IMG/VR virus record: IMGVR_UViG_3300026097_000027
Location: 1 to 57,230 of that record
Reading direction: 5' to 3' (one strand)
DNA from: a virus
Lineage: Duplodnaviria; Caudoviricetes
DNA length: 57,230 nt
In this document: positions 1 through 57,230 of the stretch, piece by piece
Position numbering within the stretch: the first letter of the stretch is position 1
Layout: every line of letters begins with the position of its first letter
Position numbers and translations under genes: made by a program
Notes under the pieces: model-generated
The model's database searches: none
Told to the model about the DNA's origin: nothing
The model's input: only the letters and a program-made list of their open reading frames with translations

Positions 1-458
1 CCAACAGGTAATGGTCCATTTGTAGCATATTTTTTACGATCCTCATTAGTCAAATCCACTGCTTCCGATCCGCCTAGTGCAGGGACCATTTGATTAACAA
101 AATTACCTGGAACGCAGGCGAACCAATATCCTTTACCAGACTTACCGTCTAAAAATACCACCAAAACATTTGTACCTACATCAGGAGGGACAAACCACAT
201 TCCGTAACTTTTTTGTGTGTTATTAAAATCTTTGTTATCTATACCGGTAAATGCAGTATGTGTATTTCCAAAAAACGGAAATGCCGGTTTTACCTCATAA
301 GGAAAATCGCCTTGTTCATTACCAACATTTTTAACAAGAGTGACTTGTAATCCTCCGCCAAATGTAGGATCTAAATGGCCTATTACTGTAGCAAGTTGAA
401 TACCTTCACCTGGATTAGGGCGGTTAGGATTATTATCTGGTAGTCTTTTTTCAAACAT
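1..458 (-). CDS. Baseplate central spike, T4 gp5/VgrG-like N-terminal OB-fold (partial, runs off the window start)
   Basis: Not in the ORF track; read manually. ATG at 458-456 overlaps the TAA of the upstream gene (TAATG). Translation MFEKRLPDNN...ATVIGHLDPTFGGGLQV...SYGMWFVPPDVGTNVLVVFLDGKSGKGYWFACV has the gp5 OB-fold pattern (DP...G; P.vG..V.V.F..G). It follows the hub gene. Confidence 0.75.
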   Translation of the reverse strand, partial: MFEKRLPDNNPNRPNPGEGIQLATVIGHLDPTFGGGLQVTLVKNVGNEQGDFPYEVKPAFPFFGNTHTAFTGIDNKDFNNTQKSYGMWFVPPDVGTNVLVVFLDGKSGKGYWFACVPGNFVNQMVPALGGSEAVDLTNEDRKKYATNGPLPV

Positions 459-3400
459 TATTGTTTAACCTTGTTAAGTAAATTTTGTTTTTGTGTTTCT
501 AGTTCTTTAATTCGTTCTATATCTTCGTTAAGATCGCCAGCATCAAGGAATAGTTCAGTTTGAGGACGACTAACAGGTGTAATATTATCATAGGCTGCTT
601 CTTCTGCATCTCTGTATGGCTGTCTAACTTTATCGTATTCTGCACGTAGATTATCGATTCTTTGTTTTTCTGCTATAGCAGCAGGATCATTAGGGTTTGC
701 TTCAACAGCTTTACCAGCAGCAACAATATCTTTAAATTCGTATCCTTTATCATAAGTTCTTTCAAGTTCTTGTCTATCTGCTGTTGCTTGTTCGGCTATT
801 GCTCTTCTTCTATCAATTTCGGGCTGAAGTGCATCCTGCTGTGCAAAGTTTTCTTGTAACTGCTGCTCTAGTTCTGGTCGAGTTCCGCCAGCTCTTTGTT
901 CTATTTGTGCAATTTCGTTATCAATTTCTTCTATTTGAGATTCTACAACACCTTCTTCATTTTCAGACAGTCTGGTTTCTTCATCGGCTAACGGTGTTTC
1001 TTCAAAATCAGGAGTATTTTCTTCGCTTACAGTTTCTGAATCTGTGGGCTGTTCTTCTTGTCCTCCAGTTTCTGTTTGAACATTTTCACCAGTGCCGTCT
1101 GGTGGTGATGGAGGTGGCTGATCTGGCCTTTCGTTTGATTGAGACCTAATTTCTGTAGAAGCTGCAGAGTCAATAAATCTATCAATTTTAATATTAAAAC
1201 TTTTTGTATCGGGTGCAATGTGTTCTGCCGGTTGCTGTTTGGCAAATTCTTGGTCAAATACACCTACAGATTCTTTTTCTTTATCTAATGACTCATCGAA
1301 ATCTATAGATTGGCCTCGCATTCTAATACATTTTAAAGTTTGTTTAAACAACCCGTCTTCAAAAATATTAACACAACTGATGACTTTGTAAATTCCACTA
1401 AATGGGCTAATAACTTCTTCTTTAGAAAAGTTGTATAAACTAGTCGAAGTATTAACATCTGCCGGCGTTCTAAAAGTGATATAAATGTAGATATCACTGC
1501 CTTCGTAGTTCGCAGTACCGTCTTCGTTTTTAAGTTCAGTTTCATCCGATGGGGGTGAAAAGTAATTAGTCAGGCCGCTGTCAACCATCCAATACGGATC
1601 ACCCATTATTTCTAGATTGAGATTTACTAGATCAACATTATTATTAAGAAATGCATTGTTAAACATCATTGCAATTTCTTTTTCTCTAGTACTTGTACCT
1701 TCTGCATCAGAACTTTCTTTATAAGGTGCTGATTTTCTAATTCGGGCTGGGAAATAACCAGTTTGTACTTTAAGAGGATCGCCTGTGCCTGTTTCCAACG
1801 GTGTCGGCGAATCGCCATCGATAACGATGCCACCTTGATTCTTTTCTACTTCATCGCCAGTTTTGCCAGGGGGACTGCCAGTGATTGCATTAAAGAATTG
1901 ATTTTTAATACTAATATCAAATTTTAAGACGTCTGTGTTTTGCCCTGTGTAAATATAATTGTAAGCTTTGACAATTTTTTTGGCTAACTTATCATATCCT
2001 ACTGGCGGAGTAGTTGGGTTTGTAAAAATGCTGTGATGTATTTTAAATGGCACAACACGATATGTTATTAATCGACTGTAATCGCCAACTAGCTTGTCAT
2101 AATCTAAAAACTGTATTTGAGCATCTATTCTGAACCAACTTATAAATCCTTCATCATCTATATTGCTAGGTTTAAGTGCATCTGCTGCATATTTTGAACT
2201 TAAAATACTCTGAACTATGATTTCAGTAAGGCTTTGATTTTGTTTAAAATGAAAAGTTCTCTGTTTAAAATCGATCTGCATTTTGTCACGAATAATTCTG
2301 CCTGTTTCTTCATCAACAACATCAGTAGCACGACTAAATTTATAGTTTCCTCCACTAGATTCGTCGAACCCAAAAACACTGGCTCCTATTGGGTTTTCTC
2401 CAAATTCCAGTTTAATATCCGAGCCAACACTGCTTATCGGGCGAGCTGAAAATCTATTAATTAATTGTGTAGCAGTGTTAGATCCAGAAGCGACTACACT
2501 GCTTACAAATTGATCAGAATTGGTAGGGAATTCTACAATGTACACATCAGGTTTTCCGATCAGTCCTGCCTCGACTAATCTGCTTTCATTATTGTTTAAC
2601 ACGCTGGTTAAACTGTCTGAACCTTCTACCAGTAGTTCTCTAACTGTACCCTTTTTTCCTGGACTTATTGCAATATCTTTAAAAATAGAATTTATAGTAT
2701 TACTGTATGCACTGTGATTATACGGTATGGCGGTCAGTTTATATGTACTTCCGCCTTCATTAACATCAAAGGTTGTATTTGTAATTTTAACTGTAAAAAA
2801 CTTTGGTTTAATAGTAGTAAATGGTGTGCCATCTTCACTGTAACCTTGCATGTCTAGTCTAAACACATAAGGAGCATTATCTAAATAGTTTGCATATCCT
2901 GCATTAAGAGCAGCATTTTGCATACTTTGTAATAAGATGCCCATACTATATGGTTCATAGATTTCTAATTCAAACAGTACAGCATTAGAATTACCGGTTT
3001 GAGGAGTGGCTGTTATTATGGATTTCATTTCGAAACTTTCGACAAAATATTCCGGACTTCCATGAAATGTACTAACACGCTGACTGTTAAATCTTCCAGC
3101 ACTTGAAAAGATAATATTTTCTAAACTTGCAGGATTATTTCTATATAAATCTGGTTGATTAAATTGATCTTTAGTTAAACAAGCCATGGTCCAAAGAGGA
3201 GTGTATGATGCAAACTGCTCTAATGGGTTTAATAATCTGTTAGGCAATTTTTCATTCGATGTAGGCTGTGTTTTAGTAGGATCTGTTATTTGTTCAACAG
3301 GTTCCCCATTTTGAAAATCTTGGATGGCTCCTTGAAGATCTAATCCTGTAATAACTGTAGCTTCGCCTTGATTAACCTTTTCGCTGTCATTGGCTTTTTT

Positions 3401-3619
3401 ATATAACGGCACGCCATTTTCATCTCTACGAAGTTTGCCATCTGGACCAAACTTTTGCTGATACTGATCTAGTTGTTCTTGACTTCCGTAAACTCTTGAT
3501 TTTTTACCATTTACAATAGTATCAACATAGGGTTGACTCCTATCAATATTATAGTTGCCTGTTGACAAACTTCCAGTGCCACCTGTGGTAATAACTTTGC
3601 GTTCAACAAAATCTACCAT
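458..3619 (-). CDS. Baseplate hub/tail protein (gp27/gpD-like core) with acidic and coiled-coil C-terminal extension
   Basis: 1053-aa ORF between a gp53-like gene and the spike gene. The LNLEIMGDPYW...FSGIYKVISCVNIFEDGLFKQTLKCIR segment is typical of hub proteins in this phage group. Confidence 0.6.
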   Translation of the reverse strand: MVDFVERKVITTGGTGSLSTGNYNIDRSQPYVDTIVNGKKSRVYGSQEQLDQYQQKFGPDGKLRRDENGVPLYKKANDSEKVNQGEATVITGLDLQGAIQDFQNGEPVEQITDPTKTQPTSNEKLPNRLLNPLEQFASYTPLWTMACLTKDQFNQPDLYRNNPASLENIIFSSAGRFNSQRVSTFHGSPEYFVESFEMKSIITATPQTGNSNAVLFELEIYEPYSMGILLQSMQNAALNAGYANYLDNAPYVFRLDMQGYSEDGTPFTTIKPKFFTVKITNTTFDVNEGGSTYKLTAIPYNHSAYSNTINSIFKDIAISPGKKGTVRELLVEGSDSLTSVLNNNESRLVEAGLIGKPDVYIVEFPTNSDQFVSSVVASGSNTATQLINRFSARPISSVGSDIKLEFGENPIGASVFGFDESSGGNYKFSRATDVVDEETGRIIRDKMQIDFKQRTFHFKQNQSLTEIIVQSILSSKYAADALKPSNIDDEGFISWFRIDAQIQFLDYDKLVGDYSRLITYRVVPFKIHHSIFTNPTTPPVGYDKLAKKIVKAYNYIYTGQNTDVLKFDISIKNQFFNAITGSPPGKTGDEVEKNQGGIVIDGDSPTPLETGTGDPLKVQTGYFPARIRKSAPYKESSDAEGTSTREKEIAMMFNNAFLNNNVDLVNLNLEIMGDPYWMVDSGLTNYFSPPSDETELKNEDGTANYEGSDIYIYITFRTPADVNTSTSLYNFSKEEVISPFSGIYKVISCVNIFEDGLFKQTLKCIRMRGQSIDFDESLDKEKESVGVFDQEFAKQQPAEHIAPDTKSFNIKIDRFIDSAASTEIRSQSNERPDQPPPSPPDGTGENVQTETGGQEEQPTDSETVSEENTPDFEETPLADEETRLSENEEGVVESQIEEIDNEIAQIEQRAGGTRPELEQQLQENFAQQDALQPEIDRRRAIAEQATADRQELERTYDKGYEFKDIVAAGKAVEANPNDPAAIAEKQRIDNLRAEYDKVRQPYRDAEEAAYDNITPVSRPQTELFLDAGDLNEDIERIKELETQKQNLLNKVKQ

Positions 3620-3620
3620 G

Positions 3621-3920
3621 TTATACTCCTAAGTATTTTTGTAAGTTACTTTTTTTAGGAAGGTAAATTGATACACCTGGTTTAAAATCATAAATTGGAT
3701 CTTTTAACACACTCATATTTCTTTGCACAAAAACCCACCATAGTTTAGCATTACCATAAAGGTCGTAGGCCAACAAATCTGGGCGATTTTCATATTGATT
3801 TTCTATAACATACAATACATCATTCTGTTCGGCTGGAACTGGGCGAATAGTTAAAAGTTCTAGATAGCTTCTATTTTGCTTGGTCTGTGAATAAGGACTG
3901 GATTTTGGATATGTTGCCAT
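3621..3920 (-). CDS. Baseplate wedge protein, gp53/LysM-like
   Basis: Motif YENRPDLLAYDLYGNAKLWWVF...N...L.DP...FKPG..IYLP. Confidence 0.8.
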   Translation of the reverse strand: MATYPKSSPYSQTKQNRSYLELLTIRPVPAEQNDVLYVIENQYENRPDLLAYDLYGNAKLWWVFVQRNMSVLKDPIYDFKPGVSIYLPKKSNLQKYLGV

Positions 3921-5071
3921 TATAAGTATCCTATATCTTTACTGCTAGAGCTGGTTAGGTTACCTGTAGCATATGCTCTTAGATCAAACTCTCGTAAATT
4001 TCGTCTGTTGTATATTGGCTTTAGAGTTACTGAAAGTCTACTCACAATCGGTACCCAAGTTGCTTCAACTTCTCCAGGTACTGAACACTTAATATAGTTT
4101 ACATCTTCTTCTAAGTTTAAATTAAAACTTGTTACTACAACAGGAACATTGTTAAACATGTTTGTTCCATAGCCGCTCAAATGGCAAATCACAGGAGGAT
4201 TTCCTACATTAGGTCCTTGTCCATAAAACATTTTTGTAGCAGTCTTGAAAAATGTTACTGCGCATAACCAATAATATGCGTCTTCATTGGTTTCTGCAGA
4301 GAACTCTCCACTGATTTGAATATCATCAATTTGACTGTTCTTATAAGCTAGAATGGGATAATTAGTATGTACTGGGTCGATTTGTGTGTAGTTTGCTCTT
4401 GATGAGAAAGTAATTTGAGGCGTATATGGAAAAACTACGCCGCCTGTAGTGGCTAGTTTTGTAAACATACCGCCATTAAATAAACTGAAATCTGTTTTAA
4501 TTCGAACACGCCAATCGTTTTTATTACTAGCCTTTAATACCAAAGGCTCATTGGGAACCTGAGCAAATACATCTGCTCCTTGAGGAATGTTGGCACCACG
4601 TCTGAGACTTAACAAGTTACCTGCTATACCTGCTGCTTTGCTAAACACCCCAGCTGTTTGGGAAATCCCCGATGCAACATCACCTAAACCGAATTTACTT
4701 GCAACTGCTTGTATATCTGCGGCAGTATTGGCGATAACTCCGGCAGCATCCGACGCTGTGGTTAAATTTTCTCCAACAGTTTTGGTGTTAGATACAGCAC
4801 TTGCAGTTTTTCCAAATGCAGTTTTGATGCCGTCAGGCGCATTTGGTTGTCCATCTGCATTTAAAAATCCTTCTAATCCGCCAAGAAGACCTGACGCGGT
4901 ATCTCCGGATATGAGTCCGCCGCTTTCGGCTTCAATATCTTTGCTGAGTTTTGCTTTGTCAATTGCGGCAAACTCTTGTGCCGCTGTAGCAATATCAATA
5001 TCGTACTGGGCATTTGCAGCTTGTATATCTGCAACAATTTTTGCCTGTGGGTTAGAGGGCAATCTTGGCAT
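3920..5071 (-). CDS. Baseplate tail-tube initiator (gp48/gp54-like) with Ala/Gly-rich N-terminal region
   Basis: The C-terminal half (GVVFPYTPQI...GNPPVICHLSGYG..MFNNVPVVVTSF) fits a tube-fold baseplate protein. It lies next to the gp53-like gene, with a late promoter upstream. Confidence 0.6.
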   Translation of the reverse strand: MPRLPSNPQAKIVADIQAANAQYDIDIATAAQEFAAIDKAKLSKDIEAESGGLISGDTASGLLGGLEGFLNADGQPNAPDGIKTAFGKTASAVSNTKTVGENLTTASDAAGVIANTAADIQAVASKFGLGDVASGISQTAGVFSKAAGIAGNLLSLRRGANIPQGADVFAQVPNEPLVLKASNKNDWRVRIKTDFSLFNGGMFTKLATTGGVVFPYTPQITFSSRANYTQIDPVHTNYPILAYKNSQIDDIQISGEFSAETNEDAYYWLCAVTFFKTATKMFYGQGPNVGNPPVICHLSGYGTNMFNNVPVVVTSFNLNLEEDVNYIKCSVPGEVEATWVPIVSRLSVTLKPIYNRRNLREFDLRAYATGNLTSSSSKDIGYL

Positions 5072-5098
5072 TTTGGTATCTTTATCCTATCTTTTATC

Positions 5099-5106
5099 TA
5101 TTTATT
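5099..5106 (-). promoter_or_regulatory. T4-type late promoter (AATAAATA) for the baseplate operon
   Basis: 7/8 match to the T4 gp55 consensus TATAAATA, 28 nt before the ATG at 5071. Confidence 0.6.
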
Positions 5107-5118
5107 CAGCAAATAATA

Positions 5119-5127
5119 TGCTACTAT
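5119..5127 (+). promoter_or_regulatory. Extended -10 sigma70-type promoter (TGcTACTAT) for the gp55-like gene
   Basis: TGnTACTAT followed by SD AAGGAG (5135-5140) and ATG at 5152. The same -10 hexamer occurs at 6017. Confidence 0.45.
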
Positions 5128-5151
5128 ATTAATCAAGGAGTCCTTTACATA

Positions 5152-5997
5152 ATGACAAAAAGAGTAAAATATCTAAACAATCGAGACTTATTAAAAGAAA
5201 TACACAAAAGCAAAAACACATATTGCAGTTTTACGGAAAAAGAATACAATCAATATGATTTGATTGTTTCTGACCTTGATAAAATTCATGTGAGGACAAC
5301 AGCAGAAGCAAAACGCAATCAAGCTTCTAGAATGGCTAAGGCTGCCTATGAACAAGCCTGTGCCGTAGCAACTGGAAAGAAACCTACACAAAAAGAATTT
5401 GAAATTGATTATCGAAAAATTGCAAAAACAGATGTGGTATTTAGAGTAATGTCTTTTGAGCATATTCCGCTTGCACCTGGCAGGAAGAAAACTGTAAAAA
5501 CCACGGCAGACAAGCATGAGAAGGTAAATTTTCCTCCGTTTCAACATTGGAAGTTTGATGATAACGGAAATCTTATCTGTGTAGGAAAAAGTCATTGGAA
5601 AGGCGATATTCACACTGGTGAATTTTGCAAAGAACATGGAATGACCACAAACGAACTGGCTAAAATGTGGATGAAGCTCTGCGAACGCTATGCTACTCGT
5701 GGCAATGTCCGTGGATATACTTATAATGACGAAATGCGTGGGCAGGCTATTTTACAGTTAGCACAAATTGGTTTACAATTTGATGAAAGTAAATCAGATA
5801 ATCCGTTTGCATATTATACCGCGGCTGTTACAAACAGTTTTGTTAGAATTATCAATATTGAAAAGAAAAATCAAAACATTCGAGACGATATTTTAGAAAT
5901 GAACGGTATGAATCCTAGTTGGACTAGACAAAACGAAGGCAGGGACAACGGTCTTGTTCATGAACGAGGTACCGGAAAGGATACTGACTGGGATTGA
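5152..5997 (+). CDS. gp55: Late-transcription sigma factor, T4 gp55-like
   Basis: YLNNRDLLKEI N-terminus and N.RGYTYNDEMRGQAIL...QFDESKSDNPFAYYT.AV.NSF.R.I..EKK motif; upstream of gp47/gp46 as in T4. Start moved to ATG 5152, which has the SD AAGGAG. Confidence 0.85.
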   Translation: MTKRVKYLNNRDLLKEIHKSKNTYCSFTEKEYNQYDLIVSDLDKIHVRTTAEAKRNQASRMAKAAYEQACAVATGKKPTQKEFEIDYRKIAKTDVVFRVMSFEHIPLAPGRKKTVKTTADKHEKVNFPPFQHWKFDDNGNLICVGKSHWKGDIHTGEFCKEHGMTTNELAKMWMKLCERYATRGNVRGYTYNDEMRGQAILQLAQIGLQFDESKSDNPFAYYTAAVTNSFVRIINIEKKNQNIRDDILEMNGMNPSWTRQNEGRDNGLVHERGTGKDTDWD

Positions 5998-6022
5998 CAT
6001 TTGTGTATAAAGATCTTACTAT
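5994..6022 (+). promoter_or_regulatory. Sigma70-type promoter TTGACA-N17-TACTAT
   Basis: Perfect -35 (5994-5999), 17-nt spacer, -10 TACTAT (6017-6022), then SD GAGG and ATG 6040. Confidence 0.75.
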
Positions 6023-6039
6023 GTTATTGAGGTATATTA

Positions 6040-7050
6040 ATGGCACTATTTAAAAAGGCTGCTTGTTTCACCGACATCCATTTCGGTCTTAAAAGCGGAA
6101 GTAGAATTCACAACAACGATTGTGAAGAGTTTGTTAATTGGTTTTGTGCAGAAGCAGTGAAAGAAGGCTGCGATACATGCATCTTTTTAGGTGACTGGCA
6201 TCATAATAGAAACAGCACAGATGTTTCTACAATGAACTACACTCTAAGCAATCTAGAAACATTAAGCAAGACTTTTGAAAAGGTGTATTTTATCCTTGGC
6301 AATCACGACTTGTTTTATAAAGACAAGCGTGAGATTAACTCAGTAGAGTTTATGCGACTGTTTCCTAATGTTGTTCCTATTAGAGAGCCATTTACAGAAG
6401 GCGATGTTACTATTTTACCTTGGTTAGTAGGCGATGAATGGAAAAATATCAGTAAAATTACCAGTAAATATCTGTTCGGACATTTAGAATTACCCAGCTT
6501 TTATATGAATGCTATGGTACAGATGCCAGATCATGGCAACTTACAAAGCACACATTTTGTTAATCAAGATTATGTATTCAGCGGACACTTTCACAAGCGT
6601 CAGCAAAAAGGCAACATTGTGTACATGGGCAATGCATTTCCACACAACTATGCAGATGCATGGGACGATGAGCGTGGTATGATGATTTTAGAGTGGGACG
6701 GAACTCCTGAATATCGTTCTTGGCCTGATCAACCTCTATATCGCACATTTAAGTTGAGCGATTTAATTGATCGAGCTGATTCTGTGTTAACAAATAAAAT
6801 GTATTGTCGTGCAACTATTGATGTAAGTTTAAGTTTCGAAGAAGCAAACTTTATCAAAGAAGAATTTATTAAGACTTATGGATTAAGAGAACTTATTCTT
6901 ATTCCTGAAAAAGTAGAACTTGATTCTAACAGCACACCTATTGACTTAAATTTTGAAAGTGTAGACACTATTGTGTTAAATCAACTTACTCAAATTGAAA
7001 GCGAAGCCTACGACGGCAAATTGTTATTGGATATCTATAGAGAACTATGA
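6040..7050 (+). CDS. gp47: Recombination endonuclease subunit, Mre11/SbcD-like (T4 gp47)
   Basis: Metallophosphoesterase motifs DIHFG, LGDWHH, GNHD, GHLE, SGHFH. Confidence 0.92.
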   Translation: MALFKKAACFTDIHFGLKSGSRIHNNDCEEFVNWFCAEAVKEGCDTCIFLGDWHHNRNSTDVSTMNYTLSNLETLSKTFEKVYFILGNHDLFYKDKREINSVEFMRLFPNVVPIREPFTEGDVTILPWLVGDEWKNISKITSKYLFGHLELPSFYMNAMVQMPDHGNLQSTHFVNQDYVFSGHFHKRQQKGNIVYMGNAFPHNYADAWDDERGMMILEWDGTPEYRSWPDQPLYRTFKLSDLIDRADSVLTNKMYCRATIDVSLSFEEANFIKEEFIKTYGLRELILIPEKVELDSNSTPIDLNFESVDTIVLNQLTQIESEAYDGKLLLDIYREL

Positions 7051-8822
7051 TTAAAATTAAAAATCTCACAGTCCGCAACTTCATGAGTGTGGGCAATCAA
7101 ACACAGGCTATTGATTTTGACAAAGGTCAGCTTACTCTAGTACTAGGTGAAAACTTAGATCTTGGAGGAGATGCTGACGGTGCTCGTAACGGTACCGGTA
7201 AAACTACAATTGTAAATGGGTTAAGTTATGCTATCTACGGATCTGCACTCACAAACATTAAAAAAGACAATTTAATCAATAAAATAAACAGCAAACAGAT
7301 GTTAGTAACTTGCAGTTTTGAAAAAGATGGTGTAGAATATCATATCGAGCGTGGTCGCAGGCCTAATCTATTAAAATTTAAAGTTAACGGTCACGAACAA
7401 GAGACTAGCGATCACGACGAAGCACAGGGCGACAGTCGAGAAACACAAAAAGCCATTGAAGAAATTTTTGGCATGGGTCACGACATGTTCAAACACTTAG
7501 TTGCACTCAACACATATACCGATCCATTCTTAAGCATGCGTAGCAACGATCAACGAGCTATTATCGAACAATTGTTAGGTATTACGCAATTAAGTGAGAA
7601 GGCTGAGAAACTAAAAGAGAGTATTCGATTAACTAAAGACGAAATTAGTACAGAAACTGCAAAAATTGATGCAATCAAATCTAGTAATGACAGAATTTTA
7701 CAGAGTATTGAGAGTCTAGAACGCAAACAGCGTCTGTGGGAAGAAACTAAAAAGAAAAATATTAGTGATTTAGAAAAATCTATTGATGTTCTAAATCACA
7801 TTGATATCGATCAGGAGATTGAACTCCAAAGAGCTAAGGCGATATGGGTTGAAAGCAAGCGTGAGATTGATAATATACAGAGTTTGATTGCAAGACAGAC
7901 TGCAACCGTTGAAAAAGAGCAACGAGTTTTAGAAAAATTAGAAAAAGAACTGGTTACATTGCACGATCACAAATGTCATAGTTGCGGGCAGGATATTCAC
8001 GACGATCAACACGAAGAAATGTTAAGAAAAAAAGCTGATCAAGTCAACGAGTATCAAAAGTCTGTTGAAGAACACGGAAAAGAACTTACCGGCTTAGAAG
8101 AAGCAAGAACATTGTTAGGCGAGCTTGGCAATTGTCCTAGTGTACAATATGATAATTTAGAAGAAGCACTTAATCATAGAAATACTTTAGAAGGATTACA
8201 AAAAGATTTAGAATCTAAACGTGTAGATGAGAATCCTTATAATGATCAAATCGAAGAATTGAGAAATTCTGCAATACAAGAAATTAGTTGGGATATTATA
8301 AACGATTTAACTCGTGTTAAAGAACATCAAGAATTTTTATACAAGTTGCTTACAAACAAAGACAGCTTTATTCGTAAAAAGATTATTGATCAAAATTTAG
8401 CATTTTTAAATCAAAGATTAACATACTATTTGTCTAGTCTAGGACTACCGCATCTTGTAGAGTTCCAAAACGATTTAAGTGTTATTATTACACAACTAGG
8501 CCAGGATTTAGACTTCGATAACTTGAGTAGAGGTGAGCGTAATAGACTCATTTTGTCAATGAGCTTTGCTTTCCGCGATGTTTGGGAAAATTTATACCAA
8601 AGTATTAACTTATTGTTTATCGATGAGCTAGTTGATAGTGGCATGGATACCAGCGGTGTGGAAAATAGTATTCGTGTTCTTAAGAAAATGACTAGAGAAC
8701 GCGATAAAAATGTGTTTTTAATCAGTCACAAGGACGAACTAATTAGTAGAGTTAATCAAGTCCTTAAAGTTGTAAAAGAAAACGGCTTTACTTCATATAA
8801 TACGGATGTTGACATTATATGA
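7047..8822 (+). CDS. gp46: Recombination ATPase subunit, Rad50/SbcC-like (T4 gp46)
   Basis: Walker A NGTGKT, coiled coil with CHSC zinc hook, signature LSRGE, Walker B LLFIDE, H-loop ISH. Confidence 0.93.
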   Translation: MIKIKNLTVRNFMSVGNQTQAIDFDKGQLTLVLGENLDLGGDADGARNGTGKTTIVNGLSYAIYGSALTNIKKDNLINKINSKQMLVTCSFEKDGVEYHIERGRRPNLLKFKVNGHEQETSDHDEAQGDSRETQKAIEEIFGMGHDMFKHLVALNTYTDPFLSMRSNDQRAIIEQLLGITQLSEKAEKLKESIRLTKDEISTETAKIDAIKSSNDRILQSIESLERKQRLWEETKKKNISDLEKSIDVLNHIDIDQEIELQRAKAIWVESKREIDNIQSLIARQTATVEKEQRVLEKLEKELVTLHDHKCHSCGQDIHDDQHEEMLRKKADQVNEYQKSVEEHGKELTGLEEARTLLGELGNCPSVQYDNLEEALNHRNTLEGLQKDLESKRVDENPYNDQIEELRNSAIQEISWDIINDLTRVKEHQEFLYKLLTNKDSFIRKKIIDQNLAFLNQRLTYYLSSLGLPHLVEFQNDLSVIITQLGQDLDFDNLSRGERNRLILSMSFAFRDVWENLYQSINLLFIDELVDSGMDTSGVENSIRVLKKMTRERDKNVFLISHKDELISRVNQVLKVVKENGFTSYNTDVDII

Positions 8823-9046
8823 GTTCCGATTCCCACGATAAAATGATTGAAGCATTTCAAAATTATTTCAAATGGCAAGATCGTTTTGAGTATCGTGGGA
8901 GTGATGAAGCAGGTATGCGAGCTCGAAAATGGCTGAGTGAGATTAGGAAAGAAGCTTCGAAGAGACGCAACGAAATACAAGAGAAGCGCGAAGAGAGAAA
9001 AATAGCCAGAAAAGGCATGGTAGGGAGACCGAAGAAAACTAAGTAA
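8819..9046 (+). CDS. Small basic protein, possibly histone H1-like (Hc1-like) nucleic-acid binding
   Basis: 75 aa. AGMRARKWLSEIRKEASKRR resembles the AG.RARK helix of Hc1-like proteins, and the tail is K/R-rich. ATGA overlap with gp46. Confidence 0.45.
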   Translation: MSSDSHDKMIEAFQNYFKWQDRFEYRGSDEAGMRARKWLSEIRKEASKRRNEIQEKREERKIARKGMVGRPKKTK

Positions 9047-9051
9047 GTCTG

Positions 9052-9477
9052 ATGTCAGAGTGGACTTACAATGGTCAAATAGTACAAGAACTTCCTAAAG
9101 ATTGTGAAGGCTTTGTCTATTTGATCACAAATACTACTAATAATAAAAAATACATAGGCAAAAAACTAGCACGATTTAAAAAAACTAGACCACCACTTAA
9201 AGGCAGAAAAAATAAAAGGCGTAGCACAGTAGAAAGTGACTGGAGAGACTATTGGGGATCTTCAGATCATCTAAATGCTGATGTAAAGACACTAGGCCCA
9301 GACAAATTCACAAGAGAAATCCTTCATTTTTGTCCTAGCAGAGGCGTATTAAGTTATCTAGAGGCTAAAGAGCAATTCGACAGGCGTGTACTAGAAACGG
9401 ATGAATACTATAACGGTATTATCAATGTGCGTGTAGGCAGTTCAAACATTCTTAAAGAACATCTTAAAAAATTATAG
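9052..9477 (+). CDS. Minimal GIY-YIG endonuclease
   Basis: GFVYLITN...KKYIGKK, YWGSS, catalytic E (YLEAKEQ) and YYN motifs. Only 141 aa, with no C-terminal DNA-binding modules. Confidence 0.8.
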   Translation: MSEWTYNGQIVQELPKDCEGFVYLITNTTNNKKYIGKKLARFKKTRPPLKGRKNKRRSTVESDWRDYWGSSDHLNADVKTLGPDKFTREILHFCPSRGVLSYLEAKEQFDRRVLETDEYYNGIINVRVGSSNILKEHLKKL

Positions 9478-9975
9478 GCAAAACACCGTCAATTAAGCCT
9501 CCACTGGCGCAGTTATAGTGGACTTGGACCTGGCACAAGTGCAGCACAGGGAATTGAATATTCGTTTGACGGCGGAGACTCGCATCACTACCAGATGATG
9601 ATGACTGGATATGCCTAATTAACCAGTTTGATGCGTTTAGAACAATATTTTATAGGCTAAAGATGGGAACCAACCCAGGATTTGCACACAAGATAGCATT
9701 TGTTGTGTAGATTTGCCGTCAGACTTAAGAAACTTGGACGGGATGAGCAGGTACCGGCTGACCGCCTGCGTGATGTAGAGATACATTTAATCCTAATGCT
9801 ATTATGATTGTGCTACTCAGATAATAATCATTTTTTACAAGCCCCGGCAACGGGCTTGTTATGACCATACTATCTAGATAATCTTAAAACTGCTTCGCAG
9901 TTAATGTTAGTTCAATTAAAAGAAAGAAAATAGCGCGAGTGCTAACGAAGTGCTGGTGAGCTTTGCTCACCCTTA
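9478..9975 (+). ncRNA. Candidate large structured RNA (~500 nt)
   Basis: Largest ORF-free gap in the window, with at least ten stems. Examples: CCGTCAA 9486-9492/TTGACGG 9566-9572; CGCATCA 9581-9587/TGATGCG 9629-9635; CCGTC 9716-9720/GACGG 9737-9741; GCAGG 9747-9751/CCTGC 9765-9769; GCAA-tetraloop hairpin 9837-9859. There are also two potential pseudoknots. Strand inferred from the GNRA loop and the upstream gene. Confidence 0.7.
9955..9971. terminator. Hairpin GGTGAGC-ttt-GCTCACC between convergent transcription units
   Basis: Perfect 7-bp stem just beyond the stop of the minus-strand gene at 9990. The U-tract is weak, so it may instead be the RNA's last stem. Confidence 0.35.
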
Positions 9976-9989
9976 ACTATTAGAAGTTA

Positions 9990-10219
9990 TTAGAAGAAAG
10001 GCAGTTGTGTCTTTTTAGTAGTTTCAAGATTCTCTTTGATTATTTCTGAAACAATCTCTCTTTCTTCATAACTAAGATTCATACCTTCTGAAAAGGAAAG
10101 ACCTCTCATGTACCAACACATTTTAAGAACTTCTTTCTTGATTCCCCTGGAATCTTTATCCATATTTTTTGCTATTGTTTGGATCTCTGGTTCAGGGAGT
10201 CTCAGGATCCTTTGGCGAA
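9990..10219 (-). CDS. gp51-like baseplate hub assembly protein, probably expressed as a -1 frameshift extension of gp26 (alternative independent start ATG 10163)
   Basis: LKMCWYMRGLSFSEGMNLSYEEREIV resembles gp51/GT-type domains (W/Y-rich, then a short helix ending in ER). The frame is open from the slippery site, and there is no SD before ATG 10163. Confidence 0.6.
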
Positions 10220-11053
10220 AAAATTTGATTGATCCATTGTGATAGGCATTGTAAAGTCTTCGTTGCACTCAGTACATTGAGCATCTACTGGCTTTAATTC
10301 ATTTATGGTTTTCATACTTCCGATATGATCACTGATAGTTTCAAACAAATCTTTCGGAGCATTATTTAAAAAATCTAAAATCATTGCTTGATCACTGACA
10401 TTGCCTTCCGGAGTTACAATGTAATCAATACAGCCAGCAATTACATCAACAGTAAGTTGTGTAAGTTTTACAAAACTGTCATTAAACAAATTGATTTTTT
10501 CTTCGTCTGATAGTTTTTCATCGTTAATTACAGCAAAAATTCTTTGTTGTTCAAATGTTTTTAGATTTGTTTTTGTAATTTCTTGATATGTGTACGGTCT
10601 AATATGAATCTGTAATGGATTATAATCAATAACAGATTTGTACTCGAGATTAGTGGCCTGTCCTAACCAGGTTGTTAGATTAATTGCATAGTTATTTTCT
10701 GCTTCACAGCTTGGACAGTTAGCGGTTACTTCCATTTCTTCGCCATATGTGGCAATTCGAATAGCAACTAACACAGCATCCAAATCTAAACTAGGCATAC
10801 TCCATGGATCTTTGATTGCAGGGATACAGCTCTTGATAACTTCCACAGTGCTCTGCCCACTCAGCAATGCATCAGGTGTTTTAAACAACAGTTCATCCTT
10901 TGCGGTCATAGCATATACAGCATATTCACCGTTTTCTGAACGATCTAATGCAGATTCTGGATAATAATTGCCATTAGATGGCAATTTAATATAAATTTTT
11001 GGTTGTCTAAAGTACTGTGCTAACGGATTTGCTGTTTTTTGCAGATCACTCAT
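10202..11053 (-). CDS. gp26: Baseplate hub assembly chaperone, T4 gp26-like
   Basis: NPL.QYFRQPKIYIKLPS.G, MTAKDELL, LDLDAVLVAIRIATYGE, two CxxC motifs and C-terminal NFF. Start set at ATG 11053, which has the SD GGAG. Confidence 0.8.
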   Translation of the reverse strand: MSDLQKTANPLAQYFRQPKIYIKLPSNGNYYPESALDRSENGEYAVYAMTAKDELLFKTPDALLSGQSTVEVIKSCIPAIKDPWSMPSLDLDAVLVAIRIATYGEEMEVTANCPSCEAENNYAINLTTWLGQATNLEYKSVIDYNPLQIHIRPYTYQEITKTNLKTFEQQRIFAVINDEKLSDEEKINLFNDSFVKLTQLTVDVIAGCIDYIVTPEGNVSDQAMILDFLNNAPKDLFETISDHIGSMKTINELKPVDAQCTECNEDFTMPITMDQSNFFAKGS

Positions 11054-11063
11054 TTTTATCTCC

Positions 11064-11071
11064 AATAAATA
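11064..11071 (+). promoter_or_regulatory. Late promoter AATAAATA for the tape measure gene
   Basis: Late consensus match in the divergent intergenic region. Confidence 0.55.
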
Positions 11072-11086
11072 ACTATATAAGTCATA

Positions 11087-11094
11087 TATTTATA
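11087..11094 (-). promoter_or_regulatory. Late promoter TATAAATA for gp26
   Basis: Perfect T4 late consensus on the minus strand, 34 nt before ATG 11053. Confidence 0.7.
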
Positions 11095-11121
11095 TGCGCA
11101 GATTATAGGGATTTAGATTTT

Positions 11122-13764
11122 ATGGCCGTTGAAGACGAGCTACTCCGAATATTTCAGCAAACAGAAAACAAAGGCGGACCTGCAACCGAAAGAACTCTTC
11201 AAGAACTAAGAGATGCTTTTAAAAAGAAGTTTGCAGATCCTAGCGGGCCTTTAGGAAAAACTGGAGAAGCCGCTGACGATGCTGCTGAAGGACTTGAAGG
11301 AGTTACTGATAAAGCTAAAGATGCTGAAAAAGGCCTTGAAGATTTTAAAGATGGCATAGACCGTACAATTCGCACTATCGACGGGTTAGTTCGTTCGGGA
11401 ACTAGAGTAGTATCTGGTATGGCCAATGTCGGTAACAGCGTTACCAGTGCCGCACAGAGTTTAGATGCTATTCCTGTAGTTGGCAGCGCACTCGCCACAG
11501 TTTTCGGCGCAGTGGCTAGTGCCGCTGAGCAAGTTGTAAACAGTTTTATCACAGCCACAGGTTCGGGGGCAACATTTAGCGGTAGTATTTTAGAACTAGC
11601 CAGAAATGCCGGAACTGCTGGCATGACTATGGATCAATTTGGACAGCTAATTAAAGCAAATGGTGACGGATTGCTAGGGTTAGCATCAAACACTGCTGTA
11701 GGTGCTAGAAGATTTTCATTGTTAAGCAGAAGAATTCTCAATACCAGTGATGATTTATTTGCACTAGGGTTTTCAACTCAAGACTTAAATGAGGGACTCG
11801 CAAGATATTCAGCACAACAGCGTTTTTTAGGTCGTCAAGAACAAATGACCGATCAACAGTTGATTGATGGAACTAGAAGATATGTAAAAGATCTAGACAT
11901 TCTAGCAAAAATCACTGGAGAAGAACGTAAAGCCAAAGAAGCAGAGCGTGATGCATTAATGAAAGATGCACAGTTCCGTTTAGGTCTAGCAGGAAAAAGC
12001 GAAGATGTTGTTAGAAGTTTTGGTAATCTAATACAATCAGTTCCTACAGGACCTTTACAAGATTTTATTAAAGATGTTGTAACTACAGGAGCAGTTACTA
12101 GCGATACAAACGGTGTTATTGCTAGTCAAATGCAAAACACATTTAGCATGTTGCAACAATTTGAGCAGATGCGAAGAAATAATATTGCAATTTCTGATAA
12201 TCAAATGCAACAATTTTTAAATACGTTTGGAGAGGAGGGCAGAACCGCAATAGGTATACTTGGAAATTCTGGGCAGGCTGCTAACGTTGAACTTCGAGAA
12301 GCATTTAATGCTATTGCTGATGCGGCACAAATTCCAAGAGATGCATTTAAATCTGCAAAAGAAAGTCAGGATCTTGCTATTAAATCTACAGATGACTTTA
12401 ATACTAGATTACAAAAAGCACAACAACAAGTAGCACAACTGGGCAATTTTTTCCAAGTAGCATTAGCACAAAGCGGAATGTTGCCTCATCTTATGAACGG
12501 ATTTTTAGCATTGTCTAGCATAACAGCTAATGTGATTTTACCTGCATTCAGATTGGTAGGCAATATTCTAGGAGCTACTGTTATACCAGTATTACAAACA
12601 TTTGGAACTGTTATTGGCGCAGTAGCTGATCTTGTTAGTATTGGTATTTCACCTTTTAAAAATATGCTGGCCGGAGTTACAAATTTAATAGGCACAGTAC
12701 TAACACCTGTATTAGCTGGACTAGCAACCGCTGCTGCTGTAGTCGCAACAGCATATGCTGCCCAAAAAATTGCTATATTAGCATCAACAGCGGTTACCGC
12801 AGTGTATACAGCAATGACTACTTTATTAACTGGCGGTTTAGCAGGATTGTCTATTGGTATTTTAGGTGTAAGTATAGCAATAGCACCGATAGCTGCAATA
12901 GGATTAGCAGTCGCTGGCGCACTTGCATATCTTTATGCACAAGGATACACTTTTAGTAACTCTTTAGATAATGCAAAAGACAATCTGTTATTGTTTGGTA
13001 CTTATATTAGTGATGTATCTACATATTTTCAGCGTATGATACGCAACATCAGCGAAGCTGAAGCAGAAAGAGAATATGCCATAAATGAAGATACCAGAAA
13101 ACAAATAGCAGAACGAAAAGCTGCTCGACGAGAAGAAAGAGAAAAACTTTCAAATGAAAGATCACTTAACAGTATTTTAAAAAACCTTGCTCCTAATTAT
13201 CAAGATTTATTAGATATTCAACAAAAAGATCTTGATCAAAAAGAACAGTTATTAAATTATAACGATCCAGTTGCTCTATTAACAGGATTCGCAGAACAAC
13301 AAGGAGTTACTGATAGATTTGAACAATATGGGCAAATAAGCGGAACTGAAGCAAGAGAAAATCAAGCACTCGGCCGCGGCGCAAGACCAACTTCTACAAC
13401 GCCTGCAACACCAAGAACACCAACTTCTACAACGCCTGCAAATCCACAAACTAGACCAGACGGTGGCAATTTACCTGCTAAACCACAATATGATGCAGAT
13501 GGAAATCTTGTTCCAACAGGTAAAAATAAAAATAAAAATAACAAACCAACTACAGATAATACAACCACCTCGCCTGTATCAGTTGATGAATTTAGCAATT
13601 TAGATACAGTAGGTCAAGATTCGTCAGCAGAGAAGCTAGATCAGTTAAATACACTGGTATCCCAACTAGTGGGCTACATGAGTGAGACATCACGAAATAC
13701 AAAATCAACCGCAGACAGATTAGGCAATGCTTCAGGCGATCTGTTTTCTGGGATAGGCGCATAA
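11122..13764 (+). CDS. Tape measure protein
   Basis: Long Ala/Gly-rich helical protein with a hydrophobic central stretch and a typical C-terminus (LDQLNTLVSQLV...). Adjacent to the gp26-like chaperone. Start moved to ATG 11122. Confidence 0.7.
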   Translation: MAVEDELLRIFQQTENKGGPATERTLQELRDAFKKKFADPSGPLGKTGEAADDAAEGLEGVTDKAKDAEKGLEDFKDGIDRTIRTIDGLVRSGTRVVSGMANVGNSVTSAAQSLDAIPVVGSALATVFGAVASAAEQVVNSFITATGSGATFSGSILELARNAGTAGMTMDQFGQLIKANGDGLLGLASNTAVGARRFSLLSRRILNTSDDLFALGFSTQDLNEGLARYSAQQRFLGRQEQMTDQQLIDGTRRYVKDLDILAKITGEERKAKEAERDALMKDAQFRLGLAGKSEDVVRSFGNLIQSVPTGPLQDFIKDVVTTGAVTSDTNGVIASQMQNTFSMLQQFEQMRRNNIAISDNQMQQFLNTFGEEGRTAIGILGNSGQAANVELREAFNAIADAAQIPRDAFKSAKESQDLAIKSTDDFNTRLQKAQQQVAQLGNFFQVALAQSGMLPHLMNGFLALSSITANVILPAFRLVGNILGATVIPVLQTFGTVIGAVADLVSIGISPFKNMLAGVTNLIGTVLTPVLAGLATAAAVVATAYAAQKIAILASTAVTAVYTAMTTLLTGGLAGLSIGILGVSIAIAPIAAIGLAVAGALAYLYAQGYTFSNSLDNAKDNLLLFGTYISDVSTYFQRMIRNISEAEAEREYAINEDTRKQIAERKAARREEREKLSNERSLNSILKNLAPNYQDLLDIQQKDLDQKEQLLNYNDPVALLTGFAEQQGVTDRFEQYGQISGTEARENQALGRGARPTSTTPATPRTPTSTTPANPQTRPDGGNLPAKPQYDADGNLVPTGKNKNKNNKPTTDNTTTSPVSVDEFSNLDTVGQDSSAEKLDQLNTLVSQLVGYMSETSRNTKSTADRLGNASGDLFSGIGA
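13386..13441 (+). repeat. 23-bp direct repeat, period 33 (PTSTTPA x2)
   Basis: ACCAACTTCTACAACGCCTGCAA at 13386-13408 and 13419-13441. Confidence 0.9.
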
Positions 13765-13765
13765 T

Positions 13766-15475
13766 ATGAGTTGGAAAAAATATTTTACAGAAGTTAATAC
13801 TTCAAATCAAAGTGGTGCATACAGCCCGTTAAGCAGTGGAGCACGACCAGGACCAGCTCGTTCAAACTACTCGTCATATCTTCCAGACGTTTATGCAGGT
13901 GCACCAAATCGAATAGAGCGTTATCAGCAATACGATACTATGGACATGGATTCAGAAGTTAATGCCGCTTTGGATATTCTTGCAGAATTTTGCACAGACA
14001 AAGACAAAGAAAATTCTACACCGTTTCATTTTTTCTTTCGCGGCAAGCCAACCAGCACAGAAACAAAACTGTTAAAGGAAGGTTTACAAAAATGGATCAA
14101 ACAGCAACAGTTAGAAACTAGAATTTTTAGAATTGTAAGAAACGCATTCAAATACGGCGATACATTTTTCATCCGTGATCCAGAAACATTTAAATTGCTA
14201 TTTGTTGATGCCGCAAAAGTTTCAAAAATTATTGTGAATGAATCGGAAGGAAAAATTCCAGAGCAATATGTAATTAAAGATTTAAACTTTAATTTTAAGG
14301 ATATGGTTGCGGTAACTCCGCACGGAACGCAGAATACTTCGCCTAGCGGCACTAGTTCGTATACAAGTGGCGGCGGATTTGGTCGAGGCTATGTAGGCGA
14401 TGCCGCAAGATCTCCCGGAACACGATTCCAGACCGGTGTAGATGAAGTAACTGTAGATGCCAGCCACGTTGTTCATATTTCATTGTCAGAAGGCTTAGAT
14501 AATAATTACCCATTTGGTAATTCACTGTTAGAGTCAGTGTTTAAAGTTTACAAGCAAAAAGAACTGCTAGAAGATGCAATTATTATCTATCGTATTCAAC
14601 GAGCTCCAGAGCGTAGAATTTTCTATGTTGATGTAGGTAATATGCCAGCACACATGGCCATGAGTTTTGTTGAGCGTGTAAAAAATGAAATACAACAGCG
14701 ACGTATACCTAGTAGCACAGGCGGCGGAGATAGTGTGATTGATGCCAGTTACAATCCACTTTCGACAAACGAAGATTACTTCTTCCCACAAACGGCAGAA
14801 GGTCGTGGCAGTAAAGTAGAAACACTACCAGGCGGTACTAATCTAGGTGAGATAACAGATTTACGTTTCTTTACAAACAAATTATTCCGTGCTTTGCGTA
14901 TACCAGCGGCATATTTGCCAACTGGTATTGAAGAATCTAGCAACACTGTTGCTGACGGCAAAGTAGGCACTGCGTATATTCAAGAACTGCGTTTCAACAA
15001 ATACTGTGAACGCTTACAGAGCATGATGGTAGAAGCGTTTGATACTGAATTTAAGTATTGGTTGAATTACAATGGATACAACATCGATTCAAGTCTGTTT
15101 GAATTAAAATTCAATCCTCCACAAAACTTTGCCGCATACCGACAGGCAGAGCTAGATACCACTCGTGCAAGCTTATATGGATCTATTGCTGAAGTACCTT
15201 ACCTAAGCAAGCGTTTTGCACTTAAGAGATTCTTAGGGTTGACTCAAGAAGAGATTGCAGAAAATCAGCAGTTATGGATTGAAGAGAACGCAGAAACTCT
15301 ACAAGCTAGTACAGATGCTGCAGGCGAGTTAAGAGCCGCAGGTATAACACCAACAGGCATGGCTGACGATCTAGGAGCTGGCGATGCAGAAGCTCCAGGA
15401 GATATGGAAGCTGAAGTAGATGTCGATACTGGTGAGACCGGTGGAGCTGAACCTGAAACCGCTCCTGAGGAATAA
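13766..15475 (+). CDS. gp20: Portal protein, T4 gp20-like
   Basis: LLEDAIIIYRIQRAPERRIFYVDVGNMP, EDYFFP...GRGSKVETLPGG.NLGEI.D..FF..KLFRAL.IP. Confidence 0.95.
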   Translation: MSWKKYFTEVNTSNQSGAYSPLSSGARPGPARSNYSSYLPDVYAGAPNRIERYQQYDTMDMDSEVNAALDILAEFCTDKDKENSTPFHFFFRGKPTSTETKLLKEGLQKWIKQQQLETRIFRIVRNAFKYGDTFFIRDPETFKLLFVDAAKVSKIIVNESEGKIPEQYVIKDLNFNFKDMVAVTPHGTQNTSPSGTSSYTSGGGFGRGYVGDAARSPGTRFQTGVDEVTVDASHVVHISLSEGLDNNYPFGNSLLESVFKVYKQKELLEDAIIIYRIQRAPERRIFYVDVGNMPAHMAMSFVERVKNEIQQRRIPSSTGGGDSVIDASYNPLSTNEDYFFPQTAEGRGSKVETLPGGTNLGEITDLRFFTNKLFRALRIPAAYLPTGIEESSNTVADGKVGTAYIQELRFNKYCERLQSMMVEAFDTEFKYWLNYNGYNIDSSLFELKFNPPQNFAAYRQAELDTTRASLYGSIAEVPYLSKRFALKRFLGLTQEEIAENQQLWIEENAETLQASTDAAGELRAAGITPTGMADDLGAGDAEAPGDMEAEVDVDTGETGGAEPETAPEE

Positions 15476-15478
15476 ATA
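15471..15478 (+). promoter_or_regulatory. Late promoter AATAAATA
   Basis: Overlaps the portal stop codon; 4 nt before ATG 15483. Confidence 0.55.
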
Positions 15479-15482
15479 CTAG

Positions 15483-15728
15483 ATGCTTCTTAAAGAATTT
15501 TTATATTTTAACGATGATATTAACGACTTTGCTGTTGATCGTAGATACGATAACAAGCGAGACCGATCTGTTGTTAAAAAATCAGACACACGAAAAATTC
15601 GTCTAACACTTCGACAGATCAATCAACTAAGATTGCAAGCCGAAGCCCACGAAGCAGAACACGAATCAGAATTGGGCTTCATCAGACAAATGTATGGTAA
15701 CCCAGTTGAGCAAGAAGAAAGCATCTAA
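15483..15728 (+). CDS. Hypothetical protein in the head module
   Basis: 81-aa ORF directly after the portal gene, with its own late promoter. Confidence 0.7.
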   Translation: MLLKEFLYFNDDINDFAVDRRYDNKRDRSVVKKSDTRKIRLTLRQINQLRLQAEAHEAEHESELGFIRQMYGNPVEQEESI

Positions 15729-16347
15729 CGACATAGCATTTGTATTTGGTAATGGAACCAGCAGACTAGCCGTCAAAATGGAATATTTTATGACGCTAGG
15801 GACAGTATATGGGTGCAATGCACAATATAGAGAATATAGCCCACATTTTTTAATAGCAGTTGATGTTAAAATGGTCAACGAAATAGTTGCCAGTGGATAT
15901 CACAAAGAAAATGAAGTTTGGACTAATCCTAATAAAGGAATATCTACCAAAAACGGAATAAATTTATTCTCTCCACACAAAGGATGGAGCAGTGGCCCTA
16001 CCGCACTGCACTTTGCCGCTACAAACGGACATAAAGAAATTTACTTCTTTGGATTTGACTTTCAAGGCTTAAACGGCAAATTAAATAACACGTATGCAGA
16101 TACTTTTAACTACAAAAAATCCACAGATTCTGCAACGTTTTTTGGTAATTGGCTAAGCCAAACTGAAAAGACCATTAAAGAATTCCGCAATACCAAGTTT
16201 CACAGGATTATTCCGCAAGGAGCATTTATACCTGATAGACTGGGTCCTACCTTACAGAACCTAAAACACGTTACCTATGAAGAACTAGGTGATCGTTTCG
16301 GTTCTGCTATATATTCCAATCAAATGAATCAAAAAACTACCATTTAA
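15694..16347 (+). CDS. Glycosyltransferase-like Rossmann protein (GT42 sialyltransferase / Maf-DUF115-like)
   Basis: AFVFGNGTS, VYGCNA, LIAVD, SSGPTAL..A...G.KEIYFFGFD motifs. The exact start is uncertain. Confidence 0.55.
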   Translation: MVTQLSKKKASNDIAFVFGNGTSRLAVKMEYFMTLGTVYGCNAQYREYSPHFLIAVDVKMVNEIVASGYHKENEVWTNPNKGISTKNGINLFSPHKGWSSGPTALHFAATNGHKEIYFFGFDFQGLNGKLNNTYADTFNYKKSTDSATFFGNWLSQTEKTIKEFRNTKFHRIIPQGAFIPDRLGPTLQNLKHVTYEELGDRFGSAIYSNQMNQKTTI

Positions 16348-16367
16348 AGCCGAAATTGTTACAATAC

Positions 16368-16375
16368 TGTAAATA
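16368..16375 (+). promoter_or_regulatory. Late promoter TGTAAATA
   Basis: TAAATA core upstream of SD AGGAG and ATG 16411. Confidence 0.55.
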
Positions 16376-16410
16376 ATACTACCAGCCTTGCACATATAGG
16401 AGAATATATT

Positions 16411-17277
16411 ATGGCAGATAAGACTTTAGAGCAGATGCTAGAGCATCTTGTTAATAACGATCAAGAAAAAGCCGAAGAGCTTTTCCACGAGTATGTAGTT
16501 GCAAAATCTCGTGAAATTTACGAAACACTAATCGAATCAGAAGTTGAAGACGACGAATTTGAAGAAGCTGATGAAAAAGATGAAGAAGACACTGTAGAAG
16601 AAGCTGATGAAAAAGAAGAAGAAGAAGTTTCAGAAGAACTTTCAGATGACGATTTCTTAGAAGCAGATGATGACGACATGATGGGCGGCGACGAAACTGA
16701 CAAACTAGCAGGCGAGTTAGGTGAGCCAATGGATGACGAAGAAGGCGAAGTTGAGCTTGATTCAGAAGGCGAAGAAGAAATCTTCCAAGACTTAGAAGCT
16801 ATCATCGACGAACTACAAAGTAAGTTTGATGAATTAAAAGGTCATGAAGAAGACGAAGGCGAACTTGACAACGAAGAAGAGCCAGAAATAGGCGGTGAAG
16901 AAATGCCTTTTGGCGATGAAGAAGAAGTTGAAGATTCTTTTGACGCTGAACTAGCTACTGTTCGTGAGTATGTTGAAAGAATTAATGGCGGACACGGTGC
17001 TGAGAAAAAAGGTGCTGCTGAATCAGCAGACAATACGCAATCAATTGTCGATGACATGAAAAACGACATGGGCGGCACTACTGCAAACATCTTAAGCGAC
17101 AAGACAGATGAAAAAGGTCGTACAGCAGACAAGCCTAAAGAAGAAGATATGGGCAACATCAATAAGAAAGGCGGAACAAAATCGTCAAGCATGATGAACA
17201 AAGCATCAGGTGAAGCAGCTAACAGCGAAAGCGGAGCTGACAACACCGACAGTCTTTTCCGTGGCAAAAGATCTTAA
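16411..17277 (+). CDS. Highly acidic prohead core/scaffold protein (gp67-like position)
   Basis: D/E-rich 288-aa protein between portal and protease, with a strong SD. Confidence 0.65.
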   Translation: MADKTLEQMLEHLVNNDQEKAEELFHEYVVAKSREIYETLIESEVEDDEFEEADEKDEEDTVEEADEKEEEEVSEELSDDDFLEADDDDMMGGDETDKLAGELGEPMDDEEGEVELDSEGEEEIFQDLEAIIDELQSKFDELKGHEEDEGELDNEEEPEIGGEEMPFGDEEEVEDSFDAELATVREYVERINGGHGAEKKGAAESADNTQSIVDDMKNDMGGTTANILSDKTDEKGRTADKPKEEDMGNINKKGGTKSSSMMNKASGEAANSESGADNTDSLFRGKRS

Positions 17278-17287
17278 GGAGAAGTAG

Positions 17288-17914
17288 GTGAGAAACGTTC
17301 TCGCAGAACATTTGAGTTTTGACCAGGCACAGATTGTCTTGGAGCGAACTGAAGAAGGTGATCAAAAATCACTTTACATGAATGGTATCTGTATCCAGGG
17401 TGATATCCGAAATCAGAACCAGCGTGTATATTCTTCTATTGAAATTCGCAGGGCTGTGGAATCGCTCAACGAACAGATCGCTGGTGGATATTCAGTTTGC
17501 GGCGAAGTAGATCATCCTGAAGATTTAAAGATCAATTTGGACCGCGTCAGTCACATGATTACTAAAATGTGGATGGACGGTCCAAATGGCTACGGAAAAC
17601 TTAAAATACTTCCAACTCCAATGGGTCAATTAATTGAAACCATGCTAACAGCAGGAGTGAAGTTAGGAGTAAGTTCAAGAGGTAGCGGAGAAGTTGACGG
17701 CAATGGTAATGTTCAAGGTTTTGAAATCATTACGGTAGACATTGTTGCACAACCTAGCGCACCTGGAGCTTATCCAACACCAGTTTATGAACACCTAATG
17801 AATACAACAGGTGGTTACAAGGCAATATTAACTTCGAAAGAAGTCCAAGGCGACCAAAAGGCACAGAAATATATAGCAGAGAACCTGAAAAATATTATTT
17901 CAGGTCTCAAATGA
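17288..17914 (+). CDS. gp21: Prohead protease, T4 gp21-like
   Basis: NQNQRVY, GEVDHP, INLDRVSH, LPTPMG, LGVSSRGSG, DIVAQPSAPGAYP. GTG start. Confidence 0.95.
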   Translation: MRNVLAEHLSFDQAQIVLERTEEGDQKSLYMNGICIQGDIRNQNQRVYSSIEIRRAVESLNEQIAGGYSVCGEVDHPEDLKINLDRVSHMITKMWMDGPNGYGKLKILPTPMGQLIETMLTAGVKLGVSSRGSGEVDGNGNVQGFEIITVDIVAQPSAPGAYPTPVYEHLMNTTGGYKAILTSKEVQGDQKAQKYIAENLKNIISGLK

Positions 17915-17924
17915 GGAGAATCAC

Positions 17925-19019
17925 ATGCTAGATTTTGTACAACAATTGTTAGAAAATGATGTGATTTCCGAAGATATGAAATCGGAAATTGAATCTGCTT
18001 GGCAAGGCAAGATTCAAGAAAACCGCGAACAAGTCACACAACAACTTCGTGAAGAATTTGCTCAAAAGTATGAGCATGATAAGACCGCAATGGTTGAAGC
18101 TGTAGAGTCTATGCTAGCTGATCGTTTACAATCAGAACTAGGTGAATTTGCAGAAGACCGCCAAGGACTTATTGAAGCAAAAGCAAAGTATGCTAATAAA
18201 ATGAAGGAAGATGCCAAAACTATGGAATCTTTTGTTCTACACACTTTGAAGAATGAAATTTCTGAACTACACGAAGATCGCAAAGCAATTGCAGAAAATG
18301 TTGGTAAAATCGAAGAGTTTGTAGTAGATGCACTAGCGAAAGAAATCGCAGAATTCTACGCAGACAAAAAGGATCTTGCAGAAACCAAGGTACGCCTGGT
18401 AAAAGAAAGCAAAGCCAAATTCGAAGACATCAAGAAAGCATTTGTTAGCAAGTCAGCTCAACTAGTTGAAGCAACTGTATCAAAAGGACTACGTACCGAA
18501 ATGACACAGTTGAAAGAAGACATTGAAGCGGCTCGCAAGAACGACTTTGGTCGCAGAATTTTTGAAAGTTTTGCTAGCGAATATACAACTTCTTATCTCA
18601 ACGAAAAATCAGAAACTGCTAAAATGCTAAAACTAGTTGCTCAAAAGCAACAAGAACTAGAAGAAGCAGCTAAGATCGTTGCAGAATCCAAAAAAGAAAT
18701 TGAAAGTCGTGAAAAAGAGATTCAGAAAATCAACGAATCAATCCAACGCAAGGAAACAATGAATGAATTGCTAGGACCGTTGAATAGAGACAAACGCGAA
18801 CTAATGAGCGAACTCTTAGAATCTGTTCAAACCGACAAACTACAAACAGCCTTTGACAAGTATCTACCAACCGTTATGGACGGTGGAAGACCTGCCAAGA
18901 AGGCGTTAACCGAGGCGAAAGAAATTACAGGCGATAAAACACAGGCACCACAGCTCGGCGGAGAACAAAAGACCGCTGAAATTTTTGACATCCGCAGGCT
19001 TGCGGGACTAAAAGGTTAA
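17925..19019 (+). CDS. gp22: Prohead scaffold protein, T4 gp22-like
   Basis: Coiled-coil E/K-rich protein between protease and major capsid; GRRIFESF.SE motif. Confidence 0.8.
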   Translation: MLDFVQQLLENDVISEDMKSEIESAWQGKIQENREQVTQQLREEFAQKYEHDKTAMVEAVESMLADRLQSELGEFAEDRQGLIEAKAKYANKMKEDAKTMESFVLHTLKNEISELHEDRKAIAENVGKIEEFVVDALAKEIAEFYADKKDLAETKVRLVKESKAKFEDIKKAFVSKSAQLVEATVSKGLRTEMTQLKEDIEAARKNDFGRRIFESFASEYTTSYLNEKSETAKMLKLVAQKQQELEEAAKIVAESKKEIESREKEIQKINESIQRKETMNELLGPLNRDKRELMSELLESVQTDKLQTAFDKYLPTVMDGGRPAKKALTEAKEITGDKTQAPQLGGEQKTAEIFDIRRLAGLKG

Positions 19020-19032
19020 GGAGATAATCAAA

Positions 19033-20208
19033 ATGTCACAACTACTTGAGTCACGCTGGTCGGAAACCAAAGAGGCACTATTAGAAGGCCTAAATGGTAA
19101 TAAGCGTTCAGTTATGGAGACGACTCTTGAGAACACTCGCAAGTATCTCGCAGAGTCTGCTACAGCTGGTGCTACTTCCGCCGGTAACGTTGCTACTTTA
19201 AATCGTGTAATTCTTCCAGTAATTAGACGTGTAATGCCTACGGTCATTGCTAATGAATTGGTTGGTGTACAGCCAATGACTGGTCCAGTGGGTCAGATCC
19301 ACACACTACGTGTTCGTTATTCTGATAGCTTTGATAGCACATCAGGTACAGACGTAACAGCAGGTGAAGAAGCACTTTCACCATTCAAGATTGCTGAAGG
19401 TTATTCTGGTGCCGCAGCCACTGATCGTGCAGCTAGTACAGCAGCACTCGAAGGCGTAGCTGGTAACAAGTTAAGCATTCAGATCTTGAAGCAAACTGTT
19501 GAAGCAAAAACTCGTAAGTTATCAGCTCGCTGGACTTTCGAAGCTGCACAGGATGCACAAGCTCAGCAAGGTATTGATGTAGAAGCAGAAATTATGGCTG
19601 CTCTTGCTCAAGAAATTACAGCTGAAATTGATCAAGAAGTTCTTGCTTCACTAAGCACACTAGCTGGCACAGCGGCATTGACATATGATCAAGCTGCCGT
19701 ATCAGGTACTGCTACATTTGTTGGTGACGAGCATGCTGCATTAGCTGTTCAAATCAATCGTGTAAGTAACTTGATTGCTCAGCGTACACGTCGTGGCGCT
19801 GGTAACTGGGCTGTTGTTTCACCAACAGTACTAACACTTCTACAAAGTGCTACAACTAGTGCGTTTGCTCGTACTACTGAAGGTACTTTTGAAGCTCCAA
19901 CTAACACTAAGTTTGTTGGTACATTAAACTCAGCAATGCGTGTTTATGTTAACGGCTACGCTACTAGCGATGACGTTATTGTTGGATACAAAGGTTCTTC
20001 AGAATCAGACGCAGCTGCGTTCTACTGCCCATACATCCCATTGATGTCAAGCGGTGTTGTACTAGATCCGTCTACTTTTGAGCCAGTAGTTAGCTTCATG
20101 ACCAGATACGGTTATGTAGAACTAACTAATACAGCATCATCTCTTGGTAATGCTGCTGACTACTTAGGTAAGGTATCTGTAACTTCTGCAAACTTGCGTT
20201 TTGCATAA
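19033..20208 (+). CDS. gp23: Major capsid protein, T4 gp23-like
   Basis: LVGVQPMTGPVGQI, VEAKTRKLSARWTFEAAQD, FYCPYIPL, FEPVVSFMTRYG. Confidence 0.96.
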   Translation: MSQLLESRWSETKEALLEGLNGNKRSVMETTLENTRKYLAESATAGATSAGNVATLNRVILPVIRRVMPTVIANELVGVQPMTGPVGQIHTLRVRYSDSFDSTSGTDVTAGEEALSPFKIAEGYSGAAATDRAASTAALEGVAGNKLSIQILKQTVEAKTRKLSARWTFEAAQDAQAQQGIDVEAEIMAALAQEITAEIDQEVLASLSTLAGTAALTYDQAAVSGTATFVGDEHAALAVQINRVSNLIAQRTRRGAGNWAVVSPTVLTLLQSATTSAFARTTEGTFEAPTNTKFVGTLNSAMRVYVNGYATSDDVIVGYKGSSESDAAAFYCPYIPLMSSGVVLDPSTFEPVVSFMTRYGYVELTNTASSLGNAADYLGKVSVTSANLRFA

Positions 20209-20233
20209 GTTGTAATACACAACACTTAGTACT

Positions 20234-20260
20234 AAAAGGGCTTGCAAAAGCCCTTTTTTT
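20234..20260 (+). terminator. Rho-independent terminator after the major capsid gene
   Basis: AAAAGGGCTT-GCAA-AAGCCCTTTT, with the T run continuing to 20260. Confidence 0.88.
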
Positions 20261-20276
20261 ATGCTTAAATAAAAGT

Positions 20277-20531
20277 ATGAAAACAGACTTTTCGGATATT
20301 AGAGATCATGTTAAACGCTACAAGAAGCGTTTTCCTATGTTTCTCAAAGATATTAGAAGAATCGAAAATACAATAGAAAACCACATCAAACTACACAGTC
20401 AGTATCTTGTAAAATACAAACAAACACATTCTAACAAATATTTAGAAAAAGCACAAGCTGAAATAGATCAAATCAACAATCTCCTTAAACTAATCGACAA
20501 AATTGAGCTAATGGCTATGCTAGCCAAATAG
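20277..20531 (+). CDS. Hypothetical protein
   Basis: 84-aa helical ORF preceded by CTTAAATA (20264-20271). Confidence 0.65.
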   Translation: MKTDFSDIRDHVKRYKKRFPMFLKDIRRIENTIENHIKLHSQYLVKYKQTHSNKYLEKAQAEIDQINNLLKLIDKIELMAMLAK

Positions 20532-20537
20532 CTTTTA

Positions 20538-20629
20538 GATAAATACTTTTGTCATAGAGCGTGCCTCTAAGATGAGGACTTATGCGGACCCACCGCGTAG
20601 ACCTAGAACGTCAACATAAGGAGAAAATA
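20538..20629 (+). promoter_or_regulatory. Late promoter GATAAATA plus structured 5' leader
   Basis: Promoter at 20538-20545; stems CCTC/GAGG (20564-20577) and TATGCGG/CCGCGTA (20581-20599); SD AAGGAG at 20618-20623. Confidence 0.55.
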
Positions 20630-21070
20630 ATGGGACGTCCAATTCAAAAAAGAAAAATCGGTTTAGGATCTGCAAAGATCGAAGTAACTGCTGCTAGATT
20701 TAGTGCCGGTGGTGTTGTAACTAGTTCAATTGATAATCAACTATATATCGACCGTCAGCGCGGTTCATTACAGTTTCTTATTAAAGATAGAAACGGTACA
20801 GTGTCTGAAAAATTAAAGCTAGTAGGAAAAGCAACTCCTGGAGTTGGTGAATTTACTATTTCTGTAACAATCGACGACGATGCCGATGGTGCACTTAACG
20901 ATTCTGCTGTTTACTATGTAACAAAATTGCACAACAAAACAGTAAGTTGTCAACCAGACAGTGATGCTTCAAATATGATTCACTTGCCTTATCAGTTAAC
21001 TACTGAAGGTCAAGACGAAGGTATTTTAGGCGACGGCTTTACTTTAGCAAACATCGACGTACAAAAGTAA
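20630..21070 (+). CDS. Virion structural protein (hypothetical)
   Basis: Start moved to ATG 20630 (MGRPIQKRK), after the SD. First gene of the late fibre/structural run. Confidence 0.65.
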   Translation: MGRPIQKRKIGLGSAKIEVTAARFSAGGVVTSSIDNQLYIDRQRGSLQFLIKDRNGTVSEKLKLVGKATPGVGEFTISVTIDDDADGALNDSAVYYVTKLHNKTVSCQPDSDASNMIHLPYQLTTEGQDEGILGDGFTLANIDVQK

Positions 21071-21078
21071 GGTAACCT

Positions 21079-22047
21079 ATGGGCCAGTTCATTCAAACCA
21101 ATGGTGATTACACCATCAAAACAGCAGAAGAAGGTACGATTAAACTTGATACCGGAGCTGGCGTAGGCGAAGTAAGAGTCACCGGAAACCTAATTGTCGA
21201 AGGTGATACTCTTACTGTTAGTGCTGAAAATCTAAATGTAAATGATAATGTTATTGTCTTAAACTTCGGTGAAACCGGTGCTGGAGTATCGTTAAGATAT
21301 TCTGGTATTCAGGTTGACAGAGGAACATTACAGCCGGGTAGTTTTGTATTTGACGATAATGATGATACTTGGAATTTTTCAATTGGATCTCCAGAAGGAA
21401 CTTTTAACTATGACGAAAGTAACATTCGTGTAAGAAGAATTAAAACCAATCCAGACACAGATAACGGCGATCTTACTCTCGTTGGAGTAGGAACTGGTGT
21501 TGTTAAAGTCTCAGGTACAACCAACTATGAGTTACAAATAACCGACGACGATGACATACCTAATAAAAAATATGTCGACGATGCAATTAGAAGTAATCCA
21601 ACATTTCAAATTGTAGATGATGATACTCGAGTAATAGTGACTGATACAAATATTTCAGGTTCGGAAGCATTTTTATTAGATGAAACAGGCCAAAGCACAT
21701 TTGGCGAAAGTGGAGTTTCTGTCATAGTTGATAATACATTATCTGCCCAATTTTATGCAAGCAGAGTTGTTTTTAAAGATATTGAAATCGTTAACAACGA
21801 AATCACAACCAACGGATTAACTAACGAAAATATTTTTGTTAGAACGCAAGGCACTGGTAAACTACAAACAAACTACGGTTTGCAGATAGAAAAAATATCA
21901 ACAACTCCTGCATTCGTTAGTGATTCAGTAATAACATACGCTGCCGAACCTGATCTAGGAGAAACTGGATTATTCTTTACAAATTCCGTAGGTACCGGCG
22001 AATTAATCAGTAAAAGAAAAGCTGTACTTTATAGTATGATATTTTAA
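21079..22047 (+). CDS. Virion structural / fibre-associated protein
   Basis: Beta-rich G/T/D/N composition (VTGNLIVEG, GIQVDRG, IPNKKYVD) typical of phage fibre proteins. Confidence 0.6.
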   Translation: MGQFIQTNGDYTIKTAEEGTIKLDTGAGVGEVRVTGNLIVEGDTLTVSAENLNVNDNVIVLNFGETGAGVSLRYSGIQVDRGTLQPGSFVFDDNDDTWNFSIGSPEGTFNYDESNIRVRRIKTNPDTDNGDLTLVGVGTGVVKVSGTTNYELQITDDDDIPNKKYVDDAIRSNPTFQIVDDDTRVIVTDTNISGSEAFLLDETGQSTFGESGVSVIVDNTLSAQFYASRVVFKDIEIVNNEITTNGLTNENIFVRTQGTGKLQTNYGLQIEKISTTPAFVSDSVITYAAEPDLGETGLFFTNSVGTGELISKRKAVLYSMIF

Positions 22048-22056
22048 GAGAACAAT

Positions 22057-22458
22057 ATGATAAGAAATTATGAAAATCCTGAAGGAACGATCGATTTAGT
22101 AGATTCAACTAATGTCGAAGTTCCCGTAAAAGTGTTTACAAGTTCGTCAACAGGCGCTCCGATTGCAGGCGCAGTTACTGGGCAAACAAATGCTATCACA
22201 ACTATGGTATTATGTAATACTGGTACACCTAGTCAAGTTGACGAAAGTATCAATGAAGTATATGTTAGTATCTATGTTGTAAGATCGGGAAAGAGTTATA
22301 CAGCTGGAAATGCTATAGTAAGCAATTTATTAATCCCTGCAGGCGAAACTGTATTCTTTAGTGATGAAAAAATTATTTTAGAAAGCGGTGATGCTATTTG
22401 GATTGGTACAAGTGCTGCAGATTTAATTAGTGTAACTGTGAGTGCATTAGAAGTATGA
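22057..22458 (+). CDS. Small virion beta-sandwich protein
   Basis: Shares the ...IP......EK.IL..GD pattern with 25451-25783 and 39642-39965 (paralogous family). Confidence 0.55.
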   Translation: MIRNYENPEGTIDLVDSTNVEVPVKVFTSSSTGAPIAGAVTGQTNAITTMVLCNTGTPSQVDESINEVYVSIYVVRSGKSYTAGNAIVSNLLIPAGETVFFSDEKIILESGDAIWIGTSAADLISVTVSALEV

Positions 22459-22985
22459 AGTTTTTAAAATCACAAAATACATCTAGATACAGCCCAAGTG
22501 ATAATAGTTTTCAAATAAATCCTTACGGCCGTGCTGTGTTAGATATTAACGGAGGTTTAATGCTTCCTAAAGGCGGCGCTGCAGAAAGACCAGACACAGT
22601 TGGAGTTAGACAACCCGTAGACGGAAACGGCTATATTAGATATAATACTGATACAAACAGTATCGAAGCAACAATTGACGGCGTTTGGCAGGTAGTGACA
22701 GCTCCGGCAGGTAGTGCTGTAGTTTTACAAACACTAGGACCAGGGGACGGTGACGAAACAGTGTTTGGACCGTTAACTGTTCCGCCGGCAAATCAAAATA
22801 ACATTATTGTATTAGTTGAGAATGTGTTCCAAATTCCTACCACAAACTTCAATGTCGAACAAAATGTTGCGGGCAGTTTAAGTGGACCGAATGCTCCTTA
22901 CTCTCCTGACGGATCATATCTAGTTTTTACATCACCTGTACCATTTTCTAAGTTTATCACTGTATATTCAGGATTTGCAGGCTAA
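22455..22985 (+). CDS. Virion structural protein
   Basis: LPKG..AERP...GYIRYNTD...E.....W motif found in fibre-joint domains. Confidence 0.55.
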   Translation: MKFLKSQNTSRYSPSDNSFQINPYGRAVLDINGGLMLPKGGAAERPDTVGVRQPVDGNGYIRYNTDTNSIEATIDGVWQVVTAPAGSAVVLQTLGPGDGDETVFGPLTVPPANQNNIIVLVENVFQIPTTNFNVEQNVAGSLSGPNAPYSPDGSYLVFTSPVPFSKFITVYSGFAG

Positions 22986-24277
22986 TGTCACAAGTAGGTA
23001 GAATAGGTGGCCATCTTCTTAATCCTAATCTAGAAAGAAATGGTGTCGATTTAGCTTTTAAAAATACAGCATTTGACGACTCTATTCTATATCTACAAGT
23101 TGATCCTCAGATTAACACAGTTGTTAACGCAACTGATATGCAAGCTGGTGTATTATATAAAATTCGAACAGTTGGCACAACGAATTTTACAACTGTAGGA
23201 TTTCCAAACAATAATCCTGGAACAATTTTTAGACCAATCGGATCAGCCACAGGCGACGGCGATGTATATCTATTAGATGATGATAACGATCCTAATCCTA
23301 CTAGCGGAAGCGGATCTAAAATTGGTATAAACACTGAAAATCCAGTATATGATTTCGATATTAACAGTAACATATCAACTACTAATTTTATAATCGGAAC
23401 ACAAGGGTATATCGACAATGTTACATTAAACTCGTCAGATACTTTCTCAACAGTTACAGGACCGTTAAATATCACACCAGCTCAAAGTAATCCTTTAATT
23501 ACTGCTGGAAAATTGATATCTGATAATTTGCAGTTTAATGATAATACTATTTCTAGTTTTTCTAATTCAGATATAGTATTTGACAATAACGGCACAGGTA
23601 GACTAATACTTTCATCAAATACTACAATAAATGGGGATCTAACTACTACTGGTAATATACTATTAGATGGAAATTTATCAGCAGCTGAAAATATTATTGT
23701 AGGGGATACTCCACTTGACACGGTTACTGTAGGTACGGATTTCACACAAACTTTAGAACCTGCTGCAGATATTACATATGATATCGGATCACCAAATAAA
23801 CGATGGGCTAATCTATGGTCTGATGATTGGCAAACTGCCGATACATTAATAATAACTGGAATGATAATTTCAGATCAGATACGAATTGACGGAAATGCAG
23901 GCGGAGAAATATTTGCACTACAATCAAATGACGGAGTTCTTTTGAATCCAGATACTGGTGTAACTTTTATAGAAAATACCAAGTGGGAAACAAATAATAT
24001 TACTAATTTGTTAAACACTCCTTTAACATTTACTAGTACAGGAATCGGATATCTTCGCTTTATGGGCGATAACGGGTTTGTTATTCCTGCAGGTGATAAT
24101 GCTAGTAGACCTTCAACTCCCGAAGTAGCCGACACTCGTTGGAATACTGAACAAGAACGACTAGAATGTTTCGATGCTGTTACCGGAACATACATTACAT
24201 CAATTGGTCCTGGTGATGTTATTACTCAAGAAACTATGGAAGAATTAGGCAATATTTACAGTCTCATCTTAGGATAA
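22985..24277 (+). CDS. Tail fibre-like structural protein
   Basis: Paralog of 24394-25446 (VGRIGG.LL..NL.R.GVDLAF start; P.G....RP...RWNT...LE; ends LILG). Confidence 0.6.
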   Translation: MSQVGRIGGHLLNPNLERNGVDLAFKNTAFDDSILYLQVDPQINTVVNATDMQAGVLYKIRTVGTTNFTTVGFPNNNPGTIFRPIGSATGDGDVYLLDDDNDPNPTSGSGSKIGINTENPVYDFDINSNISTTNFIIGTQGYIDNVTLNSSDTFSTVTGPLNITPAQSNPLITAGKLISDNLQFNDNTISSFSNSDIVFDNNGTGRLILSSNTTINGDLTTTGNILLDGNLSAAENIIVGDTPLDTVTVGTDFTQTLEPAADITYDIGSPNKRWANLWSDDWQTADTLIITGMIISDQIRIDGNAGGEIFALQSNDGVLLNPDTGVTFIENTKWETNNITNLLNTPLTFTSTGIGYLRFMGDNGFVIPAGDNASRPSTPEVADTRWNTEQERLECFDAVTGTYITSIGPGDVITQETMEELGNIYSLILG

Positions 24278-24289
24278 ATCCACTTTCCG

Positions 24290-24393
24290 ACTAAATACTA
24301 TTGTCAGCATAGACCAATGCTGATCTTTTACTGTGGTCAACCCGCAATGCAAGGTGGTTGGAGGGACAGGATCCCCGGTTGTAAGGAGAGCGC
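24290..24393 (+). promoter_or_regulatory. Late promoter ACTAAATA plus structured 5' leader with possible pseudoknot
   Basis: Promoter at 24290-24297. Hairpin TCAGCAT/ATGCTGA (24304-24323) whose loop GACCA can pair with TGGTC (24334-24338). Further stems precede SD AAGGAG at 24383-24388. Confidence 0.6.
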
Positions 24394-25446
24394 ATGGCGA
24401 TTGGTCGTATTAGTGGTCCGCTCTTAAAGGCTAATCTGGTACGCGATGGCGTCGATTTAGCATTTGAGACAGACCTTCTCTATTTAGATGTTAACAACGC
24501 TCGAATAGGTGTTAACAACTCTGCTCCTACGACTGACCTCGATGTTAACGGTACAACCCGTAGTACAAACCTTACTGTAGATAATCAATTAGATATCGGT
24601 AATTTAACTATTACTGGTAACACTATTAGTACCTCTGCTTCAACTATTAATTTTACTGCCGCTGGCGGCGAAGCTGTTGTTTATAACTCTAGATTGCAAA
24701 TCGACGATATTGAAGTTATAGGCAACACTATTAAAACTATTAATAGTAATGCTGATTTAGAACTAACACCAAACGGATCAGGAGAGATAGTTGTTAACTC
24801 GTCAACAACTATCAACGGAAATTTATATGTTACTGGGAATGTCAACACTGATGGTAATGTAACCATTGGCGGAAACATTACTATAGGCGACGAACTTACA
24901 GACACTATTACTATTAATGCTAGTATAACATCTGATTTAATTCCAGAAACTGATAATATTTACGATATCGGATCTCTAGGATTAAGATGGAATAACATAT
25001 ATGTTAACAACTTTAACACTAGTTCGTTTAATACTCCTACATTAGATGTAGGTGATATTAGTTTTAGAGACAACGAAATTTTTACTGATACTGGATTAGA
25101 TTTAATTCTATACGGTAACGGTACAGGCGGAGTACAATTAGGTAATTTTAAAATAACTGGCAATGTAATTGAAAATGTTGCAAATAATCAAATCACACAG
25201 ATTTTACAAAGTGGAACTGGTTATTTTAAAATTGATACAACAAACGGATTTGTTCCTCCTAGAGGAAACGATGCACAAAGACCTTCAGCATATGCTGTAT
25301 TAGGAATGACAAGATACAACACAAATTCTAGAGCATTAGAAATTTGGAATGGTAGTACTTGGGCAAGTCCTGCAGGCGCAAGTGGCGCGGTATCAGAAAT
25401 TCAAGCAAATGACATATCAGCGTCGTTTGCATTAATGTTAGGATAA
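24394..25446 (+). CDS. Tail fibre-like structural protein
   Basis: MAIGRISGPLLKANLVRDGVDLAFETDLLYLDV..RIGVN, repeated ITGN beta motifs; ends LMLG. Confidence 0.65.
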   Translation: MAIGRISGPLLKANLVRDGVDLAFETDLLYLDVNNARIGVNNSAPTTDLDVNGTTRSTNLTVDNQLDIGNLTITGNTISTSASTINFTAAGGEAVVYNSRLQIDDIEVIGNTIKTINSNADLELTPNGSGEIVVNSSTTINGNLYVTGNVNTDGNVTIGGNITIGDELTDTITINASITSDLIPETDNIYDIGSLGLRWNNIYVNNFNTSSFNTPTLDVGDISFRDNEIFTDTGLDLILYGNGTGGVQLGNFKITGNVIENVANNQITQILQSGTGYFKIDTTNGFVPPRGNDAQRPSAYAVLGMTRYNTNSRALEIWNGSTWASPAGASGAVSEIQANDISASFALMLG

Positions 25447-25450
25447 AGAA

Positions 25451-25783
25451 ATGCCAACAGTTTTTAGACATGCAGTTAATACAAACATAGGAATAGCTCC
25501 AGTCGATGTAGTGCAAATTCCTTTAGGAGTTAGAGCTACTGTCATCGGATGTAACTTATCAAATGTTACACAATATGATACTGTAGTAGTAAATGTATTT
25601 GTTGTTGATGAAAACTCAACGCAAGGAAATTATGTAAGATCAATACCGATACCTCCAAATACTAGTTTAAAATTAATTACACAAGGCGAAAAATTAATTT
25701 TGCCAGAAACAGCTGGGCTTCGTATACAGAGTGATGTTGATGATAGTATTGATGCTGTTGTAAGTTATGTAGAGATATCATAA
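25451..25783 (+). CDS. Small virion beta-sandwich protein
   Basis: Paralog of 22057-22458 and 39642-39965. Confidence 0.55.
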   Translation: MPTVFRHAVNTNIGIAPVDVVQIPLGVRATVIGCNLSNVTQYDTVVVNVFVVDENSTQGNYVRSIPIPPNTSLKLITQGEKLILPETAGLRIQSDVDDSIDAVVSYVEIS

Positions 25784-25792
25784 GGAATTGTT

Positions 25793-26155
25793 ATGTCAAA
25801 CTATTATTTAGGTAGAAATCCAGACGACATTTTAGGCGAAGGTACTAGATATTTCTATGGATTGAGAAGAAATGATGATGGAGAATTATTTTTAGTAAGG
25901 GTTGATTTAGTTATTGATCAAGATGTTGTAGAAGTAAATGCTCCAGGTGATCCGGCAGAAACATTTGAAGATTTTGAAGAGGGTATTGATTACTTTGAAG
26001 GAATATCTCTCGATCATGAAATTGAATTTGAAAATTTAATATATCCTCAATATCGTTGGGATAATAGAAGTATTTTTTATTACATCGATGAAGAAGGTAG
26101 ACTAGTACAAAGAATTAATAGAGGATACGAGTATCCCACAGGCGTATCATCGTAA
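25793..26155 (+). CDS. Hypothetical virion protein
   Basis: 120-aa ORF with SD AAGGA inside the structural operon. Confidence 0.6.
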   Translation: MSNYYLGRNPDDILGEGTRYFYGLRRNDDGELFLVRVDLVIDQDVVEVNAPGDPAETFEDFEEGIDYFEGISLDHEIEFENLIYPQYRWDNRSIFYYIDEEGRLVQRINRGYEYPTGVSS

Positions 26156-26169
26156 AATAGGATTAAATA

Positions 26170-29100
26170 ATGGCTGAATTTAAGATAAGCAGAATTAGAT
26201 ATACTTGGCGAGGCACATGGTCTACGGCAACAACATATAATAAAGATGATGTTGTTAGGTTTGGCGCCGGCTCTTGGGTTTGTATTAGACAACACACAGC
26301 TACAGCTTTCCAATCAGACTTAACATTTGTACCTGTTGGCGATACAGTTGTACAGCCAGCCTGGGTTAAAATGACCGACGGTTATCAATGGCGAGATGCT
26401 TGGGAAACTGGTGTTCTTTATAATCCTGGTGATATTGTATTATTTGGAGGGGCTGTTTATCTTGCGGAAACGTCTCACACTTCAAGCAGTTTTAATAGTC
26501 AGTTATCCAATTGGACAATTTATGCGCTATCGTCTAAGTGGAATAACATATGGGTATCTGGAACAATATATGGTTTAAATGATATTGTAAGATATCGCGG
26601 AACAGTTTATCGTTGCGTTAGCGGGCACACTGCAGGCAGTGCGCTAGAAGATGATCAAAGTAAATGGCAAATTGTTTATTCTGGTGTAGAATATAGATCT
26701 GCTTGGGCCACAGCAACAAGATATGCTGTTAATGATCTCGTAAAATACGGTGGATCTGTTTATAGATGCAATACTGGACACACTTCTGAATCAACATTTG
26801 ACGATGCTGTTTGGGATATTGAATTTAACGGACAAGAATTTGGCGGAGAGTGGAATTATCTTACAGTTTATCAGATCGGCGATGTTGTAAAACATGGTGG
26901 ATATCTATATTATTCGTTAACTAATAATGTCGACAGTAATCCCGCAAATTATACATTACCATCTGGATCGACAGATTGGACTCTTTTATCAAATGCCGTT
27001 AATCCTCGAGGAAATTGGATTGCTACGGAAACTTATAAAACAGGCGATCTAGTAAGAATTGGCGGAATACTATATGTTGCAAAGCAAGACACAACCGGCG
27101 ATGGTAGTACATTAACTTATCTTGACAGCGGAAGTTGGGAAATTATAGTACCTGGTACAGAATGGAAAAATTACTGGGAAGAAGAAACTGTTTATCTTGT
27201 GGGAGATATTGTATTATTTGACGGCAGTGCATATAGCTGTAACTTTGCTCATACAGCCAGTTTAGAGAATTATCCAGGTGATAATGGAAATGGCATAGAT
27301 TATTGGGATTTAATATTATTGGCTGCTGAAAAAACAGCAATGACCGCTAAAGGCGATTTGATTACATTTGGTCTTTCAAGAAGAAGAACCGGCGACGGTA
27401 GTACTTTTGATGTTACAGATGTTCCAATCGGAAATCCTGAAGAAATTTTAGTTGCCAATGAAAATGATAACTTAAACTATAAAGTTTGGGGTAACAGTAC
27501 TAGATTTTTCTATGTAGCACCGAATGGCGTAGATGACGAACTTGACCCAAATAGAGGAATAAATCCATTTAAACCATATAAAACTATTCGATTTGCTTGT
27601 GAAAGAGCCAATGATGGATTTGATGGAGATACTACAGTTTATGCTCAAGCAGGAGAATACGAAGAAATTTTACCAATAATTGTACCTGTTAAAACTGCGG
27701 TTAGGGGACACGAAGAACGTACTACTACTATTAAACCAAATCAACCTATAGCGGCATTAGCTAATGATATTAGTTATACAATTTCGGCTATTAATAGAGT
27801 GTCTACTATTATTCCAGCTTTAGCATTGGGTAGTACTATAACAAAAACTGTAGGAAATACACAAGAACAAGTATTTTTAACTGATGATGTGTTAATACAA
27901 ATTGGGGATTTTGAAACTATTGAAACTAATGATGTAACATCGTCAGCAGATGCAGCTGTCGAAGTTCAAAGTTTAGCAAGTAATTTAATTAATTACATAA
28001 CATTTTACATCAACGGTTTAGGAACTAATCCTACTTTAACAGGTTCAAACAATGCTACTACTGATGCAGATTTATTAAATTTAGCTAGAATTTTAACAGC
28101 TAACAGAGAGTTTTTAGCAGAAGAGGCCGAGGCAGTAGTTGCATTTACTTTTCCAAATTATTCCTTTGATAGAGAATTATTCAAAACCAATTTTCGTAGA
28201 TATATAGATGCATGGATTTATGATATTACATATCCTGGAACTTATAAAACAATATTAGAAGGACGATATTATCGTAACGCTGTATTGGGGTCTAAAACTG
28301 ATGATATGTTTTATGTTAGAGATGCTAGTGGAGTAAGAGCACTAACAGTTGAAGGTCTTGAAGGAACTTTAAACCCAACAGGCGTTTTTGAGTTATTCCA
28401 AAGACCAACTGGCGGAGCTTTTGTTAGTTTAGATCCAGGTTGGGGTCCAGCTGACGAAAGCACATGGATTTTAACAAGATCGCCTTACATTCAAGGTCTA
28501 GCAACGTTTGGGTATGCTGCAATCGGACAAAAGATCGACGGCGCTTTACACAATGGCGGAAACAAATCTATTGTAAGCAACGATTTTACACAGATTATAT
28601 CAGACGGCGTCGGTGCTTGGGTTTTAAACAACGGTAGAGCAGAGCTTGTAAGTGTATTCACATACTATGCTCAGGTAGGATATCTTGCTACAAACGGTGG
28701 AATTATTCGCTCATTAAATGGTAACTGTTCATACGGTAATTATGGTGCATATGCAACAGGAGTTGACCCAACCGAAATACCAAGATCTGCTGTAGTTGAT
28801 AATCGAAATCAGCAAGCCAGTGTAGTTTCAGCATTTGCTGGTGAAGTTAACGACGAAATTCTTATTTTAGAATACAACAATGCTGGTCAAGGGTATACTG
28901 AAGCTACAACATCATTTACCGGTGCTGGGGTAAATGCAGAAGTAGTCAATGACGAGTTTCGTGATAATGGAGTATTTGATGTAAGATTGATCAATCCATT
29001 AGATTCTGGATTTCCTGGAGGCGGCGGATTTACCCAAGTAGGTAACAATGCTCAGGCAGGCGGCCTTACAACAATTACGCTTGCAACCAATGAAGAAAGT

Positions 29101-31752
29101 ACAGAAGCAGAAATACTCGGACTTCGTGTTATTATTACATCAGGTACAGGTACAGGTCAATATGGATATGTTGACAGTTATAATGACATATCTAAAGTGT
29201 TAAATGTAAGAAGAGAAAGCGACGGCGTCGTAGGATGGGATCATGTTACTCCTGGAACTCCGGTTGCACCGATACTGGATACTTCAACTACATATCGATT
29301 AGAACCGAGACCCATATTTAATGATCCTGGATTTACATCTACTGCGGTAGATTTAGAGGTCGGGACAGTTTGGGCTAATATTGTTTACGGCGAAACTACT
29401 GAAACATATACTAATGTTATTAGTCAAGTAGGCACAGGAGAAGTTGAGGAACAAGACGGTTTAGTTCCTGCAGCTGCAACATTTAATGTTATTAAAAATG
29501 GCAGAGATTATGCTGTAACTATTAATGATGGCGGCGCCGGTTATGCTGTAAGAGATGTAGTGACAGTATCTGGAACCAATTTAGGAGGCAACAGCCCTGA
29601 TAATGATATAACAATAACCGTAACTAGTATTTCAGACGATAGTACAAATAGTATTACTAGCTTTGCGTTTGATGGGAAAGGCAGAACTGGTAGATTTGTA
29701 GCAGTTCCGGCCGTTGGAAGAGTTACCTCGTATTCATTAAACGGCGAAACGTGGACATCAGATTCTGAGACAGGTGGATTACCGAGAAGTGGTAATTGGA
29801 AATGTTTGGCAGCTGGAGATAATAGATTTGTAGCAATACAAAACGGTTCAGATAACGCTGCATATTCACTAGATGGTATTAATTGGTCATTATCTTCTAT
29901 GCCATCTTCGGCTAGTTGGAATGCCGTAACGCACGGTGATGGAGTTTTTGTAGCGGTTGCAGGCGACGCAGATAAAGCAGCAATTAGTATCGATGGCGGT
30001 GAAACTTGGACTGCTTCTACAATTGCAAACTTTGGTGACTCGACATTTAATGAATGGATTGGCATTGCATACGGTAAAAATAAATTTGTTGCTGTAGCAA
30101 ACAGTAATAATATTTCTGTTGAAGGTGTTTACAATTCAGTATCAAATACAATAACCTGGACTCCGCATGTAATGGATGTTATTGACGATTCGACTCAAAG
30201 AGATTGGGTAAATGTTGCTTATGGTAATAACAGATTTGTTGCCGTATCGAGACAAGCTGACGTTGCATATAGTTTAGATGGAGAATTTTGGTATTCTGCG
30301 GAGATGCCCAAACCTGACGAAAGCACTATAATGAGTTGGAATAATATTAAGTATGCGCAAGGAGTTTTCTTTGCAGTATGTGATACTGGAGATAACGCAC
30401 TTATTGGCGGCGACGAAGTGGACGGTCCAACAAAATATTGTGCTACTTCGTATGACGGTATTGTGTGGACTAATAGATTTTTAACATCTGAACTCGAATG
30501 GAACATTTTGGCATTTGGTAATCCAGATATTACACTAGGTGATTCGTCATTGCAGAATAATACAGGAATGTGGGTCGTGTTACCAAACGGAGTTTCTCAA
30601 ACTGCGAACAGAGTATTCACTGGCGCACGAGCATTAGCTAGAATCATTGTTGCTGCAGGCAGAGTCAGCGAAATTAGAATTTGGGAGCCGGGTTCAGGGT
30701 ATGCAGTTTCACCTACATTAACTACAATAGATCCAAACAATACCAGCGAAATATTTGTTGATGCAAGAATTGGGGAAGGAGTATTAGCTCAACCGAGTTG
30801 GATCAATAGAGGACAAGGGTTTAGAACTTCATCTACAGTAGTAACTGTTAACGGTAATGGTTTTGCAGATGTTATTGAAATTGGAAATGAAATAACTTTA
30901 GATGAATTAGAAGTTTACCCAGGACCTGGAACACAGTTAATATTTAACGGAATTAATGAAATTTACACAGTAGTTACAGTTACTGAATTAGGCGAAAAGC
31001 CTAATGGCAAGTTAAGAGCTAGATTTAGTATTGATCCAAGTTGGAACAACAATGAAGGTTTAACGGTTGAACATGGTACGAGCCTAATTTTAAGAGAAAG
31101 ATATAGTCAGGTTCGTGTAACAGGTCATGACTTCCTAGACATCGGCACTGGCAACTTTACAGAGACAAATTATCCAGAAATTTATGCTAGCGGCGCGTTT
31201 TTTACAGGTAGTCCAGAAAATGAAGTTACTGAAACTGATGGAGGGCGAGTATTCTATACAAGTACGGATCAAGATGGTAACTTTAGAACAGGTGAACTAT
31301 TTGCTGTAGAACAAGCAACGGGTATTGTAACTATTAGTGCGCAATTCTTTGACTTAGAAGGTTTAACAGAGTTAAATCTTGGTGGAATCCGAGTAGGTGG
31401 TTCGGGAGTTGTTATTAGAGAATTCTCAACAGATCCTTTGTTTACAGAAGATTCTAACAATGTTGTCCCAACACAGCGAGCTATTAAAGCATTTTTACAA
31501 AATAGATTAAGTGTTGGTGGATCAGAATTATCTACAGCTAGTTTTATTGCTGGTACGGTAAAAGTAGGTCCGGCTGAAATAAGTTCAACTATTGGAAGCT
31601 TTGTTAATTTTTCAAATACACTGGATTTCAGTGCAGGCGGCGAACCACTAGAAAATGACGACGGTACTGGTCAAGGACAGATACAAGGATATATTTTGGG
31701 ACAAAAGTTCTTCTTTAGATCATTTGCTGATGATCCTAACAAGACTAGTTAA
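26170..31752 (+). CDS. Giant tail fibre / receptor-binding protein A (1860 aa)
   Basis: N-terminal CBM5/12-like repeats (W...Y..GD.V.YGG..Y.C...H), pectin-lyase-like beta-helix segments (YVAPNG.D...P.KTI..AC; SNDFTQ..SDG.G) and BNR-like propeller repeats (YG...FVAV; S.DG..W). Confidence 0.75.
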   Translation: MAEFKISRIRYTWRGTWSTATTYNKDDVVRFGAGSWVCIRQHTATAFQSDLTFVPVGDTVVQPAWVKMTDGYQWRDAWETGVLYNPGDIVLFGGAVYLAETSHTSSSFNSQLSNWTIYALSSKWNNIWVSGTIYGLNDIVRYRGTVYRCVSGHTAGSALEDDQSKWQIVYSGVEYRSAWATATRYAVNDLVKYGGSVYRCNTGHTSESTFDDAVWDIEFNGQEFGGEWNYLTVYQIGDVVKHGGYLYYSLTNNVDSNPANYTLPSGSTDWTLLSNAVNPRGNWIATETYKTGDLVRIGGILYVAKQDTTGDGSTLTYLDSGSWEIIVPGTEWKNYWEEETVYLVGDIVLFDGSAYSCNFAHTASLENYPGDNGNGIDYWDLILLAAEKTAMTAKGDLITFGLSRRRTGDGSTFDVTDVPIGNPEEILVANENDNLNYKVWGNSTRFFYVAPNGVDDELDPNRGINPFKPYKTIRFACERANDGFDGDTTVYAQAGEYEEILPIIVPVKTAVRGHEERTTTIKPNQPIAALANDISYTISAINRVSTIIPALALGSTITKTVGNTQEQVFLTDDVLIQIGDFETIETNDVTSSADAAVEVQSLASNLINYITFYINGLGTNPTLTGSNNATTDADLLNLARILTANREFLAEEAEAVVAFTFPNYSFDRELFKTNFRRYIDAWIYDITYPGTYKTILEGRYYRNAVLGSKTDDMFYVRDASGVRALTVEGLEGTLNPTGVFELFQRPTGGAFVSLDPGWGPADESTWILTRSPYIQGLATFGYAAIGQKIDGALHNGGNKSIVSNDFTQIISDGVGAWVLNNGRAELVSVFTYYAQVGYLATNGGIIRSLNGNCSYGNYGAYATGVDPTEIPRSAVVDNRNQQASVVSAFAGEVNDEILILEYNNAGQGYTEATTSFTGAGVNAEVVNDEFRDNGVFDVRLINPLDSGFPGGGGFTQVGNNAQAGGLTTITLATNEESTEAEILGLRVIITSGTGTGQYGYVDSYNDISKVLNVRRESDGVVGWDHVTPGTPVAPILDTSTTYRLEPRPIFNDPGFTSTAVDLEVGTVWANIVYGETTETYTNVISQVGTGEVEEQDGLVPAAATFNVIKNGRDYAVTINDGGAGYAVRDVVTVSGTNLGGNSPDNDITITVTSISDDSTNSITSFAFDGKGRTGRFVAVPAVGRVTSYSLNGETWTSDSETGGLPRSGNWKCLAAGDNRFVAIQNGSDNAAYSLDGINWSLSSMPSSASWNAVTHGDGVFVAVAGDADKAAISIDGGETWTASTIANFGDSTFNEWIGIAYGKNKFVAVANSNNISVEGVYNSVSNTITWTPHVMDVIDDSTQRDWVNVAYGNNRFVAVSRQADVAYSLDGEFWYSAEMPKPDESTIMSWNNIKYAQGVFFAVCDTGDNALIGGDEVDGPTKYCATSYDGIVWTNRFLTSELEWNILAFGNPDITLGDSSLQNNTGMWVVLPNGVSQTANRVFTGARALARIIVAAGRVSEIRIWEPGSGYAVSPTLTTIDPNNTSEIFVDARIGEGVLAQPSWINRGQGFRTSSTVVTVNGNGFADVIEIGNEITLDELEVYPGPGTQLIFNGINEIYTVVTVTELGEKPNGKLRARFSIDPSWNNNEGLTVEHGTSLILRERYSQVRVTGHDFLDIGTGNFTETNYPEIYASGAFFTGSPENEVTETDGGRVFYTSTDQDGNFRTGELFAVEQATGIVTISAQFFDLEGLTELNLGGIRVGGSGVVIREFSTDPLFTEDSNNVVPTQRAIKAFLQNRLSVGGSELSTASFIAGTVKVGPAEISSTIGSFVNFSNTLDFSAGGEPLENDDGTGQGQIQGYILGQKFFFRSFADDPNKTS

Positions 31753-31757
31753 AATAT

Positions 31758-31765
31758 TATAAATA
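31758..31765 (+). promoter_or_regulatory. Late promoter TATAAATA
   Basis: Perfect consensus before SD GGAG and ATG 31785. Confidence 0.75.
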
Positions 31766-31784
31766 CATCATAGCGGAGTAAGAA

Positions 31785-34700
31785 ATGGCAGAATTTAGAT
31801 TAGGTAGAATTAGATTTGTATGGAAAGATGAGTGGGCACCGTCTACTACATATTTTGTTGATGACGTTGTTAGATATGCTGGCAAGGTTTATATTTGTCA
31901 AGTAGGTCATACATCAGACACTTCAGACTTTTATGAGGATCTTAATATAGTCCCATCAAATTGGAATTTGATGTCAGATGGCCAATCGTGGAGAAGCGAT
32001 TGGGATGTTGACACATTCTATAGCGATGGCGATATTGTACTCTATGGTGGCATCACTTATATTTGTAATACTCCGCACACATCAAATTCTGATTCTGCCT
32101 TAAGTTTAGAAGCTGACCAAGATAAGTGGGATGTATTTGCTGAAAGTTTTATTTGGCAGGGCAACTGGGCAATTAATACTCAATATAAGAAAAATGATGT
32201 AGTAGCTTATGGCGGAATTACTTATATTTGTCGAGAAACTCATCAAAGTGCATTAAGTGACACTAGCGGTATTGACGGTCTTGCTGAAGATTCTGGAAAG
32301 TGGCAGGTAATCAATCCTGGACTAAAATATAGAGAAACCTGGTCAAGCGGAACTACAAAATACCGAGTAAATGATGTAGTTAAATATGGTGCAGGCTTAT
32401 GGATCTGCACAGTTAATCATGTTCCTGATACAGTTTTCGAAACAGATGTCACTGCTAATCGTTGGAGTCAGTTTGTCGAAGGCTTTGAATTCGAAGACGA
32501 TTGGAGCGATTCTACTGTTTATCAACCTGGCGATATTGTTCGTTATGGCGGTAACCAATATGTTGCCAAAACAAATCATAGTAATACCACTCCTACAACA
32601 CCTGGGCAAAGTGATTGGGATTTATTCTCAGAAGGCTTGAGATTTGAAAACGATTGGAGTATCGAAACTAGTTATAAAGTAGGATCTATTGTAAGAGTAA
32701 ACGGATATTCTTATCTAGCTACAATCGATTCTCCGTCTATCGGCACATTTGCAAGCGCAACTGCTGATGCAACTAATAGAATTACTGTAACGAGCTCAGC
32801 CGGAATGGTTGTAGGTATGGCAATTCGTTTTACTGGCACATCGTTTGGCGATATAAATCCAGGTGCAACTTATTATGTAAAACAAGTAGTAAGTGCTACA
32901 GAAATTATAATTTCTAATGATGAAGATCTTGTTAGTACCACAGATGTTACAACAGATACTGGAGGAATGACTGTATTTGCTTCAGCTCATCCTGCAAATG
33001 TAAATTTTTATCAAAGACTTGTTAGTGGAATTGCATGGCAAGGCGAATGGCAGGATGATGTAGAATACGAAATTGGAGATGCAATTAGATTTGGTGCTAA
33101 TGCATATATTTGTATTAAAAAGCATCGTTCAGAGCAGGATGACGGATCGTCTATAGTAGCTGAAGGTGGCGGCGCAGATAACAGCAGACCAGATCAAGAT
33201 GTTACAGGAACATATTGGAATGTAGTTGCAATTGGTAGTGAAATATCAGTTCTTACAACACAAGGAGATCTTGTATATTATAGTGGTTCTGGACCTACTA
33301 GACTGCCTATTGGAACAGAAGGTCAAGTCTTAAGAGTTAGTGATGATTCAATTCCTGAATGGGTTAGTTTAGGAGCTGTAGAAAATGTTTACTATGTTGC
33401 TACTAACGGGGTAGATCAACCTGCTCCTATAGGTGGATTAACTAAAGACAAGCCATGGAAAACAATTCGATATGCTTGTGAACAAGTAGAAAAAGGTGTT
33501 AAAAACCCTAATGCTCGCACATTGATAGAACTTAACAGAGTTTTTATCCAACGAGAAGTTACTGAATATATCCAAAATCAAATTGCTAATGCCACACCTG
33601 GCAGTATCTGGGAAAATTTTGATTACGAGGATTACAAGTGCGAACGAGATGTTGGTTTTGTGCTAGATGCATTAGTGTATGATATGACTCATGGCGGCAA
33701 TGTAAAAACTAGAGGAGCTGCAAACTCACTAGTAGGCGGCATTGTCGAAGACACTCCAGGCGCATATCCTGGTTTAGCTGGAGAGGAAGCCCAGTCATTA
33801 GCAGCTTATAATTATATGCTGACATTAATTTCTAATGTATTAGATCAAGAAGCTCCTAGTGTTAATTATCAAAATACAAATGGAGATAACTCTACAGCTA
33901 TTGTTACTCAATATTTTGATGCTTCTATTACAGCAGAAGCAACAGCACTTCCAAGAATACAAACATTAACAACTATTATAACAAATGCAATAGACGATGG
34001 CGATACTAGCAGAATTCCTGCTAGAAATTTTGATGAAGTTGCAATTATGGTCAGCACTGGTAAGTATCGAGAAGTATTGCCGATTATTGTTCCAGAAGGT
34101 GTATGTATACTAGGTGATGAGCTTAGAGGAACAAATGTTGGGCCTGCAATTAGTTCTGTCGATAAAACAGATGCCAAGTATAGTATTGGTGCATTAGGTA
34201 GATTAGAATCTATCGTAAACGACATTGTAGTAGGTAACGAAGTTACAGAAAGCGTCGGAAATACCGAAGTTCAAAGTAGAGAATGGCCGTATGCTGATAC
34301 ATTAGAGCAAGATGCCGTTACACAACTTGTAAGATCGATCCAACAAAATATTGATTTTAGAATTGGTACTACACATATGGCATCTAGTACCGACCCAGTC
34401 GGATACAACGATTCATATCTTGTAGGGTATGGCGATGCTAGAAAATTAGTTGTAGAAAACAAAGAGTTTCTAAAAGAAGAAGTTATTGCTTTTATAGCCG
34501 CAAACTACCCAGATCTAAAGTACAGCAGAACAAAATGTAGACAAGATGTTGGGTATATCGTTGATGCTGTTGCTTATGATTTAACTTATGGCGGATATAG
34601 TCAAAGTTTGAATGCAGGGTTAGCATACTATGAAGGATATGCAGGGCAGAGATTGATTAGCACAAGTGAACTTAGTGCTACAGTTGCCGCATACGACTTC

Positions 34701-37700
34701 TTAAAATCAAGACTACAAAGTGTTATTGGCGCGATATTATTACCAACACCACTACAAACCGCAGTTCCTCAATTTGTAGATACTGCTGGATCTGCAGCCA
34801 GTATCACATTTACAAACGGCGCAATAGATATTATTAGAAACCTTGTAAATGGCGGGACTGACAACTGGCCTAGTGTTACTATTACTACTATTGCTAGTAA
34901 TGTGGTTACAACATCTGCTACCCATAACTTACAGGTCGGCGATTTAATTGTTGTTAGAAGCACAGAAAACGGATTCGTTAAAAATACGAGATATTGGATT
35001 GCAAGTACTCCTGCTGGTAACACATTTACAGTTTCTGAGACATTTGGTGGAAGCGCATATACTTTAACTAATGGCACTGGATTATCTATTACAGCTAACA
35101 AGATTGATTATCCAGCAGTTGCCGACGGTGTTGGGTCCACTACTGCTCTTATTACGGCGGCAGAAACATTGAGTGCAGCTCGTGAAACTATTATCGAAAA
35201 TGTCATTGATGACTTGAATGAAGTAGCCTACCATATAGATTTTGTTGTAAGATTAAATGGATTAACCAACGACGATTTTATAGTCTATGTAGGTAAAAAT
35301 GACATTGCTCACACATATGTTAGCGGCGGTGTAGTAACCAAAGCAGATGATACAGATGTAAATATCACTAACTTTGTCTATAATGAATCTACAGGGTACG
35401 CAACAGTGACCACATCTACAGATCACGGTTTAGAAGCTGGTGACGTTGTAGATATTACAAATATCACAGTATCCTGTACTTCATCAGGCGAAACAAGAGA
35501 ATTTGTATATCCAAGTGCTACTAGCACTAAAGGTAATAGAACTAAAATCTTATACATACAAAACAAGTGTATCAGAGATTTAAGATTAATTCTTGAAGCT
35601 GTAAGTTTTGACTTTATGCTTGATAGTAACTTCCAAAGCATTAAAGCTGGGTATTCTTACTTGAGATCGTCAGCAGCCGAAGTGTTTACTTTAAATCAAA
35701 AGCAAATTACTAGAGATGCTTTGACAAATGCTAAAACTGAAGCGTTAGCGAATGTTGGCGGAGATACAACTGCACAGGCTAGAATTGAATCATTAATGAC
35801 CATTATTGATGATATTATCTACACTGGCTCGCTCGAAGGTGACAACTGTAGTACCGGTATTCGTAACAGACAATATGCTGTTCTGCAACTAGAAAGAAAC
35901 AGAGACTTTATTGTTTCAGAAATTGATAACTGGATTGCGAACACATATACTTCGACAGTAACTGTTACACAAGATTCTACAGATTACATCAATGTAAGCG
36001 ACACTAGCTGGATGAGTAGAAACACAGCAATTCGCTTTACAGGAGCCACGACTAGTGGAATCCAAACAGGTGTAACATACTATGTTCAAAATGTTATTGA
36101 CAGCGAAACTATTACAATTGCTGAGACAAGAAATGCACAATCACCTTTAGATATATCAGCCGGCGGAGACTTCGACGTCGAAACAGTAGGGTCATTTACT
36201 GTAAGTTTATATTACAATAATGCATTATGTTTAAGAGATGTTAACACTTATATTGATGCTCTTAAATACGATATTAAGTTCCCAGGTAACTATAAGTCAT
36301 TGTATGCTGCAAGATACTATGCTAATGCAGTAGTAGGATCACTTGAAGAAGATTGCTATTATCTACGAAATGCAACTGGAGTTCGTAACCAAACACTGGT
36401 AGAACTAACTGGTGACTTACTACCTGAAAATGAATATGGTACAAGTCGTGTAAGTGCTGGAGCATACTGCTCGTTAGATCCAGGTTGGGGCCCAGATGAT
36501 TATAGAGGATGGATCTTAACTCGTTCGCCGTATGTTCAAGGTGTAACCACATTCGGCACAGCGGCAATTGGTCAAAAAATTGATGGAAGTTTGCACAATG
36601 GCGGTAATGATAGTATTGTATCAAATGACTTTACGCAAGTAATCAGCGACGGTATAGGTGCTTGGGTATCAAATAACGGAAGAGCAGAACTTGTGTCTGT
36701 ATTTACATATTATGCACACATTGGTTACTTATCAGAATCAGGTGGGCGTATTCGTGGTACTAATGGTAACTGTTCGTATGGAGACTTTGGCGCAGTAGCA
36801 GAAGGATTTGATGCAGACGAAATACCAAATACTGCGGTAATTGACAATAAGAGTGGATTTAATGCAGTTATTGGGTCCGCAAATACAAACGGCGACGATA
36901 TTTTCAATTTTGAATTTGACCATGCTGGTAACGATTACACCGAAGTAGCATACACTATTACAGGTGGCGGCGTAAATGTTGATATTGAAGCAGACGAGTT
37001 CCGTGATGATGCAGTGTTCCAGGTTAGATTGATTGATCTTGGAGACGATTCGAGTGGGCAGTTCGGTGGTGATGGGTATTTAACAAATGCTAACACAGCA
37101 CAAGGTGGTACAACATCAAGTATAACATTGGCTGCGGTAGACCAAGAAGTAAGTTCTGCATATGTTGGTATGAAAGTCTTTGTTGACGGCGGAGCTGGTC
37201 AAGGACAATTTGGTATCGTTAGTACATATAATGCAGGTACAAAACTAGCCAATGTTGTAAGAGAAAGTGACGGCCAATCTGGATGGGATCATGTAGTTCC
37301 AGGAACAACAATTGTAAGTCCAAATGCAAGTTCGACATATGTAATGGAGCCTGCAATTAGTTTTACAAGTCCAGGATTCCAAGCAGACAGTTTAGAATTA
37401 CCACAAGTAGGAGACTGGGTTGATGCAACATTCGGTGAAACTGCCGCAACCTATACTGGATTATCACCTACAAGTTATACAGGAATTGGAACTGGCGCTA
37501 CATTTGATGTAGTTCGTAACGGTTCGAAGTATATTATTACATTAACAGACGGTGGACTAGATTATTCTAGACTAGAAACATTTAAGATTCTAGGTACAAG
37601 TTTAGGCGGAGAAACACCTACTAACGATATTACATTTACGATTACAGCAATTAACAGTGTAACCGGTGAAATTCTTGAATATGATCAAGAAGGTTTCGGA

Positions 37701-39629
37701 TTAAACGGCCTATTTGTTGCAAATAAATCAAACAGCGGAAACGGTATATTTACTAGCACCGACGGTGAAAATTGGTCCACTCGTATCTTACCATTACCTA
37801 CCACTAACTGGACTGGCGTCGCATCAGGATTAATTGATGACGGATCTTCAGATCTAAAAGTATCAAGATTTGTTGCGGTTGCTACTGGCGGAACAAGAGC
37901 AGCATGGAGTGCAGACGGTATTAACTGGTTCTCATCAAGTTTACCAGTAAGTGCATCTTGGACAAGAGTAGTTTTCGGTAACGGTCGTTTTGTTGCAATA
38001 GCTAGCGATAGTACCACAGTTGCAATATCTTTAGACGGCCAAGTATGGGATGTTACAGGTACATTAAATAGCACAGGGTTTGTTGATGTTACATATGGTA
38101 TGGGTAAATTTGTTGCTGTTAAAACAGGTAATACTGATGCTGTAGAATATTCAGATGACGGTGGTGAAACTTGGACACAAGAAGACTTACCTGCTAACAG
38201 TACATGGACCAGCGTAACATGGGGTCGTGGAGCATTCGTAGCAGTTGCTAGCGATAGCAATAATGGTGCTATCAGCATCGACGGCGAAACTTGGACAGCA
38301 ATGACTGTCGGATCTCCAGATTCTAATGATCCTGCAGGTTATCAAAGAGTTAGATATGGACAAGGATTGTTCATAGCTACAGCTACTTTAAATGGACAGA
38401 CTGGATATCAGTTTGTAATGAAGTCTGAAAACGGATTATATTGGACTGACGAAAGTATACCAACAGCCGGCGGAATACAAAACGATGGTTATAATGCTAT
38501 TGTATTTGGTAATCCTCAAAAAACAGGATATTGGTTAGCGTTCCAGAACGATAATGGCGATCATGCTGTTAAGATTAGAACAGGCGCAACTACACGAGCA
38601 AGAGCTTTTGTAGCACAAACCAAGATCTTTGTAATTAGATTAACAGAACCAGGTTCAGGATATGATACTGCTCCGACTATGACAGTTACTGATCCAAATA
38701 ACACATTTGAACTACCGGTAGAAGTTAGAGTAGGCAAAGGAGCATTAGCTACGCCTAGTTTTGTAGATAGAGGACAAGAATACACAAGTGCTAATGCTGA
38801 GGTTGATGACGATAATAGTAACGGATTTGCTGATTTCTATCAACCAGGAGCATTCATATTTGTTAGAAGATTAAGCCAGCGTCCGGTACCCGGATCAAAT
38901 ATTGTATTTGGTCACTTACCAAATCGAACATTTAAACTTGTAAATGTGTTAACCTTCTTAGGACAGAACGACGGTGCATATACAGCATTCTTCCAAGTAA
39001 GTCCAGAATTAACAATTCAAGAAGCTCCTGAAAATGGCACTAGTCTTACAACTAGAATTAGATTTAGTCAAGTACGACTAACAGGACACGACTTCCTAGA
39101 CATTGGTACTGGTAGCTTTGAAGAAACAAACTATCCAGGAACACCGACACAAGACCCAATCCCGGCTCAAGAAACTAAAGAAGGAAACGGTGGTCGTGTA
39201 TTCTATACAAGTACGGACCAGGATGGTAACTTCCGAGTTGGTGATTTGTTCACAATTGAACAGTCAACTGGTGTTGCAACATTGAATGCTGATGCATTTA
39301 ATATTGCAGGTCTACAAGAACTATCGTTGGGTGAAGTTACACTAGGCGGTGGATCAGCAAGTATTGATGAGTTTAGTTCAGACCCATTCTTTACAGCTGA
39401 CTCGGATAGTGTTGTACCAACACAGCGAGCAATTAGAGCATTCATTGCGTCACAGATTGGCGGCGGTGGTGCATCACTTAATGTGAATAGTGTAACGGCT
39501 GGATCGGTATTTATAAATACTAATCAAATACGAACAGTCGACGGATCAGTTATTAACATGCGAGGTAAGTTTAACTTCAAAGGCCCTGTAACTGGATACC
39601 CAATAGCGTGGAATTACTTTTTAGTATAA
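31785..39629 (+). CDS. Giant tail fibre / receptor-binding protein B (2614 aa), paralog of 26170-31752
   Basis: Same architecture as protein A and long shared blocks (SLDPGWGP.D...WILTRSPY.QG; GHDFLDIGTG.F.ETNYP; GGRVFYTSTDQDGNFR.G.LF..EQ.TG), plus extra internal helical repeats. Confidence 0.75.
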   Translation: MAEFRLGRIRFVWKDEWAPSTTYFVDDVVRYAGKVYICQVGHTSDTSDFYEDLNIVPSNWNLMSDGQSWRSDWDVDTFYSDGDIVLYGGITYICNTPHTSNSDSALSLEADQDKWDVFAESFIWQGNWAINTQYKKNDVVAYGGITYICRETHQSALSDTSGIDGLAEDSGKWQVINPGLKYRETWSSGTTKYRVNDVVKYGAGLWICTVNHVPDTVFETDVTANRWSQFVEGFEFEDDWSDSTVYQPGDIVRYGGNQYVAKTNHSNTTPTTPGQSDWDLFSEGLRFENDWSIETSYKVGSIVRVNGYSYLATIDSPSIGTFASATADATNRITVTSSAGMVVGMAIRFTGTSFGDINPGATYYVKQVVSATEIIISNDEDLVSTTDVTTDTGGMTVFASAHPANVNFYQRLVSGIAWQGEWQDDVEYEIGDAIRFGANAYICIKKHRSEQDDGSSIVAEGGGADNSRPDQDVTGTYWNVVAIGSEISVLTTQGDLVYYSGSGPTRLPIGTEGQVLRVSDDSIPEWVSLGAVENVYYVATNGVDQPAPIGGLTKDKPWKTIRYACEQVEKGVKNPNARTLIELNRVFIQREVTEYIQNQIANATPGSIWENFDYEDYKCERDVGFVLDALVYDMTHGGNVKTRGAANSLVGGIVEDTPGAYPGLAGEEAQSLAAYNYMLTLISNVLDQEAPSVNYQNTNGDNSTAIVTQYFDASITAEATALPRIQTLTTIITNAIDDGDTSRIPARNFDEVAIMVSTGKYREVLPIIVPEGVCILGDELRGTNVGPAISSVDKTDAKYSIGALGRLESIVNDIVVGNEVTESVGNTEVQSREWPYADTLEQDAVTQLVRSIQQNIDFRIGTTHMASSTDPVGYNDSYLVGYGDARKLVVENKEFLKEEVIAFIAANYPDLKYSRTKCRQDVGYIVDAVAYDLTYGGYSQSLNAGLAYYEGYAGQRLISTSELSATVAAYDFLKSRLQSVIGAILLPTPLQTAVPQFVDTAGSAASITFTNGAIDIIRNLVNGGTDNWPSVTITTIASNVVTTSATHNLQVGDLIVVRSTENGFVKNTRYWIASTPAGNTFTVSETFGGSAYTLTNGTGLSITANKIDYPAVADGVGSTTALITAAETLSAARETIIENVIDDLNEVAYHIDFVVRLNGLTNDDFIVYVGKNDIAHTYVSGGVVTKADDTDVNITNFVYNESTGYATVTTSTDHGLEAGDVVDITNITVSCTSSGETREFVYPSATSTKGNRTKILYIQNKCIRDLRLILEAVSFDFMLDSNFQSIKAGYSYLRSSAAEVFTLNQKQITRDALTNAKTEALANVGGDTTAQARIESLMTIIDDIIYTGSLEGDNCSTGIRNRQYAVLQLERNRDFIVSEIDNWIANTYTSTVTVTQDSTDYINVSDTSWMSRNTAIRFTGATTSGIQTGVTYYVQNVIDSETITIAETRNAQSPLDISAGGDFDVETVGSFTVSLYYNNALCLRDVNTYIDALKYDIKFPGNYKSLYAARYYANAVVGSLEEDCYYLRNATGVRNQTLVELTGDLLPENEYGTSRVSAGAYCSLDPGWGPDDYRGWILTRSPYVQGVTTFGTAAIGQKIDGSLHNGGNDSIVSNDFTQVISDGIGAWVSNNGRAELVSVFTYYAHIGYLSESGGRIRGTNGNCSYGDFGAVAEGFDADEIPNTAVIDNKSGFNAVIGSANTNGDDIFNFEFDHAGNDYTEVAYTITGGGVNVDIEADEFRDDAVFQVRLIDLGDDSSGQFGGDGYLTNANTAQGGTTSSITLAAVDQEVSSAYVGMKVFVDGGAGQGQFGIVSTYNAGTKLANVVRESDGQSGWDHVVPGTTIVSPNASSTYVMEPAISFTSPGFQADSLELPQVGDWVDATFGETAATYTGLSPTSYTGIGTGATFDVVRNGSKYIITLTDGGLDYSRLETFKILGTSLGGETPTNDITFTITAINSVTGEILEYDQEGFGLNGLFVANKSNSGNGIFTSTDGENWSTRILPLPTTNWTGVASGLIDDGSSDLKVSRFVAVATGGTRAAWSADGINWFSSSLPVSASWTRVVFGNGRFVAIASDSTTVAISLDGQVWDVTGTLNSTGFVDVTYGMGKFVAVKTGNTDAVEYSDDGGETWTQEDLPANSTWTSVTWGRGAFVAVASDSNNGAISIDGETWTAMTVGSPDSNDPAGYQRVRYGQGLFIATATLNGQTGYQFVMKSENGLYWTDESIPTAGGIQNDGYNAIVFGNPQKTGYWLAFQNDNGDHAVKIRTGATTRARAFVAQTKIFVIRLTEPGSGYDTAPTMTVTDPNNTFELPVEVRVGKGALATPSFVDRGQEYTSANAEVDDDNSNGFADFYQPGAFIFVRRLSQRPVPGSNIVFGHLPNRTFKLVNVLTFLGQNDGAYTAFFQVSPELTIQEAPENGTSLTTRIRFSQVRLTGHDFLDIGTGSFEETNYPGTPTQDPIPAQETKEGNGGRVFYTSTDQDGNFRVGDLFTIEQSTGVATLNADAFNIAGLQELSLGEVTLGGGSASIDEFSSDPFFTADSDSVVPTQRAIRAFIASQIGGGGASLNVNSVTAGSVFINTNQIRTVDGSVINMRGKFNFKGPVTGYPIAWNYFLV

Positions 39630-39641
39630 TAGGAGAATATA

Positions 39642-39965
39642 ATGGCAACAGGCGTAATAGGTACACCATCAGATTTAGCAGCAGCGACAGATACCACAGT
39701 GTATACTTGTCCTGCAGATACATTCTGTGTGGCTACCATAAACTTAACAAATAGAAATGCATCATCAGTAGCTGTGAGAATTGCAGTTTCGGCAGCTGAC
39801 ACACCAACAGATGCAGAATATATAGAATATGATGCAACAATTCTTGGAAATGGTGTGTTAGAAAGAACAGGTATTGTGTTAGCAGCAGGACAAAAAATTG
39901 TTGTAAGATCTAACACTATTAGTGTTAATGCTATAGCGATGGGCATAGAAACTTCGCTAGTATAA
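39642..39965 (+). CDS. Small virion beta-sandwich protein
   Basis: VYTCPA...IEYD..I..NGVLERTGIVL.AGQ.IVV; paralog of the other small structural proteins. Confidence 0.6.
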   Translation: MATGVIGTPSDLAAATDTTVYTCPADTFCVATINLTNRNASSVAVRIAVSAADTPTDAEYIEYDATILGNGVLERTGIVLAAGQKIVVRSNTISVNAIAMGIETSLV

Positions 39966-39973
39966 GCTAAATA
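39966..39973 (+). promoter_or_regulatory. Late promoter GCTAAATA
   Basis: TAAATA core 19 nt before ATG 39992. Confidence 0.55.
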
Positions 39974-39991
39974 CTTACAAGGGAAATAATT

Positions 39992-40864
39992 ATGGGAAGA
40001 AGAGTTTCGAGCGGTATTAATCCAGGCGGTTTTGGATTTAACTTTTTCGATGATAACACATTAAGATCTGTAGAAGTAGATTCTAACTTGAGGTTAGATG
40101 CAGACGGCACAGGTATTATTCAATCTTTAAAAGATTTTGAAATTTTAGCCGCAAGTAATTTAAGATTTGCAGACAGTGATAGTTCAAACTACATTGGATT
40201 TAAAGCACCTGATACCGTGACTGCCGATTTAATTTGGACCCTGCCAGCAACAGACGGCACCGAAGCACAGCTATTATCTACAGACGGCAGCGGAACATTA
40301 AGCTGGGCAAATCCAGGTGTAACAATTACAGATAACAACGACGATGCTGCCACACATTATCTTACTATTACTCCGACCTCATCTGGCGGTATCAGTGATG
40401 CTCGTATATCCACAACAAAATTATCATTCCAGCCAAGCACAGGATCGTTATCGTTAGGTGGCGGCACTGCATCAACATCGACAACTACTGGAACTATAAT
40501 AGTTACAGGAGGAATTGGATTAAGTGGTGCATTATATGCAGGCGCCGATGTAGTTGCCTATGCATCATCAGATATAAGATTAAAAGAAAATGTTTCAAAG
40601 ATCGATAACAGTTTAGAAAAACTTTCAAAAATTTCAGGATATCAATACTACTGGAATAGTGTTGCAAAAGAAATGTATCCAGAAAGAACAGAGCTCGATG
40701 TAGGAGTTATTGCTCAAGAAGTGCAAGAGGCTCTACCTTCGGCAGTAGTTGAAAGAGAAGATGGGTATCTTGCTGTTAATTATGATAAAATAATTCCGTT
40801 ATTGATAGAATCTATAAAAATTCTAAAAGAAGAATTAGATACAATTAAGGGAGGAGCAGAATAA
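39992..40864 (+). CDS. Tail fibre protein with C-terminal peptidase S74 intramolecular chaperone
   Basis: SSDIRLKENV...L.KISG..Y.W...GVIAQEV...P.AV...YLAVNYDKIIPLLIESIK.L coiled coil. Confidence 0.85.
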   Translation: MGRRVSSGINPGGFGFNFFDDNTLRSVEVDSNLRLDADGTGIIQSLKDFEILAASNLRFADSDSSNYIGFKAPDTVTADLIWTLPATDGTEAQLLSTDGSGTLSWANPGVTITDNNDDAATHYLTITPTSSGGISDARISTTKLSFQPSTGSLSLGGGTASTSTTTGTIIVTGGIGLSGALYAGADVVAYASSDIRLKENVSKIDNSLEKLSKISGYQYYWNSVAKEMYPERTELDVGVIAQEVQEALPSAVVEREDGYLAVNYDKIIPLLIESIKILKEELDTIKGGAE

Positions 40865-41691
40865 TGCCAGTACAACTATCAAACCAAGGCATCGTTTACG
40901 CTAATAACCAACATCAATGTAAGATTGCCGAAGGTTATGAATTGTATGTTTATAATACAAATTGGTGGTCTCCTTGTAACGGAGGTAGATGTTGTCAGTG
41001 GACTGTTCCAGACGGAACTACATCGATAAAGTTTGAAATATTAAGCGGTGGAGGTCCTGGTGGCTCATCAGGTGGCGATTTTGACTACGGAATTGGTGGC
41101 CAAGGTGGTAATTATGCCGTAAAAACCTTACAAAAATCAGTACACGGATTCACAGATGGCAGTACATACACTGTGTGTGCTGCTGGATCATCAGCTTGTA
41201 GTTGTTGCTGTAGATGTAATGTAAATAATCGACACGGTTGTAGAAGTTATGTTACGGGTACAGGACTAAGTAACTTTTGCACAGTCGGTGGTATGGGCGG
41301 TCCGACCATTTGGGATAAGATGTCAAATTGTTATAACTGTCACATTGGTAATGTACAGTGTAATAGAGGATTGTATAACAGCAGCTGGCAAGCAAATGCC
41401 TGTAACGAAGCAGGACGCGGAGCTGATATGGTATTTAGAGGCACAGCAGGGTCAATGAACAGACAGTACAACTGTTGTGCGGACCACTTTTCTGTAGCAG
41501 GTTCCCCTTCAGGGCCATTTAGTGCATCGCACGGAGTGGGAGGTAAGCACCCTTGTGTGGGTAACTTGGCTTGTTGTTCAGCACACGCGGCTTTCCCAGG
41601 TGGCGGCGGTGCAGGTCACTCAACTATGTCACGGAATGCATGTTGGGGCAGTTTTGGTGCTGGCGGCTTAGTAAGAATTACTTATAGTTAA
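40864..41691 (+). CDS. Cys/Gly-rich adhesin-like fibre-tip protein, copy 1
   Basis: Gly-rich motifs (WTVP.G.TSI.FE..SGGGPGG; GGQGGNY..K; PGGGGAG; GAGGLVRITY) and 22 Cys. Directly follows the S74 fibre, like T2-type gp37-gp38. Confidence 0.65.
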   Translation: MPVQLSNQGIVYANNQHQCKIAEGYELYVYNTNWWSPCNGGRCCQWTVPDGTTSIKFEILSGGGPGGSSGGDFDYGIGGQGGNYAVKTLQKSVHGFTDGSTYTVCAAGSSACSCCCRCNVNNRHGCRSYVTGTGLSNFCTVGGMGGPTIWDKMSNCYNCHIGNVQCNRGLYNSSWQANACNEAGRGADMVFRGTAGSMNRQYNCCADHFSVAGSPSGPFSASHGVGGKHPCVGNLACCSAHAAFPGGGGAGHSTMSRNACWGSFGAGGLVRITYS

Positions 41692-41702
41692 GGAGAAAAC
41701 AT

Positions 41703-42419
41703 ATGGAAAATATAACTAAAACACTAACTTATAGTATACCAGACGAACTGTATTCTACCGAAACTAAGTTAGGAAAGACAAGCACTCAGGTATATAATGG
41801 CCCTTCTGAGATAATATGTTGGGTCAATAAAGAAACTGGGTATTTAGAAGAAACTCACAGTCCGGACGAGGAACCTGATTGCCCATTACCATTGCATCTT
41901 AGAAGAGAAGTTCTAAGTGCAAATACTGACGAAAACATCATAAAAATTGCACTGCTATGGGGCGGCATAGAAGCACCAAAAGTTTACGAAGTTAAAGTTG
42001 GGCCTGAGGATCAACCAAATGCTATACTTCCTGATCCAAGCCATATTGCAGAAGTGTATGATGAATATGCATTATACAATGATTATAAAGCACCGTTAAA
42101 GTTTGTTGAATTTGATAGAGACAGATCATGGAATTTCCTTAGAGAGGAAAGAAATCATAGATTATATATGAGTGACGGTAAGCTTGCAGAAGACATGCCT
42201 GCATCATTAAAGCAACAATGGAGTGATTATAGACAAAAACTTAGAAACATGCCAAATGAATGGGACGGAGTTCCTGGATATTTGGTAAGGTTCCCTATAG
42301 CACCGGATGAAGGTGTTGATCCAAACTTTAATGACCCAGAAGTACCAGTAATTATGATTGCTGATAGAACTGAGGAAGATAATGATGCAATCGGACAATT
42401 CCCAAAGGGTGTTGAATAA
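41703..42419 (+). CDS. Tail fibre assembly chaperone-like protein
   Basis: C-terminal W..LR.ERN..L..SD......D.P......W..YRQ.LR..P motif of phage tail assembly chaperone domains. Confidence 0.7.
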   Translation: MENITKTLTYSIPDELYSTETKLGKTSTQVYNGPSEIICWVNKETGYLEETHSPDEEPDCPLPLHLRREVLSANTDENIIKIALLWGGIEAPKVYEVKVGPEDQPNAILPDPSHIAEVYDEYALYNDYKAPLKFVEFDRDRSWNFLREERNHRLYMSDGKLAEDMPASLKQQWSDYRQKLRNMPNEWDGVPGYLVRFPIAPDEGVDPNFNDPEVPVIMIADRTEEDNDAIGQFPKGVE

Positions 42420-43246
42420 TGCCAGTACAACTATCAAACCAAGGTATCATTTTTAGTAATAACCAACATCAATGTAAAATTCCTGAAGCTTTTGAACTAT
42501 ATGTTTATGATACAGATTGGTGGTCTCCTTGTAACGGAGGTAGATGTTGCCAGTGGACTGTTCCAAACGGAATCACATCGATAAAGTTTGAAATATTAAG
42601 CGGTGGCGGTCCTGGTGGCTCATCAGGCGGCGACAACGATTTTGGCATTGGTGGCCAAGGTGGTAATTATGCCGTAAAAACTTTACAAAAATCAGTACAC
42701 GGGTTTAACGACGGCGACACATACACTGTGTGTGCTGCTGGATCATCAGCTTGTAGTTGTTGCTGTCGGTGTAATGTAAATAATCGACATGGGTGTAGAA
42801 GTTATGTTACGGGTACAGGACTAAGTAACTTTTGCGCAACTGGCGGCATGGGTGGTCCGACTATTTGGGACAAAGTGTCAAACTGTTATAACTGTCACAT
42901 TGGTAATGTCCAGTGTAATAGAGGAATATATAATAATACTTGGCAAGCAAATGCCTGTAACGAAGCAGGATATGGAGCTGATATGGTATTTAGAGGCACA
43001 GCAGGTTCAATGAACAGACAGTACAACTGTTGTGCAGACCACTTCTCAGTCGCAGGTTCTCCTTCAGGGCCATTTTTTGCATCACATGGAGTGGGAGGTA
43101 AGCATCCTTGCACAGGTAACTTGGCTTGTTGTTCAGCACACGCGGCCTTCCCTGGTGGTGGCGGCGCAGGTCATGTAACATCGTCACGAAACGCATGTTG
43201 GGGTTCCTTTGGCGCTGGCGGCTTAGTAAGAATTACTTACAGGTAA
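42419..43246 (+). CDS. Cys/Gly-rich adhesin-like fibre-tip protein, copy 2
   Basis: 275 aa, differing from copy 1 at 26 positions by manual count (~90% identity). Confidence 0.65.
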   Translation: MPVQLSNQGIIFSNNQHQCKIPEAFELYVYDTDWWSPCNGGRCCQWTVPNGITSIKFEILSGGGPGGSSGGDNDFGIGGQGGNYAVKTLQKSVHGFNDGDTYTVCAAGSSACSCCCRCNVNNRHGCRSYVTGTGLSNFCATGGMGGPTIWDKVSNCYNCHIGNVQCNRGIYNNTWQANACNEAGYGADMVFRGTAGSMNRQYNCCADHFSVAGSPSGPFFASHGVGGKHPCTGNLACCSAHAAFPGGGGAGHVTSSRNACWGSFGAGGLVRITYR

Positions 43247-43261
43247 GGGTGTAGAATAAAC

Positions 43262-43302
43262 TTGCCACATTATTAACTACCAGTTAATTGGCAAAATAAA
43301 TA
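43262..43302 (+). promoter_or_regulatory. Hairpin (43262-43294) followed by late promoter AATAAATA (43295-43302)
   Basis: Stem TTGCCA..ATTAACT/AGTTAAT-TGGCAA; the late core lies immediately upstream of the enzyme cluster. Confidence 0.55.
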
Positions 43303-43329
43303 TCATAGCAACAGCAATTCGCAGAGGTT

Positions 43330-44271
43330 ATGATATTAATGAAAAAAGCATTTTTTATAAACGGTGGCGCAGGTAGAGTTCTCTGCGCCATCCCCGCCCT
43401 TGAACACCACGTACAACATATAGACCCAACAGCAGTTATCGTTGTCGAAGGCTGGATAGATCTATACTTAACTAGTAAAATATTAACATCTAATGTATTT
43501 CCTGCTAACGATCCAAATCTTTTTGAAAAATTAAAAGACAGAGAGATTATTACTCCTGAACCTTATAAACTTAATGCGTATTTTACTCAAAGATGTAATC
43601 TAGTTCAAGCCTTTGATATGTTGATTAATTATGATGTTCCACCCGAAACTATTCCAAAAACAAAAGAATATAATAATCTTTTTATTGGTAAAAAAGATAT
43701 CGCAACAGGAGAGGAATTAGTTAACGAGGCAAGAAGGCATTTTAAAAAAGAAAAGGTAATAATATTTCAGCCATTTGGATCTACTGCTACAATGCACGGC
43801 GGAGTTATTGTTGATGAAAGTGGCAGATCGTTCGAAGTTAGCGATATTATAACAATACTTGAAGAGTTGAATAAAGACTATGCCGTCATTCTAATGAGCG
43901 AATTAAAAATACCCACAGAAAAAGCACTTAATGTAATGCTTCCGGAACAAGCTAGTTTATTACAATGGACTGGCATTATTAATGCTGCTGATTATTTCCT
44001 AGGATGTGACTCGGTAGGTCAGCATGTTGTGCATGCTCTAAAAAAACCAGGCACAGTAGTCATAGGAAGTACATTCCCTGAAAATATTTCGTATCCTGAT
44101 AGTAGCACTCTTAAAATAATAGATAACGGTGAAGGGCAAAGATTGTATTCTCCATTAAGAGTTGTAGTGGATGTTAGAATTGATAGACACAATGAAAATC
44201 TAATGAAACTCAGCAAAGATACAATTAATAAAATTATTGAGCAGATAAGAACTACCTTAGGAAAAAAATAA
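43330..44271 (+). CDS. Glycosyltransferase, GT9 (ADP-heptose heptosyltransferase)-like
   Basis: N-terminal GG.GR.LC.IPAL, IIFQPFGS, and W.GII..ADYFLGCDSVGQHV.HAL.KP..V..GST GT-B motif. Confidence 0.7.
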   Translation: MILMKKAFFINGGAGRVLCAIPALEHHVQHIDPTAVIVVEGWIDLYLTSKILTSNVFPANDPNLFEKLKDREIITPEPYKLNAYFTQRCNLVQAFDMLINYDVPPETIPKTKEYNNLFIGKKDIATGEELVNEARRHFKKEKVIIFQPFGSTATMHGGVIVDESGRSFEVSDIITILEELNKDYAVILMSELKIPTEKALNVMLPEQASLLQWTGIINAADYFLGCDSVGQHVVHALKKPGTVVIGSTFPENISYPDSSTLKIIDNGEGQRLYSPLRVVVDVRIDRHNENLMKLSKDTINKIIEQIRTTLGKK

Positions 44272-46094
44272 TGGAAAAAACAGGTTATATAGCAGGCATT
44301 GCTCGAGGACACAACGCAGGCGTATGCCTTTTAAAGGATGGCGAAATTGTATTTGCAATCGAAGAAGAAAGATTATCTCGCCAAAAATATGACGGCGGAC
44401 CGCTCGCGAGTATGGTCAAAATTCTTGATTATACTGACAAGATCGATTATTTGGCAATATCTCACACACAAGATCATGACGAGCCGATGAACGATTATGT
44501 AAGGCAAGATGTGTATTCTGCACTTGCTAGGAAGTTGAGATTAATCGACGATGTCGATACCCAAGTATTTAAATATCACGATCAACATCATAGAAGTCAT
44601 GCGGCCGCCGCGTTTTATAGATCTGGATTTGAGAAAGCAAGTGCTGTTATTGTCGACGGCGCAGGCACATTTATTGAACGTCCTGATGGCCAAACTATGT
44701 TTGAAGTTGAAAGTATATATGATTGTTCATACCCTGCAAACTTCGAGGAAGTGTACAAGCATTTTGGAGGCAACGGACCTTGGAGTACTGAACACTATAA
44801 TAGTGACGGCAATGGTACAGAAGTTATAATTAACGATAAAGCAGGTATTGTTAAAGCATACGAAGCGGTAACTAGATTTTGTGGATTCGACTCAATAGAA
44901 GCGGGTAAAACTATGGGTTTGTTTCCGTATGGAGAACCGAACAAAGCACCTAAGATTTATGGTAATTTTGGCGGTAATAAAGATCTATTTACTAATACAT
45001 ATCCAAATGGAGCATGGGTTGATGATTCGCAATTTCCGGAAATTAGAGACAGACTTTACGACCCTAATGAAATAGTTAATGCTGTTACAGACCCAAATGA
45101 TGAAAATCAAAAAAATAAAGCCAATGAACTTTTACAAAAATCAGATGCAGAAGATGTTACATTACTGCCGTCACGACGAAATATGGCGTATAATGTTCAG
45201 GTAGAATCACAACAATTAGTGCTTGATTTAATTTTAAAATCAATTGAACGAACCGGCAATAAAAACATTGTTATTAGCGGCGGCTATGCTCTAAATTGTG
45301 TTGCTAATTATTTCTTTTTAAAGCATTTACCGAAAGACGTAAAGATATATGTTGAACCTGTTTCGAACGATGCAGGTACAGCTATAGGTGCAGCATTTTA
45401 TCATTACTATAAAACATCTCAAGATACAAAAGTAAGATCAAAAGATGAAAATTTATTTTTAGGTCCGGTACAACACATAACAGAAGAAAAAATTGTCGAA
45501 TGTGCTAAAAAATACGACGGCACTATAGAATACAATGTCGATTACGAACAAGTCATCGACACTATTAGACAGAAAAACATTGTAGCATTGTATCAAGAAC
45601 GAGGTGAAAGTGGACCTCGAGCATTAGGTAATCGTTCACTAATGTATGATCCAACAGATCCAGATGGTAAGGATTTTGTTAATTTGGTTAAGAAGCGTGA
45701 ATACTTCCGCCCGTTTGCCGCATCGGTGCTGCATGATGATGTACATGACTGGTTTGATTTGCGCGGTATGGAAGATTCTCCAAGTATGATGTATGCAGTT
45801 AATTGCCAATCAGGTGTAAAAGAAAAAATACCAGCAGTTATACACATAGACGGCACCTGTAGAATTCAAACTGTAACAGAGGAACAAAACTTTCATTGGT
45901 ATAATCTAATTAAAGAATTCAAAAATCAAACAGGAGTGCCTGCACTTTTTAATACAAGTTTTAATCTAGGTGGTGAACCATTAGTAGAAACTATCGATGA
46001 TGCAATGCGTACTCTTTACAATTCAGGAATTAATTACATCTATTTTCCTGCAACAAAAATGTTAGTAAATATAAATCATAACGAACGAGAATAA
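44271..46094 (+). CDS. O-carbamoyltransferase, NodU/CmcH/TobZ family
   Basis: HNAG...EEERLSR.K, HH.SHA..AF, DGAG, EAGKTMGL..YG, SGG.ALNCVAN, P..NDAG.A.GAA, ESGPRALGNRS, KKRE.FRPFA, H.DGTCR.QTV, NTSFNL.GEPLVET. Confidence 0.93.
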   Translation: MEKTGYIAGIARGHNAGVCLLKDGEIVFAIEEERLSRQKYDGGPLASMVKILDYTDKIDYLAISHTQDHDEPMNDYVRQDVYSALARKLRLIDDVDTQVFKYHDQHHRSHAAAAFYRSGFEKASAVIVDGAGTFIERPDGQTMFEVESIYDCSYPANFEEVYKHFGGNGPWSTEHYNSDGNGTEVIINDKAGIVKAYEAVTRFCGFDSIEAGKTMGLFPYGEPNKAPKIYGNFGGNKDLFTNTYPNGAWVDDSQFPEIRDRLYDPNEIVNAVTDPNDENQKNKANELLQKSDAEDVTLLPSRRNMAYNVQVESQQLVLDLILKSIERTGNKNIVISGGYALNCVANYFFLKHLPKDVKIYVEPVSNDAGTAIGAAFYHYYKTSQDTKVRSKDENLFLGPVQHITEEKIVECAKKYDGTIEYNVDYEQVIDTIRQKNIVALYQERGESGPRALGNRSLMYDPTDPDGKDFVNLVKKREYFRPFAASVLHDDVHDWFDLRGMEDSPSMMYAVNCQSGVKEKIPAVIHIDGTCRIQTVTEEQNFHWYNLIKEFKNQTGVPALFNTSFNLGGEPLVETIDDAMRTLYNSGINYIYFPATKMLVNINHNERE

Positions 46095-46096
46095 TC

Positions 46097-46723
46097 ATGG
46101 ACTCTCAGGGACAAATTTTTACATTATTTCCTACCCCTCTTTATACATACAAACTAGAAAACACGGAATATACAGATGTACAAGCCGAACTACAGACTGT
46201 AGTTGACGAACTCTATACGAAAGATCAGTGGGGACAAAACCCAAATTGGAATAGTTCTTCGCAGTATCTATCTAATAAAGGAAATTTTATTGAAAATATT
46301 TTAAAGTCTAAAGATATGAAAGCTGTTACGCAATTTATTATGCATCATTGCTACAATTATATGGCAGCGATGAATGTTAAGCCAAATTATAAAACAGCAA
46401 TCGAAACTTCATGGCTTTCACTAACCAAGACTGGACTTTCTTCTCACATTCACGATCACGGAACTAGCCATATTAGCGGAGTGTATTGGTTTAAAACAAA
46501 CGGTAAGGATGGTGACATAGTTTTTAGGAATTCGCATAAGGCATTAAAATGTAATCCAATCGGAAGCTCGTTTGCACACGAGAATTCATTCCCTCCGGAG
46601 CAGGGTAGACTACTGTTGTTTCCTGGATTCTTGGATCATAGCGTTAATGAAAATACAACTAACGAGGACCGTATTAGTTTGTCTTTTAATATCTTGTTAG
46701 AAACTGGTATCACTGTAAATTAG
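46097..46723 (+). CDS. 2OG-Fe(II) oxygenase (TIGR02466-like)
   Basis: LFPTP start, HDH..SHISGVYW, LFPGFLDHSV, RISLSFN. Confidence 0.8.
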   Translation: MDSQGQIFTLFPTPLYTYKLENTEYTDVQAELQTVVDELYTKDQWGQNPNWNSSSQYLSNKGNFIENILKSKDMKAVTQFIMHHCYNYMAAMNVKPNYKTAIETSWLSLTKTGLSSHIHDHGTSHISGVYWFKTNGKDGDIVFRNSHKALKCNPIGSSFAHENSFPPEQGRLLLFPGFLDHSVNENTTNEDRISLSFNILLETGITVN

Positions 46724-46735
46724 TAGAGAGAAAAT

Positions 46736-47464
46736 ATGTTGCACGTTTTTGGAGATAGTTTTTCAATTCCCGATTCTCATAGAAATGAAGTTTTTGGACC
46801 TAAAGGAACTCCTATAACATATCTGCCTTTGGAAAAGAATTGGACCACAATTGTTAACGAAAGCATATATGGAAATAGCGAATATGAGAATCACGCAGTA
46901 CTAGGGTGCTCTAATGATTACATTTATTATAAACTATTCGAAAAAGAACCATTTTTTAAGGATGGAGATTGTATCATAATACAGTTGACTTCTATGTATA
47001 GAGAATGGTTCTTTGAAAATAAACCATACCTAGCGACTAATCTAGGAATCAGTTTGACGCCAGATGTTGAGGTTACCAAAAAAGAATACGAAGCACTGGA
47101 AATGTATAAAAGACACCTGTATTTCGAAAAACGCCCCTTAATACGCTTCAATATGTTTCTTGACTCATTATCACTTAGGACCCAATTATATGGCAAAAAA
47201 AACATTAAGTGTTTGATACTTCCGGGATTCCACAATATTAAAGGAGTAGAAGGAAGCTTGTGTGAAGCATCAGGATTAGAATTTGACTGTGAAAAGACGG
47301 CTATAGCATACTACAATAAAACTGGAGATTATAGATTCAATCATTTTTCAGAAGTTAATCATAAAATTTTGGCAAATAAAATAATTAACTTTTTTGACAC
47401 TTTTGAAAAAGTAGATCTTACAACTGGGTTCGAAACTAATATATATAGTAGGAATGATATTTAG
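46736..47464 (+). CDS. SGNH hydrolase-like protein
   Basis: LHVFGDSFS, A.LGCSN, NHFSEVNH.ILA motifs. Confidence 0.55.
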   Translation: MLHVFGDSFSIPDSHRNEVFGPKGTPITYLPLEKNWTTIVNESIYGNSEYENHAVLGCSNDYIYYKLFEKEPFFKDGDCIIIQLTSMYREWFFENKPYLATNLGISLTPDVEVTKKEYEALEMYKRHLYFEKRPLIRFNMFLDSLSLRTQLYGKKNIKCLILPGFHNIKGVEGSLCEASGLEFDCEKTAIAYYNKTGDYRFNHFSEVNHKILANKIINFFDTFEKVDLTTGFETNIYSRNDI

Positions 47465-47467
47465 AAT

Positions 47468-48082
47468 ATGCTAAAAATACATCTCGAAGGCTATCCTGTA
47501 GGCATTTTAGAATTAGATGCATCGGATCTAAAGACACTACAAGATCATTATCTTCCATTAACACTAAATGGAGAAGACGATGAATATAAAGGTAGCGCCA
47601 GTAGAATTTCTAAAAATTCATCACAACGCTGGGGTGATGCTGATTTTTTTAAAAAATGGAATGACACATTACTTCCCGGACCTTATATTCAAGATTATAT
47701 AGATTCATTCTTATTTAAATTTCAATACACAGTCGAAATGCAAACTTGGTATAATGTTTACAATCAATACGATCACCAACAGTTGCACAATCATATAACA
47801 ACCAATGTACCGGCATTTTCGTCTGTGGTTGTATTAAAACAGTCAAGCCCGGAAGCAGGACAGTTTGTTTTTAGAACACCTAACTTTTCAAACCATTTAA
47901 AATATCTAGAACTGGACCCAATGAATCAGTATCCAAATACTTTTGAGCCTATAATGAAAGAAGGATTATTGATTATATTTCCGTCTTGTCTTGAGCACTA
48001 TGTATATTATAATCAAACAACTGAACCAAGAGTTGTGTTTTCATCAAATATAATAATCAAAAGACAGGGCGATTTGTACTAA
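47468..48082 (+). CDS. 2OG-Fe(II) oxygenase (TIGR02466-like)
   Basis: WYNVY....Q.LHNH, IIFPS.LEHYV, RVVFSSN. Confidence 0.75.
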   Translation: MLKIHLEGYPVGILELDASDLKTLQDHYLPLTLNGEDDEYKGSASRISKNSSQRWGDADFFKKWNDTLLPGPYIQDYIDSFLFKFQYTVEMQTWYNVYNQYDHQQLHNHITTNVPAFSSVVVLKQSSPEAGQFVFRTPNFSNHLKYLELDPMNQYPNTFEPIMKEGLLIIFPSCLEHYVYYNQTTEPRVVFSSNIIIKRQGDLY

Positions 48083-48639
48083 TGGACAATATCATACCAT
48101 TTCCTTTAAGTATTAAACCTTTTAGAGAACACGATCAACTAAAACAACAAATACTAGATGCTATTCTAAGGCAAGAAGATGCAGAACATATCACTGCGCC
48201 TGATAGCGATATTGTCAGGTGTGACTGGAATACAGCAAGGTATGACGGAGACAGAGAATGGCTAAAAATTATAAATATTCCTCTTGCTGTTCATCTCAAC
48301 GAATGGTGTAATACTATGGGGTACCAAACATTTGGAATTACGGAACTTTGGTTTCAGCAGTATGCAAAGGGTGGCAAGCATGCATGGCATACACACAGTA
48401 ACAACTTTACAAATGTATATTATGTAAACTTACCGGAAGATAAAGCACAAACAGAATGGATAAATCCTGTTACAAAAAATATTCACACTTTTGACGTGCG
48501 AGAAGGTGATATTATTACATTTCCTAGCTGGGTAATCCATAGGGCTCCGAATAATAATACAGAAGAAATCAAAACAATTATTTCGTGGAATATGGATGTA
48601 TTGATAGAAGATAGTGATGCTGATAGACTTTACGATTAA
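48082..48639 (+). CDS. 2OG-Fe(II) oxygenase
   Basis: WFQQY....H.WHTH, NVYYV, EGDIITFPS...HRAP, KTIISWN. Confidence 0.75.
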   Translation: MDNIIPFPLSIKPFREHDQLKQQILDAILRQEDAEHITAPDSDIVRCDWNTARYDGDREWLKIINIPLAVHLNEWCNTMGYQTFGITELWFQQYAKGGKHAWHTHSNNFTNVYYVNLPEDKAQTEWINPVTKNIHTFDVREGDIITFPSWVIHRAPNNNTEEIKTIISWNMDVLIEDSDADRLYD

Positions 48640-48657
48640 TAGAGGAAAATTTTTATA

Positions 48658-49323
48658 ATGACCGATGATACACATTGGGCATCGATTAGAGACTTTACCA
48701 ATCTTAGATTTATTGAATCTCGAATGCCTGTAGAATTACAAAATATTTTAAATTTAGAAATAGATAAACTTTCTAAGGACTCTGAACCCTACAACCATAG
48801 ACTACAAGGACATATTAAGGAAGAGTATTCTTTGGATCATGTAAAGAATTATTTTCAAAATTGGTTATTATCTATAGCGAAATCTTGGACCGAATCTAAT
48901 CCGGGGCATTTGGATGAGTTTGAAGAAGTATCTAAATGCAACTCGTATAATTTATATCTAGATAGTTTATGGGTCAACAAACAAAAAAAACACGAGTTTA
49001 ATCCTATACATCATCATTCAGGGGCGTTAAGCTTTGTTATATGGCTTAAAATACCTTATAACTTAGAAGACGAAGTAAATTATTTTCCGTTAATCTCAGG
49101 GACCAGTGATAATCATAAAGATAATTTTTATACATCTAAATTTTGTTTTGTATATAATGACGTACTAGGAAAAATAAAAAACCTGGCTGTACCTGTTGAT
49201 AAGACTTTTGAAGGAACTATACTTATGTTTCCGGCTAGTCTTCAGCACATCGTATATCCGTTTTATACATCAGACGACTATAGAATAAGTGTGTCAGGTA
49301 ACATTAGAATAGACCCGACGTGA
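48658..49323 (+). CDS. 2OG-Fe(II) oxygenase
   Basis: WVNKQ...EFNPIHHHSG..SFVIW, MFPA.L.H.VYPF, RISVSGN. Confidence 0.78.
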   Translation: MTDDTHWASIRDFTNLRFIESRMPVELQNILNLEIDKLSKDSEPYNHRLQGHIKEEYSLDHVKNYFQNWLLSIAKSWTESNPGHLDEFEEVSKCNSYNLYLDSLWVNKQKKHEFNPIHHHSGALSFVIWLKIPYNLEDEVNYFPLISGTSDNHKDNFYTSKFCFVYNDVLGKIKNLAVPVDKTFEGTILMFPASLQHIVYPFYTSDDYRISVSGNIRIDPT

Positions 49324-49339
49324 TAAAGAGTTAACAATT

Positions 49340-49960
49340 ATGACTAAAAAATCAATAACAATTGGATTAGACAGAGACGGAACGATAAATGAAGATTTAG
49401 GTACTTATGTTACCAATCCTGGACAGTTTACTCCTATTGAAAACAGTTTGGAAGCTGTTGCACTTCTTAGAAGAAAAGGATACAATATTGTTGTATTAAC
49501 TAATCAAGCTGGAGTTAGCAAAGGTATAATGACTACAGATCAAGTTGCTACTGTGCATGATTATATGCTTAATCTGCTAGGTCAGGCCGGCTGCGCAAGT
49601 ATAGACGGAATTTACTATAGTCATACTAATTTCAAAGACGACTTCTTTGCTAAGCCTAATGTTGGAATGTTTAAGAAAGCAGAAGCTGAATGCAATTTAA
49701 AATTTAAAGGTGGCTTCTATGTTGGTGATAAGCTAACTGATTTAAAATCAGCAGAAAAAATAAAGGCTACTCCTGTATTAGTGCGCACTGGGTACGGTGA
49801 AGAAACAGAGAAAACGATAAAAAAGTTTACTTACAAAAATCTTAAGAAAAAAACTTTGATATTTGATAATTTATGGGAGTTTGCTTCTTCTTTACCTGAT
49901 ATTGATGCAAAAAATAATATAGTAACAGATTCGTTACATATTAAGAGTCGAATTATTTAA
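49340..49960 (+). CDS. gmhB: HAD phosphatase, GmhB/HisB-like (heptose-1,7-bisphosphate phosphatase-like)
   Basis: LDRDGTIN, TNQAG, KPN.GM, VGDK..D, LVRTGYG motifs. The Zn-binding Cys cluster of E. coli GmhB is absent. Confidence 0.75.
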   Translation: MTKKSITIGLDRDGTINEDLGTYVTNPGQFTPIENSLEAVALLRRKGYNIVVLTNQAGVSKGIMTTDQVATVHDYMLNLLGQAGCASIDGIYYSHTNFKDDFFAKPNVGMFKKAEAECNLKFKGGFYVGDKLTDLKSAEKIKATPVLVRTGYGEETEKTIKKFTYKNLKKKTLIFDNLWEFASSLPDIDAKNNIVTDSLHIKSRII

Positions 49961-50809
49961 AAAATATTCTTGATAGATATGATTAGCAAAATTTTTATGA
50001 TGTGTCACGCTTGGATGCATATCATTCTCTGCTGGAGGTATACTGGGATCAAGTATTACTTCACAACTGTTATGATCAACCGCAATTTCATACCAATCTC
50101 TAGGATTTGGAATTTCCCACGGTTCCTGCAGAGAAGGATCAAGATTCCTAGCAGCACTCTCTAGTTGTTCCAAGTATGGTTCAGCCTCGACACTTAGATG
50201 CATGACTCTTGCGCCCTTTGACTTTAAGAATCCGTCAGTCATAATCTGTAGCAATAGATAGTTGTGAAATCTGTCATATATTCCTAATGGATTGAATGCA
50301 TATTGTGTGCTTTCATGTATGTATGTGTACAATTGATCATCAACGGGACTTACAATATTACTGCCTATAGCACTAGCCTTGCTTGGGCTTAGTCCAAATA
50401 GTTTATTGAATCCAGGCCACATACAGGTGCTCCAGCTCTTCTTGGCATCTATGTAATGATGTAATGGAACTGAAGTTCTTGCAGGCCATTGCATGCTTAT
50501 TCTACCTAGGTATGTCCACATAACAATTACTAGATCATCACTCTGTATTTCGTCCGCGGCAACTGCACACTGCCTTGCAATCTGCTGGAAACAACTTCCG
50601 CGTCGCGCATGATTAACCACTGGCATACTAAGCAGATCGCCGAGTACTGCCGGCCAAGCGTGTTTGCTTGGTTTTAGTATGTGCTCATCTGACCAATGGC
50701 TAGGTCTGTCTAGTGCCGATTCTTCTTCTGCTGTGAGTGGCGGTCGTACCACGTCTGGAAGTGCGAAACCCTGTGTAATGCTGCAACCAAATGTGTGTAA
50801 TGTTGGCAT
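49934..50809 (-). CDS. SGNH hydrolase-like protein
   Basis: LHTFGCSIT.G, AWP..L, NHARRGS, DMHPS...H..FA motifs. Confidence 0.55.
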   Translation of the reverse strand: MPTLHTFGCSITQGFALPDVVRPPLTAEEESALDRPSHWSDEHILKPSKHAWPAVLGDLLSMPVVNHARRGSCFQQIARQCAVAADEIQSDDLVIVMWTYLGRISMQWPARTSVPLHHYIDAKKSWSTCMWPGFNKLFGLSPSKASAIGSNIVSPVDDQLYTYIHESTQYAFNPLGIYDRFHNYLLLQIMTDGFLKSKGARVMHLSVEAEPYLEQLESAARNLDPSLQEPWEIPNPRDWYEIAVDHNSCEVILDPSIPPAENDMHPSVTHHKNFANHIYQEYFLNNSTLNM

Positions 50810-50810
50810 G

Positions 50811-51425
50811 CTATTTTACCTCAACTATGTTTAATTCTTTTGTGCTATCGCCTATTGACCCCGTTGGCATTGTATTGAACGCAACGGAATATCTATAGTC
50901 GTTTGTATTCATATCTACATGATGTTTTAGTCTACTAGGAAACAATATTGCATAACCAGCCTTGATTGGTAATTTGAGTACTTGCCAAGTACATTCGTTA
51001 TGTTCCTCCCATTGTACTAATGGTCTAAGTGTGAATAGATCCTCTGTTTGAAAAGGGCTATGAAAGTTCAAAGGAGCACCGTCTGTTAGATAAAATACAC
51101 CACTTACATAACTGTTAGGATGCATATGAACATGTATTGGCTCATTCTTTTTAAGTGTATTGCCCCACGAACTAGTAATCCTTACTGCTTCTACTTGATG
51201 CCCTTGCTGTCTCGCATATTCATGTGATAATATTTCGCACTCTAGTTTCACATCCTTAAATATTTCAGCATCGAGCAATCTCTGTGTTACAGTTACGCTA
51301 CCATTATCACCGCCATATGCATATTCCTCATCACATACTTGCACATACTCTAACGCACTCTGTATATTTAAGCTGTGTATTGGTGCTACTCCTACCCAGG
51401 TGCCGAAAATTGGTATCATCTGCAT
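50811..51425 (-). CDS. 2OG-Fe(II) oxygenase (TIGR02466-like)
   Basis: SWGN, HMHPNSYVSGVFY, LFPSRLKHHV, RYSVAFN. Confidence 0.8.
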   Translation of the reverse strand: MQMIPIFGTWVGVAPIHSLNIQSALEYVQVCDEEYAYGGDNGSVTVTQRLLDAEIFKDVKLECEILSHEYARQQGHQVEAVRITSSWGNTLKKNEPIHVHMHPNSYVSGVFYLTDGAPLNFHSPFQTEDLFTLRPLVQWEEHNECTWQVLKLPIKAGYAILFPSRLKHHVDMNTNDYRYSVAFNTMPTGSIGDSTKELNIVEVK

Positions 51426-51452
51426 GTGTGTATCCTTGTATGATATAGTTAT

Positions 51453-51482
51453 AATATACAGTTAAGAAACAAAAAAAGTCAA
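51453..51482 (-). promoter_or_regulatory. Sigma70-type promoter TTGACT-N18-TATATT for the two minus-strand genes
   Basis: -35 at 51482-51477 and -10 at 51458-51453, then SD AAGGA and ATG 51425. Confidence 0.5.
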
Positions 51483-51570
51483 ATTTTTATTTCTTGATAC
51501 AATTACTTAAAGATTGTGTATCTTTTTACATTATTAATTATCCTAGCATTAACTGTAAACCGTAGTTATT

Positions 51571-51578
51571 GATAAATA
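51571..51578 (+). promoter_or_regulatory. Late promoter GATAAATA
   Basis: TAAATA core 21 nt before ATG 51599. Confidence 0.55.
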
Positions 51579-51598
51579 TGTTATAAACGAGATTATAT

Positions 51599-52801
51599 AT
51601 GCCTAGTACAGAAACATTTAATTTTATTAGAATTATTCCTAGAGAATCGGGATTCCTATCGAGACGAGTTGGATCTAGAGGTGAGTTATTTTGGGATCGA
51701 GAAAATAATAGTTTAACATTATTTGACGGTGTTACTAAGGGAGGACTTGATTTAGCCAGAGCCGATTTAAGTAACATTTCTGACAGTGATTTTGCAGCAA
51801 AAGCTGCATCGGCAGGAATATCAGCCAGCGACGGAAGCAGTATTGCTGGTAGTGGAAGTACCAGCGTAACTGTAGGCGAATCTTTACCTGTATCCCCAGA
51901 AAATGGCAACTTATGGTTAAACACCACTAACGGTGCCTTATATGTATATATCGACGATGGTGATTCTGAACAATGGATACAACCAGCATTTCCTGCATTT
52001 AGTGGAGACTATGACGACTTAAATAATAAACCGACACTTCCGTCGTTCGCAGATGTTATAGGCGACCCTTATGTATCAGGCACCTATGATTTCGGAGCTA
52101 ATAGAATTTTATTTGCAAATGTGTATTCTAGTTTAGGAGATTTACCCGATGCTAGTACCTATCATGGAATGTTTGCACATGTTCATGCTACAGGAAAAGC
52201 ATATTATGCCCACGCAGGAAATTGGGTAGAGCTTGCTGATCAATCTGATATTGGTGTACCTGCAACAATAAGTTCTACAATTTTAGGAGATGATTCGACA
52301 TTATTAGTAGATACTAGTACTAGCGAATTAAACACTTATGCTTTATCACAGGTTAGTGCAACTGACGGTCAAGCATTACTGTGGAATACATCTAATAGTC
52401 GTTGGCAACCCGGCGATGTATCACTAGGAAGTTTTTCGTTTACAGGAACAAACATAGATACAACCGATTCGTCTGCAATCACAGTAACACCTGCAATTAC
52501 TATGCAGAGTGATTTAACGGTAGAAAACGATTTAGTTACTGAAAGAGCGTTTATTACAGATTTAACACTAACTGGAGAAATTTCCAGCCAAGGGTCAGGA
52601 ACTCCAGAAATTGTATCAGATAACGAAATTAATCTAGATGCTGGAACTAGAGTAGATCTTACAACAGGCCCAATAAGAATGGCTAGATTTACTACCGCCC
52701 AACGAGATGCACTTGTTGCTCAAAATGGCGATGTTATATATAACACAACACTCAATAAATTTCAAGGTTATGAAAACGGCAGCTGGACTAATTTAATTTA
52801 A
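51599..52801 (+). CDS. Tail fibre-like structural protein
   Basis: GELFWD...L.LFDG.T.GG N-terminus; P..P.NG.LW..T..G.LYVY; YHGMFAHVHATG..YYAHAG.W; RD.L.A.NGD.IYNTT.NKFQGYENG.W C-terminus. Confidence 0.65.
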   Translation: MPSTETFNFIRIIPRESGFLSRRVGSRGELFWDRENNSLTLFDGVTKGGLDLARADLSNISDSDFAAKAASAGISASDGSSIAGSGSTSVTVGESLPVSPENGNLWLNTTNGALYVYIDDGDSEQWIQPAFPAFSGDYDDLNNKPTLPSFADVIGDPYVSGTYDFGANRILFANVYSSLGDLPDASTYHGMFAHVHATGKAYYAHAGNWVELADQSDIGVPATISSTILGDDSTLLVDTSTSELNTYALSQVSATDGQALLWNTSNSRWQPGDVSLGSFSFTGTNIDTTDSSAITVTPAITMQSDLTVENDLVTERAFITDLTLTGEISSQGSGTPEIVSDNEINLDAGTRVDLTTGPIRMARFTTAQRDALVAQNGDVIYNTTLNKFQGYENGSWTNLI

Positions 52802-52809
52802 GGTAGACT

Positions 52810-54846
52810 ATGTCGGAAAAATTTTACCAATTAGGAACGCATACCACCGAAGAGTGGATTGAACTACATCAAGAGTTGATAAATGATGGAAATCAATACG
52901 AAGCAGTTCCGACAAGAGCAGTCCGAGTTGAGGATGATAAGCCTCATAGTCCTACAAGAGGTACTTATTTACTTACTGAAGATGAAGCCAACGAATTAAA
53001 ACAAGATTCTAGAGTAAAATTTATTAATATAGACTATTCTAAATATCCGGAAGAGTTTGCTCCTCCACCAAAAGAACTTCAAATGACAGCTCCTCCTCTA
53101 CTATCTAGATATTCTGGATCTATAAAGAATTATAGAGAATTTGAAACATCAGATACTCTTCCAGGAAGTCCAGATGCTACAGATTCAAATAGAACTGGAT
53201 ATCAATTAACACGCTGCCAACAATTTTTAGATCCTTGGGTAGATGGATCTTTAGCTGACAGTGCTGTAGTTAACACCAATATACAACAATACGGTACAGG
53301 AAAGAATGTAGATGTTGTAGTAGCAGACGAAGGAATGTGGATAGGACATCCAGAATTTCAAAACAATTGTGTTCTTTCATCAGATAGTCAAACAAGTGTG
53401 GAAAATCCAAATGGTTACACCGGAGGAAACTTACTTCCGGGCAATGGTACTTGTGATGTGTTAGATTTGGTATTAGATTCACCTTACTATATTGACCCAG
53501 AGTGGTTCGACGCTGATCCAGACAATAGATTAACAACTCGTTGGGATAGTACTCGAGTCCCAGTTGAAAGCGTAGCAAGAACATGGTGGAGTAATGCTAG
53601 TCAGAGAAGCAGTAAGTTTGCCGATGCTGGTACTGTTATTATTAGCAGTAACTATACAAGATTAAATACCAGCGGAGATAATACCCAACAACCAATTACC
53701 ATTGGACCGATATCTGAAGGTGAGCACGGAACACCTTGCGGTGCTCTTACATTTGGTAGAACACAAGGCTGGGCTTATAATGCCAATAAATGGACATTAG
53801 ATTTATATGGAAGTTATGGCAGTGGAATCGAACAAGGATTCGATTTAACAAAACTATTTCATCAACTAAAACCAGTAAACTCAGAGTATAACACAAAAGA
53901 TCCTACAATAATGTCTAACAGCTGGGGATATAGAGCTAACAAAGATCCAGGCGGTAGTACATATTATTATACTCATCGTGCATCTGCTAATAACTCGTAT
54001 ACTTCTGAACCGTTGTTTATTTCTCATATGGGCACACAAGGAGACACTGGTCGTTGGAAGTCAGAAATGAAAACTAACTCACTAACTACTGCCCAAGACG
54101 AGCTTATCGACAGCGGAGTTATTTTTGTAGTTGCTTCAGGAAACAGCAACCAAAAACAAGTACAATCAGATCATCCAGATTATGATAATTATATTACAGA
54201 CACAGATGGCGGGAGTTTAGCAGATTCTAACTTCACTGAGTTTGGTGTAAATGTATTTGGGACTACAAATCGAAGAGGATTCCCTCAACAAGGCGGAATG
54301 TATACCGACGAGAACGGATTAATACAATATAAAACTATTAACATAGGTGCATTAGATGATGATTTTAACACAGGATTAGAATCTAAAGTAAGCTATAGTG
54401 ATAGAGGAAACGGTATAGATCTATATGCTCCTGCTGATGGAACACTAGCGGCAAACAAAACTTATACTAATGAAGGCCCAAGGCCAGATACATATAATGG
54501 ATTAACATTTAATGGTGGCACAGCACACGACTGTGCGTTTGGCGGAACAAGTGCCGCCTGTCCAGTAGCTTGCGGACTGCTTGCTACCGTGTTAGAACAT
54601 AACAGAGATTGGACTTGGAGAGAAATGTTAGAATGGTTGGAATCTTTGCAAAATCAGGATGCCAGTGACTTTTATTACGGCGTAGAATCAACAACTCCTA
54701 CTGACGCAAATTGGGAAGATTACGAAAGTTTAGAAGGCGGCCCAGCAAAGGTTATATACCAGGCAAATATAGATCAGAGATTCATACCAGGGGAAAGAAA
54801 AGTTTTTTCTAACCTGCGTGTCAGCGGATTGCGATTTAAAAAATAA
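52810..54846 (+). CDS. Subtilisin-like serine protease (S8)
   Basis: Catalytic motifs VVVADEG (D), EHGTPCG (H), ASGNS (oxyanion N), FGGTSAACP (S); prodomain-like N-terminus. Confidence 0.85.
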   Translation: MSEKFYQLGTHTTEEWIELHQELINDGNQYEAVPTRAVRVEDDKPHSPTRGTYLLTEDEANELKQDSRVKFINIDYSKYPEEFAPPPKELQMTAPPLLSRYSGSIKNYREFETSDTLPGSPDATDSNRTGYQLTRCQQFLDPWVDGSLADSAVVNTNIQQYGTGKNVDVVVADEGMWIGHPEFQNNCVLSSDSQTSVENPNGYTGGNLLPGNGTCDVLDLVLDSPYYIDPEWFDADPDNRLTTRWDSTRVPVESVARTWWSNASQRSSKFADAGTVIISSNYTRLNTSGDNTQQPITIGPISEGEHGTPCGALTFGRTQGWAYNANKWTLDLYGSYGSGIEQGFDLTKLFHQLKPVNSEYNTKDPTIMSNSWGYRANKDPGGSTYYYTHRASANNSYTSEPLFISHMGTQGDTGRWKSEMKTNSLTTAQDELIDSGVIFVVASGNSNQKQVQSDHPDYDNYITDTDGGSLADSNFTEFGVNVFGTTNRRGFPQQGGMYTDENGLIQYKTINIGALDDDFNTGLESKVSYSDRGNGIDLYAPADGTLAANKTYTNEGPRPDTYNGLTFNGGTAHDCAFGGTSAACPVACGLLATVLEHNRDWTWREMLEWLESLQNQDASDFYYGVESTTPTDANWEDYESLEGGPAKVIYQANIDQRFIPGERKVFSNLRVSGLRFKK

Positions 54847-54849
54847 ATA
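54842..54849 (+). promoter_or_regulatory. Late promoter AATAAATA
   Basis: Overlaps the protease stop codon; precedes SD AAGGA and ATG 54868. Confidence 0.55.
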
Positions 54850-54867
54850 TATTATTAAGGAATTAAA

Positions 54868-55731
54868 ATGGCACTAAACTTTCCAACAGACCCACAAACA
54901 GACGATACATATAGCGAAGGCGACGTTACCTGGCAGTTTGATGGAACTGCATGGAACATTGTAAGTTCCTCGACTGCCGCATCAATTCCTAATTCTTTTA
55001 ATATAATATCAGTCGATGGACAAAGCAATGTAGTAGCAGATTCGACAAACGATACATTAACACTAGTTGCAGGATCTAATGTTATTATTACTACCGATGC
55101 TGATACTGATACAGTAACCATAGGAAGCACAGTGTCTGGAGGCGGCGATGGTGTTGAGCAAAATTTATTTGCTACCGTAGAAGGAGATAGTGGAAGCACA
55201 ACGGCTAATACTTCAACAGATACACTTACTATAGCTGGAGGATCTAGTATATCTACAGCCGTTTCTGGTGACACACTAACTATAAACTATTCAGGTTCTT
55301 CTGGGGCATCTTCATTTACTGATTTAGATGATTCTGCATCTTTAACCGTGGATAGATTTTACTTGCCAGCTATTACTATGTTAGCAGTATCAAATAACGG
55401 CGCAAGTGCTTACAGATTTGATCAATACGGCACTAGTGATAATCCGACAATTTTTACAATAAGCGGAACAACAATTGCATTTAACCTTAATATTCCAGGC
55501 CACCCATTTTTAATACAAGATTCTACAGGTACAAATTTTAATACAGGATTAATTCATGTGTCTACAACTGGAACAGTAAGTACTGGAGCAGATGCCCAAG
55601 GAAAAACTAGCGGAACATTATATTGGAAAATACCAATCAGTACTACTTCACCACCTAACTATAGATATCAATGTTCAGTACACGGCGTTATGGTCGGAGC
55701 AATAACAATTAAGAGTTTTTCAGCTATTTAA
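54868..55731 (+). CDS. Virion protein with fibre repeats and C-terminal cupredoxin-like domain
   Basis: MALNFP..P...D......W.FDGT.W start; two AD...DTLT..G repeats; GHPF...YRYQCSVHGVMVG.I. Confidence 0.65.
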   Translation: MALNFPTDPQTDDTYSEGDVTWQFDGTAWNIVSSSTAASIPNSFNIISVDGQSNVVADSTNDTLTLVAGSNVIITTDADTDTVTIGSTVSGGGDGVEQNLFATVEGDSGSTTANTSTDTLTIAGGSSISTAVSGDTLTINYSGSSGASSFTDLDDSASLTVDRFYLPAITMLAVSNNGASAYRFDQYGTSDNPTIFTISGTTIAFNLNIPGHPFLIQDSTGTNFNTGLIHVSTTGTVSTGADAQGKTSGTLYWKIPISTTSPPNYRYQCSVHGVMVGAITIKSFSAI

Positions 55732-55999
55732 CTTTTGCTCGATCATAATCTTCTAAAAGCTTTGCAATTTTTCTTCTAATGTCTACAACTTTATGTTTAG
55801 AATCGGCTGTAATATCAGCTAATGTATTTCGATTAACCAGTAATTGATGCTGTCGATCGATATTTCGAATTTCTGCAATTAATTTTTCTAATAACCCTTC
55901 TAATTCTGCTTTAACTCTCATATTATCTAATGCATCAATTTTTTTTCTATATTCATTATATTCATTCTGAAATTTTTCACTCTTTTCAAGAGATACCAT
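55724..55999 (-). CDS. Hypothetical helical protein
   Basis: 91-aa ORF overlapping the end of the upstream minus-strand gene. Confidence 0.6.
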   Translation of the reverse strand: MVSLEKSEKFQNEYNEYRKKIDALDNMRVKAELEGLLEKLIAEIRNIDRQHQLLVNRNTLADITADSKHKVVDIRRKIAKLLEDYDRAKVK

Positions 56000-56369
56000 T
56001 TTCCAACTCCATAATTGTTTCTATCTTGGTTCTGATTAGATTATTATTTAATGTGTTTTTTAAACCGTTGTGTAAATTTTTTGGCATTTTATTTAAACTG
56101 CTCCAGCATATTGTAGAGCTTGCTGTTGTTAAAAATTCATCTTCTACTAAACAAACATATGTACCGTACTCAAATCCTCTATCTTGACTCAAATATAATT
56201 CTATAGGAAGGATTTTACCACGACTGTAACTAGTTAGAAGTTCTTCAGCATCAGCTAATAGTGTGCTAGTTCTTGGAAATGTAGGAACGGTCCACTTTTG
56301 ATCTTCTAAAATCAGTAGTAGTCGTTCTGTAGATTTTGCTAGAAATAATAGTCCGGCTCGCTGTTGCAT
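55986..56369 (-). CDS. Degenerate NUDIX-fold-like protein
   Basis: AGLLF.A..T.R.LL...W..P start and F.Y.TYVCLV.DEF...W.....P..LH.GL end. The Nudix box (GX5EX7REUXEE) is missing. Confidence 0.45.
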   Translation of the reverse strand: MQQRAGLLFLAKSTERLLLILEDQKWTVPTFPRTSTLLADAEELLTSYSRGKILPIELYLSQDRGFEYGTYVCLVEDEFLTTASSTICWSSLNKMPKNLHNGLKNTLNNNLIRTKIETIMELENGIS

Positions 56370-56380
56370 AATATTAGTTA

Positions 56381-57230
56381 TTATGCGTTTACATCAAATC
56401 GCCAGAAACCTGGTGCATATTCACCTTCGAAACTCTTGAGCCACTGTTCTCCGTCCCACTTGTATTGGATACCTGTGCGGAGATTTTGTATGTACGACGG
56501 AGTAGGTGCAGTATTTGGATTTAATATTTCTGTCCAGCGAGCGCCGTCCCATTCTACAATACTGTTAGCTACTAATCTATAACTTGTTTGTGTGCTTCCG
56601 TCTGTGCCTTTCCAGCCTTCTGGACCATCAACATTATTCGGATCGCCTATTGTTTCTAATAGCAAATATCTAGTTCCTACTGGAATATCACCTAAGCTGC
56701 CCCAGTTTTTAACAGGATTAAATGTCAAAGGATTAACAATAGCATCTATTGTACCTCTTGCTTCTACACCTGTAACCGTGCTAGGTATTAGTGTATTTGT
56801 AGGTATAGTATCGCTATCAAATGTAACCACAAGCGTGTCGGGATTTACGGGATTGATTGCATATGTTCCTACAAGATCATATCCGTTAGGTTGTGTAAAG
56901 TATATGTTACTGCCCGGCCTAATTCCACCTTTGATATTTAGGATAGATTCCCAATTGACTTCATCGCCTAGTTTTGTTTCCAATCCTAATTCCGTTGCTC
57001 GTTGTACAATATCTGTTTTATCCAACAGTGTAACATTATAATCGTACGGTTGTCCGTTGTTTGATTTTAACAATAATACACCATAATCGAATCCAGGTGT
57101 AATAACCTGTGCGTCACCGTTCTGTTGATCGAACACAATGTTTTCTAAATTCTGTATGTCACCTGATTCTGTAAAGATGTTAGAAATTATAGTTTGTACA
57201 ATACCGAGACGTTTGACTTTTGCAGGAGGC
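56381..57230 (-). CDS. Tail completion/sheath stabiliser gp15-like protein, C-terminal part (partial)
   Basis: The frame stays open to the window edge: PPAKVKRLGIVQTIISNIFTESG... precedes the ORF-track start. The PPAKVK.LG motif is recalled from gp15-like proteins of this phage group. Confidence 0.5.
   Translation of the reverse strand, partial: PPAKVKRLGIVQTIISNIFTESGDIQNLENIVFDQQNGDAQVITPGFDYGVLLLKSNNGQPYDYNVTLLDKTDIVQRATELGLETKLGDEVNWESILNIKGGIRPGSNIYFTQPNGYDLVGTYAINPVNPDTLVVTFDSDTIPTNTLIPSTVTGVEARGTIDAIVNPLTFNPVKNWGSLGDIPVGTRYLLLETIGDPNNVDGPEGWKGTDGSTQTSYRLVANSIVEWDGARWTEILNPNTAPTPSYIQNLRTGIQYKWDGEQWLKSFEGEYAPGFWRFDVNA

What the first reader, a model, noticed from the sequence alone, without database searches (positions are those of the whole stretch)
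8819..9975. Minimal GIY-YIG nuclease directly followed by a large structured RNA: candidate nuclease-RNA (RNP) system
Seen: the 141-aa GIY-YIG protein is only the catalytic domain, without the NUMOD/HTH DNA-recognition modules of Seg/I-TevI homing endonucleases. It carries a very basic insertion (KKLARFKKTRPPLKGRKNKRRS). The structured region starts within 10 nt of its stop, with no terminator between them. A late-promoter variant (ACTAAGTA 9038-9045) lies just before the ATG, and a small basic protein precedes it. Established: compact nucleases paired with adjacent structured RNAs exist (IscB with HEARO/omega RNA, TnpB), and GIY-YIG genes associate with group I introns. Inference: the RNA may be a scaffold, guide or regulator supplying the specificity the protein lacks. 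It does not interrupt a gene, so it is not a conventional intron.
Basis: partly seen in the sequence, partly recalled or inferred. Interest (0 to 1): 0.88.

Follow-up and report, generated by a model that had tools for sequence, protein, structure and literature searches.

The report
Large phage RNA beside swappable nuclease
A roughly 500-base, heavily folded RNA gene sits just after a small nuclease gene in a large group of aquatic giant phages, but it also follows an unrelated nuclease and the nuclease also occurs without it, so it is probably a large phage RNA in its own right and not a guide for that enzyme.

Summary
Window 9052-9477 encodes a 141-aa GIY-YIG nuclease that is a catalytic domain only. 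Window 9478-9975 is a real, strongly covarying plus-strand RNA.

- **Known part.** The 5' third of the RNA (9496-9638) is Rfam RF01718, "Polynucleobacter-1" (94.8 bits against a cut-off of 37). Nothing else in the RNA matches Rfam.
- **Family.** The whole ~500-nt RNA belongs to a large modular family found in hundreds of aquatic jumbo T4-like phage contigs. It always lies in the slot gp47-gp46-small ORF-nuclease-RNA, facing the baseplate genes. The 3' domain is shared and the 5' domains are swapped.
- **Linkage.** Linkage to a nuclease gene is tight: 86 of 86 assessable loci retrieved by an RNA pattern have the GIY-YIG gene upstream.
- **Not specific to the protein.** In 28 loci an unrelated PD-(D/E)XK nuclease fills the slot, and the RNA follows it in 25. 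GIY-YIG genes 75-80% identical to the window's sit after nrdB in Melnitz-like phages with no RNA. The "basic insertion" is a family-wide feature. No guide-like segment was found.
- **Reading.** Most likely this is a large structured phage RNA lying next to an exchangeable recombination or homing nuclease.
- **Unexplained.** Two direct repeats in the 3' domain keep four variable positions identical across ten sequence types.

The parts
6040..7050 (+). gp47 / Mre11-SbcD-like phosphoesterase (context, first gene of the operon)
   Evidence: Pfam Metallophos E 1.8e-08. Its stop overlaps the start of the next ORF.
7047..8822 (+). gp46 / Rad50-SbcC-like recombination nuclease subunit
   Evidence: Pfam AAA_23 and SMC_N. 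The nearest isolates are jumbo phages: Phosso 50.0%, PA5oct 47.7% and Atu_ph07 46.9% aa identity.
8819..9046 (+). 75-aa basic ORF, conserved with gp46
   Evidence: tblastn finds homologues between gp46 and the nuclease in most related loci. No Pfam family above its cut-off and no PHROG family.
9052..9477 (+). 141-aa stand-alone GIY-YIG nuclease (SegE-like catalytic domain, phrog_447 family)
   Evidence: PF19835 E 8.1e-36, full-length match. phrog_447 E 2.6e-38. Model pLDDT 92.6, best fold match the I-TevI catalytic domain. Invariant in the 22-sequence alignment are F21, V22, Y23, Y34, G36, E104 and Y120; G20 and N121 are nearly invariant there and invariant in the 8-sequence alignment.
9476..9482 (+). 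AGGCAAA junction motif overlapping the stop codon
   Evidence: Conserved at the ORF/RNA boundary in the 20-sequence alignment, including the locus where the upstream ORF is a PDDEXK nuclease.
9486..9640 (+). RNA domain A: Rfam RF01718 (9496-9638) plus an extra 5' helix, 9486-9491 with 9567-9572, that the Rfam consensus structure shown by cmscan does not include
   Evidence: cmscan 94.8 bits. 25 pairs, 97.4% paired, 12 with compensatory change. The extra helix has 4 of 6 pairs covarying.
9654..9770 (+). RNA domain B: AGGCUAA (9654-9660), a 12-bp covarying hairpin 9681-9711, and the helix 9747-9769 enclosing GGUACCGGCUGACCGCC
   Evidence: 28 pairs, 95.6% paired, 16 with compensatory change, covariation score 0.480 against 0.187 shuffled. 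No Rfam match.
9798..9825 (+). Direct repeat unit 1 (core CUC-AG-AU-A-A-U at 9816-9825)
   Evidence: Its four variable positions are identical to those of unit 2 in 98-99 of 99 distinct sequences.
9837..9859 (+). Hairpin between the repeats (ACAAGCCC/GGGCUUGU); no U-tract follows it
   Evidence: Covarying stem.
9854..9882 (+). Direct repeat unit 2 (core UCU-AG-AU-A-A-U at 9873-9882)
9889..9901 (+). C(UUCG)G tetraloop hairpin, GCUUCGC invariant
   Evidence: Stem covaries: CG 10, AU 5, GC 2 at one pair and UA 12, CG 5 at the next.
9935..9951 (+). Hairpin with a GAGCG..AGCGA-type core. The window has the atypical version GAGUGCUAACGA.
   Evidence: The core is conserved in most family members.
9955..9971 (+). 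Terminal 7-bp hairpin GGUGAGC/GCUCACC, terminator-like, marking the 3' end of the RNA
   Evidence: Read directly from the sequence. All four modelled pairs of the homologous helix covary.
9990..11065 (-). Convergent 92-aa ORF and T4_baseplate gene (the other flank of the slot)
   Evidence: Conserved as the downstream flank in related loci.

Best explanation
Two separate genes lie side by side.

(1) The nuclease. A small GIY-YIG nuclease of the SegE-like/phrog_447 family is the last cistron of a gp47-gp46-small ORF-nuclease operon. It occupies a 'nuclease slot' behind the Mre11/Rad50-type recombination genes, and different phages of the clade fill that slot with different folds: GIY-YIG in most, PDDEXK_15 (annotated as a Holliday-junction resolvase family) in others. 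I infer that it acts on DNA without an RNA partner, either as a structure-specific recombination nuclease or as a Seg-like homing nuclease.

(2) The RNA. Window 9478-9975 is a plus-strand, multi-domain structured RNA of about 500 nt. It is one member of a large modular family (about 350-650 nt) specific to a clade of marine and freshwater jumbo T4-like phages. The 3' domain is shared and carries two identity-covarying repeats, a UUCG hairpin, a GA/tetraloop hairpin and a terminal hairpin. The 5' domains are exchangeable; in this window the 5' domain is the known Rfam motif RF01718.

I infer that the RNA is made by read-through from the upstream gene and ends at the terminal hairpin. I infer that it then acts as a stable folded RNA in its own right, through a protein-binding or self-assembling role like the large ornate phage RNAs GOLLD and ROOL. 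The twin repeats would then be two equivalent contact sites for one partner.

Shown: the RNA exists, its strand, its family and its synteny, and that it is not specific to the GIY-YIG protein. Inferred: the transcription mode, the trans-acting role and the role of the nuclease.
For: The RNA is real and lies on the plus strand:
- Covariation with shuffle and slide controls.
- G-U pairs outnumber A-C pairs 54:1 and 10:1.
- Every one of the six frames contains TAA stops and no frame is opened by recoding one stop codon. Most alignment gap runs are not multiples of three.

The 5' domain is known: RF01718 at 94.8 bits.

The family is large and modular:
- The covariance model R1 of the 3' domain hits 50 of the 80 loci retrieved by GIY-YIG similarity at E 0.021 or better, 38 of them below 1e-6. 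Only 5 of those 80 have RF01718.
- An alternative 5' domain also shows conserved helices, 6 of 29 pairs compensatory.

The slot is conserved:
- gp46 DNA similarity is present in 70 of the 80 loci.
- 86 of 86 RNA-pattern loci have GIY-YIG upstream.

The RNA is independent of the GIY-YIG fold:
- 28 loci have PDDEXK_15 (E 2.5e-29; phrog_244) in the slot and no GIY-YIG. R1 hits 25 of the 28 downstream. RF01718 lies directly after PDDEXK_15 in 7 more records, at 78-112 bits.

The nuclease occurs without the RNA:
- Melnitz-like context in 8 of the 80 loci and in the complete Melnitz genome.
- The P-SSM2 and 3HA14 homologues abut the next gene.

The slot looks ancestral: PA5oct and Phosso carry PDDEXK_15 within about 1 kb of gp46.

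There is no room for a promoter between gene and RNA: 9 nt separate the stop codon from the first helix.
Against: - No expression data exist. No RNA run was listed, so the ends of the transcript and its stability are unknown.
- The near-invariable presence of some nuclease gene directly 5' of the RNA, across two unrelated folds, could mean a functional coupling that I have not excluded.
- In nine rearranged loci the RNA still neighbours the GIY-YIG gene, lying upstream of it.
- The identity-covarying repeats have no demonstrated partner.
- The junction near 9776-9810 carries insertions in four of the 17 aligned homologues and a sigma-70-like match. The 'one RNA' may therefore be two transcripts.
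- GOLLD and ROOL do not match this RNA in Rfam, so that analogy is by kind only.
- The GIY-YIG gene is fixed in the clade, which fits a selfish homing gene poorly. Its occurrence after nrdB in an unrelated phage lineage fits a pure housekeeping role poorly.
Confidence: 0.5

Rival explanations
1. Nuclease-RNA ribonucleoprotein. The RNA binds the GIY-YIG protein and supplies DNA-target specificity or a scaffold, as omega RNAs do for IscB and TnpB.
For: - Tight adjacency: 86 of 86 loci and 82 of 93.
- The protein has no separate DNA-binding domain.
- A basic beta-hairpin at residues 41-61 is confidently modelled.
- Insertions occur on either side of the gene-RNA pair far more often than between them.
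Against: - The same RNA follows a non-homologous PDDEXK_15 nuclease in 25 of 28 loci, and RF01718 itself was found in 8 of them.
- GIY-YIG genes 75-80% identical to the window's lack the RNA in Melnitz-like phages.
- The basic hairpin is present in homologues that have no RNA.
- The RNA's 5' domain type does not follow the protein. RF01718 goes with GIY-YIG proteins of 50-99% identity, yet only 5 of the 80 closest homologues have it.
- No guide-like segment was found. The only concerted variable element has ten types of 7 nt.
- The RNA can lie upstream of the gene or 0.8-1.9 kb away from it.
Confidence: 0.08
2. Cis-acting element of the nuclease operon. The structured RNA is a long 3' UTR that sets the stability, termination or translation of the upstream and potentially toxic nuclease mRNA, whichever nuclease that is. 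In the rearranged loci it would act as a 5' leader.
For: - The RNA starts 9 nt after the stop codon, and a conserved motif overlaps the stop for three different upstream ORFs: GIY-YIG, PDDEXK_15 and a 181-aa ORF.
- It ends in a terminator-like hairpin.
- Two unrelated nucleases share it.
- In the rearranged group it sits between a terminator-like hairpin and the GIY-YIG start.
- The table in Weinberg 2010 rates RF01718 as probably cis-regulatory (one table row seen).
Against: - About 500 nt with more than 70 covarying or conserved pairs, UUCG and GNRA-type loops and swapped 5' domains is far more than known 3' stabilisers need.
- Its position relative to the nuclease gene is not constant: 3' in most loci, 5' in nine, and separated by an extra ORF in at least nine.
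- The same nuclease family manages without it elsewhere.
Confidence: 0.2
3. Homing-endonuclease neighbourhood. The nuclease genes are free-standing homing endonucleases (GIY-YIG and PD-(D/E)XK are both homing families). They have settled next to a highly conserved RNA gene because their cut site lies in or near it. On this view adjacency reflects target choice, not joint function.
For: - The closest solved fold is the I-TevI catalytic domain.
- PHROG families named 'homing endonuclease' match more weakly.
- Two unrelated nuclease folds occupy one site.
- The same gene sits after nrdB in an unrelated phage lineage. That nrd genes are a classic homing site in T-even phages is recalled, not tested here.
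- Identity to the window is discordant between gp46 and GIY-YIG: L204 57% against 86%, L173 75% against 46%.
- A 2023 paper argues that nuclease genes mark boundaries of exchange between phages (PMC10448857; listing and start of abstract only).
Against: - No empty site was seen. All 86 assessable RNA-pattern loci and all 28 PDDEXK_15 loci have a nuclease.
- There is no DNA-binding domain.
- The gene is intact and conserved at 46-99% identity, not decaying.
- Isolates related through gp46 keep PDDEXK_15 near gp46 without this RNA.
Confidence: 0.2
4. DNA-level element (replication origin, packaging site or recombination hotspot) whose hairpins act in single-stranded DNA, not in RNA.
For: - It lies at a convergent gene boundary next to recombination genes.
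- It carries two direct repeats of about 28 bp.
- A variable insertion zone lies next to it, 27-4152 nt between the RNA and the 92-aa ORF.
Against: - It makes a full-length, high-scoring match to an RNA covariance model.
- Strand asymmetry is strong: G-U 54 against A-C 1.
- UUCG and GAAA-type tetraloops are conserved.
- Long-range helices are typical of folded RNA.
Confidence: 0.04

Closest known systems
Rfam RF01718, Polynucleobacter-1 RNA motif (Weinberg et al. 2010, PMC2864571)
   Same: Window 9496-9638 matches the whole 141-position model at 94.8 bits, against a cut-off of 37. Related phage contigs score 54-112 bits.
   Different: Here the motif is only the first of three domains of a ~500-nt RNA. 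It has an extra covarying 5' helix (9486-9491 with 9567-9572) that the Rfam consensus structure shown by cmscan does not include. It lies after a gene and not before one. Every instance I found is in phage contigs (IMG/VR, metagenomes, and two phage contigs inside a MAG bin), none in a bacterial chromosome. The paper's table lists 'Burkholderiales, fresh water/estuary' and probable cis-regulation.
Large ornate phage-associated RNAs GOLLD and ROOL
   Same: The same kind of object: a large multi-domain structured RNA with many covarying helices and tetraloops, carried by phages and of unknown function. Cryo-EM shows that GOLLD and ROOL form homo-oligomers (PMC12286853; listing and start of abstract only). 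That offers one possible use for two equivalent repeat sites.
   Different: No Rfam match to GOLLD, ROOL or any family other than RF01718. This RNA is smaller, has exchangeable 5' domains, sits in a fixed slot after a nuclease gene and not beside tRNA genes (the tRNA neighbourhood of GOLLD and ROOL is recalled), and the window has no tRNA.
Seg-type free-standing GIY-YIG homing endonucleases of T4 (SegE) and I-TevI
   Same: Pfam SegE_GIY-YIG domain at E 8.1e-36. The best solved fold match is the I-TevI catalytic domain. The residues that align with the GIY, YIG, Glu and Asn positions are conserved; the catalytic roles of those positions are recalled.
   Different: It has no linker and no DNA-binding domain (141 aa). 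It belongs to the ~148-aa stand-alone family phrog_447, mislabelled 'NAD synthetase'. That family is widespread in cyanophages: 339 Synechococcus-phage records among 797 with a match. It is fixed, not sporadic, in this clade.
RNA-guided OMEGA nucleases (IscB with HEARO/omega RNA, TnpB with its RNA)
   Same: A compact nuclease gene with a large structured RNA encoded at its end.
   Different: The nuclease fold is different (GIY-YIG or PD-(D/E)XK, not RuvC/HNH). There is no HEARO or other omega-RNA Rfam match. There is no variable guide segment. The protein and the RNA each occur without the other.
PDDEXK_15 / phrog_244 'RusA-like Holliday junction resolvase' genes next to gp46-gp47 in jumbo phages PA5oct and Phosso
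   Same: The same neighbourhood: a small stand-alone nuclease within about 1 kb of the Mre11/Rad50-type genes. The same family fills the window's slot in 28 related contigs.
   Different: In those isolates the gene is on the opposite strand, and neither R1 nor Rfam finds the RNA. The resolvase function is an annotation and has not been tested.

Membership tests
Rfam RF01718 (Polynucleobacter-1 RNA) | Covariance-model score at or above the curated gathering score, over the full model | tested here: met
   94.8 bits against 37, model positions 1-141 of 141, E 2e-20. It is the only family at gathering threshold in the whole window.
Rfam RF01718 (Polynucleobacter-1 RNA) | Helices of the motif kept by compensatory changes in relatives | tested here: met
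   Outer helix 9581-9587 with 9629-9635: 5 of 7 pairs covary. Inner hairpin 9603-9608 with 9623-9628: 2 of 6 covary, 100% paired.
Rfam RF01718 (Polynucleobacter-1 RNA) | Genomic setting given by its describers (probable cis-regulatory element; Burkholderiales, fresh water/estuary) | tested here: inconclusive
   Only the table row was visible; the supplement is closed. Here the motif follows a gene in phage contigs. One genome-contig scan found it only in two phage contigs of a MAG bin. My pattern may miss the Polynucleobacter copy.
GIY-YIG nuclease superfamily, SegE_GIY-YIG (PF19835) | Profile match above the curated cut-off | tested here: met
   123.4 bits against 25, E 8.1e-36, residues 4-124.
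GIY-YIG nuclease superfamily, SegE_GIY-YIG (PF19835) | Conserved motif residues (GIY and YIG tyrosines, glutamate, asparagine) and the GIY-YIG fold | tested here: met
   Y23, Y34, G36, E104 and Y120 are invariant in both alignments; G20 and N121 are invariant in the 8-sequence alignment and nearly invariant in the 22-sequence one. The model matches 1MK0, the I-TevI catalytic domain, at probability 0.99 and TM 0.66 on the target. The catalytic roles of these residues are recalled.
Free-standing homing endonuclease (Seg/Mob type) | Separate sequence-reading DNA-binding domain | tested here: not met
   141 aa, with the Pfam domain spanning residues 4-124 and no other domain. The model shows one compact domain plus a C-terminal helix.
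Free-standing homing endonuclease (Seg/Mob type) | Sporadic presence among close relatives and movement between genomes | tested here: inconclusive
   Not sporadic within the clade: 86 of 86. But the gene is present at 75-80% identity to the window's after nrdB in the unrelated Melnitz-like lineage, and it is replaced by PDDEXK_15 in 28 loci.
Free-standing homing endonuclease (Seg/Mob type) | Site-specific cleavage of the nuclease-less allele and gene conversion | not testable with these tools
   Needs biochemistry and co-infection experiments.
RNA-guided nuclease with cognate RNA (OMEGA: IscB/TnpB) | Obligate co-occurrence of the protein family with its RNA | tested here: not met
   The RNA occurs with PDDEXK_15 instead (25 of 28 loci; RF01718 in 8 such records). 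The protein occurs without the RNA.
RNA-guided nuclease with cognate RNA (OMEGA: IscB/TnpB) | A variable guide segment flanked by a conserved scaffold | tested here: not met
   Variation lies in whole structured domains. The only short concerted variable element has ten types of 7 nt, with no complement in the RNA (own 34 against control 45.6), no excess of near-exact copies in the window and no covariation with the GIY-YIG codons.
Group I intron carrying a GIY-YIG gene | Interrupts a host gene; group I core detectable | tested here: not met
   No plus-strand ORF is split around it. No Intron_gpI match at E up to 1 in 8000-11000.
Large ornate RNAs GOLLD / ROOL | Match to the family covariance models | tested here: not met
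   No Rfam match other than RF01718. The resemblance is of kind only.
Type III toxin-antitoxin (ToxIN-like: repeat RNA plus nuclease) | Tandem identical RNA repeats processed by an adjacent endoribonuclease toxin of the ToxN/AbiQ type | tested here: not met
   There are two imperfect 28-nt direct repeats about 57 nt apart, not tandem. The neighbouring genes are DNA-nuclease folds. Processing is not testable here.

The most novel reading that the evidence does not exclude
The RNA and whichever nuclease fills the slot form one functional module of the phage's break-processing machinery (gp46/gp47 plus a small nuclease). The large RNA would be a fold-independent cofactor, decoy or antidote. It might tether or license the nuclease through its two identical repeat sites, or mark the phage's own DNA or RNA. 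That would make it a new kind of nuclease-associated RNA defined by the slot and not by the protein family. The twin repeats, which keep four variable positions identical and not complementary, would then be the contact sites for a symmetric partner or a parallel-stranded element.
Probability: 0.12. Interest if true: 0.88.

Novelty: new variant of a known kind. Interest (0 to 1): 0.6.

Why it matters
Large structured RNAs without a known job are rare, and they have repeatedly led to new biology. This case places a 15-year-old orphan Rfam motif (RF01718) in context. It is the first domain of a ~500-nt phage RNA, and its relatives form a large modular family in uncultured aquatic jumbo phages. 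The family offers several experimental handles:
- a fixed genomic slot;
- natural domain swaps;
- natural swaps of the neighbouring nuclease;
- a pair of repeats whose variable bases stay identical to each other, a pattern that ordinary base pairing does not explain.

It also corrects a tempting reading, an 'RNA-guided GIY-YIG nuclease', before anyone spends bench time on it. It suggests that the gene after gp46/gp47 in these phages is an exchangeable nuclease position.

Tried and rejected
Tested and rejected:
- **Group I or other intron, ribozyme, tRNA or tmRNA.** No Rfam match other than RF01718 at E up to 1. No tRNA or tmRNA in the window.
- **Hidden coding region or recoded stop.** Every one of the six frames of 9478-9975 contains TAA stops, and no frame is opened by recoding a single stop codon. 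Gap runs in the alignments are mostly not multiples of three.
- **Two 6-codon mini-ORFs.** In the window the repeats can be read as two such ORFs, seen by eye in the sequence. I rejected this because indels and in-frame stops break them in relatives (alignments).
- **The repeat core as a genome-wide promoter or other common motif.** 84 matches at up to 2 mismatches against 54.5 expected, but no excess of near-exact copies and no link to gene starts.
- **A complement of the repeat core inside the RNA.** 34 own-type matches against 45.6 for wrong-type controls.
- **Pairing of the repeats with the GIY-YIG coding region.** The window has a complementary 11-mer at 9353-9363, but the homologous codons vary synonymously without regard to repeat type.
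- **A clean cassette swap of the GIY-YIG gene between L173/L234 and L133.** Nucleotide alignments run through the gene, so I do not claim it.

Blanks and weak results:
- PA5oct's published ncRNAs lie elsewhere in its genome (PMC7318152, Table 1 and passages).
- Sequence search of solved structures found nothing.
- Expression: the look-up of sequencing runs listed no RNA holder. This is no evidence either way, and read laying was therefore not used.
- Single-sequence folding of the region is only mildly unusual (z -2.48).
- Ten representative loci without RF01718 gave no Rfam match.

Literature. 'Polynucleobacter-1' and 'RF01718' each returned only Weinberg 2010. PF19835, SegE_GIY-YIG, phrog_447, PDDEXK_15 and PF24608 returned nothing. 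The searches turned up no description of this RNA. Fremin et al. 2023 (PMC10690425, passages only) predicted 8,495 short candidate RNAs (29-151 nt) from IMG/VR. Pieces of this RNA may be in its supplement, which was closed, so I cannot say that no part of it is in print.

Not done: R-scape, a tree-based test of co-evolution between the repeat type and any gene, and a search for an empty slot by gp46-based retrieval.

Full report
**What is in the window.** The window is an IMG/VR viral contig of 57 kb, estimated 16% complete, so the genome is probably about 350 kb. Around the finding lie four plus-strand ORFs that overlap or abut:
- an Mre11/SbcD-like phosphoesterase, 6040-7050;
- a Rad50/SbcC-like protein, 7047-8822;
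- a 75-aa basic ORF, 8819-9046;
- a 141-aa ORF, 9052-9477.

Then comes a 512-nt stretch (9478-9989) with no ORF of 60 aa or more. It faces a convergent 92-aa ORF and a T4_baseplate gene on the minus strand. The Rad50-like protein is closest to jumbo phages: Phosso 50.0%, PA5oct 47.7% and Atu_ph07 46.9%.

**The protein.** It matches Pfam SegE_GIY-YIG over the whole profile (E 8.1e-36, residues 4-124 against positions 1-123 of 123). It also matches the ~148-aa PHROG family 447, mislabelled 'NAD synthetase' (E 2.6e-38). An AlphaFold model built on 22 homologues is confident (pLDDT 92.6). Its best solved match is the I-TevI catalytic domain (1MK0, probability 0.99). Sequence search of the PDB found nothing.

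It is present in homologues from Prochlorococcus phage P-SSM2 and E. coli phage 3HA14, whose genes abut the next gene with no gap. It is therefore a family trait and not an RNA-linked addition. The motif 'ACTAAGTA' is at 9039-9046. It overlaps the stop codon of the small ORF and ends 5 nt before the ATG. Nothing supports it as a promoter.

**The RNA.** Rfam finds one family in the whole window: RF01718, Polynucleobacter-1, at 9496-9638 (94.8 bits, cut-off 37). A pattern from this domain retrieved 24 IMG/VR loci. Aligning 20 distinct sequences showed that the entire gap is conserved, not only the Rfam part.

Three sub-alignments of 17 sequences gave the following:

| Sub-alignment | Pairs | Cells paired | Pairs with compensatory change | Covariation score | Shuffled score |
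|---|---|---|---|---|---|
| 9478-9652 | 25 | 97.4% | 12 | 0.479 | 0.209 |
| 9650-9835 | 28 | 95.6% | 16 | 0.480 | 0.187 |
| 9812-9985 | 18 | 96.7% | 11 | 0.495 | 0.182 |

In all three, 0 of 500 shuffles reach the observed score, and sliding the partners gives at most 0.18.

- G-U pairs outnumber A-C pairs 54:1 and 10:1, and the UUCG and GAAA-type loops read correctly only on the plus strand.
- Every one of the six frames contains TAA stops and no frame is opened by recoding one stop codon. Indels are mostly not multiples of three.
- A helix not included in the Rfam consensus structure shown by cmscan, 9486-9491 with 9567-9572, covaries in 4 of 6 pairs. It puts the start of the fold 9 nt after the stop codon.
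- The RNA ends in a 7-bp hairpin at 9955-9971.

**A large modular family.** A covariance model of the 3' domain (R1) was run on the 80 loci fetched by similarity to the GIY-YIG protein. It hit 50 loci at E 0.021 or better (38 below 1e-6), all on the gene's strand. Only 5 of the 80 have RF01718. The other loci carry different 5' sequences that fall into several conserved types. These types have helices of their own and no Rfam match. Ten of the 80 loci end too soon after the gene to judge. A pattern from domain A gave 120 metagenome stretches before the limit, about 14 of them likely chance matches.

**Linkage to the nuclease gene.**
- Of 117 loci retrieved by the 3'-domain pattern, 86 have at least 1 kb upstream. 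All 86 have a GIY-YIG homologue upstream on the same strand, 46-86% identical to the window's. The median distance from the gene end to the pattern is 373 nt, range 246-1108.
- In metagenomes, of 93 assessable loci, 82 have GIY-YIG within 900 nt and 2 have PDDEXK_15. Eight have a nuclease 0.9-1.9 kb upstream, and one has neither within the 1.4 kb available.
- The whole block is syntenic. gp46 DNA similarity is present in 70 of the 80 GIY-retrieved loci.

**Why it is not a GIY-YIG ribonucleoprotein.**
1. A PDDEXK_15 nuclease replaces the GIY-YIG gene in the same slot in 28 IMG/VR loci (PF24608 at E 2.5e-29; phrog_244, 'RusA-like Holliday junction resolvase'). None of these has a GIY-YIG in the locus. 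R1 finds the RNA downstream in 25 of the 28. RF01718 itself lies directly after the PDDEXK_15 gene in L089 and seven more records, with the highest scores seen, up to 112 bits.
2. Eight of the 80 closest GIY-YIG loci, and the complete Melnitz genome, have the gene after nrdB in an unrelated phage lineage, with no RNA. By tblastn those eight are 75-80% identical to the window's protein, and Melnitz is 81%.
3. In nine rearranged loci the RNA lies upstream of the gene and downstream of the 92-aa ORF. The model match there is weak (25.5 and 16.3 bits), and I also recognised the modules by eye.
4. An unrelated 181-aa ORF lies between the gene and the RNA in L143.
5. The RNA's 5' domain type does not track the protein.

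**What the nuclease may be.** PA5oct and Phosso also keep a PDDEXK_15 gene within about 1 kb of gp46. This suggests an old association of a small nuclease with the Mre11/Rad50 genes and a non-orthologous replacement by GIY-YIG in most of the aquatic clade.

On the other side, three things fit a Seg-like mobile gene: the I-TevI-like fold, the nrdB-adjacent copy in Melnitz-like phages, and identities to the window that are discordant between gp46 and GIY-YIG (L204 57% against 86%, L173 75% against 46%). I could not decide between the two readings. No empty slot was seen.

**An unexplained feature.** The shared 3' domain holds two direct repeats of about 28 nt (9798-9825 and 9854-9882). Their cores are CUC-xy-AU-z-A-w and UCU-xy-AU-z-A-w. 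Across 99 distinct sequences with letters in both columns, x, y and z are identical in the two copies in 99 of 99, and w in 98 of 99, although ten combinations occur. The constant difference, CUC against UCU, is kept.

Ordinary pairing predicts complementary changes, not identical ones. I found no complement in the RNA, no genome-wide use of the motif and no link to the GIY-YIG codons. Selection by a common partner, or a parallel-type contact between the copies, are speculations.

**Comparison and novelty.** The 5' domain is a known Rfam family of unknown function. The nuclease is a member of a known family. The ~500-nt architecture, the modular family, its slot and the identity-covarying repeats did not turn up in my literature searches. 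Closed supplements of two papers may hold pieces of it. I rate it a new variant of a known kind (large structured phage RNAs), of good but not exceptional interest.

Noticed in passing
L275:7368-8030 (PA5oct record 76517-77179) and L276:6911-7924 (Phosso record 229759-230772): Unannotated, ORF-poor gaps next to the PDDEXK_15 gene near gp46 fold far better than shuffles: z -7.1 and -5.0 on the plus strand (30 mononucleotide shuffles). Neither R1 nor Rfam matches them, and PA5oct's four published ncRNAs lie elsewhere. They may be unrelated large RNAs in the equivalent place.
   Followed up: partly
related loci, between the RNA's terminal hairpin and the 92-aa ORF (window 9972-9990): This junction is a variable insertion zone. 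The distance from the 3'-domain pattern to the 92-aa ORF ranges from 27 to 4152 nt among related contigs. The gene-to-RNA distance is nearly constant by comparison.
   Followed up: partly
L016, L018, L033, L059, L074, L076, L079, L082 and L001 (Melnitz): A GIY-YIG gene 75-81% identical to the window's (tblastn) sits after nrdB in Melnitz-like phages (Kyanoviridae, Methylophilales host). This is an unrelated lineage, which implies recent transfer of the gene between phage groups.
   Followed up: partly
L127 and L128 (two contigs of one 0.9-Mb 'uncultured bacterium' MAG bin): Both contigs are fragments of two different phages of this clade (gp46 end, small ORF, GIY-YIG, RNA). The bin therefore contains phage DNA and is not evidence for a bacterial copy of RF01718.
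   Followed up: yes
L143 (ORF 616-1161 on the minus strand of the locus): A 181-aa ORF with no Pfam or PHROG family is inserted between the GIY-YIG gene and the RNA. The RNA again starts right after its stop codon.
   Followed up: partly
window 9654-9660 and 9476-9482; L024:2340-2440: The heptamers AGGCUAA and AGGCAAA mark domain boundaries of the RNA, and AGGCUAA-like copies recur several times at the start of the rearranged-group RNA. They could be processing sites. This was not tested.
   Followed up: no
L194: The contig carries the 3'-domain pattern on both strands within 170 nt of its end (18-79 plus, 113-173 minus). This looks like a fold-back assembly artefact.
   Followed up: no
window 9776-9805: A sigma-70-like match (TAGAGA, 18 nt, TATTAT, with TG) lies at the least conserved junction of the RNA, where four of the 17 aligned homologues (L090, L091, L102, L108) carry extra AT-rich sequence. 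The 3' domain might have its own start.
   Followed up: no

What the first reader, a model, noticed from the sequence alone, without database searches (positions are those of the whole stretch)
9478..9975. About 500-nt ornate non-coding RNA with multi-stem junctions and two pseudoknots
Seen: a locally GC-richer, ORF-free region in an otherwise tightly packed genome. Domain 1 is closed by CCGTCAA/TTGACGG (9486-9572) and contains TCCACT/AGTGGA and CCTG..GCAC/GTGC..CAGG hairpins. Domain 2 is CGCATCA/TGATGCG with an inner ACTGG/CCAGT stem whose loop GCCTA (9613-9617) matches TAGGC (9653-9657). The loop ATAGCATT (9693-9700) is the exact complement of AATGCTAT (9795-9802), and AGGATT (9677-9682) can pair with AATCCT (9789-9794). 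There is also a GCAA tetraloop hairpin (9837-9859) and an AACTGC/GCAGTT hairpin (9888-9902). Established: phages carry large ornate RNAs of unknown function (GOLLD, ROOL). I cannot assign this one to a known family by eye.
Basis: partly seen in the sequence, partly recalled or inferred. Interest (0 to 1): 0.85.

Follow-up and report, generated by a model that had tools for sequence, protein, structure and literature searches.

The report
Large phage RNA extending Polynucleobacter-1 motif
This stretch of a giant freshwater phage encodes a roughly 490-base, heavily knotted non-coding RNA whose first third is an already catalogued motif of unknown function, and whose undescribed remainder carries two short sites that always change in step with each other.

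Summary
Window 9475-9975 (+) is a conserved, ORF-free, structured RNA ending in a terminator-like hairpin.

It is not wholly new. Bases 9496-9638 match Rfam RF01718 (Polynucleobacter-1) at 94.8 bits, full length. That model covers only about 143 of about 490 nt.

The rest has no Rfam match. It is conserved in more than 180 viral contigs and has strong covariation (95.6% paired against 81.7% shuffled; 39 of 59 pairs changed on both sides; 0 of 500 shuffles as high). Three pseudoknots are supported. GCCTA/TAGGC is equivocal.

The 3' core also occurs with a different 5' domain in other phages, and full-length copies sit in integrase-bounded islands of Polynucleobacter chromosomes.

Two 10-nt direct repeats (9816-9825 and 9873-9882) carry the same variable dinucleotide in 147 of 147 distinct viral copies. 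No complementary partner was found in cis.

Most likely this is a stand-alone, trans-acting RNA of mobile elements, not a cis-regulatory leader. Its function is unproven. I class it as a new variant of a known kind.

The parts
9475..9975 (+). Whole conserved RNA element, about 490-500 nt. It runs from the AGGCAAA motif that overlaps the stop codon of the upstream gene to the last hairpin.
   Evidence: nhmmer profile matched end to end in 56 related loci. Alignment A3. G-U 167 against A-C 24 cells in the 59 modelled pairs, which fits RNA of the + strand.
9496..9638 (+). 5' domain, equal to the Rfam Polynucleobacter-1 motif (RF01718), model positions 1-141.
   Evidence: cmscan 94.8 bits, E 3.8e-19, cut-off 37.
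9486..9492 (+). PK0 5' strand CCGUCAA. It lies outside the Rfam model and pairs with 9566-9572.
   Evidence: Cognate -9.2 against non-cognate -5.8 kcal/mol. Variants include GCGG/CCGC, UCGCCAA/UUGGCGA and CUGCCAA/UUGGUAG.
9566..9572 (+). PK0 3' strand UUGACGG, in the loop of the third Polynucleobacter-1 hairpin.
   Evidence: The bacterial copies have CUACUG with CAGUAG at the same places (read by eye).
9613..9617 (+). Loop GCCUA, candidate pseudoknot partner of UAGGC at 9653-9657. Unproven.
   Evidence: no cognate advantage. AACCU/AGGU double change in several sequences, but a GACCU/AGGC mismatch in others.
9653..9662 (+). Conserved single-stranded UAGGCUAAAG (AGGCAAAAAG in most relatives).
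   Evidence: A3 conservation.
9665..9677 (+). Hairpin Ha (GGGA...CCCA).
   Evidence: 4 of 4 pairs changed on both sides, 93.3% paired (helix 1).
9685..9707 (+). Hairpin Hb. Its loop, 9693-9699, is the 5' strand of pseudoknot PK2.
   Evidence: 7 of 7 pairs changed on both sides (helix 2).
9796..9803 (+). PK2 3' strand AUGCUAUU, pairing with the Hb loop AUAGCAU (9693-9699).
   Evidence: 97.9% paired, 4 of 7 pairs changed on both sides (helix 3). Duplex test.
9718..9721 (+). Helix i 5' strand GUCA. It pairs with UGAC at 9759-9762, inside the loop of helix ii, making an H-type pseudoknot.
   Evidence: CG 24 / UA 18 and GC 19 / AU 17 / GU 6 at the two variable pairs (helix 4).
9740..9744 (+). Helix iii 5' strand GGGAU, pairing with AUCCU at 9790-9794.
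   Evidence: 4 of 5 pairs changed on both sides (helix 5). Duplex test.
9747..9768 (+). Helix ii (GCAGGU...GCCUG) enclosing the invariant GGUACCGG...ACCGCC and the helix i 3' strand at 9759-9762.
   Evidence: 97.6% paired, 2 of 5 pairs changed on both sides and 3 invariant (helix 6).
9790..9794 (+). Helix iii 3' strand AUCCU.
   Evidence: helix 5.
9816..9825 (+). Twin site 1, CUC[AG]AUAAU. The variable dinucleotide is at 9819-9820.
   Evidence: Dinucleotide identical to that of twin site 2 in 42 of 42 rows, mutual information equal to the full entropy; in 131 of 131 distinct stretches; in 147 of 147 distinct cores.
9839..9858 (+). Hairpin between the twin sites (AAGCCCC...GGGCUUG).
   Evidence: 4 of 7 pairs changed on both sides (helix 7).
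9873..9882 (+). Twin site 2, UCU[AG]AUAAU. The variable dinucleotide is at 9876-9877.
9888..9902 (+). Hairpin AACUGC-UUC-GCAGUU.
   Evidence: Third stem pair (A3 columns 520/534) occurs as UA 13, CG 10, GC 7 (helices 8-9).
9932..9953 (+). Hairpin T1 with a tandem G-A internal loop. In relatives it reads GCGUU-GA-GC-GNAA-GC-GA-AAACGC. It is also conserved in class-2 phage RNAs and in bacterial copies.
   Evidence: helices 10-11..
9955..9971 (+). Terminal hairpin T2 (GGUGAGC-UUU-GCUCACC). In relatives it is followed by a T-run, as in an intrinsic terminator. In the window the T-run is weak.
   Evidence: 98.3% paired, 4 of 7 pairs changed on both sides (helix 12). A3.
9052..9477 (+). Upstream neighbour: a 141-aa SegE-like protein made of a GIY-YIG nuclease domain only.
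   Evidence: PF19835, E 8e-36. A homologue lies directly upstream on the same strand in 123 of 124 testable viral loci.

Best explanation
Window 9475-9975 (+) encodes one non-coding RNA of about 490 nt.

Shown:
- Its 5' third is the Rfam motif Polynucleobacter-1 (RF01718), closed by a pseudoknot with the 5' leader that the Rfam model does not include.
- Its 3' two-thirds are an undescribed conserved core. The core has an H-type pseudoknot around GGUACCGG...ACCGCC, a loop-to-strand pseudoknot, several hairpins, a tandem-GA hairpin and a terminator-type hairpin.
- The same full-length RNA occurs once per genome in a clade of uncultured T4-like phages of about 350 kb, and in integrase-bounded islands of Polynucleobacter chromosomes.
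- The core also occurs with a different 5' domain.

Inferred:
- It is made as its own stable RNA. In the phage it is probably read through from, or processed out of, the SegE-like gene's transcript, and it ends at its own terminator.
- It acts in trans rather than controlling a downstream gene.
- The conserved core is the working part and the 5' domain is an exchangeable module.
- The two direct repeats (YYY-NN-AUAAU) on either side of a hairpin are two equivalent single-stranded recognition sites for one common partner, either a nucleic acid or a two-fold symmetric protein. That would explain why their variable bases are always kept identical.

My odds: structured RNA of the + strand about 0.95; stand-alone rather than cis-regulatory about 0.7; twin sites as binding sites for a shared trans partner about 0.35.
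For: Family:
- RF01718 at 94.8 bits, full length. Nothing else in Rfam for the rest.

Conservation:
- RF01718 found in 15 of 17 related loci tested.
- Profile hit in 63 of 85 loci, the window's own copy L001 among them, and in 182 of 204 viral loci.

Structure:
- 95.6% of cells paired against 81.7% in shuffles; 39 of 59 pairs changed on both sides against 25.2; covariation score 0.422 against 0.154; 0 of 500 shuffles as high; slid controls 0.04-0.075.
- PK0 and PK2 pass the duplex tests.
- Strand: G-U 167 against A-C 24 cells.

Against a cis-regulatory role:
- In 38 of 42 A3 rows the RNA is followed by two hairpins and then an ATAAATA motif before the next gene.
- ATAAATA lies 80 nt or less upstream of gene starts for 8 of its 12 occurrences in the window, like a T4-type late promoter.
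- In the window the next gene is convergent.
- In bacteria, genes of either orientation are inserted between the RNA and the next conserved gene.

Modularity:
- 14 loci have the core, but 0 of 14 match RF01718 or any other Rfam family.

Bacterial full-length copies:
-.

Twin sites:
- Identical dinucleotide in 147 of 147 distinct viral cores, with five variants (AG 64, GG 51, GC 27, GA 3, AC 2) and at least 31 label changes on a tree built with those bases masked.
- Bacterial copies have CUC-NNNN-AAA / UCU-NNNN-AAA with an identical NNNN in 7 of 9, plus 3 more identical pairs.
- No cis partner: the best column bin pairs in only 22-23 of 42 sequences.
Against: - No transcript evidence. No RNA run was listed, so ends, abundance and processing are unknown.
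- The 5' end and the promoter are not defined. In phages the RNA abuts the SegE-like gene, so it could be a 3' UTR.
- The proposed trans partner was not found. There were no extra same-sense copies of the site in three complete phage genomes. Complementary sites there were not seen at conserved places and their numbers looked like chance (no formal expectation was computed). No consistent target was found in the bacterial islands.
- 2 of 9 bacterial copies break the identity rule, and so does G001:C51 (GGCG against AGCG).
- The 31 changes rest on a FastTree tree of short sequences, and recombination could move both sites together. The safe minimum is four changes.
- A3 is a MAFFT alignment. 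I chose the helices after inspecting it, which favours them somewhat, though the slid and shuffled controls are far lower.
Confidence: 0.5

Rival explanations
1. It is a cis-regulatory leader, possibly a riboswitch, for the gene downstream. The 2010 paper that described Polynucleobacter-1 listed the motif this way (cis-regulatory 'y', switch '?').
For: Table row for Polynucleobacter-1 in PMC2864571 (passages seen). In bacterial loci a 188-aa tyrosine recombinase gene lies downstream on the same strand in 10 of 10 loci.
Against: The motif is the 5' end of a 490-nt RNA. Its 3' end carries two hairpins, the second terminator-like, and in 38 of 42 phage rows a separate ATAAATA promoter-like motif precedes the next gene. 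The window has a convergent gene downstream. The downstream genes differ between the phage and bacterial contexts. In bacteria the gap to the recombinase is 300-1000 nt and often holds another gene on either strand.
Confidence: 0.1
2. It belongs with the SegE-like GIY-YIG gene. Either it is that gene's structured 3' UTR (for stability or autoregulation), or it is simply the conserved gene next to which a free-standing homing endonuclease has lodged, the RNA gene's DNA being the nuclease's target.
For: A SegE-like gene lies directly upstream on the same strand in 123 of 124 testable viral loci. Its stop codon overlaps the conserved AGGCAAA motif. The protein is a nuclease domain alone, 141 aa. 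That free-standing homing endonucleases sit beside highly conserved genes is recalled knowledge of T4 seg and mob genes.
Against: By eye in the alignment, about five class-2 loci show other sequence upstream of the RNA. The bacterial copies have none in the +/-6 kb mapped; a divergent DUF6641 gene lies upstream instead. So the RNA does not need the nuclease. All phage loci come from one clade, where synteny alone could explain the adjacency. This reading explains the neighbourhood, not what the RNA does.
Confidence: 0.15
3. It is a self-processing or copied RNA. The twin sites would be two equivalent cleavage/ligation sites or template-jump sites that define a unit of 47-60 nt, excised, circularised or copied repeatedly. 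Identity of the two sites is intrinsic to such mechanisms.
For: Perfect identity of the two sites. A stable hairpin lies between them. Spacing is 47-60 nt in phages and 59 or 72 nt in bacteria. The analogies are recalled, not tested: matched take-off and landing codons of T4 gene 60, repeat-flanked templates of rolling-circle reverse transcription, and repeat units of type III antitoxin RNAs.
Against: No Rfam self-cleaving ribozyme or intron matched. No tandem array is present. The neighbours scanned against Pfam show no reverse transcriptase or ToxN-like domain; the PADLOC library was not searched. No form lacking the unit exists among the loci. There is no conserved reading frame: the longest open frame on the + strand ranges from 37 to 133 aa among A3 rows, median 53.5 aa.
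Confidence: 0.1
4. It is a DNA element. The twin sites would be binding or crossover sites for a DNA-binding protein (iterons, operators or recombination cores), and the region would be an origin or a recombination site.
For: Identity between two sites that changes from lineage to lineage is typical of recombination cores and of operator or iteron sets (recalled). Bacterial copies lie in islands with three tyrosine recombinase genes.
Against: Strong compensatory change with a G-U over A-C bias (167 against 24) points to RNA of one strand. No tyrosine recombinase was found in 0 of 5 large phage records. The spacing of 47-60 bp varies without helical phasing and is short for synapsis. No recombined form was seen.
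Confidence: 0.05

Closest known systems
Polynucleobacter-1 RNA motif (Rfam RF01718; Weinberg et al. 2010, PMC2864571)
   Same: Window 9496-9638 matches the whole 141-position model at 94.8 bits. Like the published family, copies occur in Polynucleobacter: 17 of 151 genomes score above the cut-off. The paper's table also lists fresh water and estuary; the habitat of the viral records was not looked up here.
   Different: The Rfam model is about 29% of the conserved RNA. It omits the 5' leader strand of pseudoknot PK0 and about 340 nt of covarying 3' structure. The paper's listing as a likely cis-regulator does not fit the contexts seen here. The 3' core also exists without this motif.
GOLLD and ROOL large ornate RNAs of phages and prophages
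   Same: It is large, multi-domain, pseudoknotted, carried by phages and mobile elements, and of unknown function. It is a stand-alone gene with no obvious cis target. GOLLD and ROOL were reported to form RNA-only multimers (bioRxiv 10.1101/2024.12.08.627333; search listing and start of abstract seen).
   Different: No sequence or structure match to those Rfam models at E up to 10. It is smaller. It has the twin identical sites, which I do not recall for those RNAs. Multimerisation was not tested here.
IS110-family bridge RNAs
   Same: In one RNA, two separate segments must agree on the same short variable core. In bridge RNAs both the target and the donor loop read the same core dinucleotide.
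   Different: No IS110-type recombinase lies next to the RNA (Pfam of the neighbours). The sites here are direct repeats with only 2-4 variable bases, not long programmable guides. This is an analogy of logic only.
Paired sites that co-vary with a trans factor, such as lambdoid nutL/nutR (recalled)
   Same: Two copies of a linear element plus a hairpin. The copies are identical within a genome and differ between related genomes.
   Different: The two copies here lie 47-60 nt apart inside one RNA. No N-like or other co-varying protein was identified.

Membership tests
Rfam RF01718 Polynucleobacter-1 | Covariance-model score at or above the curated gathering score (37 bits) over the full model. 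| tested here: met
   94.8 bits, model 1-141 of 141, E 3.8e-19.
Rfam RF01718 Polynucleobacter-1 | The model's helices form in the sequence. | tested here: met
   Alignment: all stems are formed; only one pair (two v marks, one per partner) is flagged non-standard.
Rfam RF01718 Polynucleobacter-1 | Position as a 5' leader of a downstream gene (the paper lists it as a likely cis-regulator). | tested here: not met
   About 340 nt of further structure and terminator-type hairpins follow. The next gene in the window is convergent. This is a property claimed for the family, not part of the Rfam model.
GOLLD / ROOL / HEARO / OLE / raiA large ncRNAs | Match to the family's covariance model. | tested here: not met
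   None of these families appears in the table of cmscan matches up to E = 10 over 9300-10200.
tRNA / tmRNA | Detected by ARAGORN or by the Rfam tmRNA models. | tested here: not met
   0 genes in the window. No Rfam hit.
Group I / II introns, RNase P, self-cleaving ribozymes | Match to the Rfam models. | tested here: not met
Type III antitoxin RNA (ToxI-like) | Tandem array of repeats of about 34-45 nt directly upstream of a ToxN-family toxin gene. | tested here: not met
   No tandem array within the RNA. Neighbours show no ToxN-like Pfam domain. The PADLOC library was not searched.
IS110 bridge RNA | Encoded beside an IS110-family (DEDD/Tnp) recombinase. | tested here: not met
   Neighbours are SbcCD-like, SegE-like and baseplate hub proteins. 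In bacteria they are DUF6641, tyrosine recombinases and an AAA ATPase.

The most novel reading that the evidence does not exclude
The Polynucleobacter-1 motif is only one exchangeable 5' module of a new family of RNAs, about 500 nt long, shared by giant T4-like freshwater phages and by chromosomal islands that may be their satellites. In this reading the conserved core is a specificity device. Its two identical, rapidly switching single-stranded sites would read one co-evolving target twice, or bridge two copies of it. That would make this a programmable RNA of mobile elements that works without any of the known guide-RNA enzymes next to it.
Probability: 0.15. Interest if true: 0.9.

Novelty: new variant of a known kind. 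Interest (0 to 1): 0.65.

Why it matters
Polynucleobacter-1 has been in Rfam since 2010 as a small orphan motif, presumed to be a cis-regulator. Four findings here change how it would be studied.

1. It is the 5' domain of an RNA about 3.5 times longer, with at least three covariation-supported pseudoknots.
2. The longer RNA is a single-copy gene of phages of about 350 kb, and is also carried by integrase-bounded islands of a bacterial genus that has cultured isolates.
3. The undescribed 3' core, not the catalogued motif, is the part shared across variants.
4. The core holds two sites whose variable bases are kept identical across many lineages. I know of no standard RNA-structure explanation for this pattern. 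It gives a concrete handle for experiments: mutate one site or both, or pull down the partner.

Because Polynucleobacter has cultured strains, the open question of what such large phage-associated RNAs do becomes testable in a cultivable host.

Tried and rejected
- Rfam with permissive thresholds on 9300-10200. Apart from RF01718 it gave only chance-level hits far below their cut-offs.
- blastn of the region, and of a typical relative, against 50,697 phage records. No match, so no cultured phage in that collection carries it at blastn sensitivity.
- Expression. No RNA holder was listed for the stretch.
- Coding. No conserved frame: the longest open frame on the + strand ranges from 37 to 133 aa among A3 rows, median 53.5 aa.
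Rejected.
- A cis partner for the twin sites. Mutual information over all A3 columns and a per-sequence search for complementary stretches found none. The best candidate, around the UGUGCA region upstream of site 1, pairs in only 22-23 of 42 sequences.
- Pairing of the twin sites with each other, palindromy of the sites, sigma-70 or late-promoter readings, and an anticodon-loop mimic. I considered these by eye and dropped them because they fit only some variants.
- A recombined or deleted form that joins the two sites. 0 found among all loci.
- A regulon of extra same-sense sites in three complete phage genomes. No excess for the genome's own dinucleotide.
- Complementary target sites in those genomes. 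12-58 loose matches per site, with nothing seen at conserved places; I did not compute a formal expectation.
- Targets inside the bacterial islands. Nothing consistent.
- DUF6641 and tyrosine recombinases in five large phage records. 0 of 5 each. For DUF6641 the control genomes also gave nothing, so that blank is weak.
- The order-wide pattern search. It was too loose: of 30 genomes with matches only 4 places are real copies.
- A tyrosine-recombinase-guided or GIY-YIG-guided 'RNA guide' reading. I considered it because both neighbours are catalytic domains only. I kept it only as part of the novel case, because neither enzyme is present in both contexts.
- I did not use the metagenome scan, covariance-model building, structure prediction or complex prediction.
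- Supplementary files of PMC2864571 were closed. They may show the authors' drawing and gene contexts for the motif.
Full report
**What is there.** The window is a 57-kb fragment of a T4-like phage. CheckV estimates it at 16% complete. The region lies between a 141-aa SegE-like gene made of a GIY-YIG domain only (9052-9477, +; PF19835, E 8e-36) and a convergent 92-aa ORF followed by a baseplate-hub gene. SbcCD-like genes lie upstream and the portal gene downstream. The portal is 47% identical to those of jumbo phages such as Atu_ph07 and Phosso. Related viral records that hold the same element are 345-355 kb long. Only frames of 49 aa or fewer overlap 9478-9975. GC rises modestly.

**Known part.** cmscan against Rfam 15 gives one match in the window above its gathering score: RF01718, Polynucleobacter-1, at 9496-9638 (+), 94.8 bits against a cut-off of 37, covering model positions 1-141. 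A permissive scan of 9300-10200 adds only chance-level hits. The one paper in the library that holds the term 'Polynucleobacter-1' is Weinberg et al. 2010. Its table lists the motif as a probable RNA and probable cis-regulator, found in Burkholderiales and in fresh water or estuary (passages seen).

**The RNA is much longer than the Rfam model.**
- A pattern scan and a search with the baseplate-hub protein gave 84 viral loci.
- RF01718 was present in 4 of 4 and in 15 of 17 loci scanned.
- blastn and an nhmmer profile showed that conservation runs without a break from the end of the SegE-like gene to a terminator about 490 nt later. 63 of 85 loci have a profile hit, the window's own copy L001 among them. 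56 loci have it end to end, giving 42 distinct sequences.
- In 38 of 42 aligned rows the RNA is followed by an ATAAATA motif and then the next gene.
- In the window, ATAAATA occurs 12 times (mononucleotide shuffles average 32), and 8 of the 12 lie 80 nt or less upstream of gene starts. That fits a T4-type late promoter, whose consensus I recall as TATAAATA.
- The window, L002 and L004 lack that downstream gene, and the RNA abuts the convergent ORF.

**Structure.**
- For the part outside the Rfam model I derived helices from A3 and counted them. There are 59 pairs in 12 helices. 95.6% of cells are paired (shuffles 81.7%). 39 pairs changed on both sides (shuffles 25.2). The covariation score is 0.422 (shuffles 0.154; 0 of 500 as high). 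With partners slid by 1-3 columns the score is 0.04-0.075.
- I chose the helices after looking at the alignment, which favours them. The margin is nonetheless large.
- G-U cells outnumber A-C cells 167 to 24, so the folded molecule is RNA of the + strand.
- Supported elements, in window coordinates:
  - hairpin Ha, 9665-77
  - hairpin Hb, 9685-9707
  - PK2: Hb loop 9693-99 with 9796-9803
  - helix i: 9718-21 with 9759-62, the latter inside the loop of helix ii (9747-52 with 9764-68), making an H-type pseudoknot around the invariant GGUACCGG...ACCGCC
  - helix iii: 9740-44 with 9790-94
  - hairpin 9839-58
  - hairpin 9888-9902
  - tandem-GA hairpin T1, 9932-53
  - terminal hairpin T2, 9955-71
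- A test that does not depend on column alignment compares the duplex energy of cognate and non-cognate partners. It supports PK0, the pairing of the 5' leader 9486-92 with the loop 9566-72 of the third Polynucleobacter-1 hairpin (-9.2 against -5.8 kcal/mol), with variants such as GCGG/CCGC, UCGCCAA/UUGGCGA and CUGCCAA/UUGGUAG. The 5' strand lies outside the Rfam model.
- The same test supports PK2 and helix iii. It leaves GCCTA/TAGGC undecided.

**Distribution and modularity.**
- Of 204 viral loci, 182 have a profile hit.
- Four of five large phage records have exactly one RF01718 copy.
- Thirty-one loci match only the 3' part of the profile; about half of these are cut off by the locus end. 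In the 14 I scanned, no Rfam family matched at all. Their alignment shows a different 5' domain joined to the same core: helix i/ii, the twin sites, a hairpin, T1 and a terminator. The core is therefore the shared part and Polynucleobacter-1 is one alternative 5' module.
- RF01718 is above its cut-off in 17 of 151 Polynucleobacter genomes, several of them at chromosomal positions in megabase contigs.
- These bacterial copies are full-length relatives. They have Polynucleobacter-1, ACCGCC, the two repeats, the T1 hairpin (GUGAUGAGCG...GCGAAAUCAC) and a terminator about 480 nt from the start.
- All 10 bacterial loci examined share one neighbourhood: a divergent DUF6641 gene upstream and, downstream on the same strand, a 188-aa tyrosine recombinase made of the catalytic domain only. 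In the nine or ten loci that also hold them lie two unknown proteins, an AAA ATPase and a roughly 420-aa integrase. Two genomes carry the island twice.
- The phages have no tyrosine recombinase (0 of 5).
- Upstream of the bacterial RNA there is a conserved TAAATAAC (TATAAATAA in 2 of 10) that resembles the phage late-promoter motif. This hints that the island RNA might be switched on by an infecting T4-like phage. I did not test it.

**The twin sites.**
- Two direct repeats flank the 9839-58 hairpin: CUC-NN-AUAAU (9816-25) and UCU-NN-AUAAU (9873-82).
- In A3 the two variable columns of one copy predict those of the other perfectly; mutual information equals the full entropy.
- Across all loci the dinucleotide is the same in both copies in 131 of 131 distinct stretches and in 147 of 147 distinct cores: AG 64, GG 51, GC 27, GA 3, AC 2. 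On a FastTree tree built with these bases masked, the label changes at least 31 times. That number is soft, because the sequences are short and recombination could move both sites together. The hard minimum is four changes.
- The flanks stay different (CUC against UCU), and the spacing varies from 47 to 60 nt.
- Bacterial copies show the same rule with other letters: CUC-NNNN-AAA and UCU-NNNN-AAA, with NNNN being AGAG, AGCG, AUCA or AACA. 7 of 9 are identical; the two exceptions differ by one base and by two bases. Three further identical pairs and one further exception appear.
- This is identity, not complementarity. I found no complementary partner in cis, no joined or deleted form, no excess of extra copies in three complete phage genomes, and no conserved complementary target there or in the islands.

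**Interpretation.**
- Shown: this is a structured + strand RNA of about 490 nt. It is a member of RF01718 by score. It extends the family 5' by one pseudoknot strand and 3' by about 340 nt. It is carried by giant phages and by bacterial islands.
- Inferred: it is a stand-alone, trans-acting RNA. It has terminator-type 3' hairpins. The next gene has its own promoter-like motif, or is convergent, or differs between contexts. The same RNA is kept in unrelated neighbourhoods.
- The best guess I can commit to for the mechanism is this. The conserved core presents two equivalent single-stranded sites to one partner, which would be a nucleic acid read twice or a symmetric protein. That partner's specificity co-evolves with the element, which would explain the strict identity.
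- I hold this at about one in three. The partner is unknown, and rival mechanisms that also need identity (cleavage/ligation or template-jump sites) are not excluded.
- The tight link with the SegE-like gene in phages (123 of 124) is most simply a homing endonuclease gene lodged beside a highly conserved gene. The RNA exists without it in bacteria, and about five class-2 loci show other sequence upstream (by eye).

**Novelty in print.** Searches for 'Polynucleobacter-1' (1 paper), for structured RNAs of T4-like or freshwater phages, for Polynucleobacter ncRNA motifs (Brewer et al. 2021, read by passages, describes other motifs), for DUF6641 (0 papers) and for GOLLD/ROOL turned up no description of the extended RNA, of the class-2 form or of the twin sites. 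The library is incomplete and supplements were closed.

Noticed in passing
L141:5238-5868 (+) and 13 further loci (L108, L191, L140, L126, L172, L189, L100, L099, L097, L147, L160, L182, L139): A second class of the RNA. It has the same 3' core (GGUACCGG...ACCGCC pseudoknot, twin sites, T1 hairpin, terminator) but a different 5' domain of about 250 nt that matches no Rfam family (0 of 14).
   Followed up: partly
L230-L239 (Polynucleobacter chromosomes), about +/-6 kb around the RNA: The RNA sits in a conserved island: a divergent DUF6641 gene, the RNA, then a 188-aa tyrosine recombinase made of the catalytic domain only (10 of 10 loci). In the nine or ten loci that also hold them lie two unknown proteins, an AAA ATPase and a roughly 420-aa integrase. 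Two genomes carry the island twice. It may be a phage satellite or an integrative element.
   Followed up: partly
L230-L239, 10-45 nt upstream of the RNA's 5' strand AUUACUACUG: A conserved TAAATAAC motif (TATAAATAA in L236 and L230) resembles the T4-type late promoter motif that the phage itself uses. The island RNA might be transcribed only during infection.
   Followed up: no
window, e.g. 5105(-), 11093(-), 15472, 20539, 31759, 43296, 51572, 54843: ATAAATA occurs 12 times, against about 32 expected from mononucleotide shuffles. 8 of the 12 lie 11-43 nt upstream of gene starts. These are likely late promoters, and the motif is avoided elsewhere.
   Followed up: partly
window 9052-9477: The SegE-like protein is only 141 aa, essentially the GIY-YIG catalytic domain with no DNA-binding domain. 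PHROGs labels its family 'NAD synthetase', which looks like a mislabel.
   Followed up: no
L110:4477-4942; L048:6804-6990; L023:4892-5063: L110 is the one locus of 124 with a full RNA but no SegE-like gene directly upstream. L048 and L023 hold only the 3' third of the RNA (profile positions about 300-474) although there is room upstream.
   Followed up: no
L209 / G001:C80 (9.2-kb contig of a Polynucleobacter MAG) and L211 (56.7-kb contig binned as Bifidobacterium): Phage-type copies of the RNA sit on contigs binned into bacterial MAGs. These are probably phage contigs. The Polynucleobacter case is a weak hint at the host.
   Followed up: no
window 9978-9996: A 10-nt unit TATTAGAAGT is repeated 1.9 times directly after the terminal hairpin, overlapping the stop of the convergent ORF.
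   Followed up: no

Follow-up and report, generated by a model that had tools for sequence, protein, structure and literature searches.

A stretch of 57,230 nucleotides from a marine tailed virus of cyanobacteria (IMG/VR record IMGVR_UViG_3300026097_000027, here called the window) encodes two giant proteins, fibre A and fibre B, whose helical repeats recall the light-harvesting phycobiliproteins of cyanobacteria. The initial annotation described these repeats as globin-fold domains related to phycobiliproteins that retain the cysteine used for bilin attachment. The locus raises the question of whether such modules carry a tetrapyrrole on a virus particle or represent a photosynthesis fold put to structural use.

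Organization of fibres A and B

Sequence comparison places fibres A and B among the tail-fibre or baseplate-type structural proteins. PHROG tail-fibre families match both of them, among others phrog_9851 with E values of 4e-169 and 5e-162, and the neighboring genes for portal, protease, major head protein, fibre, and baseplate connector belong to a late structural module. Relatives from isolates carry the annotation of virion structural protein or short tail fibre protein. The modules in both fibres were located with profile A1, which was built from 37 copies of the domain (Table 1).

Fibre A carries CBM_5_12 repeats at its N terminus and has a single phycobiliprotein-like module, which is degenerate and split; residues 610 to 1849 of fibre A align with residues 1430 to 2613 of fibre B. 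The single Cys-less copy of the initial annotation is found at residue 671 (FKTNFRRYIDAWIYDITYPG), where the site is lost through exchanges of Cys for Phe, Arg for Thr, and Asp for Asn. A weakly matching C-terminal half, absent from that annotation, precedes the N-terminal half in the chain.

Fibre B has six CBM_5_12 repeats at its N terminus; four phycobiliprotein-like modules with a Cys come next, and small β-domains lie between them. Downstream of the modules lies a Gly/Asn-rich stretch, read from its sequence as β-helix-like, which is followed by Asp-box-like repeats and a fibre-type C terminus. The four Cys codons previously assigned to fibre B agree exactly with the open reading frame. 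Module 1 contains Cys619 (codon 33639), Arg621, and Asp622, with Leu and Ser at the positions of the covarying residues Tyr72 and Thr88; it occupies a loop whose counterpart in fibre A is short. An isolated C-terminal half-module without a Cys helix of its own, likewise missing from the earlier list, stands between modules 1 and 2. The site of module 2 comprises Cys918 (codon 34536) and Asp921, with the Arg replaced by Gln and an Arg one residue earlier (C-R-Q-D), while modules 1, 3, and 4 share the form C-x-R-D. Cys1262 (codon 35568), Arg1264, and Asp1265 of module 3 are invariant in all 22 aligned orthologues, as are Cys1482 (codon 36228), Arg1484, and Asp1485 of module 4. Module 4 has no G/H half, and the chain continues directly into the Gly/Asn-rich stretch.

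A β-domain inserted between the first helix and the Cys helix had been proposed for two copies. For module 4 this is borne out by a profile match split by about 82 residues and by the strands in the AlphaFold model of modules 3 and 4, which is of moderate quality (mean pLDDT of 66.7). For module 3, the same model contains the strand domain ahead of the Cys helix, and the upstream helix is presumed from the annotated motif and the sequence alone: this segment (about residues 1119 to 1147) has no match to profile A1 and lies mostly outside the modeled piece, in which its end (residues 1141 to 1147) is helical.

Table 1. Features of fibres A and B in the window
Feature	Position	Residues	Strand	Basis
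Fibre A	26170..31752		+	ORF, 1860 aa
Fibre A, C-terminal half (G/H helices), weak	27757..27879	530-570	+	5.4 bits, profile positions 81-120
Fibre A, N-terminal half (A/B, E, F' helices)	28063..28278	632-703	+	34.3 bits, profile positions 3-74
Fibre B	31785..39629		+	ORF, 2614 aa
Module 1, complete	33498..33992	572-736	+	Profile A1, 124.2 bits
Isolated C-terminal half-module (G/H helices)	34152..34346	790-854	+	15.1 bits, profile positions 78-141
Module 2, complete	34416..34847	878-1021	+	Profile A1, 167.3 bits
Presumed A/B helix of module 3	35139..35234	about 1119-1150	+	Motif of the initial annotation and sequence
β-Strand domain directly before the module 3 Cys helix	35274..35510	1164-1242	+	AlphaFold, block pLDDT about 53-80
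Module 3, helices E to H	35541..35828	1253-1348	+	Profile A1 (1253-1318, 31 bits) and AlphaFold
Module 4, A/B helix	35868..35957	1362-1391	+	Profile A1, 11.6 bits; AlphaFold helices (1358-1387)
β-Strand domain between A/B and Cys helices of module 4	35949..36209	1389-1475	+	AlphaFold, block pLDDT 76-92; split profile match
Module 4, Cys helix and F'	36204..36329	1474-1515	+	Profile A1, 30.6 bits; AlphaFold Cys helix 1479-1498

Relationship to phycobiliproteins and other tetrapyrrole-binding folds

The domain comprises about 140 residues and is matched by 1,592 representative proteins with up to 37 copies per protein. The AlphaFold2 model of module 2 (residues 876 to 1022 of fibre B), calculated without templates, reaches a pLDDT of 94.9 and a pTM of 0.89 and shows a globin-like fold with helices A, B, E, F', F, G, and H. 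In Foldseek, the best 12 rows for this model are all phycoerythrins or cryptophyte biliproteins, with TM scores of 0.65 to 0.72 and a best E value of 2.5e-3; no match is found at an E value of ≤0.001. The structural alignments to phycobiliproteins have 14 to 21% identity. Heme and nonheme sensor globins, such as globin-coupled sensors and the RsbR N-domain, and the bilin domains of photocobilins score below every phycobiliprotein and give no match to the phage domain at the sequence level. The conserved proximal His of heme globins is missing, with no His column exceeding 180 of 2,048 copies.

At the sequence level, phycocyanin alpha accounts for 12 of the 13 matches of profile A1 among PDB sequences at an E value of ≤10 (best E value of 0.013), with the phage Cys aligned to Cys84. 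Profile-profile comparison by hhalign with CpcA/CpcB gives a probability of 83.8% and an E value of 7.8e-6 over 55 columns and sets C, R, and D on C84, R86, and D87. A single homologue, P0014, matches phycoerythrocyanin beta on its own with an E value of 0.0015 over about 90 residues. The recognizable similarity is concentrated on one helix, the chromophore helix, and the phycocyanin alpha site quoted in the initial annotation is right in substance when compared with CpcA of Acaryochloris marina. The N..FI..E helix described there ahead of the Cys helix is part of the profile, in which N16 is nearly invariant. The Pfam family PF00502 (cutoff of 22.2 bits) recognizes four of seven scanned homologous proteins with 26.3 to 39.7 bits, and a fifth reaches 21.9 bits. 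It has no match at an E value of ≤1 in the whole fibres A and B or at an E value of ≤10 in the whole record, and among 37 single domains three match at an E value of ≤1, repeat 2 of the window not among them. Fold search, the profile and single-sequence PDB matches, hhalign, and PF00502 in homologues agree with the proposed kinship, and together they show that the modules are true but distant relatives of the phycobiliproteins with a globin fold.

The likeness to the PF00502 proteins (CpcA/B, CpeA/B, ApcA/B, and PecB) lies in the Cys-x-Arg-Asp of helix E, on Cys84/Arg86/Asp87, followed by G-Y...Y.L..GG. In contrast to phycobiliproteins, which use an N-terminal X/Y hairpin for the contact between alpha and beta subunits, the phage domain is devoid of this element: the 147-residue model aligns to residues 29 to 184 (phycoerythrin) or 31 to 159, and helix A is the first element of the profile. 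Where modules stand in tandem, the last helix of the preceding module aligns weakly to helix Y. The phage domain further has an additional invariant Asp (+14) and a GGN motif, and it occurs as 1 to 37 tandem or nested modules in virion proteins of 1,000 to 6,000 residues, whereas phycobiliproteins are antenna subunits of 160 to 180 residues. A parallel in architecture is the bilin-binding (PB) domain of the phycobilisome core-membrane linker ApcE: it too is of the phycobiliprotein type, forms part of a large multidomain polypeptide, and is split by an inserted loop. ApcE needs no lyase for bilin attachment, which sets a precedent for loading the phage modules without one. Its attachment Cys occupies another position, and ApcE belongs to the cellular antenna and has a single domain of this kind. 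Phytochromes and cyanobacteriochromes, in which the photochemistry of a bilin bound to a thioether Cys drives conformational change, may offer a working analogy; their bilin domains have the GAF fold, in contrast to the globin-like phage domain, and no homology was detected.

Conservation of the site and distribution of the domain

A set of 1,879 copies from 219 proteins retains Cys in 1,765 (93.9%), Arg in 1,766 (94.0%), and Asp in 1,833 (97.6%), and all three are present in 1,714. Copies that lose the Cys tend also to lose Arg (odds ratio of 40), Asp (1,150), Tyr+30 (58), and Thr88, and 45 of the 46 copies without Asp are also without Cys; no such tie exists to Gly, Asn, or Gln117 (odds ratio of 1.3 and P value of 0.46 for the last). 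The 114 Cys-less copies form 84 clusters. Arg and Asp are both gone in 31 of these, and 41 have Phe, Tyr, Trp, or Leu in place of the Cys. Cys makes up 0.68% of the residues of these proteins, with 51.5% of all their Cys in one column. No second Cys column exceeds 110 of 2,048 copies, a Cys of the 153 type is not general, and the highest His column, with the 180 copies mentioned above, provides no conserved ligand for a metal or heme. This strong and coupled conservation marks the Cys of the attachment type, along with Arg and Asp, as what appears to be a selected site.

The domain of the window matches 125 of 50,697 phage records in tblastn, all of them cyanophages. A homologue with 12 copies matches 350 of the same records, 340 of which are named Synechococcus, Cyanophage, or Prochlorococcus; the single match in a Pelagibacter phage is confined to the C-terminal tip. 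Among 17 cyanomyoviruses chosen irrespective of the domain, 14 have the domain and 12 have CpeT. All 12 CpeT-positive phages carry the domain and 3 phages have neither (Fisher P value of about 0.015, computed by hand and not corrected for phylogeny). In S-PM2, Syn1, and S-RSM4, which represent three genera, cpeT lies 0.7 to 1.5 kb upstream of a giant repeat-bearing gene on the same strand, with 4, 5, and 7 Cys-bearing copies, respectively; cpeT and the repeat gene are not neighbors in the other nine CpeT-positive phages. The phage genes for bilin reductase (7 of 18 records) and heme oxygenase (4 of 18) do not track with the domain, and P-SSM2 and S-SSM7 have both genes without it. The gene cpeT occurs in many cyanomyoviruses as a bilin lyase gene, whose role is described only by conjecture in two reports (PMC10452541, PMC2984593). 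T-type lyases such as CpeT are described in one of them as serving the Cys153-type site and not Cys84 (PMC10452541).

Adsorption of some cyanomyoviruses has long been known to depend on light. P-HM1 and P-HM2 fail to adsorb in darkness, and S-PM2 shows light-dependent adsorption that is independent of host photosynthesis, in contrast to P-SSM2 and P-SSP7, which adsorb in the dark (PMC6628666). The domain is matched 4 times in P-HM1, 4 times in P-HM2, and 9 times in S-PM2 but not in P-SSM2 or P-SSP7, a comparison of five phages that covers 3 of the 14 domain-positive phages and includes two of the same species and one podovirus.

Possible functions of the fibre modules

The tetrapyrrole binding suggested in the initial annotation, with a light- or redox-responsive or pigment-carrying appendage as its outcome, is a candidate function, indirectly supported by the conservation of the site, the restriction to cyanophages, the association and synteny with cpeT, and the match with adsorption in five phages. 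The best explanation overall, given about an even prospect, is that cyanomyovirus fibres contain phycobiliprotein-derived modules with bilin bound at this site, so that the fibre forms a row of chromophores. In this explanation, cyanomyoviruses have multiplied modules of about 140 residues, which reach from helix A to helix H without the X/Y hairpin, and placed them in loops of giant proteins of the tail-fibre or baseplate type. As the virus is assembled in its cyanobacterial host, most modules would gain a bilin on the Cys by a thioether bond, supplied by the host or, where present, by phage enzymes. The modules might attach it autocatalytically, as ApcE does, or a lyase might assist, possibly the phage CpeT, and the finished fibre would then carry its chromophores in a row. 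A more speculative step is that light absorption by the bilins changes the fibre and gates adsorption, which would explain the light-dependent adsorption described above. The full version, a virion-borne array of thioether-linked bilin photoreceptors that is loaded with the help of phage CpeT and permits adsorption only in light, is doubtful. The context of a virion fibre makes an antenna role, with assembly into (alpha-beta)3 discs as in phycobiliproteins, unlikely.

A serious possibility, credited slightly short of even, is structural reuse without chromophore, in which the captured fold acts as a compact and stable helical spacer or "bead" and the Cys/Arg/Asp/Tyr cluster is kept for stabilizing the fold or the contacts that modules or chains make with each other. 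The modules are indeed insertion units in loops of other domains, their number of 1 to 37 per protein would suit a length-setting spacer, and half-modules and permuted orders occur. The copies in the window fall below PF00502 recognition, bilin synthesis genes do not track with the domain, and no report of pigmented cyanophage particles was found in a literature search not aimed directly at that point. A lone Cys kept in 93.9% of 1,879 copies of Cys-poor proteins is, however, unusual for a purely structural residue, and its loss, repeated across the 84 clusters, goes along with that of precisely the two residues whose phycobiliprotein counterparts touch the bilin. A bulky aromatic residue often takes its place, as if filling a cavity, the chromophore helix is the part still recognizable after deep divergence, and the domain is confined to phages of bilin-making hosts.

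Another role of the site, whether in an interchain disulfide, in metal coordination at the fibre axis, in an internal cross-link of the thioester type, or in binding of another small ligand, is improbable. Fibres are usually trimers, and with one conserved Cys per module three of them could meet on the axis; a nearly invariant Gln at profile position 117 prompted the idea of a Cys-Gln thioester. This Gln does not covary with the Cys, however, in contrast to Arg, Asp, Tyr72, and Thr88, a conserved His for a metal or heme is missing, and the alignment matches the Cys to the thioether Cys84 of phycobiliproteins and to no known cross-link motif. That an unrelated helical bundle has come to resemble phycobiliproteins by chance or convergence in the motif KC.RD..GY...Y.L..GG is scarcely credible: each statistic is modest when taken singly (E values of 0.013 for the PDB profile search and 2.5e-3 for Foldseek, and 84% for hhalign) and middling structural scores are common for helical folds, but independent lines agree on one family, including 12 of 13 PDB matches, PF00502 in 4 of 7 homologues, and P0014.

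No published report of phycobiliprotein-like modules in cyanophage fibres was found. Fibre modules with a conserved site and a restriction to cyanophages are a concrete candidate molecule for two puzzles, the light-dependent adsorption and the role of cpeT, and a pigment on the virus particle as well as light sensing can now be tested. Small and single-chain, the modules may be useful as fluorescent tags if they bind bilins. If real, the photoreceptor array would make these viruses the first whose particles are known to contain a photoreceptor, and it would account for both light-dependent adsorption and the phage cpeT. Even without a pigment, the fold of a host photosynthesis protein has clearly been captured and reused as a modular building block of the virion.

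A phycobiliprotein-derived module repeated in fibre proteins of cyanomyoviruses

Fibre proteins of cyanomyoviruses contain multiple copies of a module derived from phycobiliproteins, and the chromophore-site residues of this module are under coupled purifying selection. The window, a 57-kb genome fragment of a T4-like cyanomyovirus, holds genes for the portal, the prohead protease, the major head protein, fibres and baseplate connectors, for a late sigma factor and gp46/47-type nuclease subunits, and for a carbamoyltransferase together with six paralogous 2OG-Fe(II) oxygenases. By its CheckV completeness of 16%, the 57-kb record would belong to a genome of about 350 kb, roughly double that of the cyanomyoviruses used for comparison. 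The giant fibres A and B both open with CBM_5_12 repeats and match PHROG tail-fibre families, and a Pfam scan of the two whole proteins gives nothing else, bar a weak BNR match in fibre A (E 0.22). Repeated Asp-box/BNR-like motifs (S-x-D-G-x-x-W) at residues ~1980-2300 of fibre B (window ~37700-38700) and ~1190-1450 of fibre A suggest that each fibre has a β-propeller in its C-terminal half. No match is returned by blastn of window positions 33300-36500 against phage records or by phmmer of residues 539-1705 of fibre B against PDB sequences (E<=1), and the ESM Atlas gives no usable match.

The four motifs of fibre B lie, with their Cys codons, exactly where the initial annotation had placed them, and the copy in fibre A described as having lost the Cys is located at residue 671. 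A search with repeat 2 of fibre B retrieves 69 longer proteins, and scores of as much as 567 bits indicate many copies per protein; iterated local profiles delimit 381 copies in 71 proteins. In a set of 1.84 billion representatives, the profile A1, built from 37 domain copies, matches 1592 proteins at E<=0.001, of which 685 reach E<=1e-30; the largest copy number, 37, is in a protein of 6382 residues. By these profiles, the modules are a domain family rather than a chance motif. Many multi-copy homologues (P0005, P0008, P0014 and others) open with an Mtd_N domain (PF18454, residues 1-45), and one homologue of the Mtd_N type shows a match to a phage hyaluronidase N-terminus with collagen-like repeats after it; modules of one family thus sit on different fibre "stems".

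Fibre genes and module copies in the window (residues of fibre A or B)
Feature	Residues	Window position	Strand	Remark
Fibre A		26170-31752	+	1860 aa; adjacent to fibre B
Fibre B		31785-39629	+	2614 aa
Module 1	B 572-736		+	A1 match
Module 2	B 878-1021		+	A1 match
Module 3	B 1253-1318		+	A1 match
Module 4	B 1362-1391 with 1474-1515	35868-36329	+	A1 match
Fibre A copy, A/B/E half	A 632-703	28063-28278	+	A1 match
Isolated C-terminal (G/H) half, fibre B	B 790-854	34152-34346	+	A1 match
Isolated C-terminal (G/H) half, fibre A	A 530-570	27757-27879	+	A1 match

The proposed relationship to phycobiliproteins is borne out by profile searches, hhalign, Pfam family PF00502 in homologues and Foldseek. Several homologues carry a precomputed PF00502 label, and on rescanning, four of seven homologous proteins score above the curated 22.2-bit cut-off (26.3-39.7 bits), with a fifth at 21.9. 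The fibre proteins of the window and the 57-kb record give no PF00502 match, and single domains match the family at E<=1 in just 3 of 37 cases. Against all PDB sequences, A1 obtains 13 matches at E<=10, 12 of them to alpha chains of phycocyanin (E 0.013 at best), with the motif Cys aligned to Cys84; one homologue alone matches phycoerythrocyanin beta over ~90 residues (E 0.0015). The hhalign comparison of A1 with CpcA/CpcB of Acaryochloris marina (probability 83.8%, E 7.8e-6, 55 columns) places C, R and D on C84, R86 and D87. For residues 876-1022 of fibre B (module 2), AlphaFold2 without templates gives a confident model (pLDDT 94.9, pTM 0.89). The best 12 Foldseek rows for this model are all phycoerythrins or cryptophyte biliproteins, none with an E-value below 0.001. 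The model spans residues 29-184 of phycoerythrin, so that the phage module lacks the X/Y hairpin. Homology of the modules to phycobiliproteins is taken as established, with these proteins as their closest branch within the globin-like superfold.

A second model, covering B 1140-1530, reaches a mean pLDDT of 66.7 and a pTM of 0.37 and is good for secondary structure only. In module 3 it shows a strand domain that precedes the Cys helix, and in module 4 a second one that separates the A/B helices from the Cys helix, in support of the inserted beta domain noted initially. Module 1 of fibre B lies within a loop whose counterpart in fibre A is short, and in both fibres a G/H half-module stands ahead of the last A/B/E half-module, followed by a Gly/Asn-rich stretch whose sequence reads as β-helix-like. 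This half-module order and the position of module 1 point to modules inserted in loops, with one of them circularly permuted or wound around the rest. The early G/H halves (B 790-854; A 530-570) are suspected to pair in space with the late halves (B 1362-1515; A 632-703), forming a permuted or nested module.

The Cys-x-Arg-Asp site

Among 1879 copies covering the Cys helix, from 219 proteins, the Cys is kept in 1765 (93.9%), the Arg at +2 in 1766 (94.0%) and the Asp at +3 in 1833 (97.6%); a second Asp at +14 is kept in 1867 (99.4%) and a Tyr at +30 in 1826 (97.2%). Loss of the Cys is coupled to loss of the Arg (odds ratio 40), the Asp (1150), Tyr+30 (58) and Thr88, and is not coupled to loss of Gly, Asn, Tyr+17 or the near-invariant Gln at profile position 117 (Gln117). 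The Cys is also missing in 45 of the 46 copies without Asp (+3). The 114 copies without the Cys form 84 clusters at 50% identity and do not go back to one inherited event. Arg and Asp are both gone in 31 of these clusters, and Phe, Tyr, Trp or Leu takes the place of the Cys in 41; the fibre A copy shows the same type of loss, with Cys replaced by Phe, Arg by Thr and Asp by Asn. Cysteine makes up 0.68% of the domain proteins, and the motif column alone accounts for 51.5% of it. In modules 3 and 4, Cys, Arg and Asp are invariant in 22 orthologues of B 1140-1530. This coupled conservation is the pattern of a putative ligand site under selection, whichever the ligand.

A Cys-Gln thioester, proposed from the near-invariant Gln, was dropped since Gln117 does not covary with the Cys. 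Haem binding was likewise rejected because the domain copies contain no conserved His. A general second site of the Cys153 type was not found in the sampled copies.

Distribution among cyanophages and the cpeT neighbourhood

A tblastn search with the window domain against 50,697 phage records matches 125 of them. Apart from one marine virus, all are Synechococcus, Prochlorococcus or "Cyanophage" isolates. With a 12-copy homologue as the query, 350 of the same records match, 340 of them named Synechococcus, Prochlorococcus or Cyanophage; the sole Pelagibacter phage match is limited to the C-terminal fibre tip. Structure matches in BFVD that bear names are Synechococcus phages or uncultured phages, with no others.

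Bilin-related genes were compared in 18 whole records, 17 cyanomyoviruses picked regardless of the domain and the podovirus P-SSP7. Domain matches number 12 in S-RSM4, 9 in S-PM2, 7 in Syn1, 4 each in P-HM2, P-HM1 and S-ShM2, 3 each in S-SM1, P-RSM4, Syn33, S-SSM5, P-SSM4 and Syn9, 2 each in Syn19 and P-SSM7, and 0 each in P-SSM2, S-SM2, S-SSM7 and P-SSP7. The bilin lyase CpeT (PF06206) occurs in 12 of the 17 myoviruses, all 12 of which carry the domain; the domain also occurs, without a CpeT match, in S-ShM2 and P-SSM7, and the three domain-less myoviruses also lack CpeT (Fisher p ~0.015, hand-computed and uncorrected for shared ancestry). The expectation that bilin reductase and haem oxygenase track the domain failed: they are found in 7 and 4 of the 18 records, neither follows the domain, and both enzymes are encoded by two domain-less phages, P-SSM2 and S-SSM7.

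In S-PM2, Syn1 and S-RSM4, which represent three genera, cpeT and a giant repeat gene share a strand, with cpeT 0.7-1.5 kb upstream. The giant gene has 4, 5 and 7 Cys-bearing copies, respectively, and a gp12-type gene is next downstream of it. In the remaining nine CpeT-positive phages, cpeT is far from the repeat gene. CpeT has no match on the 57-kb record, which says little since the record is a fragment. RefSeq places 16 tRNA features inside the 3779-residue CDS of S-PM2 (NC_006820.1, 168556-173383) under the same locus tag; this stretch is an open frame with domain matches, and the features look like an annotation oddity.

S-PM2 and Syn1 also have a 2OG-Fe(II) oxygenase in the interval from cpeT to the giant repeat gene. 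In the window, the carbamoyltransferase (44271-46094) is just downstream of the fibre genes, followed by oxygenase paralogues at 46097-46723, 47468-48082, 48082-48639 and 48658-49323 and related ORFs, with the paralogue at 50811-51425 on the minus strand; the group spans 44271-51425. These enzymes may modify the fibre proteins. Two 275-residue paralogues (40864-41691 and 42419-43246) both belong to phrog_4205, of unknown function (E ~1e-54 each), and flank a 238-residue ORF with a weak tail-fibre-assembly match.

Bilin attachment, fold reuse and light-dependent adsorption

Whether the modules carry a bilin on the motif Cys, as the conserved chromophore-site residues lead us to infer, is about evenly balanced. 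The main rival is reuse of the fold as a structural element free of chromophore. The coupled loss of Cys, Arg and Asp and the co-occurrence with CpeT stand beside several points against a bilin on the Cys: the low sequence scores of the copies in the window itself, the replacement of Arg by Gln in module 2, the failure of bilin-synthesis genes to track the domain, and the description of T-type lyases as preferring Cys153 (PMC10452541). In the literature searched, which takes in few subscription journals, phycobiliprotein-like domains are not described for any structural protein of a phage.

According to one study, P-HM1 and P-HM2 fail to adsorb in darkness, adsorption of S-PM2 is light dependent without requiring host photosynthesis, and P-SSM2 and P-SSP7 do adsorb in darkness; for the mechanism, the study considers both host receptors and the tail fibres of the phage without choosing (PMC6628666). 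By these descriptions, the domain is present in all three light-dependent phages (P-HM1, P-HM2 and S-PM2) and in neither of the two dark-adsorbing ones (P-SSM2 and P-SSP7), a match that is a lead and no test, since it concerns five phages, two of one species and one a podovirus. Speculatively, and with rather low probability, the module array would act as a photoreceptor gating adsorption of the phage, with CpeT as its lyase.
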